Below are positions 1-20,000 of a stretch of DNA of 20,000 nt, one piece after another. Source of the DNA: an uncultured virus (IMG/VR IMGVR_UViG_3300033069_001311) (taxonomy: Duplodnaviria > Heunggongvirae > Uroviricota > Caudoviricetes); the IMG/VR virus record IMGVR_UViG_3300033069_001311; one strand, written 5' to 3'. The notes under the pieces are model-generated. The model did not search any database, was not told where the DNA came from, and worked only from the letters and a program-made list of their open reading frames with translations. The translations under genes and the position numbers were made by a program. The stretch's first letter is position 1. Each line of letters opens with the position of its first letter.

Positions 1-1056
1 CGACTGGGAGCCCACAAATGGCATTGGGCTCTGGATTCCGATGTCCGGCTAGTCTTCGACGAGGCGCACCGGTTCAAGCACTCGACTACCCAGAACGGGA
101 AGATCCTTCGGGACGCCCCGCGCCCGGCGATCCTGCTCTCGGCTACGCCCTTCAGCGGGCCCCACGAAGCCTGCGCCATCGGGCACCAGCTTGGGCTCTT
201 CCATTGGAACGACTTTGAATCGTGGGCCGGGCAGCATGGGTGCAAGTACGGGCAGATGGGCGGGCTCGACTTCGTCGGGCTGGTGCGGAAACCTAGGGAC
301 TGGGTCGGCACCCCGCGGCAATGGGCGGAAGCCTGCGAGCTGGAACGCCGGGCAATCCTCGACCGAATCCATCGCCAGATTCATCATACCGGTCGCGGAA
401 TCCGGATTCGGAAAGCGGATCTGGGCGACCTGTTCCCGGCGATTACGCGGGAGACGGTCCTACTTCCAGCCGAGGACGGCGATGCGATAGACGCCGCGTA
501 CTTCGAGGAGTTGCAGCGGCTCAGGAGCGAGGCTCCGAGTGGCGGCGTCGAGTTCCTGCGTGCCCGGCAGATGTCGGAGTTTCTCAAGGTCCCGCATCTG
601 ATCGAGATGACGCGGGACCAGCTGGAGGGCGGCCAGAGCGTCCTGCTCTTCGTCAATTTCCGGGACACCTTCGACCGGCTCGTAGAGGCGTTCCCCGGGT
701 GCGCTCGGATCTACGGCGGGCAGGATCTTGAGGGCGTTCCCCGCGAGGGTGAGCGGCTCCGGTTCCAGCGCGACGAGGCCCGGGTCATGGTCGCCATGAT
801 TCAGGCCGGCGGGATCGCATTATCGGCGCACGATTTGAATGGACGGTTCCCGCGGACCTCGTTCATTCTGCCGGGAGTCTCGGCGGAGCAGGTCATCCAG
901 GCGGATGGCAGAGACCACCGGGCCGGCGGACTGACGCCAGTTTTGCACAAGTACTGCTACTCCGACTGTAGCTTCGAGCGAAAGCTCCGGGCGAAGTTGG
1001 AGACCAAAATAAACAACATCGAGCTTCTGCTCGACGGAGACCTGATACCAGACTGA
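1..1056 (+). CDS. SNF2-like superfamily 2 helicase, 5' end outside the window
   Basis: Frame 1 is open from base 1: LVFDEAHR (motif II, about 49-72), LLSATP (III), VLLFVNF (IV), IQAGGIALS (V), QADGRDHRAG (VI). The track's 256 start is internal. Confidence 0.9.
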   Translation, partial: RLGAHKWHWALDSDVRLVFDEAHRFKHSTTQNGKILRDAPRPAILLSATPFSGPHEACAIGHQLGLFHWNDFESWAGQHGCKYGQMGGLDFVGLVRKPRDWVGTPRQWAEACELERRAILDRIHRQIHHTGRGIRIRKADLGDLFPAITRETVLLPAEDGDAIDAAYFEELQRLRSEAPSGGVEFLRARQMSEFLKVPHLIEMTRDQLEGGQSVLLFVNFRDTFDRLVEAFPGCARIYGGQDLEGVPREGERLRFQRDEARVMVAMIQAGGIALSAHDLNGRFPRTSFILPGVSAEQVIQADGRDHRAGGLTPVLHKYCYSDCSFERKLRAKLETKINNIELLLDGDLIPD

Positions 1057-1066
1057 GGATACCATT

Positions 1067-1435
1067 ATGGGCTGCGACATCCACTGCTACATCGAATACA
1101 AACCCACCGGATCTGACTCTTGGTCGGACTTCGGAGGACGCATCAATCCCGGATGGATGTACGTGTGCGAACCTGTCGGGGAAGGTTGTTGCACGCCATC
1201 CCGGGCGGAAGCGTGGGTCGAACGAGGTTCGTCTCGATACAAGGACGCGGAGAAGATGTTCGTGTCGAATCCCGATTGGCATTCGCACTCGTGGCTGACG
1301 ACTGACGAGTACGCCTCGGTGGTTGAAGGGACCGGAGAACCGGAGTACGAGGCCATTCTCGCCGCGATGCGATCCTTCGAAGAGGGTGGGGCGAAGGCCC
1401 GGATTGTGTTCTGGTTCGACAATTGTCCGCTATGA
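1067..1435 (+). CDS. Conserved phage hypothetical protein (MGCDIH...RIVFWFDN type)
   Basis: GAGGA upstream; MGCDIH start, DWHSHSWLT and RIVFWFDN recall a common phage family; stop overlaps the next ATG. Confidence 0.8.
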   Translation: MGCDIHCYIEYKPTGSDSWSDFGGRINPGWMYVCEPVGEGCCTPSRAEAWVERGSSRYKDAEKMFVSNPDWHSHSWLTTDEYASVVEGTGEPEYEAILAAMRSFEEGGAKARIVFWFDNCPL

Positions 1436-1581
1436 ATACCGAAGTTTTGAAGCTCTTATTCGAGTACATCGACGCCCGGATAGCGGAGTTGTCGCCAGAT
1501 GGCGGCAGTCACGATATGGTTCGACGGATGCAAGCGGAAGACGATCTCCTGTCTATCGTCCCGGAGATCCGCGACCCATGA
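1432..1581 (+). CDS. Hypothetical protein, 49 aa (MNTEVLKLLFEYIDARIAELSP...)
   Basis: Read by hand (below the track cutoff); ATGA overlaps at both ends; amphipathic helix. Confidence 0.75.
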   Translation: MNTEVLKLLFEYIDARIAELSPDGGSHDMVRRMQAEDDLLSIVPEIRDP

Positions 1582-1751
1582 CCTCCCTCCTCAACCGGAA
1601 AGCCGTACGCAATGAAGCCCTTCGGGCGTCCCATGCCCGCGGCTTCACCCGGGTTTCCAAATCCTTCCTCGATAAGATCGAAGCCCACGTCGCGGAGCTG
1701 GTCGCGGCGGAGGTTCACCGGCACCCCAGCATTGGAAAGACATTACGATGA
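1578..1751 (+). CDS. Putative minimal histone-fold DNA-binding protein, 57 aa
   Basis: MTSLLNRKAVRNEALRASHARGFTRVSKSFLDKIEAHVAELVAAEVHRHPSIGKTLR: basic helix 1, RVS loop, long amphipathic helix 2, KTL loop; ATGA overlaps at both ends. Confidence 0.7.
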   Translation: MTSLLNRKAVRNEALRASHARGFTRVSKSFLDKIEAHVAELVAAEVHRHPSIGKTLR

Positions 1752-3127
1752 CCGACGCCTTTACCGCAGCCTCCGGCTGTAAGCTCCTGCCCAACGCCGA
1801 CTGCTCCGTGATGGAGGTCGTTCCAATGGACGCCCCTACCGAAGCCTCGGAGAGGCGGGGCAAGCTCCGTCAGCTCCAAGAGGCCACGAATTGCGGAGCC
1901 CGGGACGGGAAAGCCGCCCTCTCTGAATGCGGGTGGGATGTTTCCCAGGCGACCGAAAAGATTCGGCTCCTCGGCACCACGCCCGTCACCAAGCTCGTTT
2001 CCGGCGCCACCAAGATCACCGACGATCTCCCGGTCTCCTACCCCGGCGAGAGGCGCTCGTCGCCGTCGAAATACAAGTCGATCGAAGTCTCCCCCGCCTA
2101 CGAAGAGGATAAGACCCGACCAGAGCACCCCATGACGGCGCGGGGCAAGGTGATGCACAAGGCCGTCGAGACTGGGGACGACTCCGAGCTGATCGAGGAC
2201 GAATTCGAATGGGTCCAGAAATGTCGGGACGTGCGGGAGAAGATCGTCCCGGCGAATGCGACCGTGAAGCGGGAAATCCGATTCCCGATCATCGGGGCCG
2301 ATTATGGATTCGTCGACGAGCTGGCGCTCATGCCCAGCTATGGAATCGTCATTGATTACAAGTTCGGTCAGAACAAGCAGGAGGACGCGGAGACCAACTC
2401 CCAGGTTCAGGCGTATGCGCTCGGAATCCTGCGGACCTTCCCCTATCTGGCGCGGGTCGACGTGTACCTGCTCTACCCCAAGCTGGACATCGTCGACATG
2501 GCGACCTTCGCCCGCGCCGACGTCCCGCGAATTGCCGCCCGTCTCATGGCGATCAAGAAGGCGCACGATGTGGCGACCCCGGCGACGTGTCGGTACAACG
2601 ATTCCACGTGCATCTATTGTAAGCACCTGGTGAGCAATGGTTCCACCTGCCCGGTCGCCGGGAAGAAACTCCTGCCCATCGCCCAGCGATATGCCGGGAG
2701 CCACGACATGGCGTTCCCGAACCTAGACTTCTCCCTCGTCACGAAGCCCGAGGACTGGGCCCGGCTCCTGGAGGCGGCGCCTGTCTTTGAAGCCGTGGCT
2801 GACTCTATCAAGCGTCACGCTAAGGAGTTCCGGATCGCGACGGGAGAGGAGATCCCGGGGTATGACTTGACGACCGTATCCGGGAAGCGCAGTATCACGA
2901 ACCCGATCCTCGCGCACGAGATTGCGACCACGAGGTACGGGATCACCAATGAAGCTTTCTTGCGAGCCGTGAAGGTCAGTGCCGCTGATCTGCTCGACCT
3001 TGCAAAGGAATCCGCTCCCCGCGGGCAGAAGGGGAAACGGGCCCAAGAGATGGAGGACACGCTCCGCGACGCGGGAGTGCTCTCCGTCGGGTCCGACTAT
3101 CAAAAACTCAGCAAATCGAAATCATAA
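1748..3127 (+). CDS. DUF2800/Cas4-like PD-(D/E)XK exonuclease with an N-terminal EF-Ts/UBA-like domain
   Basis: SSPS, RGKVMHKAVE, YGFVD, IDYKFG, NSQVQAYALG, CIYC...CP; lies upstream of SSB and PolA. Confidence 0.85.
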   Translation: MTDAFTAASGCKLLPNADCSVMEVVPMDAPTEASERRGKLRQLQEATNCGARDGKAALSECGWDVSQATEKIRLLGTTPVTKLVSGATKITDDLPVSYPGERRSSPSKYKSIEVSPAYEEDKTRPEHPMTARGKVMHKAVETGDDSELIEDEFEWVQKCRDVREKIVPANATVKREIRFPIIGADYGFVDELALMPSYGIVIDYKFGQNKQEDAETNSQVQAYALGILRTFPYLARVDVYLLYPKLDIVDMATFARADVPRIAARLMAIKKAHDVATPATCRYNDSTCIYCKHLVSNGSTCPVAGKKLLPIAQRYAGSHDMAFPNLDFSLVTKPEDWARLLEAAPVFEAVADSIKRHAKEFRIATGEEIPGYDLTTVSGKRSITNPILAHEIATTRYGITNEAFLRAVKVSAADLLDLAKESAPRGQKGKRAQEMEDTLRDAGVLSVGSDYQKLSKSKS

Positions 3128-3129
3128 TT

Positions 3130-3858
3130 ATGCCTGTATTGTCATTCGACGGAGTCGGAGCCGCAGCAACCGCCGCCTCCACCGCAGTTGTTCCGGTCGC
3201 CGCGGCGCCGGTTACGAAGTACGCCACCCCGGCGTCCCAGATCGAAGGCGATTTGAGCGGGACGACCGTTCCGATTCCGTACCTCGCCCTCACCCAGAAG
3301 GCCTCTGGCGTGGTGGATGAGCATCCGGAATGGATGGGGAAGTGGTGTTACGATAAGACCACCATCGTCGGCTTGCCCGCCGACCCGAAGCAGTATTCGA
3401 CCGAGCTGACCCGGGGTCTCGGTAAGGACTCCGTGCTCGGGATCGTGACGAAGGTCAAGGTCGGGTATGAAGAGAAGGTGGAGTTCGACTCCGGGATCAT
3501 CCCCGACCGCTGGAGTTCCGCCGCGGAGGCGCGGGCGAGCGGGAAGGAGTACCAGGAGGTCGGCACCATTGACGTGCTGTTGGCCTTCGACGGGGACCAT
3601 GAGCAGATCCGGTTGGTGGGAGGATTCCAATTCCTTCCGGCCCGACTGATCGTGAAGAAGAGCGCCTACCGCAACGTCGCGGGGGCGATCGTCCGGGACT
3701 GCTCGACATGGTTGCACGGCGATACGTGCTCGGGATGGTACGAATTCGCGGTGAATAAGATCACCGGGAAGCAGACGTACTGGAGTCCGGTGGCCAAAGG
3801 TGCCGGAAAGGTGTCGCCGGAACTCCGCGAGGCGATCCGGAACGAGTTCGGGGTCTAA
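3130..3858 (+). CDS. Putative single-stranded DNA-binding/recombination protein
   Basis: 242-aa ORF between nuclease and polymerase; IPYLALTQKAS motif; aromatic beta-rich body; followed by a terminator. Function inferred mainly from position. Confidence 0.55.
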   Translation: MPVLSFDGVGAAATAASTAVVPVAAAPVTKYATPASQIEGDLSGTTVPIPYLALTQKASGVVDEHPEWMGKWCYDKTTIVGLPADPKQYSTELTRGLGKDSVLGIVTKVKVGYEEKVEFDSGIIPDRWSSAAEARASGKEYQEVGTIDVLLAFDGDHEQIRLVGGFQFLPARLIVKKSAYRNVAGAIVRDCSTWLHGDTCSGWYEFAVNKITGKQTYWSPVAKGAGKVSPELREAIRNEFGV

Positions 3859-3870
3859 GGGTTCATGCCG

Positions 3871-3902
3871 CCCGGGGTGGGGTCGCCCCGGGTTTCTCTT
3901 CT
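3871..3902 (+). terminator. Rho-independent terminator
   Basis: CCCGGGGTG-gggt-CGCCCCGGG stem (one G-U pair) followed by TTTCTCTTCT, 12 nt after the stop at 3858. Confidence 0.75.
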
Positions 3903-3986
3903 ATGGGATATGCAACCATCGTCATGATCGGAACTATCGTCTTGATTATCGGGACGATCCTGTACGCCAACCGGAAGAACCTGTGA
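3903..3986 (+). CDS. Single-pass membrane micropeptide, 27 aa (MGYATIVMIGTIVLIIGTILYANRKNL)
   Basis: About 20 hydrophobic residues then an RK tail; its TGA overlaps the polymerase GTG. Confidence 0.6.
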   Translation: MGYATIVMIGTIVLIIGTILYANRKNL

Positions 3987-5812
3987 TAACCGCGAACCCC
4001 GACTCCCCGAGCGGCGCCGTCGCTATCGACTTTGAAACCTCCTACGAGGTCGGTCGGGACATCAAATCCCTCGGCATGGTCCCCTACCTCCGGCACCCGG
4101 AGACGGACGTCTACATGGTCTCGATCTACGGCGAGGGCGTCGAATACGTCGGGCCGCCGGAGACCGCACCTTGGGACCAGATCGCGAACCGCCCGTGGGT
4201 GTCCCACAACATGCAGTTCGATCGGGCGGTCTACGACGAACTCCGGCGTCGGAGGTCGGGATTCTATCCGGCCACTCCAGATGAATGGGACTGCTCCGCG
4301 GATCTGGTCGCCGCCATGCAGTGCAAGCGATCCCTCGCGGACGCCATGTTCATCCTCGAAGGGCACCGGGTCGACAAGACCGTGCGCGACGAGATGAAGG
4401 GGGTCGCTTGGAAGGACCTGGATGACGTTGGTCGGGCTCGGGTGTCCGAATACGCGATTCTGGATGCCAAGTACTGCTCCCACCTGTGGGACAAGTATTC
4501 CTCGAATCAGCCGGAGTTCGAGCGCCAGCTCTCGCGCCACACCGCCCGGATGTGCCACCGGGGCCTTGCCGTCAACGAGGCGAAGGTCTCCTCCGGGATC
4601 GACATCCTCGCCGACCGTCTATTCCAGGTCGAGAAGCTGATCCCGTGGGCCGGCGAGCTGAACGAGAAGGGGAAGGAGATTCCGATCACGTCGAGCAAGG
4701 CGATAGCCAATGAGTGCCGGAAGCTTGGGATCCCGCCCCCGGCATCAACGGACGTGAAGTCCGCCCTATGGGACCGGTGGGAGGAGCAGTACGCGGAACA
4801 GGCGCCCTTCGTAGGCGCCATTCAGAAGTACCGGAAGATCAACCGGGTGCTCGGAGTCCTGAAGTCAATCCGGACTCGGACGGTCGGCGGGATCTGCTAC
4901 TACGAGCTGAAGTACTGCGGGGCGCCCCATACCCGGCGCTGGAGCGGGGGCTATGAGTATGAGTCAAGGTCTGAGTCAAGCTCTCTCAACATCCAGAACC
5001 TCCCGAAGGACGAGGTCGAAGGCGTCGACGTGCGCTCGTGTTTCATCCCGCGCCCCGGGCACCGGTTCGTGGTCTCGGATCTGCGACAGATCGAGGCCCG
5101 GGTGATCCTGTGGATGGCGGGGGAAGAGGGGATCTTGGCCCCACTCCGACTCGGCGCGGATCTGTACGACTCCTACGCCCGCACGGCGATGGGCTACCGG
5201 GACCCGCGACCGCTTGCCGAGGTCGATAAGGGGCTCCGGCAATTGGCGAAGACTCACTGGCTGGGACTTGGGTACGGGATGAGCGCCGGCAAGTTGCAGG
5301 ACACGGCCCGGAAGTACGGGAGCACCATCTCGGCGACGGAGGCAGAGATTGCCGTCAGCACTTTCCGTCGGGGTGTCCCGAGGATCAAGGCGAACATCTG
5401 GGACCCGATCAAGTCGAACCTCTCCCGGTTCGAGGTGGACGGAAAGGTGGAATTTGTGTTGCCTTCCGGTCGGACAATCCGGTATTTCGGAGTCCGGCGC
5501 GACGGCTTTGGGTTCTCCGGCTGTACCGTCCGCGGCGATCCGGAGAAGAACCTGTGGTTCGGCCTTGTTACCGAGAATGTGGTCCAGGGGACGGCGAGGG
5601 ATGTGTTCGGCACCCGGATTCTGGACCTGGAGCAGAGCGGGTTCCCGGTGGCCTTCCACGTTCACGACGAAGCGATCAACGAAGTATCCGAAGAGGACAT
5701 CGAATGCAAGGCAATGGAGATCAACAGGATCATGTCGACAGCTCCGGATTGGGCTGCGGGGCTCCCGGTGTCGAGCGGGACGGATGTCATGGACGCCTAC
5801 TGCAAAAAGTAG
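3983..5812 (+). CDS. Phage family A DNA polymerase with 3'-5' exonuclease domain
   Basis: ExoI AIDFET, ExoII HNMQFD, ExoIII YAILD; NIQNLP; motif A SDLRQIEAR, motif B RQLAKTHWLGLGYG, motif C HVHDE. Start reassigned to GTG 3983 (GTGA overlap). Confidence 0.96.
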   Translation: MITANPDSPSGAVAIDFETSYEVGRDIKSLGMVPYLRHPETDVYMVSIYGEGVEYVGPPETAPWDQIANRPWVSHNMQFDRAVYDELRRRRSGFYPATPDEWDCSADLVAAMQCKRSLADAMFILEGHRVDKTVRDEMKGVAWKDLDDVGRARVSEYAILDAKYCSHLWDKYSSNQPEFERQLSRHTARMCHRGLAVNEAKVSSGIDILADRLFQVEKLIPWAGELNEKGKEIPITSSKAIANECRKLGIPPPASTDVKSALWDRWEEQYAEQAPFVGAIQKYRKINRVLGVLKSIRTRTVGGICYYELKYCGAPHTRRWSGGYEYESRSESSSLNIQNLPKDEVEGVDVRSCFIPRPGHRFVVSDLRQIEARVILWMAGEEGILAPLRLGADLYDSYARTAMGYRDPRPLAEVDKGLRQLAKTHWLGLGYGMSAGKLQDTARKYGSTISATEAEIAVSTFRRGVPRIKANIWDPIKSNLSRFEVDGKVEFVLPSGRTIRYFGVRRDGFGFSGCTVRGDPEKNLWFGLVTENVVQGTARDVFGTRILDLEQSGFPVAFHVHDEAINEVSEEDIECKAMEINRIMSTAPDWAAGLPVSSGTDVMDAYCKK

Positions 5813-5888
5813 ACCCCGAACCGCCGTCGGACGAGCACATCCGGAGGATGGAAGTGTTGATGGCTATGATGACGGTTTCGACGTGCTC

Positions 5889-6140
5889 ATGAACCGACGT
5901 TCTTTCCTTGGGGCTCTCGGAGTCTTCTCGATCCTTCCCGGAGCCGGGAGGGTGTGGCGGGCCGTCAGGCCACCGGTCTATCCGATCGTAATGGTCCCGG
6001 ACGAAACCTCTGTGGCGCTGTTTCACGGCGGCGGTGAAATCGACATGTTCTGTGACCGAGAGGAAGCGGAGAAATTCATGCGGGCTTTCCAAGAATACAT
6101 GGGGCGGCCCGTCCGCGTGTACGAAAACTTCTCCGCATGA
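5889..6140 (+). CDS. Hypothetical protein with a twin-arginine (Tat)-like N-terminus, 83 aa
   Basis: MNRRSFLGALGVFSILPGAG...; stop overlaps the primase ATG. Confidence 0.7.
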   Translation: MNRRSFLGALGVFSILPGAGRVWRAVRPPVYPIVMVPDETSVALFHGGGEIDMFCDREEAEKFMRAFQEYMGRPVRVYENFSA

Positions 6141-8239
6141 GACTCTTCTCCCTCCCCAACCTTGCCAGTCACGAAGTCTCCGTCATGGACGTGGAGACGG
6201 CTCCCGTCGTCACGCGCCCGGAGTTCGCTTCCAAGACGGAGTACCGAGCTTGGTGCGGGAAGAAAACGACGGACCACGCGTTCGTGTCGATGATCGAGGG
6301 GCTCACCCCCGGGGTTCGGGTTTCGGCCGCCAATCCCCCGCGCAAATTGCACGGGCTCATCTTGGAGTATGACGCCAAGGCGCCCAAGGTCCCCGACCTT
6401 TCCGACGCCCGGTATCTGCCTGCCTGGAAGATCACGACCTTCAGCGGGAACATGCGCCTCGTCTTCCCCTTCGAGTCGCCGATCAGCGTCGACGATGCGG
6501 ATCTAGCTCGCGAGTTCCAGAAGGTGGCGCACAAGAACCTGAAGGCGAAGCGGCTAGGAGCTGGCTGGGAGCCGGAGGAGTCAGCCAAGGCCGGGCAGTA
6601 TTTCGAGATCGGAACTGAGTGGATCCCGCTGGGGGGCGAACCCCTCGCTGTGGAGTCTCTTTACGGCTGGCTTGCCGAGGCCGCGACGAAGGTCCGGTGG
6701 GACAACAAGGGCACCGTCGTACCGTTCGAGAAGCTGCGAGAGCGAGCCGAGAAGGCGTTCCCCGGTCGGTGGGCCGGCGGATGGGCCGGGTTCCAGCCTG
6801 GGGCTCGGGGTTCCCGGTTCTGGGACCAGAGCGCCGATGCGGAGAGCGTGCTGGTGACCGAGACCGGGTGCGTCTGCTTCACCGGCGACCAAGCCTTCAT
6901 GCCGTGGTCCGCCATCTTTGGCTCCGACTGGGTCCGGGAGCAGCAGGGCGGGGTCATCGGCGAGGCCATCGCGAACCTGTGGTGGGAGGAGGGGACCAGC
7001 AAGTACTGGCGCCGGTACGCGAGCGGGGATCTGGGCGCCATGTGTACGATGGCGGACGTCAAGCTCCACCTCCGGGCGCAGGGGCTCAAGGACATCCCGA
7101 CGAAGGGCGAGGAGTTCACCCCCGTCGAGCAGGCGATCTATGCGTGCCAGATCACGCGCCGGGCCGAGGTCGTGGTCCCGCTCATTTACCGCCCCAACGA
7201 CATCGTGATCCATAACCGGAGGCGGTACTTGAATACCTCCCGGGTACGGCCAACGGCGCCCCTGCCCGACCCCCGGTCGTGGGGCGAGGGGTTCCCGTGG
7301 GTGGCGAAGTACCTCGACCGGCTCTGGGACCGGGAGCAGAAGCTTCGGTACCTAGCCTGGGTCGCCCACTTCTACCAGCAGGCCCTCGCCGGGCGCCCGG
7401 GTACCGGATTGGCGCTCTTCGTAGCCGGCGACGGGAGCATTGGTAAGAACTTCTCGACCAACGCTATCCTCGGGCAGCTCTTCGGCGGGCACGGCGACGC
7501 TTCGAAGTTCGTGACGGGCAAAGACAATTTCATCGGGAATCTGCTGGACTGCCCCATCTGGACCTGCCACGACACGCAGCGGGCGGCCGACAACATGAAT
7601 GGGCAGAACACCTTCACCCAGCAGCTCAAGCGGATCATCGCGGACCGGGAGCTGATCGCTCGGGCGATGTATAAGGAAGGCGTGGATGTCCCCTGGAACG
7701 GCCGGATCGTGGTCACCCTGAATACCGACCCCGAGAGTCTAAGGATGCTTCCGGATTTGGAGCAGACGATTCTGAACAAGGTCCTGCTGCTCCGGGCGAA
7801 CGACCCCCGGATCGGAGACTTCCCTTCCGACGAGGAGGTTCTCGCGGAACTCCCGGCCTTCGGGTCATTCCTTCGCGACTACGAGATCCCGGCGGAGATT
7901 CGGGAACCCCGGTTCGGGATTCTGGCTTGGCACCACCCGGACCTGCTCGACGCTGCCCACGCCGAGAGCCCGACGACGGGTGCGCTCGAAGTGCTGTCGA
8001 TCTGGCGGAAGGAGTACTTCAACGGGGTCGCGGCTCCGGATGCGACCTCCTGGATCGGGACGGCGACCGAACTTCTCCAGCTCATGCACCGGCTAGACGC
8101 GACGGAAGCGGTTGTCCGCGGGCAGTTCCGGAATGGCACCAGCCTCGGAAGATCGCTGAATAAGCTTGTCGACCAGAAGGTTTCTTGGATACACAAGCAC
8201 CACGGGGGGCGGAGAACGTACATGTTGGAGCGAGAATAG
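6137..8239 (+). CDS. Primase-helicase: AEP-like N-terminal domain plus DUF5906/SF3-like P-loop NTPase
   Basis: GLILEYD and TTFSGNMRLVF in the N-terminal part; Walker A GDGSIGKN, Walker B-like IWTCHD, sensor VVTLN; winged-helix-like tail WIGTATELL...LGRSL. Confidence 0.82.
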   Translation: MRLFSLPNLASHEVSVMDVETAPVVTRPEFASKTEYRAWCGKKTTDHAFVSMIEGLTPGVRVSAANPPRKLHGLILEYDAKAPKVPDLSDARYLPAWKITTFSGNMRLVFPFESPISVDDADLAREFQKVAHKNLKAKRLGAGWEPEESAKAGQYFEIGTEWIPLGGEPLAVESLYGWLAEAATKVRWDNKGTVVPFEKLRERAEKAFPGRWAGGWAGFQPGARGSRFWDQSADAESVLVTETGCVCFTGDQAFMPWSAIFGSDWVREQQGGVIGEAIANLWWEEGTSKYWRRYASGDLGAMCTMADVKLHLRAQGLKDIPTKGEEFTPVEQAIYACQITRRAEVVVPLIYRPNDIVIHNRRRYLNTSRVRPTAPLPDPRSWGEGFPWVAKYLDRLWDREQKLRYLAWVAHFYQQALAGRPGTGLALFVAGDGSIGKNFSTNAILGQLFGGHGDASKFVTGKDNFIGNLLDCPIWTCHDTQRAADNMNGQNTFTQQLKRIIADRELIARAMYKEGVDVPWNGRIVVTLNTDPESLRMLPDLEQTILNKVLLLRANDPRIGDFPSDEEVLAELPAFGSFLRDYEIPAEIREPRFGILAWHHPDLLDAAHAESPTTGALEVLSIWRKEYFNGVAAPDATSWIGTATELLQLMHRLDATEAVVRGQFRNGTSLGRSLNKLVDQKVSWIHKHHGGRRTYMLERE

Positions 8240-8246
8240 GAAGACC

Positions 8247-8369
8247 ATGAAACTAGCAACCATCGAAACCGTAGTTGAAGTGCGACCCCACCCCAACGCC
8301 GACCGCCTTGAATTGGCGACGGTGCTGGGATGGCAAACCATCATCCGGAAGGGCGAGTTCGCAGCCGGC
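8247..8369 (+). pseudogene. 5' remnant of an RNA ligase (DRB0094-family-like N-terminus)
   Basis: MKLATIETVVEVRPHPNADRLELATVLGWQTIIRKGEFAAG matches the family's N-terminal OB-like segment; the frame then turns into non-protein-like sequence with no ligase motifs. Confidence 0.75.
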
Positions 8370-8371
8370 GG

Positions 8372-8563
8372 TCGTTCGCCGAAGCCGAGGATCTGTACCG
8401 CCAACTGGCGAGCGTGTTCCGAGGAGCGCCGCAGTATGACTGGCCTTGGTGCCCTCCGGCGGTCACGTACGGGCCGCTTCCGCCGCCCGATTGGAGCTAC
8501 CCTCTCCCTCCGCCAACTATCTGCGGCACCGGGAACCCCGTACCTAAATACTACACGTCATGA
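8372..8563 (+). pseudogene. 3' remnant of a Pro-rich phage hypothetical gene
   Basis: RSFAEAEDLYRQLASVF...WPWCPP...YYTS* is protein-like and ends in an ATGA overlap, but has no start of its own downstream of the ligase remnant. Confidence 0.5.
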
Positions 8564-8811
8564 CCCCAGCCGAAATCAGGGAAGCTAAGATCGACGAAAT
8601 CCGGAAATCCGCTGCCCGAAGAGCCGCGATTTGGCGGACGCTGGACGTCGACCCCGCCTCGGAAGTGATTCAAGACGTCGCCAAATGCGACCGGTGCGGT
8701 GAATCCCCGGCACTGCACCTGAGTCAGGACACCCTATGCCCGAGGTGCCAAACCGAAGCCGACGAGTACTGGCGGGAACGGTGGGATGAATACTATTCGA
8801 ATTGCCTATGA
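8560..8811 (+). CDS. Hypothetical Zn-finger protein
   Basis: CDRC...CPRC; ATGA overlaps at both ends. Confidence 0.8.
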   Translation: MTPAEIREAKIDEIRKSAARRAAIWRTLDVDPASEVIQDVAKCDRCGESPALHLSQDTLCPRCQTEADEYWRERWDEYYSNCL

Positions 8812-9818
8812 CCAAAACCCAAGCAGCCGAAGCAATCGTCCGGGAGTTCCCGGGATACCCGTCCAGGACCCTGGCTCGGTTCGTCGTGGATCGAACGCCC
8901 GGGATCTTCCGAGACGTAGAGGACGCCCGGAGGTTTATCCGTGTCCTTCGAGGCAATTATGGCAAGGCGAAGCATGGCGCCCGGAAGGACTTGGTCCGGG
9001 CGCCCGGAGCCCCTTCAGACGGCGTCTACCCGATGCCCGACCCGATCGAAGAGGAGGCGTCGTCGTGGAAGGTTCGGAAGTTCGAGTTCGACGAGTGCCT
9101 CATGCTCTCGGACATTCACGTCCCGTTCCACAACAAGATCGCTCTCGAAGCGACGCTGGCACATGGCGAGTCCCGCAACCCGGATCTGGTCTACCTCAAC
9201 GGCGACATCGTCGACTTCTACTGCACGTCCTTCTTCGACAAGGACCCCCGGCGCCGGTTCCGATTGGCGACCGAGATTGAGTACCTCAAGGCATTCTTGG
9301 AGCATCTCCGGGACCGGTTCCCGAAAGCCCGGATCGTCTACAAGGAGGGGAACCACGAGGAGCGGTTCGCCCGCATGGTGTGGAAGGACTGCCCCGAACT
9401 CGCCAGCGTTCTGACTCCGGGTGGGGCGCCCTGTACCGATCTCCGGCTCATCTTGGGACTCGACGACTTCGGGATCGAGCACATCGGGAACAAGCAGCCG
9501 GCACTCCTCGGCAAACATCTGTACGTGCTGCACGGTCACGAGTTCCGGGCGCCGATGACCAATCCGGTAAACCCGGCCCGGGGACTGTTCCTGCGGACCA
9601 AGACGAACGCAATCTGCGGTGACATGCACCAGACGAGCCACCACTCTGAGGCCGGGATGGAGAACGTCATCTCGTGCTGGTCACTCGGTTGCCTCTGCAA
9701 TCTCCGCCCGCTCTACATGCCGCTCAACAAATGGAACCACGGCTTCGCCGTCGTGGAATCCCACAAGGGCGACTGGAGCGTGGAGAATCACAAAGTCATC
9801 AACGGAAAGGTCGTATGA
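8808..9818 (+). CDS. Calcineurin-like metallophosphoesterase
   Basis: SDIH, NGDIVD, GNHE, HGH, GDMH motifs; start at ATG 8808 (ATGA overlap). Confidence 0.92.
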   Translation: MTKTQAAEAIVREFPGYPSRTLARFVVDRTPGIFRDVEDARRFIRVLRGNYGKAKHGARKDLVRAPGAPSDGVYPMPDPIEEEASSWKVRKFEFDECLMLSDIHVPFHNKIALEATLAHGESRNPDLVYLNGDIVDFYCTSFFDKDPRRRFRLATEIEYLKAFLEHLRDRFPKARIVYKEGNHEERFARMVWKDCPELASVLTPGGAPCTDLRLILGLDDFGIEHIGNKQPALLGKHLYVLHGHEFRAPMTNPVNPARGLFLRTKTNAICGDMHQTSHHSEAGMENVISCWSLGCLCNLRPLYMPLNKWNHGFAVVESHKGDWSVENHKVINGKVV

Positions 9819-9846
9819 AAACCCACTGGAATGGAGGGAATGGCCG

Positions 9847-10074
9847 ATGAACGACCTTTGGTTTTTTCTACAGTCAGTGCTTATGACCGCTGGAGCTGCG
9901 CTTGCGGCTGGTGCCATCCTGCCTCTTGTGATTGTTGGGCTTTGCGCCAGTGGGATGATTCTTGCGGGGATAAGCTGGGTTCTTTTGTTCATCGTCGGCC
10001 TCCCGATGTTCGCCTGGGACTGCCTTGTGAAGTGGTACAAGCGCAGCCGCAGAGACTCTAGCCACTCCACGTGA
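9847..10074 (+). CDS. Small membrane protein, 75 aa
   Basis: GGAGG at 9833-9837; about 50 hydrophobic residues followed by the basic tail KWYKRSRR. Confidence 0.75.
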   Translation: MNDLWFFLQSVLMTAGAALAAGAILPLVIVGLCASGMILAGISWVLLFIVGLPMFAWDCLVKWYKRSRRDSSHST

Positions 10075-10336
10075 TGACCTGCGCCCAGAAGCGGAAACTT
10101 CGCGCCCGACTCTTTGAGAAGCAGCGGAGGAAATGCTTCTACTGCGGGACGGGACTCACCTCGCCCTCACCCACGACATGCCCGGAGAATATGCAACACT
10201 CGACCATATCAAACCCCGATCCCTCGGAGGATCAAACAAGCAGGACAATTTCGTTCTCGCTTGTGAGCCCTGCAACCGAACCAAAGGAAATACCTTTGGA
10301 GACGCCGTCGCCGAACTTTTCCTGCTCCGTTTCTGA
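10071..10336 (+). pseudogene. HNH endonuclease interrupted by a frameshift
   Basis: KQRRKCFYCG in one frame; ATLDHIKPRSLGGSNKQDNFVLACEPCNRTKG in another; CGGGA tandem duplication at 10145-10154. Confidence 0.88.
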
Positions 10337-10505
10337 GCCGGTCTTGCAAGTCCGCTTAGCGGCCGGAAACCTGCGCCGGAAATACGACGAGATTTTGGTT
10401 GAACTCGCCCGGCTCGCGAAGGATAAATGCCCGGAGCCGGACGAGTATCCGGAAGAACTCTGCGGTGTGGCGGAACGAATTCGGTACTACGCAGACAGAC
10501 AATGA
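10296..10505 (+). CDS. Hypothetical protein (start uncertain)
   Basis: TTG preceded by AAGGA; helical C-terminus LRRKYDEILVELARL...; stop overlaps the next ATG. Confidence 0.5.
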   Translation: METPSPNFSCSVSEPVLQVRLAAGNLRRKYDEILVELARLAKDKCPEPDEYPEELCGVAERIRYYADRQ

Positions 10506-10705
10506 GTACAAACCACAGCCCAGTCCATGTCGTCTTAGTGACCCAACTCCGGGACTCTCTGGAGGACCTTCTTGCGACACAGGCTAGCGAATGCGATTCG
10601 GACAGCGAGGGGTATTGCCAAGCCCATTTTCGCGACCACTCAATAGATGGCTGCCGGGTTCGCAAAGCGAAAGACGTACTGTTCGACTTCGACTCCTGCC
10701 TATGA
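10502..10705 (+). CDS. Hypothetical protein, 67 aa
   Basis: ATGA overlaps at both ends; C...CQAH...C possible metal site. Confidence 0.75.
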   Translation: MSTNHSPVHVVLVTQLRDSLEDLLATQASECDSDSEGYCQAHFRDHSIDGCRVRKAKDVLFDFDSCL

Positions 10706-11163
10706 GCGCCACCCTAATCGCCATCGACCCCGGAATGTCCGGAGGCGTCGCCTGGATTCGTGAAGGGCAAGCTGCGGCCTGCAAGATGCCGCCGGAGGAC
10801 GAACTCAACGACCTGTTCTACACGCTCGGTCCGATCCGGGCGGTCTACATCGAGCTGGTGCCTTGGGTCCTCGGCATGAAAATCTCGCCGGCATCGGTGG
10901 GCAAGCTGCACTACCAACGGGGTCTGTGCGAGGGTCTGGTCGTGGGGCGCGGGATTCGGTTGGTGCGAACCGAGCCCAAGGTCTGGCAGTCGAAATTTCA
11001 CCTCGGAACGCGGAAGGACGCAGGGGGCTACAGTCAATGGAAAAGGAAGTTGAAGACGGAAGCGGCGCGGAGATTCCCGGATCTGGATGTGACGTTGAAC
11101 ACGGCGGATGCGCTCCTGATTCTGGAGTACGCCCGCGGGGTCGAGGTTGGCGCCGCAATCTAG
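10702..11163 (+). CDS. RuvC-like Holliday junction resolvase
   Basis: IAIDPGMSGGVA, VYIE, PKVWQ, TADALLI: RNase H-fold acidic motifs. Confidence 0.88.
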   Translation: MSATLIAIDPGMSGGVAWIREGQAAACKMPPEDELNDLFYTLGPIRAVYIELVPWVLGMKISPASVGKLHYQRGLCEGLVVGRGIRLVRTEPKVWQSKFHLGTRKDAGGYSQWKRKLKTEAARRFPDLDVTLNTADALLILEYARGVEVGAAI

Positions 11164-11207
11164 GGAGTACGCCTGCGAAGGCGGCCAAGGACCCGGGCCG
11201 GATTCGG

Positions 11208-11426
11208 ATGTCGGCGGCCCGAGCCCTGCGGGAGCAACTGATCCCGGTCCGGACTCAGCGGGAAGTGGCGGAGATCATGTCGCGGACCGAGGGCCGAAGA
11301 GTTTCAAAGTCGAATGTCGAATTGTGGGAGATGGCGGCACTGGACAAAGTCATCAGGCTTATGAAGAAATCGGAGCTTGAAGTTTGCAAGGCGCGGGAGA
11401 AAGCTTTGGGGGAAAGGCTGCAATGA
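11208..11426 (+). CDS. Stand-alone sigma-70 region-4-like HTH protein (start uncertain)
   Basis: RTQREVAEIM...VSKSNVELWEMAALDKV resembles the region 4.2 pattern T-x-x-EV...V-S/T...V-x-x-x-E-x-x-AL-x-K. Confidence 0.65.
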   Translation: MSAARALREQLIPVRTQREVAEIMSRTEGRRVSKSNVELWEMAALDKVIRLMKKSELEVCKAREKALGERLQ

Positions 11427-11719
11427 AAACTGAACTGATCAACCGTGTAGGGCTGGGAATTGTTGTTGTCGTGGGCCTCTTTGTCGGTATCGCGCTTATG
11501 TCCAAATCCCGGACTGCTAGGGGCTCGGTCACAGCGGGTCTCATGTCCCAAGTCGCCCGGGATTCATACACAACAGGCTTCATGATTGGGTGGAAGGTCC
11601 GGGATCTTGGAGGAACCTACGACGTGGCGTTCCGTTTGGCGTCCGGATACCCGACGAATGTCGCCGAGGTTCAGGCGTGGTTCGCCGGTAAGGATACGAG
11701 CCTCACTTTCCCGGAGTGA
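11423..11719 (+). CDS. Membrane-anchored hypothetical protein
   Basis: N-terminal TM VGLGIVVVVGLFVGIALM; coupled overlaps. Confidence 0.75.
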   Translation: MKTELINRVGLGIVVVVGLFVGIALMSKSRTARGSVTAGLMSQVARDSYTTGFMIGWKVRDLGGTYDVAFRLASGYPTNVAEVQAWFAGKDTSLTFPE

Positions 11720-11913
11720 CTATGCCGAAAATCACCATAGAGTTCGCGCACTCCATCGGAGACCGGGTGCTTGTCAAAGAAATCCAGCGACCGGGCATAG
11801 TCAAGGCGCTCACGGTCGACTACCTCGGGCCCCAGTACTCCGTCCATTTCTGGAACGACGGCAACCGGCGCATCGAATGGTTGACGGAATCTGAAGTGGA
11901 GGCGAGGCCATGA
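11716..11913 (+). CDS. Small SH3/KOW-like beta-barrel hypothetical protein
   Basis: IGDRVLVK...GIV...YSVHF...WLTESEVE pattern. Confidence 0.75.
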   Translation: MTMPKITIEFAHSIGDRVLVKEIQRPGIVKALTVDYLGPQYSVHFWNDGNRRIEWLTESEVEARP

Positions 11914-12053
11914 ACGCCGCATCTCTCTGGGGAATCCTCGCGTGGATGTGGTGCCGGTGGGCGCACCGAAACGTGCATCGCGTCATTGAACACCGAGACG
12001 TCGTCATCAAAGAATGCCCCCGATGCCGGTGGCAGTTTGCGGAAGAGCCATGA
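11910..12053 (+). CDS. Hypothetical protein, 47 aa, C-x3-H...CxxC
   Basis: Read by hand: MNAASLWGILAWMWCRWAHRNVHRVIEHRDVVIKECPRCRWQFAEEP; ATGA overlaps at both ends. Confidence 0.7.
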   Translation: MNAASLWGILAWMWCRWAHRNVHRVIEHRDVVIKECPRCRWQFAEEP

Positions 12054-12349
12054 ACATCGAAGTCCCCATCTCACTCACCCAACTGGAATGCGGGCTCGTC
12101 TTCCGGGGCGACAACTCCTTCGAGACGCTCGTGGACGTCGATCGGGAAACGGTACTCCGAGCCATTGAACCGCGGGGCGATGATTTCTCTATTCTCGACT
12201 CGGACCTGCTTCCGGTCACGGGCCGTCGCTACTACTGGAGCCAGCTCGCCGAATCCTGTGGCGATTCCGTGAATCAAGTCTTGACTGCTTGGACAGGAAA
12301 GACGATATACGGAACGTGCGTCGTATTGCCTACTGACACTGAACTATGA
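12050..12349 (+). CDS. Hypothetical protein (weakly DUF3846-like C-terminus)
   Basis: ATGA overlaps; VNQVLTAWTGKTIYGTCVVL tail. Confidence 0.7.
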   Translation: MNIEVPISLTQLECGLVFRGDNSFETLVDVDRETVLRAIEPRGDDFSILDSDLLPVTGRRYYWSQLAESCGDSVNQVLTAWTGKTIYGTCVVLPTDTEL

Positions 12350-12705
12350 AACTCGAACTTGACTCTTCGGAACTAGGCGCCGTTATCGGCGCTCTGGTAA
12401 CGGCCAAATACTACTCCCGGCTCCGGCCGGAGTCGGTTGACGAAATCGCGAGCGTAGCGGACCCGATCTTGAAGAAATGCTTCGACTTGCTCACTCCCGA
12501 AGAGAGGGTGCTTACGAAGGCGTACACTCTAGGTCCCCAACAGGGGTGGCGCAAGTTCTTTTGCCACGAGTGCAATTCGGAATGGCGCGACTACACCAGC
12601 CCGAGCGGGTCTAATTGCCCCCGGTGCGGCGAATGGGAGTTTCCCGTCGCCGGGGACGCAGATCCAAACATCCCTGTCGACGCTTTTGGAAACCTGATCA
12701 AATGA
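12346..12705 (+). CDS. Hypothetical Zn-ribbon protein
   Basis: FFCHECN...CPRCG; ATGA overlaps. Confidence 0.8.
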   Translation: MKLELDSSELGAVIGALVTAKYYSRLRPESVDEIASVADPILKKCFDLLTPEERVLTKAYTLGPQQGWRKFFCHECNSEWRDYTSPSGSNCPRCGEWEFPVAGDADPNIPVDAFGNLIK

Positions 12706-13769
12706 CAACCACCATCGAAATCCCCGAAGGGGTCTTCCTCGACCCGTACCTGAAGGCCAACCGAGACTCCGGTACGATCTTCCGGCTTCAGGCCGGCAAC
12801 TACTACACCCGCGGCTGTTTCGACTTCCCGGAGCACGATCTCTGCATGCTTGCCCCCGGGTGTAGCATCGTCGGAGAAACCGGAGAGTCCATCATCATGC
12901 TGGACGACGCCGTCTTGGAGCACGACGGCAAGCCCACGGGGTACACCGAAGTCCTGACCGCGGGAGCGCGGACGAAGGGTTCGTCTGTCTCCGTCGTAGT
13001 CAGCGGAGTCGTGATCAAATGCTCACACTACCCCACCGTCCCGACCGTGGGACTTCACGTGTGGTCTTCCCAGGCGATGGTCAGCAATGTTATGGTGGTC
13101 GATCTCTTCGGAGACCGAGACGCCACGACGCCGGTCCGGGAAGGGTTCGGGATTCTGGTGAATCCGGGGGCTTACTCGCTCGGGCCCGACGGCGGGAACT
13201 TCGTCAAAGGGTGCCGGGTCGATCTGCTCAAGACCGCCAAGGAAAACTACTGCACGGCGATCTTCATCGGAGGTTCGAAGCGGGAAGGCGTCCCTCTGCT
13301 CCGGTCGCACATTCGAGTCTGCCAGACGATCGCTTCCGACGGGCACGCCGCATTCGCCATGAACGATCGGACCTCGATCTCCGACTGCGAGGCCGTCGGG
13401 TTCCGACGAGCGGTCTTCGTTGATACCGGCCCGGTTCGGGATTGCCGGATCGAGCGACTGGATGCCGGAGACTGTGGCTGGGCTCTCGATCTGCGCGGGA
13501 CGTCGGAACGCCGCGGGATTCTGGTGAAGGATTCGTCCTTCAGCTTCCGGGCGATCGACGGATGGGCGCAGGCGATCCTGCTCTCGGACGACGATTCGGG
13601 GGCATACGTCGACGGCGTCGCGATCGACGGCTGTACGTTCATCGCCCCGAGCGACAGGGGGCGAGCCTCGAAGGCTCGACTGCGCGGGAAGAACGTCGAA
13701 CCGTTTACCGAGCGGAACAACACGTGGGTCGGGAACTGGGAACTTCCGGTCATCCAGAAAACCGTATGA
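12702..13769 (+). CDS. Right-handed parallel beta-helix (pectin-lyase-like) protein, 355 aa
   Basis: IFRLQAGNY and SIVGETGESII cap motifs; repeating strands VSNVMV, VKGCRV, ISDCEA, VKDSSF, IDGCTF. Confidence 0.75.
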   Translation: MTTTIEIPEGVFLDPYLKANRDSGTIFRLQAGNYYTRGCFDFPEHDLCMLAPGCSIVGETGESIIMLDDAVLEHDGKPTGYTEVLTAGARTKGSSVSVVVSGVVIKCSHYPTVPTVGLHVWSSQAMVSNVMVVDLFGDRDATTPVREGFGILVNPGAYSLGPDGGNFVKGCRVDLLKTAKENYCTAIFIGGSKREGVPLLRSHIRVCQTIASDGHAAFAMNDRTSISDCEAVGFRRAVFVDTGPVRDCRIERLDAGDCGWALDLRGTSERRGILVKDSSFSFRAIDGWAQAILLSDDDSGAYVDGVAIDGCTFIAPSDRGRASKARLRGKNVEPFTERNNTWVGNWELPVIQKTV

Positions 13770-13954
13770 GACCCGAACTCGTAGCCGCCTGCCGGGAGCT
13801 GGAGATCCCGTCCCGGAATCTGGAATCCATCTTGGTGCCCCTACTTAGCGGGGGCCGGGGACTGGAGACCAACCTTCGGGAGGCGGAGATCCGGCTCAAG
13901 ATTTGCATTGTCAACCTGCAAGCAGCTATGAAGAGAGCGGAGGAATTGCTATGA
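13766..13954 (+). CDS. Hypothetical helical protein, 62 aa
   Basis: ATGA overlaps at both ends. Confidence 0.7.
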   Translation: MRPELVAACRELEIPSRNLESILVPLLSGGRGLETNLREAEIRLKICIVNLQAAMKRAEELL

Positions 13955-14358
13955 TACAGAGGATAGGGACAGTCTACGAAACCCCGGACGGGCGAGAGTT
14001 CGCCGACCGAGTCGAAGCGGCTACTCACGAACTATTCGAGGACCTCGAAGCGTGGAAGAAAGACGAAGGCCGAGATGAGATCAGCCCGTTCTTTTTCGCT
14101 CAGTGCCTCCGCGATCTCAGGGAAGGCGACGACGTTTCGCGATTCTGTGATCCATGTGCCCAAAGCCAGCTCATCAAAGCCTGCAATCTGCTTGGTGAGG
14201 TGCTGCGAAAAGATCGTGAGGCCATCGCAAGAATGAAGTCTGAGGCGCCGTGGTATCAGGTTCCGGATGAGTTGGCGGATCTTCACCGCAGGATAGCGCG
14301 GACGATTGGTGAAGAGTCGCCGAACGCCACGCCGTCAGCCACGGAGGGCGGGCGATGA
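13951..14358 (+). CDS. Hypothetical protein
   Basis: GGAGG upstream; YETPDGREF...EAATHE motif common in phage early proteins. Confidence 0.8.
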   Translation: MIQRIGTVYETPDGREFADRVEAATHELFEDLEAWKKDEGRDEISPFFFAQCLRDLREGDDVSRFCDPCAQSQLIKACNLLGEVLRKDREAIARMKSEAPWYQVPDELADLHRRIARTIGEESPNATPSATEGGR

Positions 14359-14786
14359 GCCTGATCAACTGCAAGGCGTGTGGAGAGACCCACAATCAGG
14401 ACCGGACGTGTGCGCGGCCTCCGTTAGCTGGACGCTCTGGATCGGAGGGCTGCGCTTGGACGGACCTGCGAGCTTACTGGGCCGAGTGTGAGAAATTGGA
14501 TAAAGACTACCGAACGGACGAAGAGCGCGTGTTGCTTGGTGAGATGTTCACCCGGTACGAAGCCCTCAAAAAACTGGGATGGCAGGATATCATTTACTGC
14601 CCGAAGGACGGTTCCGAGTTTTTGAGCATCAGTGCGGGCAGCCCTGGCGTCCATCGCTGCCATTACGACGGCGAATGGCCGAAGGGATTCTGGTGGATTT
14701 CCGAAGCGGGGGACATGCGGCCGGCTCACCCGATACTCTGGAAGCCGATGATGCGGTTCCTCAACAACGCAGGAGACATCTCGTGA
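14355..14786 (+). CDS. Hypothetical protein with a DUF551-like C-terminal domain
   Basis: WQDIIYCPKDGSEFL...HPILWKP; N-terminal CKAC...H...C. Confidence 0.75.
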   Translation: MSLINCKACGETHNQDRTCARPPLAGRSGSEGCAWTDLRAYWAECEKLDKDYRTDEERVLLGEMFTRYEALKKLGWQDIIYCPKDGSEFLSISAGSPGVHRCHYDGEWPKGFWWISEAGDMRPAHPILWKPMMRFLNNAGDIS

Positions 14787-14956
14787 GCGCCCGGCGACCC
14801 CACCCACGACTTGACGCCCTCGACCGGCTTGCCCTTGTGGGTCCGGACGACGGAGAGCAGGAGATCCTTTCGATCCTGATCGACTTCCTCGTCGGGATCG
14901 AAGAGGCAACCGTAGCCCGAGCCGTTCTGGCGGCCCGAGAAAGGACTGACGCGTGA
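14783..14956 (+). CDS. Hypothetical protein, 57 aa
   Basis: GTGA overlap; amphipathic helices. Confidence 0.7.
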   Translation: MSARRPHPRLDALDRLALVGPDDGEQEILSILIDFLVGIEEATVARAVLAARERTDA

Positions 14957-15152
14957 GCAAGATTACGTTGAAATCGAACACGACTCAGGATTCGCAGGGT
15001 TCGAAGTGGCGAAGATTGTCGCTCTTATGTCGCAGGACAACGTCCTCCAAGTACTGACGGATGTGGACATTGTGACCATCCCCTTCCGCAACGCGAAGTC
15101 CGCGGCGGAGGCGTTCGACAAAATCTCCAAGGCGAAGGAGGCGGTAGCGTGA
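14953..15152 (+). CDS. Hypothetical protein with a frameshifted or non-canonical start
   Basis: Protein-like frame DYVEIEHDSGFAGFEVAKIVALM...AFDKISKAKEAVA* ends in a GTGA overlap; the coupled GTG at 14953 is one base out of frame. Confidence 0.55.
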
Positions 15153-15418
15153 AAACGTTCCTCGATCGGGTGTTCGATGGGTTAGCTGCATGGGAGAAAG
15201 TTGCGTCTTCGGAGGAGAAAGAAAACGCAGTGCAGCACACAGGTCTGGTTGCGATCCCCGTCCATTTTGTCATCCTGTTTTGGTGGGGCGCCGCGTACCT
15301 CAATTTCGTCCCCCACGCTTGGTGGTCGCTCCCACTCGGGCTCACCGCGATAGTCGCGCACAGCGCTCTAGCCCTCGTCAGCCTCCCCTTCATCCACTAC
15401 TTCCTGATCAAGAAATGA
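15149..15418 (+). CDS. Membrane protein with two predicted TM helices
   Basis: Two hydrophobic stretches, KK C-terminus; AGGAGG upstream. Confidence 0.8.
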   Translation: MKTFLDRVFDGLAAWEKVASSEEKENAVQHTGLVAIPVHFVILFWWGAAYLNFVPHAWWSLPLGLTAIVAHSALALVSLPFIHYFLIKK

Positions 15419-15918
15419 CCACACCCCTCATCCTCGGCCTCATCGGGCGCAAGAGGTCCGGAAAGGACACCCTATTCCGGATCGTCAAATCTCGATACCC
15501 GAACGCGGAACGGGTTGCCATCGCGGATCCGCTCAAGGAAGACATCGCCCGGCGATTCGACTCCACGGTCCAGGCGATCAAGGAGAACAAGGAATTCTGG
15601 CGCCCGGTTCTCCAGTGGTGGGGGCACGTCCACCGGGAGATGTGGACGGCGAAGGCGTTCCTGCGAATCGAGAATTCGCCCTCGAATCTGGTCGTGGTGA
15701 CCGATGCCCGGTACCCGGAGCAGTTCGACCTCATCCGGCGCCGGAATGGGCTCCTGGTCCGGGTTCTGCGCGAGGAGCACGGTTCGGCCGATATGCACCC
15801 GTCGGAGGACAACGTCACGACGGCGGGCGCGGATCTCTTCGTCTGGAATCCCGGAGATGCGACGTTCGTCGACGGGCTCGGGGAGTTGTGGAAGGCGATT
15901 GAGGGGAGGCTGTCATGA
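15415..15918 (+). CDS. Deoxynucleoside monophosphate kinase
   Basis: P-loop GRKRSGKDT, ADPLKE, RPVLQWWG, VVTDARYPEQ, HPSE. Confidence 0.9.
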   Translation: MTTPLILGLIGRKRSGKDTLFRIVKSRYPNAERVAIADPLKEDIARRFDSTVQAIKENKEFWRPVLQWWGHVHREMWTAKAFLRIENSPSNLVVVTDARYPEQFDLIRRRNGLLVRVLREEHGSADMHPSEDNVTTAGADLFVWNPGDATFVDGLGELWKAIEGRLS

Positions 15919-16124
15919 GTCGTTCGGATCTCCTGCGACGGATGGCGACCATGAAAGTCGACGACCGACCCCCGAAGGGCGGGTGGGCTCTCGGGCCGTA
16001 CTTGAACACCTGTCTCCGATGCCGACAGGACTTCCTTGGCGACAAGAGGGCGTCCCATTGCGCGGACTGTGCGTACGAACCGGAACGGGAACCTCTGACA
16101 GACATCAATGGGTGCGACGTATGA
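15915..16124 (+). CDS. Hypothetical Zn-finger protein
   Basis: CLRC...FLGDKRA...CADCA; ATGA overlaps. Confidence 0.8.
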   Translation: MSRSDLLRRMATMKVDDRPPKGGWALGPYLNTCLRCRQDFLGDKRASHCADCAYEPEREPLTDINGCDV

Positions 16125-16432
16125 GCCCCCTCCGCCTCCTTAAGCTCTGGTCCTCCGCCATGCGCCGGGAAGGTAAATCCGTCGTCCGGTGGGCCATCCC
16201 GCTCCTGATTCAGGGGATCAGGGCCCGGCCATTCGTCTCAGGTGCCCGGTGGCGGAGCCGGATGCGGGCTTGCGGTCGCTGTCCGGTCTATGACCGAGTG
16301 ACGCGCCAGTGTCGGGATGGGGAGCTGGGCTGCGGGTGCAGCTGCCCGGTCAAGTTCCTCTTCGAGGGCGAGACGTGCTGGGCGAGGGAGCAGGGGATCT
16401 ATGGACTCGGGTGGCCGGAGAATGTGAAATGA
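16121..16432 (+). CDS. Cys-rich hypothetical protein (DUF6171-like pattern)
   Basis: R-x3-CGRCP...C...CGC...K...C...W. Confidence 0.75.
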   Translation: MSPLRLLKLWSSAMRREGKSVVRWAIPLLIQGIRARPFVSGARWRSRMRACGRCPVYDRVTRQCRDGELGCGCSCPVKFLFEGETCWAREQGIYGLGWPENVK

Positions 16433-16617
16433 ACTACGAGAATTGTCTAACCCGTCTCGGGCTGGCACAGGTCAGCGGCGGGACCAAAACGCTGGCGTTG
16501 AGCATCCTTTATCTGCTCCGCGAGGAGTCCGAAAACCTCTACTGGGACACCGAAGAAGACGCCATCGAAATCGAAGTTGCGGATGGAACAGTCGTAGTGA
16601 CGGGGAAGAAGCCATGA
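16429..16617 (+). CDS. Hypothetical protein, 62 aa
   Basis: ATGA overlaps at both ends. Confidence 0.7.
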   Translation: MNYENCLTRLGLAQVSGGTKTLALSILYLLREESENLYWDTEEDAIEIEVADGTVVVTGKKP

Positions 16618-16862
16618 AAATCGTGAAACTCAGCGGGGGTTCGGTATCGGAGCAGCATTTCGTCATGAACGACCAAGGAAGAGGGGTGCGGCTCCCGCTT
16701 CCCCGCGAGATCGTCGAAAGGTATGGAATACTGCTCCGGGCGGCCCACTCACCGGAGGGGTATCCTCAGTTGGACACGTTGCTCGAAATCCCGGAAGCTC
16801 TCGCGCCCGAGGCGCCGGTCTTGAGGCGTGGATACGACGCCGGAAAGCTCGTGCTGAAATGA
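16614..16862 (+). CDS. Hypothetical protein, 82 aa
   Basis: ATGA overlaps at both ends. Confidence 0.7.
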   Translation: MKIVKLSGGSVSEQHFVMNDQGRGVRLPLPREIVERYGILLRAAHSPEGYPQLDTLLEIPEALAPEAPVLRRGYDAGKLVLK

Positions 16863-17059
16863 AAATTCTCGATGCAATCAAGGTCGGGCTCAAGCTCCGG
16901 CTCATCTGTTGGGTGCTCCGGCGCCGGCAGTGGAAGCTGTCGCAGGCGTACAACCGGGTGGCGGCAAATTTACTGCTCAGTGAAAATCACGAGCTGGGTG
17001 AAAAGATCCGAGAATTGGGCGACCGGCAGTGGGAGAAGGTATATGAGGATTTCGTGTGA
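16859..17059 (+). CDS. Hypothetical protein, 66 aa
   Basis: Coupled overlaps at both ends. Confidence 0.7.
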   Translation: MKILDAIKVGLKLRLICWVLRRRQWKLSQAYNRVAANLLLSENHELGEKIRELGDRQWEKVYEDFV

Positions 17060-17361
17060 CCTCCCTCCCTCGCACTCTCGACGCCGCCGAGAAGCAGGAA
17101 GTCCTGCGGTACTTCCACGGACCCTTCGGGCTCCGGCTTCTGGAATCTCTGCTGGACATGCGGGCGGAGTTTGTGGTGCAGTCGGTCGCCCGAGATATTG
17201 CGGACCCGGCGGTGACGGAGGACAGGGTACTAGGCGCAGTGCGCCCGGTACGGGTTGAAATGGAACGGATCGAATATGCCAAGGAATTCCTCAGAACAGT
17301 CTACGCAGCCAGTTTTCAAGATGGGTCTCCCCGACCCGACTCCGGTTCCCCGGTCCGGTGA
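17056..17361 (+). CDS. Hypothetical helical protein, 101 aa
   Basis: GTGA overlap, GAGG upstream. Confidence 0.75.
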   Translation: MTSLPRTLDAAEKQEVLRYFHGPFGLRLLESLLDMRAEFVVQSVARDIADPAVTEDRVLGAVRPVRVEMERIEYAKEFLRTVYAASFQDGSPRPDSGSPVR

Positions 17362-17584
17362 CGTCGTCCGGGATCTGTGCGAGATCGCGGTCGCCAACGT
17401 CCGGCGCCTGGATCAGATCGCCGAGGCGATGGAGAAGGGGCTGGAGGGGATGTCGTCGAGCGAGCTGTCCCGGATCGTGCGGACGATCATTGTCGCCCGG
17501 ACGAACGCGGTGAAGCTGGCGACCAAAGCCGTCGGGGACTTGGTCGGGCCGTTGCGAGCCAAGAACAAGGCGAAGGATGTATGA
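17321..17584 (+). CDS. Hypothetical helical protein (start could be 17276)
   Basis: Amphipathic helices; stop overlaps the next ATG. Confidence 0.7.
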   Translation: MGLPDPTPVPRSGDVVRDLCEIAVANVRRLDQIAEAMEKGLEGMSSSELSRIVRTIIVARTNAVKLATKAVGDLVGPLRAKNKAKDV

Positions 17585-17862
17585 GCAGCCCGTCTATGTT
17601 GACGAATAGCCTAGGTTTGGTTGACGCTAATCGACACATGGGACGAGATATGACCGGCGTCGAGGATAGCCTCTCCGAATACTGTGAGGCATCCTGCGAA
17701 TACCAGATCCGCAGCGACCTGAAGTTCGCCTTCCATGAGCGATGGGCCGAATCCGTCGAACGAAAGTGGCGCTACCTGCCCGGCGCATTCGAGTCGACAT
17801 GGTTCGACTACGTCCTCAATGATCTGGAGTGCCAGTACTGGCGGATTTTAAGTTCTACCTGA
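17581..17862 (+). CDS. Hypothetical protein, 93 aa
   Basis: ATGA overlap, AAGGA upstream. Confidence 0.7.
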   Translation: MSSPSMLTNSLGLVDANRHMGRDMTGVEDSLSEYCEASCEYQIRSDLKFAFHERWAESVERKWRYLPGAFESTWFDYVLNDLECQYWRILSST

Positions 17863-17984
17863 CAGGCACCGGGCGCCGGGAATTGGATCTTCCAGCAACG
17901 CCCGGGGCGGTCAGGATCGGAGCAGGATGGTTGGCTCGCACCTGCGATAAATGCGAGCCGCTCTTTTCCCCTCAGAAAACGTGA
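17829..17984 (+). CDS. Possible hypothetical protein, 51 aa (MPVLADFKFYLTG...CDKC...QKT)
   Basis: Read by hand; fills the gap and its TGA overlaps the methyltransferase GTG. Confidence 0.45.
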   Translation: MPVLADFKFYLTGTGRRELDLPATPGAVRIGAGWLARTCDKCEPLFSPQKT

Positions 17985-19126
17985 ATTACTACAACGAGTT
18001 CGACCCAAAAGCAGCGGCGTGGCTTCGCGAACTTATCGCCCGGGGGCACATCCCGGAGGGGTTTGTCGACACCAGAAGCATCGCCGAAGTATCACCAAAA
18101 GACTTGCATGACTATGAGCAGTGCCACTTCTTCGCCGGAATCGGGGGTTGGCCCCTCGCCCTCCAGCTCGCCGGATGGGATAGACCCGTCTGGACCGGGA
18201 GCTGCCCTTGCCAGCCATTCTCCATCGCCGGGGCCGGGAGAGGCACCGCCGACGAGCGCCACCTCTGGCCCCAGTTCGCCCGACTCATCGCCAAGTGCCA
18301 GCCTCCAGTCGTCTTTGGCGAGCAGGTTGCGAGCAAGGCTGGGCGAGAGTGGCTCGCTGGAGTACGCGCTGACCTGGAAGGAATGGCCTATGCTGTCGGG
18401 GCCGCCGATCTGTGCGCTGCGGGCGTCGGCGCACCGCACATCCGGCAACGACTCTTCTGGGCGGCCGACACCTACAGTCCGGGACTGGAAGGACGGAGAC
18501 TCCCAGAGTTGCGCGAACGTGCCGGCGAACGGGCTGCTAGGGCGGGTGGCGACGTTGGCGGGGTGGAGGTCGCCGATGGCAGCGGACGGCAAGGACATGT
18601 CCTGCTCGTCCCAAGTCTCCCTCCAAGACCAAGCAAGGCTGGCGGGGTGGGTATCGCCGACAGCGCAGGACGGGACTCGGGGGAGCCTGCCGCCAAGGGA
18701 TCACGACACCGGAGTTCCTCTGAGCCAACAGGCGGCGCTCGTAGGGTGGAATACGCCCCGGGCGACGGACGGATCGAACGGGGGTCCGAATCAGGCGGGC
18801 GGAGCCCTTCCGGCGGACGCGAGCCTCGCGGGGTGGAGGAGTCCGGACCACAACTCCAGGGGAGGGGCCTACGCGGACCCGGAGAAGGCGCTAGCGAGGC
18901 TGACGAGCGGCCACCAGATCAATCTGGAGGATCAAGCGGTGCTAGCTTCTGGTCCAACTACGAACTCATCCCCTGCCGGGACGGCAAAGTCCGGCGCATT
19001 GAACCCGGAACATTCCCGCTGGCTCATGGGGTACCCGGCCGAGTGGGGCTCCTGCGGGGCTACGGCAATGCAATCGTGCCGCAAGTCGCGGCGGAATTTG
19101 TGATGGCGGTGAAAGAACTACTATGA
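17981..19126 (+). CDS. DNA (cytosine-5) methyltransferase, large (alpha-like) chain
   Basis: Motif I FFAGIGG, IV GSCPCQPFS, VI-like GEQV, VIII PHIRQRLF, X YGNAIVPQVA; no motif IX in this frame; low-complexity middle. Start at GTG 17981. Confidence 0.92.
   Translation: MNYYNEFDPKAAAWLRELIARGHIPEGFVDTRSIAEVSPKDLHDYEQCHFFAGIGGWPLALQLAGWDRPVWTGSCPCQPFSIAGAGRGTADERHLWPQFARLIAKCQPPVVFGEQVASKAGREWLAGVRADLEGMAYAVGAADLCAAGVGAPHIRQRLFWAADTYSPGLEGRRLPELRERAGERAARAGGDVGGVEVADGSGRQGHVLLVPSLPPRPSKAGGVGIADSAGRDSGEPAAKGSRHRSSSEPTGGARRVEYAPGDGRIERGSESGGRSPSGGREPRGVEESGPQLQGRGLRGPGEGASEADERPPDQSGGSSGASFWSNYELIPCRDGKVRRIEPGTFPLAHGVPGRVGLLRGYGNAIVPQVAAEFVMAVKELL
18108..19103 (+). CDS. Overprinted +1-frame methyltransferase small (beta-like) chain with tandem repeats and motif IX; start uncertain (18108, 18114 or 18390)
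   Basis: Stop-free for over 1 kb; five L-A-G-W-x-S/T-P-x-x-x-D-like units; LNPEHSRWLMGYPAEW resembles motif IX. Confidence 0.75.
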   Translation: MTMSSATSSPESGVGPSPSSSPDGIDPSGPGAALASHSPSPGPGEAPPTSATSGPSSPDSSPSASLQSSLASRLRARLGESGSLEYALTWKEWPMLSGPPICALRASAHRTSGNDSSGRPTPTVRDWKDGDSQSCANVPANGLLGRVATLAGWRSPMAADGKDMSCSSQVSLQDQARLAGWVSPTAQDGTRGSLPPRDHDTGVPLSQQAALVGWNTPRATDGSNGGPNQAGGALPADASLAGWRSPDHNSRGGAYADPEKALARLTSGHQINLEDQAVLASGPTTNSSPAGTAKSGALNPEHSRWLMGYPAEWGSCGATAMQSCRKSRRNL

Positions 19127-19407
19127 AACTCAAATACCTACTGGCTCTGGCGCTCTGCGCCGGAGGTTGCACATCCTACCGCGTGACCCAGGCGGATACG
19201 TCGGCCTCTGGTCGCAAAATCACGTTTGACGTCCGGGCGAACGCTTGGTTCTCGTCGGCGCAGAGCATCTCGGATCTGGCTGCTGAGCAGACGGATAAGA
19301 AGCAGGTCTTCGGCACCAAAGGGATCTCCCAAGCCGGTCCGACGAATACCGTCGCGACGTTGGAGGCCCTAGCGAAGGTCCTGAGCGCACTGAGGCCGAC
19401 GCCATGA
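19123..19407 (+). CDS. Putative lipoprotein
   Basis: MKLKYLLALALCAGG-C: basic n-region, hydrophobic core, lipobox-like Cys; ATGA overlap. Confidence 0.8.
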   Translation: MKLKYLLALALCAGGCTSYRVTQADTSASGRKITFDVRANAWFSSAQSISDLAAEQTDKKQVFGTKGISQAGPTNTVATLEALAKVLSALRPTP

Positions 19408-19475
19408 GCGGCACGACTGCGGGGACGGGGCGCTCTTGGTATGAGTAGAGCTTACGCCCCCAGTACCAAAACTCA

Positions 19476-19503
19476 TGTCACTACGCATAACTGCGTAGTG
19501 TCA
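19476..19503. repeat. Palindrome 1: TGtCACTACGCA-TAAC-TGCGTAGTGTCA
   Basis: 12-bp arms with one mismatch, 4-bp centre. Confidence 0.95.
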
Positions 19504-19518
19504 TAAAATTGGCTTCTC

Positions 19519-19531
19519 CATCAACGACTTA
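19519..19531 (+). promoter_or_regulatory. IHF-like binding site between palindromes 1 and 2
   Basis: cATCAACGACTTA versus consensus WATCAANNNNTTR (one mismatch). Confidence 0.55.
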
Positions 19532-19550
19532 ACTTTTGGTCGGACGCTTG

Positions 19551-19578
19551 TGACACTACGCAGTACTGCGTAGTGTCA
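19551..19578. repeat. Palindrome 2: TGACACTACGCA-GTAC-TGCGTAGTGTCA (perfect 28-bp palindrome)
   Basis: Read directly. Confidence 0.97.
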
Positions 19579-19672
19579 AAGTCGGAAGTACGAGCGCCCC
19601 AACGAGATACGTCCGTTTCGAGGTCGGAAACCGGCTAGTTTCGCCACTTCGGCCCGAAACTCCTGTGGGGAC

Positions 19673-19718
19673 GAATTCCCCGCCCGGAGGGGAATTCCTC
19701 TTCTCTTTTTTCTTTTTT
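19673..19718 (+). terminator. Rho-independent terminator-like hairpin
   Basis: GAATTCCCC-gcccgga-GGGGAATTC followed by CTCTTCTCTTTTTTCTTTTTT. Confidence 0.65.
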
Positions 19719-19761
19719 CCATAACAATTACCAACCACCTAATTAGGGAAAAGTGCGATTG

Positions 19762-19774
19762 CAACTTGTTGATT
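19762..19774 (-). promoter_or_regulatory. IHF-like binding site
   Basis: CAACTTGTTGATT; reverse complement AATCAACAAGTTG matches WATCAANNNNTTR exactly. Confidence 0.6.
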
Positions 19775-19791
19775 TCCAGCGGTTTGACTCA

Positions 19792-19819
19792 TGACACTAC
19801 GCACCACTGCGTAGTGTCA
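19792..19819. repeat. Palindrome 3: TGACACTACGCA-CCAC-TGCGTAGTGTCA
   Basis: Read directly. Confidence 0.97.
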
Positions 19820-19838
19820 CAAGCGTCCGGGAAAAAGT

Positions 19839-19851
19839 TAAGTCGTTGATG
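19839..19851 (-). promoter_or_regulatory. IHF-like binding site between palindromes 3 and 4
   Basis: TAAGTCGTTGATG, the inverted copy of 19519-19531. Confidence 0.55.
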
Positions 19852-19866
19852 GAGAAGCCAATTTTG

Positions 19867-19894
19867 TGACACTACGCAGTTATGCGTAGTGTCA
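19867..19894. repeat. Palindrome 4: TGACACTACGCA-GTTA-TGCGTAGTGTCA
   Basis: Read directly. Confidence 0.97.
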
Positions 19895-20000
19895 TAATTT
19901 CGGGAAAGTGTCGTTCAGACGAGTATATGCGAGATCGACTTTCCAGTTTTGCCACTAAGCGGAATCACTATGCCTCCGAGCTGGTTTCGAAAATCCGGAA

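Follow-up and report, generated by a model that had tools for sequence, protein, structure and literature searches.

The locus considered here raises the question of why a phage DNA nuclease should carry, ahead of its catalytic core, a segment resembling the N-terminal domain of elongation factor Ts (EF-Ts), and what partner such a segment might bind. The stretch of DNA that was analysed, referred to below as the window, comprises 20,000 nucleotides from an uncultured virus (IMG/VR IMGVR_UViG_3300033069_001311). It is a phage DNA-replication module in which every gene lies on the plus strand, and its features are as follows.

1-1056, plus strand: helicase fragment (phrog_62)
ATGA start/stop overlaps at 1432, 1578 and 1748, plus strand: three small genes chained together and to the nuclease gene
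1748..3127, plus strand: DUF2800/Cas4-like nuclease ORF with an N-terminal accessory tail, 459 aa, for which full-length relatives were found
1748..1825, plus strand: N-terminal leader, residues 1-26, a predicted beta-hairpin kept in relatives whether or not they have the cassette
1826..1993, plus strand: variable cassette region, about residues 27-82, delimited by alignment and replaced in P0001 and P0197 by a short unrelated stretch
1841..1975, plus strand: predicted TS-N (EF-Ts N-terminal, UBA-like) three-helix domain, residues 32-76, assigned from AF2 helices and EF-Ts matches
1976..2056, plus strand: flexible linker joining this domain to the nuclease core, about residues 77-103, predicted by AF2 and differing in length among relatives
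2057..3124, plus strand: DUF2800/Cas4-like PD-(D/E)XK core that has four invariant cysteines and ends in a helical region, assigned from Pfam, PHROGs and Foldseek
After the nuclease, plus strand: 242-aa ORF without a family match
After the 242-aa ORF, plus strand: family-A DNA polymerase
Elsewhere in the window, plus strand: DUF5906 primase-like protein
Elsewhere in the window, plus strand: metallophosphoesterase
Elsewhere in the window, plus strand: Holliday-junction resolvase
Elsewhere in the window, plus strand: dNMP kinase
Elsewhere in the window, plus strand: C5 DNA methyltransferase

The start ATG of the nuclease gene at 1748 overlaps the stop codon of the upstream ORF as ATGA. Because the leader is kept in relatives and the start is coupled in this way, we place the start of translation at 1748, and a start codon downstream of the TS-N segment was rejected on the same two grounds. 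GC3 values of 0.72-0.88 across the TS-N region likewise support the view that this segment is translated. Residue 39 (K) of the ORF begins at 1862 and residue 76 (G) ends at 1975, so that the coordinates 1862..1975 given for the EF-Ts-like segment in the earlier note are exact, corresponding to residues 39-76 and reading as quoted there. Moreover, the claim that this segment precedes the DUF2800/Cas4-like core in one polypeptide holds, both parts being encoded by the single 459-aa ORF, and the exact sequence of the window nuclease is present in the protein collection as P0196, from a 76-kb contig. A scan for promoters and terminators between positions 1000 and 3300 returned no promoter-like sites and, on the minus strand, a single terminator-like site, which is no more than the expected number. 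No tRNA genes were found, and neither the window nor the 6.2-kb cassette-less locus L019 contains a second TS-N copy.

There is nothing unusual about the nuclease half of the protein, which belongs to a known family. The earlier assignment as a DUF2800/Cas4-like nuclease is borne out by matches to PF10926 (DUF2800; residues 181-394, E=2.3e-14, 53.8 bits against a cut-off of 21), PF12705 (PDDEXK_1; E=3e-4) and the phrog_69 'exonuclease' profile (residues 131-405, E=4.2e-22). Asp-190, Asp-203, Lys-205 and Tyr-223 (D190, D203, K205, Y223) are invariant in an alignment of 25 family members, the catalytic D...D-x-K motif being present and the region around Y223 presumably representing a Q-x-x-x-Y-type motif. 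Four cysteines, one before the core (C159) and three after it (C288, C291, C301), are also invariant in the 25-member alignment and are predicted Fe-S ligands; we take their arrangement to be the Cas4/AddB Fe-S cluster pattern, and the DUF2800 nuclease probably holds such a cluster. The AF2 model of the whole protein has a mean pLDDT of 82.7 and a pTM of 0.55, and its predicted nuclease fold is RecB/AdnA-like, the best Foldseek match being the AdnA nuclease domain 6ppu_A (E=3.3e-5). Cas4 (8d3l_I), MGME1 and RecE are matched as well, and there are 16 matches at E≤0.001.

What, then, is the N-terminal domain? A phmmer search with residues 1-101 against 177,635 PDB sequences returns six matches at E≤10, every one of them an EF-Ts, and these are ungapped and span EF-Ts residues 7-9 to 49-57, with the Thermus thermophilus protein (1aip_C) scoring best (E=0.0021). 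The only NCBIfam match is TIGR00116 (tsf), over profile positions 9-51 (E=0.0085). When three domain copies (from the window protein, P0002 and P0003) were aligned to give the profile A2, the match to EF-Ts from Mycobacterium tuberculosis (7vmx_A) reached E=1e-6 and that to the Escherichia coli protein (1efu_B) reached 2.2e-5, five EF-Ts sequences in all lying between 1e-6 and 1.4e-4. The best non-EF-Ts match to A2 is 1wj7 (E=0.0043), and the UBA domains in the PDB (E from 0.004 to 0.9) rank behind five of the six EF-Ts sequences. TIGR00116 is matched by all three domain copies, over positions 9-46/51 with a best E of 5.3e-5, and the scores of 12-16 bits fall far below the whole-protein cut-off of 104 bits because only a single domain is present. 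Sixteen columns are invariant among the three copies, nine of them in the helix1-turn-helix2 hairpin, and the phage copies share a signature of their own, Q-L-Q and T-x-C-G, that is invariant among them.

Three other assignments of this domain were considered and rejected. A eukaryote-type ubiquitin-binding UBA domain (PF00627 and relatives) was set aside as all Pfam UBA-clan scores are below their cut-offs (UBA_4 at 16.8 bits against 21.8, UBA_8 at 13.1 against 26, and GIP1_N at 16.7 against 26.4); genuine EF-Ts N-domains likewise score under the UBA-clan cut-offs. The C-terminal domain (CTD) of ribosomal protein L7/L12 was rejected, there being no PF00542 match at E≤10, and a whole elongation factor Ts was rejected given that PF00889 is not matched and TIGR00116 is matched at positions 9-51 only. 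As the EF-Ts core is absent, no nucleotide-exchange function is possible.

Searching 1.84 billion representative sequences with A2 gave 200 proteins at E≤1e-3, and in 112 of 173 aligned domain rows (phage copies aside) the domain begins within the first 15 residues of the protein, as it does in EF-Ts. Pfam composition was looked at in 11 of the 150 listed proteins matched by A2. The long proteins among the top-scoring ones contain two TS-N copies each and are read as EF-Ts polyproteins, and the genuine EF-Ts of a Terrimicrobiaceae MAG is matched at 1.5e-6. A2 also drew small proteins other than EF-Ts in which a TS-N-like domain lies at the C-terminus (P0085, P0117, P0150, P0109 and P0091), and no genomic context for P0117 or P0085 was found in IMG/VR.

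In the AF2 model of the whole protein, the domain consists of helices at residues 32-47, 51-60 and 65-75 (block mean pLDDT 80-90), preceded by leader strands at residues 11-15 and 22-26 (block mean pLDDT 59-69) and followed by linker residues 77-93 with pLDDT below 50. The domain modelled by itself also forms three helices (pLDDT 85), for which the top PDB matches in Foldseek are EF-Ts N-domains (4pc3_C, 4pc6_C, 7vmx_A and 1efu_B; probability 1.00), superposing with rmsd values of 0.8-1.2 Å over 36-37 columns at 32-36% identity. Across all EF-Ts rows identity is 32-40% over 34-38 columns, whereas other UBA domains, including those of NAC, FAF1 and TDP2, match in shape at 14-21% identity. The Foldseek E-values for the domain model all exceed 0.1, which is to be expected of a query with only 45 residues. 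Taken together, the profile and fold matches to EF-Ts indicate a true TS-N-type UBA-like domain, and the ungapped resemblance to the EF-Ts N-domain that had been proposed is upheld by the six PDB matches, the A2 profile and the three-helix model alike. We regard the domain as very probably a genuine homologue of the EF-Ts N-terminal domain.

That homologous nucleases share the extension, a point raised in the earlier note, proves mostly not to be the case. Only 8 of 47 nuclease relatives (33 cluster representatives and 14 cluster members) carry a TS-N domain detected by the A2 profile, one of the eight being a partial copy, and all eight belong to one sub-clade whose members share 64% identity or more with the window protein. 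Near-identical proteins differ in this respect. Of the 12 members of the ≥90% cluster of P0002, six (452-459 aa) have the domain and six (414-415 aa) do not; in the window's own cluster, P0001 and P0197 (90-91% identical) have the short unrelated stretch in place of the domain; and P0003 has the domain whereas its close relative P0004 does not. Both cassette-plus and cassette-minus forms therefore occur in each of three sub-clades. At the DNA level, what separates L017, which has the cassette, from the cassette-less L019 and L020 is a clean in-frame indel of 132 bp; L017 and L019 are nearly identical on either side of it, and no co-variation of the cassette with a neighbouring gene is seen in the short flanks compared. 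Cassette length is 44-56 residues. Helix 1 is partly deleted in P0194, and P0009 carries a different insertion that is not a significant TS-N copy (E=0.77). An assembly artefact was rejected, both forms recurring across several independent assemblies. Since near-identical nucleases lack it, the TS-N domain is an optional cassette rather than a feature of the family and is not needed for the basic job of the enzyme; its presence or absence, combined with the linker pLDDT below 50, indicates that it sits in a disordered tail and that the enzyme can do without it. Where present, the cassette nevertheless looks to be under purifying selection judging from the codon comparison, as between the three lineages the domain gives a dN/dS of 0.19-0.23 and the nuclease core one of 0.16-0.20, values that are rough because dS is saturated (pS 0.63-0.72) and the domain has just 37 codons.

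Word-based searches limit the nuclease-TS-N fusion to three 90% clusters; among longer proteins it was found in P0002 and P0003 only, and among shorter proteins not at all. In IMG/VR, the whole-protein query gave no match, and alignment A1 gave eight distant loci that are matched from about residue 96 onwards and hence lack the TS-N domain. Loci L010-L012, drawn from IMG/VR by A2 (6.2e-5), were rejected as spurious, the 24-residue match being antisense within a 270-aa ORF. A tblastn search with the TS-N domain against 50,697 phage records found nothing at E≤10, and the same search with a genuine EF-Ts N-domain found 12 records: the annotation reads tsf/EF-Ts in three, seven are unannotated, and in the other two no feature underlies the match. 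The single relative of the nuclease in the genome collection sits in the Terrimicrobiaceae MAG; this MAG encodes EF-Ts, and no EF-Tu was detected in it above the cut-off. Nuclease relatives occur in 14 of 401 genomes of the same phylum, with identities of 26-36% throughout. In BFVD, the 59-aa 'Elongation factor Ts-like protein' of Sinorhizobium phage phiN3 (A0A0F6WCQ0) matches the model at rank 9 with 29% identity, so that stand-alone phage TS-N copies do exist in public annotation. No fusion of a phage protein with a TS-N or EF-Ts-like domain was found in the full-text literature, subscription journals aside, in agreement with the earlier remark that the fusion was unfamiliar. The fusion is real, its parts being known and their combination seemingly undescribed.

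The positions through which the EF-Ts N-domain contacts EF-Tu bear on the question of the partner. In M. tuberculosis EF-Ts, according to a structural report (PMC9529903), Lys-24 (K24, helix 2) forms salt bridges with EF-Tu D144/D145, and Arg-13 (R13, helix 1) bonds to EF-Tu P114 and E155. The lysine equivalent to K24 in the profile alignment is invariant in the phage copies. The residue equivalent to R13, an arginine in about 90% of EF-Ts N-domains, is glutamine in each of the four aligned phage copies, in which Ala-Arg, Leu-His, Leu-Gly or Ser-Gln takes the place of the Met-Met pair that opens helix 2 in EF-Ts. The helix1-turn-helix2 hairpin is described in a further study as the EF-Tu-binding element common to EF-Ts and L7/12 (PMC4739770). 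On the strength of the invariant lysine and the conserved hairpin we infer a tethered docking module for which EF-Tu is the likeliest partner. We consider it likely that the cassette is a dispensable docking module; that its partner is EF-Tu, or a related GTPase, is a more tentative proposal based on the residues retained, and the full reading of a phage nuclease with a dispensable tethered docking cassette for EF-Tu, derived from sequence comparison and models, is put forward with the same reserve.

According to this proposal, the nuclease would be a phage recombination/replication exonuclease bearing the TS-N domain on a disordered N-terminal tail, where the domain would serve as a tethered protein-docking module dispensable for catalysis. 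The helix1-turn-helix2 hairpin would dock, in the manner of EF-Ts and L7/L12, on host EF-Tu at the helix D region of its G domain, or else on another translational GTPase. In this way the nuclease might use EF-Tu, a very abundant protein, as its scaffold or cofactor, as is the case for Q-beta replicase and Avs7, or might be parked on EF-Tu; alternatively, the consequence might be that EF-Tu is shielded by the docked nuclease.

The explanation ranking second, after EF-Tu, is that the TS-N domain docks a different partner, either a phage replication/recombination protein or another host protein, the EF-Ts fold being merely a scaffold. Such an exchange of partner is possible, if less probable than EF-Tu, and the helicase, polymerase, primase and 242-aa neighbour would be the candidates. 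The glutamine found in place of arginine in four of four copies and the loss of Met-Met suggest an altered surface, the phage-specific Q-L-Q and T-x-C-G signature is invariant, and the replication operon in which the gene lies is tightly coupled. The ligands of UBA-like bundles are diverse, as the NAC, FAF1 and TDP2 UBA matches in Foldseek illustrate, and since the EF-Ts core forms most of the EF-Tu interface the affinity of an isolated TS-N domain may be low. The similarity to EF-Ts is high for so tiny a domain, however (32-40% identity; E=1e-6 to 2.2e-5), and it extends to loop and helix-3 positions, while the absence of co-variation with a neighbouring gene in the short flanks does not favour a partner encoded nearby.

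It is also conceivable that the cassette is a dispensable passenger, derived from a host tsf gene or the TS-N gene of another phage, that was recombined in frame and is now being lost. Its presence or absence among near-identical nucleases, with both forms in three sub-clades, would fit this idea, as would the partial deletion of helix 1 in P0194 and the confinement of the fusion to three 90% clusters in word-based searches. A dN/dS of about 0.2 in copies that differ at half their residues nonetheless argues for selection, and the 16 invariant columns and the confident fold argue for maintenance; given, in addition, intact copies from several independent assemblies, we consider a decaying passenger unlikely.

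Still less probable is an intramolecular role, in which the TS-N domain would act as a lid, autoinhibitor or solubility aid folded back on the nuclease. The long flexible linker would permit the domain to fold back, and a DUF2800 nuclease may be toxic or may set off host defence, as a recent preprint indicates for B14T and retron IX (bioRxiv 10.64898/2026.07.14.737667), so that control of their activity would be useful. Against this, the pTM of the whole model is just 0.55 with the linker disordered, and relatives without the cassette retain the same core. Finally, that a short helical segment resembles EF-Ts by chance, or that it goes untranslated, is scarcely credible, for although the single-sequence E-values are marginal (0.0021 and 0.0085), the Pfam UBA-clan matches fall under their cut-offs and the Foldseek E-values exceed 0.1 for a 45-residue model, E improves to 1e-6 with the three-sequence profile, the top matches all belong to one family and are in register, genuine EF-Ts N-domains are also under the Pfam cut-offs, and the conserved leader and ATGA coupling put the start at 1748; the chance reading is already contradicted by the A2 profile, TIGR00116, the domain model and Foldseek.

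EF-Tu is among the most abundant bacterial proteins and recurs in phage-host conflict. One account presents it as a subunit of Q-beta replicase, the target of the Lit protease and of type IV Thoeris, and the scaffold of Avs7 (PMC12803255). If docking to EF-Tu is correct, an EF-Tu-gripping domain on a DNA nuclease would offer a simple way into the question of how EF-Tu is exploited or protected by DNA phages. Such a domain could be dropped leaving the enzyme unharmed, and it would assign a function to a small domain that is barely detected by family libraries outside EF-Ts. A broader and doubtful extension is that TS-N cassettes are a mobile EF-Tu-docking module grafted by phages onto unrelated proteins, which would seize, scaffold on or shield the EF-Tu that Lit, type IV Thoeris and Avs7 cleave or use; in that case an arms race, and not neutrality, would underlie the presence/absence polymorphism. 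Even with another partner, the locus shows that copies of a phage gene which are otherwise near-identical can differ by the presence or absence of a whole domain, and the N-terminal tail of DUF2800 nucleases would be a modular interaction platform.

Comparison with known systems places the two halves of the protein differently. Like the EF-Ts N-domain (E. coli residues 1-54 in 1EFU, together with 7VMX and 1AIP), the window domain is predicted to be a three-helix bundle of about 40 residues, and it keeps the L, T, G, K-x-A-L, E, G-D, R and G positions without gaps. Unlike EF-Ts, it has no core or dimerisation domains after it (no PF00889) and is fused to a nuclease instead, and the phage copies differ from the EF-Ts N-domain in having Gln for the helix-1 Arg, no Met-Met and a Cys in the turn. 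The CTD of ribosomal L7/L12 also uses the hairpin element toward EF-Tu, as stated in that study (PMC4739770), but the window domain has no PF00542 match and contains a third helix, arranged as in UBA domains. Among the proteins that A2 drew are P0056, with three L7/L12-CTD-like repeats, and P0117, with a PF00542 match.

The nuclease half, with PF10926, D...D-x-K and the four cysteines, resembles AdnA, Cas4 and B14T (Bas14_0045). The last of these, a DUF2800 protein of Escherichia phage Bas14, is described in its report as an active, AdnA-like nuclease that triggers retron type IX and loses activity in the D177A/K179A mutant (bioRxiv 10.64898/2026.07.14.737667). The structure 6PPU, which is the best match here, was also chosen for comparison by the B14T authors, and the available portion of the same report describes B14T with DUF2800 and a C-terminal disordered region, without an N-terminal TS-N domain, unlike the window nuclease (bioRxiv 10.64898/2026.07.14.737667).

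Precedents for enzymes of mobile elements or defence systems that use EF-Tu are, in the accessible parts of two accounts, Q-beta replicase (with EF-Tu/EF-Ts), Avs7 and the CdiA-CT EC869 tRNase, which needs Tu/Ts and GTP (PMC12803255; PMC9071432). Unlike the putative TS-N docking, these systems bind EF-Tu by surfaces of their own or use whole host EF-Ts, and a built-in TS-N domain is described for none of the three in those parts (PMC12803255; PMC9071432); Avs7, for example, contacts EF-Tu domains II and III, according to one of these accounts (PMC12803255). A further comparison is with the phiN3 protein A0A0F6WCQ0, which like the window domain is an isolated phage TS-N-type domain without an EF-Ts core; unlike that mini-protein, the window TS-N domain is carried as an N-terminal cassette on a nuclease.

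Start and stop codons overlap as ATGA three times in succession, at 1432, 1578 and 1748, the last being the start of the DUF2800/Cas4-like nuclease gene. In this way the nuclease gene is linked to three small genes, whose ends lie at 1435, 1581 and 1751. These consecutive overlaps suggest that the small genes and the nuclease gene are translationally coupled. Three further features are considered here, the first lying within the nuclease itself:

1748-1825, + strand: conserved N-terminal leader peptide of the nuclease (residues 1-26), predicted beta-hairpin
3130-3858, + strand: 242-aa ORF starting 3 bases past the nuclease stop
8166-8588, + strand: 140-aa ORF with a partial match to PF21189 and phrog_968

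The leader, which contains two Cys residues and terminates in a Met-Glu-Val-Val-type motif, is common to many DUF2800 relatives, with or without the TS-N cassette (the optional EF-Ts N-terminal-like three-helix domain), and its end is duplicated in the cassette-bearing relative P0003. The leader may be a second docking element. As for the cassette itself, P0194 (452 aa), which clusters with the cassette-bearing relative P0002, is missing seven residues where cassette helix 1 begins; the gap represents either a partial deletion or a gene-call/assembly variant.

The TS-N profile, built from three phage copies of the cassette, also retrieved P0056 (165 aa), which has three L7/L12-CTD-like repeats, and P0117, a small protein of 114 aa that matches PF00542. 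Their retrieval illustrates the alpha-hairpin common to EF-Ts and L7/L12. A 76-aa ORF in three IMG/VR loci (L010-L012, about 3956-4186, + strand) scored 6.2e-5 with this profile across 24 residues; this match was judged to be spurious because the ORF is antisense to a 270-aa phage ORF.

Downstream of the nuclease gene, the 242-aa ORF has no match in Pfam, PHROGs or NCBIfam. In such replication modules, the gene next to the nuclease often encodes a protein that binds or anneals ssDNA. Given that the 3' end of this ORF overlaps the polymerase ORF in its longest reading (3800-5812), the true polymerase start is probably downstream of 3800. The 140-aa ORF runs into the 3' end of the primase-like gene. 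Its match to the OB-fold family (RNA-ligase type) is confined to the first ~40 positions, and it may be either a gene fragment or a small protein consisting of one domain.

Distant relatives of the nuclease (26-36% identity) are present in 14 of the 401 genomes sampled from the phylum of the Terrimicrobiaceae MAG, G201 and G204 among them. G201 has two, at C34:20297-21430 and C54:26520-27632, with three and two in-frame TGA codons, respectively, which may reflect broken genes or TGA recoding in that element. Contig C1 of G204 carries copies (30-31% identity) at four separate places, suggesting several related prophages. In other distant relatives (P0020 and P0028-P0032, 733-804 aa), the DUF2800 nuclease is fused to a helicase C-terminal domain (PF00271), whereas helicase and nuclease are encoded by separate genes in the window.

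Follow-up and report, generated by a model that had tools for sequence, protein, structure and literature searches.

What function might four copies of a 28-bp palindrome, arranged as a large inverted repeat, serve at the point where a phage operon ends? The locus closes the window, the 20,000-nt stretch of DNA that we analyzed; this stretch represents the early/replication module of a phage that is uncultured and whose own contig reaches up to 76 kb. The lineage's distant relatives are temperate. The PolA of this phage is ~25% identical, and at most about 28%, to that of any named phage, and the methyltransferase alone gave a DNA-level match between the window and named phages. A 19-kb plus-strand early/replication operon ends just before the element, and its last gene encodes a 94-aa protein with a lipoprotein-like signal and lipobox (judged by eye) for which we found no family match and, in a protein scan, no relative. 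Beyond this gene, the tract 19408-20000 has an overall GC of 0.50 (window mean, 0.61) with codon-position values of 0.52/0.47/0.50, and it is the sole flat-frame, sub-50% GC stretch in the window, the other candidate gaps showing frame bias. The flat codon-position GC bears out the initial sequence-only reading of this DNA, which had described the tract as the sole long non-coding, AT-richer one, at the end of the operon. Searching with the open frame at the window end (a 43-aa query) returned no called protein that starts there among proteins of 77-2000 aa, a weak result.

Each palindrome has the form TGACACTACGCA-N4-TGCGTAGTGTCA, in which two 12-bp half-sites flank a free 4-bp centre, and the centres read TAAC, GTAC, CCAC and GTTA in order (Table 1). 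P1 and P4 are inverted relative to each other, their centres being reverse complements, and the centres of P2 and P3 do not match each other. The palindromes form two pairs, each spaced 75 bp centre to centre across a 47-bp linker. Because 75 bp corresponds to about seven helical turns, the paired sites would lie on roughly the same face of the DNA. Allowing up to two mismatches, we found eight half-sites in the 20-kb window, seven exact and one with a single mismatch (19478). All eight are inside the element, against 0.76 expected; shuffled sequences held a maximum of four, and 0/200 reached eight. Similarly, all ten window matches to the 8-base core CACTANGC fall in the element. As controls, a recurring exact palindrome with 9-mer arms was present in one of 83 other loci, there in 2 copies, and a recurring palindrome was present in 2/80 loci of polymerase relatives, with 2 copies each. 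The two pairs constitute the arms of an inverted repeat of 109 nt that is 92% complementary, with 213 nt between the arms. Thus, the architecture first described for the locus was confirmed in its palindromes, its eight half-sites (one mismatched) with varying centres, its linkers and spacing, and its 104-bp arms, identical at 97/104 positions in inverted orientation around 213 bp. Mismatches between the arms occur at 4/47 linker positions and 1/48 site positions, and recent duplication alone could explain this near-equal conservation of linkers and sites.

Table 1. Coordinates of the element and of the features around it (strand "." as annotated)
Feature	Position	Strand	Basis or remark
DUF5906-type primase-helicase	6137-8239		11 kb from element
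94-aa ORF, last gene of early/replication operon	19123..19407	+	ORF list, translation; context, outside element
Left arm: P1, 47-bp linker (19504-19550), P2	19470..19578	.	inverted copy of right arm
Palindrome P1	19476-19503
Palindrome P2	19551-19578
First part of core: two small GTTTCG/CGAAAC-type hairpins	19579..19663	+	RNA folds -4.8, -8.2 kcal/mol
Intrinsic-terminator-like GGGG...CCCC hairpins, then long T-run	19664..19722	+	terminator prediction, RNA fold
AT-richest spacer of window, with exact IHF consensus	19723..19783	.	GC profile, motif scan
Repeated cassette, copy A: P3, 47-bp linker, P4, ~80-nt conserved leader	19784..19974	+
TTGACT, directly before P3	19784-19789	+
Right arm: P3, linker, P4	19792..19900	.	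inverted copy of left arm
Palindrome P3	19792-19819
Palindrome P4	19867-19894
TATGCGAGATCG in cassette leader	19926-19937
Two direct half-site-like CACTAnGC motifs in cassette leader	19953, 19966
Non-coding leader continuing to window end; copies A and B diverge here	19975..20000	+	flat codon-position GC

The core between the arms was given its correct length of 213 bp in the sequence-only reading, which overlooked the terminator-like hairpin at 19664-19722. Terminator prediction gave six overlapping calls in this segment, every one of them on the plus strand, against 0.9 expected; the folding energy is -20.6 kcal/mol, and the hairpins and T-run likely represent the end of the early operon transcript. 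The lowest 150-bp GC in the window (0.41) is at 19701-19850. Within that stretch, the exact IHF consensus WATCAANNNNTTR occurs on the minus strand at 19762-19774, its only occurrence in the window; 0.11 are expected by chance, and 19/200 shuffles contain at least one. The 12-base core of the consensus has three window matches, all in the element, two of them copies of each other. While the proposed exact IHF match stands, bending by IHF is doubtful because the IHF-like motif in the linker is broken in a second copy of the right arm (19849 A>G), described below.

We compared the structure with four sequencing runs (X1-X4), all as contigs and with X4 coming from another study; contigs can drop minor variants and cannot show genome termini. 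In X1 and X2 the core is spanned by exact contigs that carry it in the orientation of the window, and an exact X4 contig covers the left arm (19445-19595). Because exact contigs come from X1, X2 and the second study, the structure did not arise as an error of a single assembly: the concern that it might not be spanned was answered by contigs from two studies that cover parts exactly, with the core bridged. The same contigs bear on an invertible switch, in which a recombinase acting at the P1/P4 centres would invert the 391 bp that include the terminator and thereby gate read-through into the downstream genes. No inversion joint or alternative orientation over 19475-19895 appeared in any of the four runs, with the proviso that rare forms may be lost from contigs. 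In its 12-4-12 geometry (28 bp) the palindrome agrees with resolvase site I (res) and comes close to the invertase sites (hix/gix, 12-2-12); the QacR IR1 operator, bound by two dimers, is also 28 bp. This likeness in site length and half-site/spacer arrangement is one of geometry only, and we saw neither a recombinase nor a TetR-family gene here; indeed, as first noted, no cognate recombinase is visible in 1-19407, the 19.4 kb upstream. P1 and P4 are inverted with matching centres, in favour of a switch, but for arms that are inverted copies of each other this match is trivial, and P2 and P3 remain unmatched. Even with a core terminator that works in one direction only, and a temperate lineage in which the relative G004 encodes a tyrosine integrase, we regard a switch as very unlikely. 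Telomere resolution, also raised at the outset, is disfavoured: the centre of symmetry falls in the 213-bp non-palindromic core, contigs read through it, and no protelomerase gene was found in the window.

The right arm belongs to a larger unit that recurs, a property missed by the sequence-only reading, which had rightly assigned the arm its role in the inverted repeat. Record 24 of X3 (1104 nt) matches 19784-19974 only, with 9 differences and unlike flanks, and loose ends fall on 19784 and 19974 in X2; similarity between the window's copy (copy A) and this second copy (copy B) stops sharply at both positions. The unitig 19855-19974 had a depth of 81.2 in X1, versus 42.4 and 34.1 for its neighbours, and of 53.3 in X2, versus 41.5 and 24.1. 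The second context occurs in the same read sets at similar depth and lacks the core, and the terminator lies 60 bp upstream of the cassette, outside the stretch common to copy B. Compared with the right arm and its leader, copy B carries 8 changes in the 47-bp linker, 1 in the leader and none in the 56 palindrome positions.

Searches for the palindrome motif gave 0 matches in 2.9 million viral contigs, with either a strict or a relaxed pattern, and three isolated matches in metagenome and genome collections (L081, L082 and L083). L081 and L083 were ruled out as relatives, being unrelated 38% GC DNA with a single palindrome each. The only related match, the metagenome contig L082, is homologous to the right-arm cassette region. 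Although the aligned region is 63% identical overall, and the methyltransferase of L082 is 77% identical in protein, the L082 palindrome keeps 26/28 bases, with one change that is mirrored in both halves and a fifth centre. The palindrome is followed in L082 by a ~330-nt non-coding leader, two small ORFs and the methyltransferase, all read away from it, a position upstream of an operon that is suggestive of promoter-adjoining operators. GAAACCGG/TTTCG motifs like those of the hairpins in our core recur in the L082 leader (by eye), and neither of its two small ORFs is matched in the window or in G001-G005, the five distant relatives whose sequences are complete or nearly so.

We also surveyed loci selected by their proteins. 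Eighty methyltransferase loci tried as relatives proved not to be syntenic, a few sharing the phosphoesterase only, and none of them holds a four-fold palindrome array. Single-protein scans with PolA and the dNMP kinase found no relative, an alignment scan with PolA returned 80 loci at ≤40% identity, and PolA relatives at 86%, 71% and 66% identity were also detected. In 4/5 of the distant relatives there is no recurring palindrome. G005 has a palindrome of its own, repeated at 15-17 sites that take up almost all the gaps separating its small early genes, and therefore dispersed palindromic regulatory motifs do occur in this phage group. The half-site search that had been proposed for the genome and its relatives thus gave a partial yield: nothing elsewhere in the 20 kb, one related contig, and no array in four of five distant relatives. 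A literature search with 10-mers of the element, over text available in part, matched only primers and an unrelated paper on the F-plasmid oriT.

The recurrence of the cassette could be that of a selfish or mobile repeat, with the 191-bp unit or the arms being a non-autonomous element inserted at several loci and functionless here. Besides the sharp A/B boundaries, the 9-11 nt outside the two boundaries of each copy resemble each other and differ between copies, as in a target-site duplication, but these flanks are seen only in 30-nt loose ends. The cassette has no terminal inverted repeats, the 431-bp element has no flanking duplication (by eye), the other copy lacks the second arm and the core, and the motif is missing from the viral contigs, with two of its three matches elsewhere unrelated; such a repeat is hardly probable. 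A MITE consisting of the whole 431-bp element is likewise disfavoured, given a one-armed second copy and no duplication at 19470/19900. The same boundaries and duplicated-looking flanks underlie another proposal, which we consider unlikely. Here, a portable 191-bp cassette would move between phage loci and wire genes such as the L082 methyltransferase operon to one regulator, while the opposed pairs on either side of the early terminator would be joined by protein into a loop controlling read-through between early and later genes. Because the palindrome is its own inverse, a pair is both a direct and an inverted repeat, so the linker or the pair could flip by recombination.

We give about an even chance to the reading that we prefer, in which the element, placed where one operon gives way to the next genes, is an array of paired operators that a dimeric regulator of the phage would bind. 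Conserved half-sites around free 4-bp centres are the classical signature of a dimer that contacts two half-sites; together with the symmetric change in L082, they support the original suggestion of a platform where a dimeric protein with sequence specificity binds at several sites. The 0/56 changes in the palindromes of copy B and the 26/28 bases kept in L082 point to selection on the sites and not on everything, and the presence of the cassette in a second context without the core fits a regulator acting at several transcription units. The location of the element, between the last gene and terminator of the 19-kb operon and a non-coding leader, also supports operators.

In this model, the four palindromes would be operators of one symmetric (dimeric or tetrameric) sequence-specific DNA-binding protein, which is probably phage-encoded by a gene outside the window. 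The working unit would be a pair of palindromes 75 bp apart, and one pair with the ~80-bp leader downstream of it would make up the cassette, heading a transcription unit and reused at one or more further loci. Here, a second, inverted pair would have been placed upstream of the early operon's terminator. Protein on both pairs could bridge ~240-390 bp, looping out the terminator and the AT-rich spacer, and such a loop would set transcription leaving the early operon or starting into the downstream genes. The sites with their symmetry, their conservation in diverged surroundings, the terminator-like hairpin, and the recurrence of the cassette and its upstream placement in a relative are observed directly, whereas protein binding, looping and the effect on transcription are inferred. 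The position of the left pair, before the terminator and inside the 3' end of the early transcript, is unusual for an operator, and the near-equal conservation of linkers and sites between the arms and the lack of a recurring palindrome in four of the five distant relatives also count against this reading. We found no DNA-binding domain in the unassigned ORFs of the window or in the two small ORFs of L082, so that the binder is hypothetical. Using a threshold of 9/12 matches or better, no sigma-70-like promoter was found in 19300-20000 (0.4 expected). The TTGACT at 19784 has no following -10, and a hunt for promoters by eye gave nothing else convincing.

Since the early transcript takes in P1 and P2 ahead of its terminator, the palindromes might act in RNA instead. 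The 12-bp hairpins would stabilise or process the mRNA, and in read-through transcripts the arms could pair to a ~100-bp duplex that is an RNase III target, as in lambda sib retroregulation. Predicted folding is strong (z of -6.7 for 19408-19730 as RNA and -19.6 when the entire element is folded single-stranded), a perfect palindrome yields the same hairpin from either strand, and the G005 palindromes lie between cistrons. However, every copy has the same stem sequence, that of L082 is almost the same, there is no covariation, and the loops vary freely, whereas proteins that bind RNA mostly recognise loops and a plain stem can vary in sequence. Additionally, no Rfam family matched, the three sub-threshold hits being microRNA-like and scoring no higher than 26.5 bits, where the gathering score is 75. 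An RNA-level element is therefore quite improbable.

Two further candidates from the sequence-only reading, a replication origin and a packaging site, are weakened because an arm with the 80 bp downstream of it forms a repeated cassette, one that recurs without the core and lies upstream of the L082 operon. At an origin, the primase-helicase or another initiator would bind the pairs and melt the AT-rich spacer, helped by an IHF-type bend. Iterons adjoin or flank an AT-rich region in lambda ori and SaPI ori. Here, in a likeness that is structural only, the two sets of sites flank the lowest-GC stretch of the window, which contains the sole exact IHF consensus in 20 kb, and the element is at the end of the replication module. 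Against this, AT-richness comes largely from the terminator's T-run, and 11 kb separate the primase-helicase gene from the element, which is neither in nor beside an initiator gene. One pair recurs elsewhere without the core and precedes an operon in L082, and the best-conserved non-palindromic part of the cassette is its 80-nt leader (1 change versus 8 in the linker), which suggests a function in expression. The proposed check for a GC-skew switch found none inside the window, which shows one side of the element only. Taken together, we consider an origin unlikely.

A cos- or pac-like packaging site would have the small terminase subunit bind both sides and the large subunit cut in or near the core, again with an IHF-type bend. 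Sites on both sides of a central region, IHF-like motifs and a position at a module boundary are all present, and in P1 pac, which uses IHF, repeated hexamers flank the cut region. Nevertheless, no terminase gene is visible in the window, where a non-coding leader comes next, and in G004 the structural genes occupy the other strand, a long way from where the replication module ends. The core is bridged by contigs, though contigs cannot show termini, and the cassette recurs elsewhere and precedes the methyltransferase operon of L082. We therefore think packaging scarcely likely. Compared with iteron origins (lambda, SaPI, P4 ori/crr), lambda cosB and P1 pac, the locus is alike in having repeats by an AT-rich region, an IHF-type site and replication genes nearby. 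It is unlike them in that no initiator or terminase gene adjoins, the AT-rich part is largely a T-run, and an arm recurs alone.

Counterparts to a paired-operator array are the looping multi-operator systems of temperate phages and bacteria, which include lambda OL/OR, the 186 CI flanking sites, TP901-1 CI at OR/OL/OD and the GalR-HU repressosome. As in these, several dyad-symmetric copies occur in helically phased pairs, with the groups a few hundred bp apart so that bridging is conceivable, a possible architectural-protein site between the partners, a transcription-unit boundary and a temperate lineage. In contrast, the sites here are 28 bp (12-4-12) rather than the typical 14-21 bp, and we see no adjacent repressor gene, divergent promoters or recognisable promoter. 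One group lies before the terminator, inside the transcript, and the groups are near-exact inverted copies, linkers included.

The locus also recalls the PeSLs, composite promoter-terminator cassettes of T4-type phages (PMC2839356, PMC4122927), in so far as the available portions of those papers describe them. Both involve a repeated intergenic unit in several contexts (copy B and L082 in our case), and here a GGGG...CCCC stem-loop terminator and an AT-rich stretch precede the repeated unit. Because the unit is near different genes in relatives, such as the methyltransferase operon of L082, modules could plausibly be shuffled by recombination at it. By the same partial descriptions, PeSLs are defined by a strong sigma-70-like promoter, which was not detected in our unit, and have no long sequence-specific palindromes. 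In addition, our terminator is not in the recurring unit, and there are 2-3 copies versus dozens in T4-type phages. The stoperators of cluster A mycobacteriophages are, in the part of the source available, short asymmetric sites bound by a monomer in many places and in an orientation tied to transcription (PMC9283540). As described there, they too lie off the main promoter and inside transcription units, and the bound protein can block elongation; by analogy, a block of this kind would suit the left pair ahead of the terminator. Unlike the stoperators of that partial account, the sites here are symmetric, 28 bp long, paired and few.

The core terminator, the cassette nature of the right arm and the homology to L082 are all new relative to the sequence-only reading. 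If the palindromes are operators, they provide a handle on the regulation of an uncultured ~76-kb phage lineage, and the 28-mer is directly usable as bait for the regulator. The opposed pairs around a terminator form an uncommon arrangement, which might serve as a loop-controlled insulator. Should the element instead turn out to be an origin or to work as a switch, the lineage would gain its first functional landmark. As operators, the recurring cassette would offer a way for the phage to put unrelated gene blocks under one control and to shuffle those blocks.

The sequence-only reading described four 28-bp palindromes in two pairs at 75 bp (centre to centre), and these are present exactly. 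Each pair encloses a 47-bp linker, and the arms P1-linker-P2 and P3-linker-P4 are inverted copies of each other (109 nt at 92%, with a 213-bp core between them); over the span originally considered, we reproduced an arm identity of 97/104. The eight half-sites claimed were also recovered, as 8 matches at ≤2 mismatches against 0.76 expected, and 0 of 200 shuffles reached 8. All eight lie within the element, with no copy in the remaining 19.4 kb of the window. Similarly, 10 of 10 occurrences of the 8-base core CACTANGC in the window fall inside the element, and these include two additional copies in direct orientation (19953 and 19966). The tract 19408-20000 at the end of the operon is, as first stated, the only non-coding and AT-richer one: it alone has flat codon-position GC (0.52/0.47/0.50), and nowhere else does GC stay below 50% over a sustained stretch, the window mean being 61%. 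As controls, a recurring exact palindrome was found in 1 of 83 unrelated phage loci (two copies), and a recurring palindrome in 2 of 80 polymerase-relative loci (two copies each). Palindrome arrays of this sort are rare in comparable DNA.

Palindromes and operon genes of the window
Feature	Coordinates	Strand	Description
P1 palindrome	19476-19503		TGACACTACGCA-N4-TGCGTAGTGTCA
P2 palindrome	19551-19578		TGACACTACGCA-N4-TGCGTAGTGTCA
P3 palindrome	19792-19819		TGACACTACGCA-N4-TGCGTAGTGTCA
P4 palindrome	19867-19894		TGACACTACGCA-N4-TGCGTAGTGTCA
Operon genes in order		+	helicase, DUF2800 nuclease, family A polymerase, DUF5906 primase-helicase
Operon genes, continued		+	phosphoesterase, RuvC-like resolvase, dNMP kinase, C5 methyltransferase
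Last operon gene	19123-19407	+	94-aa ORF, lipoprotein-like signal (MKLKYLLALALCAGGC...)

The element is real and not an assembly artefact, a concern raised at the outset that exact contigs from two studies did not bear out. Public runs X1 and X2 gave exact contigs over 19052-19534 and 19535-19813 (the entire core), and X4 (sludge metagenome, separate study) over 19445-19595 and from 19852 to beyond 20000. The contig breaks coincide with 31-mers common to both arms, as expected from an inverted repeat. No joints over the element were reported in 4 of 4 runs, examined as contigs, in which termini and rare orientations are not visible. Because contigs traverse the core and the symmetry centre is non-palindromic, a telomere-resolution site, among the candidates first proposed, was rejected. 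An invertible switch is improbable: the 12-4-12 geometry and the matching centres of P1 and P4 would suit one, but contigs, where rare orientations are not visible, gave no second orientation, and no recombinase was seen nearby or, in agreement with the sequence-only reading, anywhere in the window. The linkers are also conserved from arm to arm, and part of the symmetry is therefore explained by recent duplication. P1 and P3 have short flanks in common, as do P2 and P4, and these flanks run in the direct sense even though the linkers run in opposite senses. Such an arrangement is possible because two palindromes form a direct and an inverted repeat at once, allowing recombination to turn a linker round.

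The core carries features that had previously gone unseen. Two small hairpins at its start are followed on the plus strand (19664-19722) by a GGGG...CCCC-type hairpin with a long T-run (-20.6 kcal/mol), where 6 overlapping terminator-like calls were made against 0.9 expected. With this signal, the early operon most likely stops within the core, so that P1 and P2 would belong to the 3' untranslated end of its transcript. From that position the two could serve as RNA hairpins, but this seems doubtful with stems fixed, loops free and nothing returned from Rfam. After the T-run lies the window's lowest-GC spacer, with a single exact IHF consensus (19762-19774), for which the probability of a chance occurrence anywhere in the window is ∼1 in 10. 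The two IHF matches in the linkers are copies of one another, and their motif is broken in the second copy of the cassette described below. IHF support for the element is thin.

Contigs of the public runs revealed that the right arm is part of a repeated 191-bp cassette (19784-19974). A 1104-nt contig from run X3 matches the window over the cassette only, with 9 differences (8 in the linker, 1 in the leader and 0 in palindromes) and both flanks unlike the window, and loose ends in X2 have the same two break points. The unitig common to both contexts (19855-19974) had a depth of 81.2 in X1, against 42.4 and 34.1 for unique neighbours, and of 53.3 in X2, against 41.5 and 24.1; depth at the second locus in these read sets was similar. 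The 9-11 nt beyond the two boundaries of each copy resemble each other and differ between copies, as a target-site duplication would, and the cassette is without terminal inverted repeats. A MITE comprising the whole element was rejected because its flanks are not duplicated and the other copy is one-armed. We also gave a low probability to a replication origin: the sites flank an AT-rich region, but the cassette recurs independently, its leader is conserved, and it lies 11 kb from the primase-helicase gene. A packaging site was judged very unlikely.

A true relative of the cassette occurs on L082, a 1673-nt metagenome contig. Its single palindrome is identical at 26/28 bases, with one change mirrored on both halves and a fifth centre sequence. 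The flanks are homologous to the cassette, with TATGCGAGATCG at equal distance from the palindrome, and the cassette's two additional half-site-like motifs, found at its 3' edge, give a better alignment to L082 when inverted. Next come a leader of ∼330 nt that shows no coding signal and two small ORFs, followed by a methyltransferase sharing 77% identity with that of the window; leader, ORFs and methyltransferase all point away from the palindrome. The contig stops 26 bp past its palindrome, so the sites in its array are not countable. Separately, a lone palindrome core, ACACTACGCA-N4-TGCGTAGTGT, lies between genes in 38% GC DNA of a Lachnospiraceae genome, a stretch that recurs in one metagenome contig (the L081/L083 pair). 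This copy is unrelated to the phage and is probably due to chance or the site of a different regulator.

A regulatory role is the most likely one for this protein-site array, at about an even chance. The most economical reading has a single DNA-binding protein, symmetric and sequence-specific, docking at its sites, as suggested by the invariant half-sites with free centres, the mirrored change in L082, and the perfect sites versus changing linker between cassette copies. The window cassette lies directly after the terminator and before a non-coding leader; together with its place upstream of the L082 leader and operon, and at a second locus, this points to transcription-unit control. The basic unit would be an operator pair seven helical turns apart. 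In the window a further, oppositely oriented pair lies ahead of the terminator, and a protein bridging the two pairs would enclose terminator and AT-rich spacer in a loop. The symmetric-site pattern favours the multi-site platform for a dimeric protein proposed earlier; protein binding and looping are what we infer. No sigma-70-like promoter was found near the element using the sigma-70 consensus, which may not be that of the host, and no DNA-binding protein was named among the window's ORFs or L082's small ORFs. In some phages, late genes are controlled by small zinc-finger activators such as P2 Ogr. The early region encodes four small proteins with cysteine pairs (zinc-ribbon-like; 8560-8811, 12346-12705, 14355-14786 and 15915-16124), two of them with weak Pfam zinc-ribbon matches, and these are therefore candidates for the array's binder.

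In G005, a distant relative of the phage (76.4 kb, 39.5% GC), the palindrome TTAACAACT-n-AGTTGTTAA occurs at 15-17 sites (∼38100-45850), in almost every gap between consecutive small plus-strand early genes. The sites lie just past the stop codon and 40-55 bp ahead of the next ATG, and two gaps hold overlapping tandem copies. Dispersed control motifs of palindromic form thus exist in this phage group, which for the window's element is an analogy only.

Every confident gene call in the window is plus-strand, and together these genes make up the early/replication module of a phage. The 94-aa ORF had no family match; its lipoprotein-like product may be surface-exclusion or spanin-like. A 346-aa ORF (18063-19103) lies in another frame wholly within the C5 methyltransferase gene (17951-19126). 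Summed over the runs, depth in the 3' part of that gene (∼18964-19127) was very high and variants were numerous, indicating that this conserved part is common to many other organisms in the samples. In one study, the contigs of three runs omit 108 bases of the gene (18836-18945), which suggests a length variant of its glycine/arginine-rich middle region in co-occurring relatives. At 10071-10505, the N-terminus is HNH-endonuclease-like by eye (a basic stretch, then CxxC) and the remainder seems out of frame, which may reflect an HNH gene that has degenerated or been frameshifted.

The window polymerase is only ∼25% identical, over most of its length, to that of any named phage. The identical protein is recorded from contigs up to 76 kb, and relatives at 86, 71 and 66% identity come from metagenome assemblies only. 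Relatives on viral contigs reach ≤40% identity and keep the helicase-nuclease-polymerase-primase order. In the distant relative G004 (complete, 70.8 kb), a tyrosine integrase (L170:5709-6884) lies just upstream of the helicase-nuclease-PolA-primase module, and structural genes are on the opposite strand. Two small opposite-strand ORFs between integrase and helicase may be an immunity region. This integrase, along with some 40-45% polymerase relatives that reside on bacterial chromosomes, marks distant relatives of the phage as temperate. By analogy with the G004 layout, the window may start just past an integrase and immunity region; it begins within the helicase gene, so a counterpart of the G004 integrase region would be just out of view.

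Multi-operator, loop-forming repressor systems are known in temperate phages and are the closest to the element in working. Compared with these operator arrays, the element differs in site length, has opposed pairs around a terminator, and is without an adjacent regulator gene. Its cassette behaviour resembles that of PeSL, the promoter-terminator cassettes of T4-type phages, which are defined by a strong sigma-70 promoter (PMC2839356, PMC4122927); that promoter was sought here and not found, so the element is not a PeSL. Relative to stoperators (PMC9283540), the element's sites are symmetric and few. The array is real, non-random and unusually tidy, and it belongs to an uncultured phage whose distant relatives are temperate.
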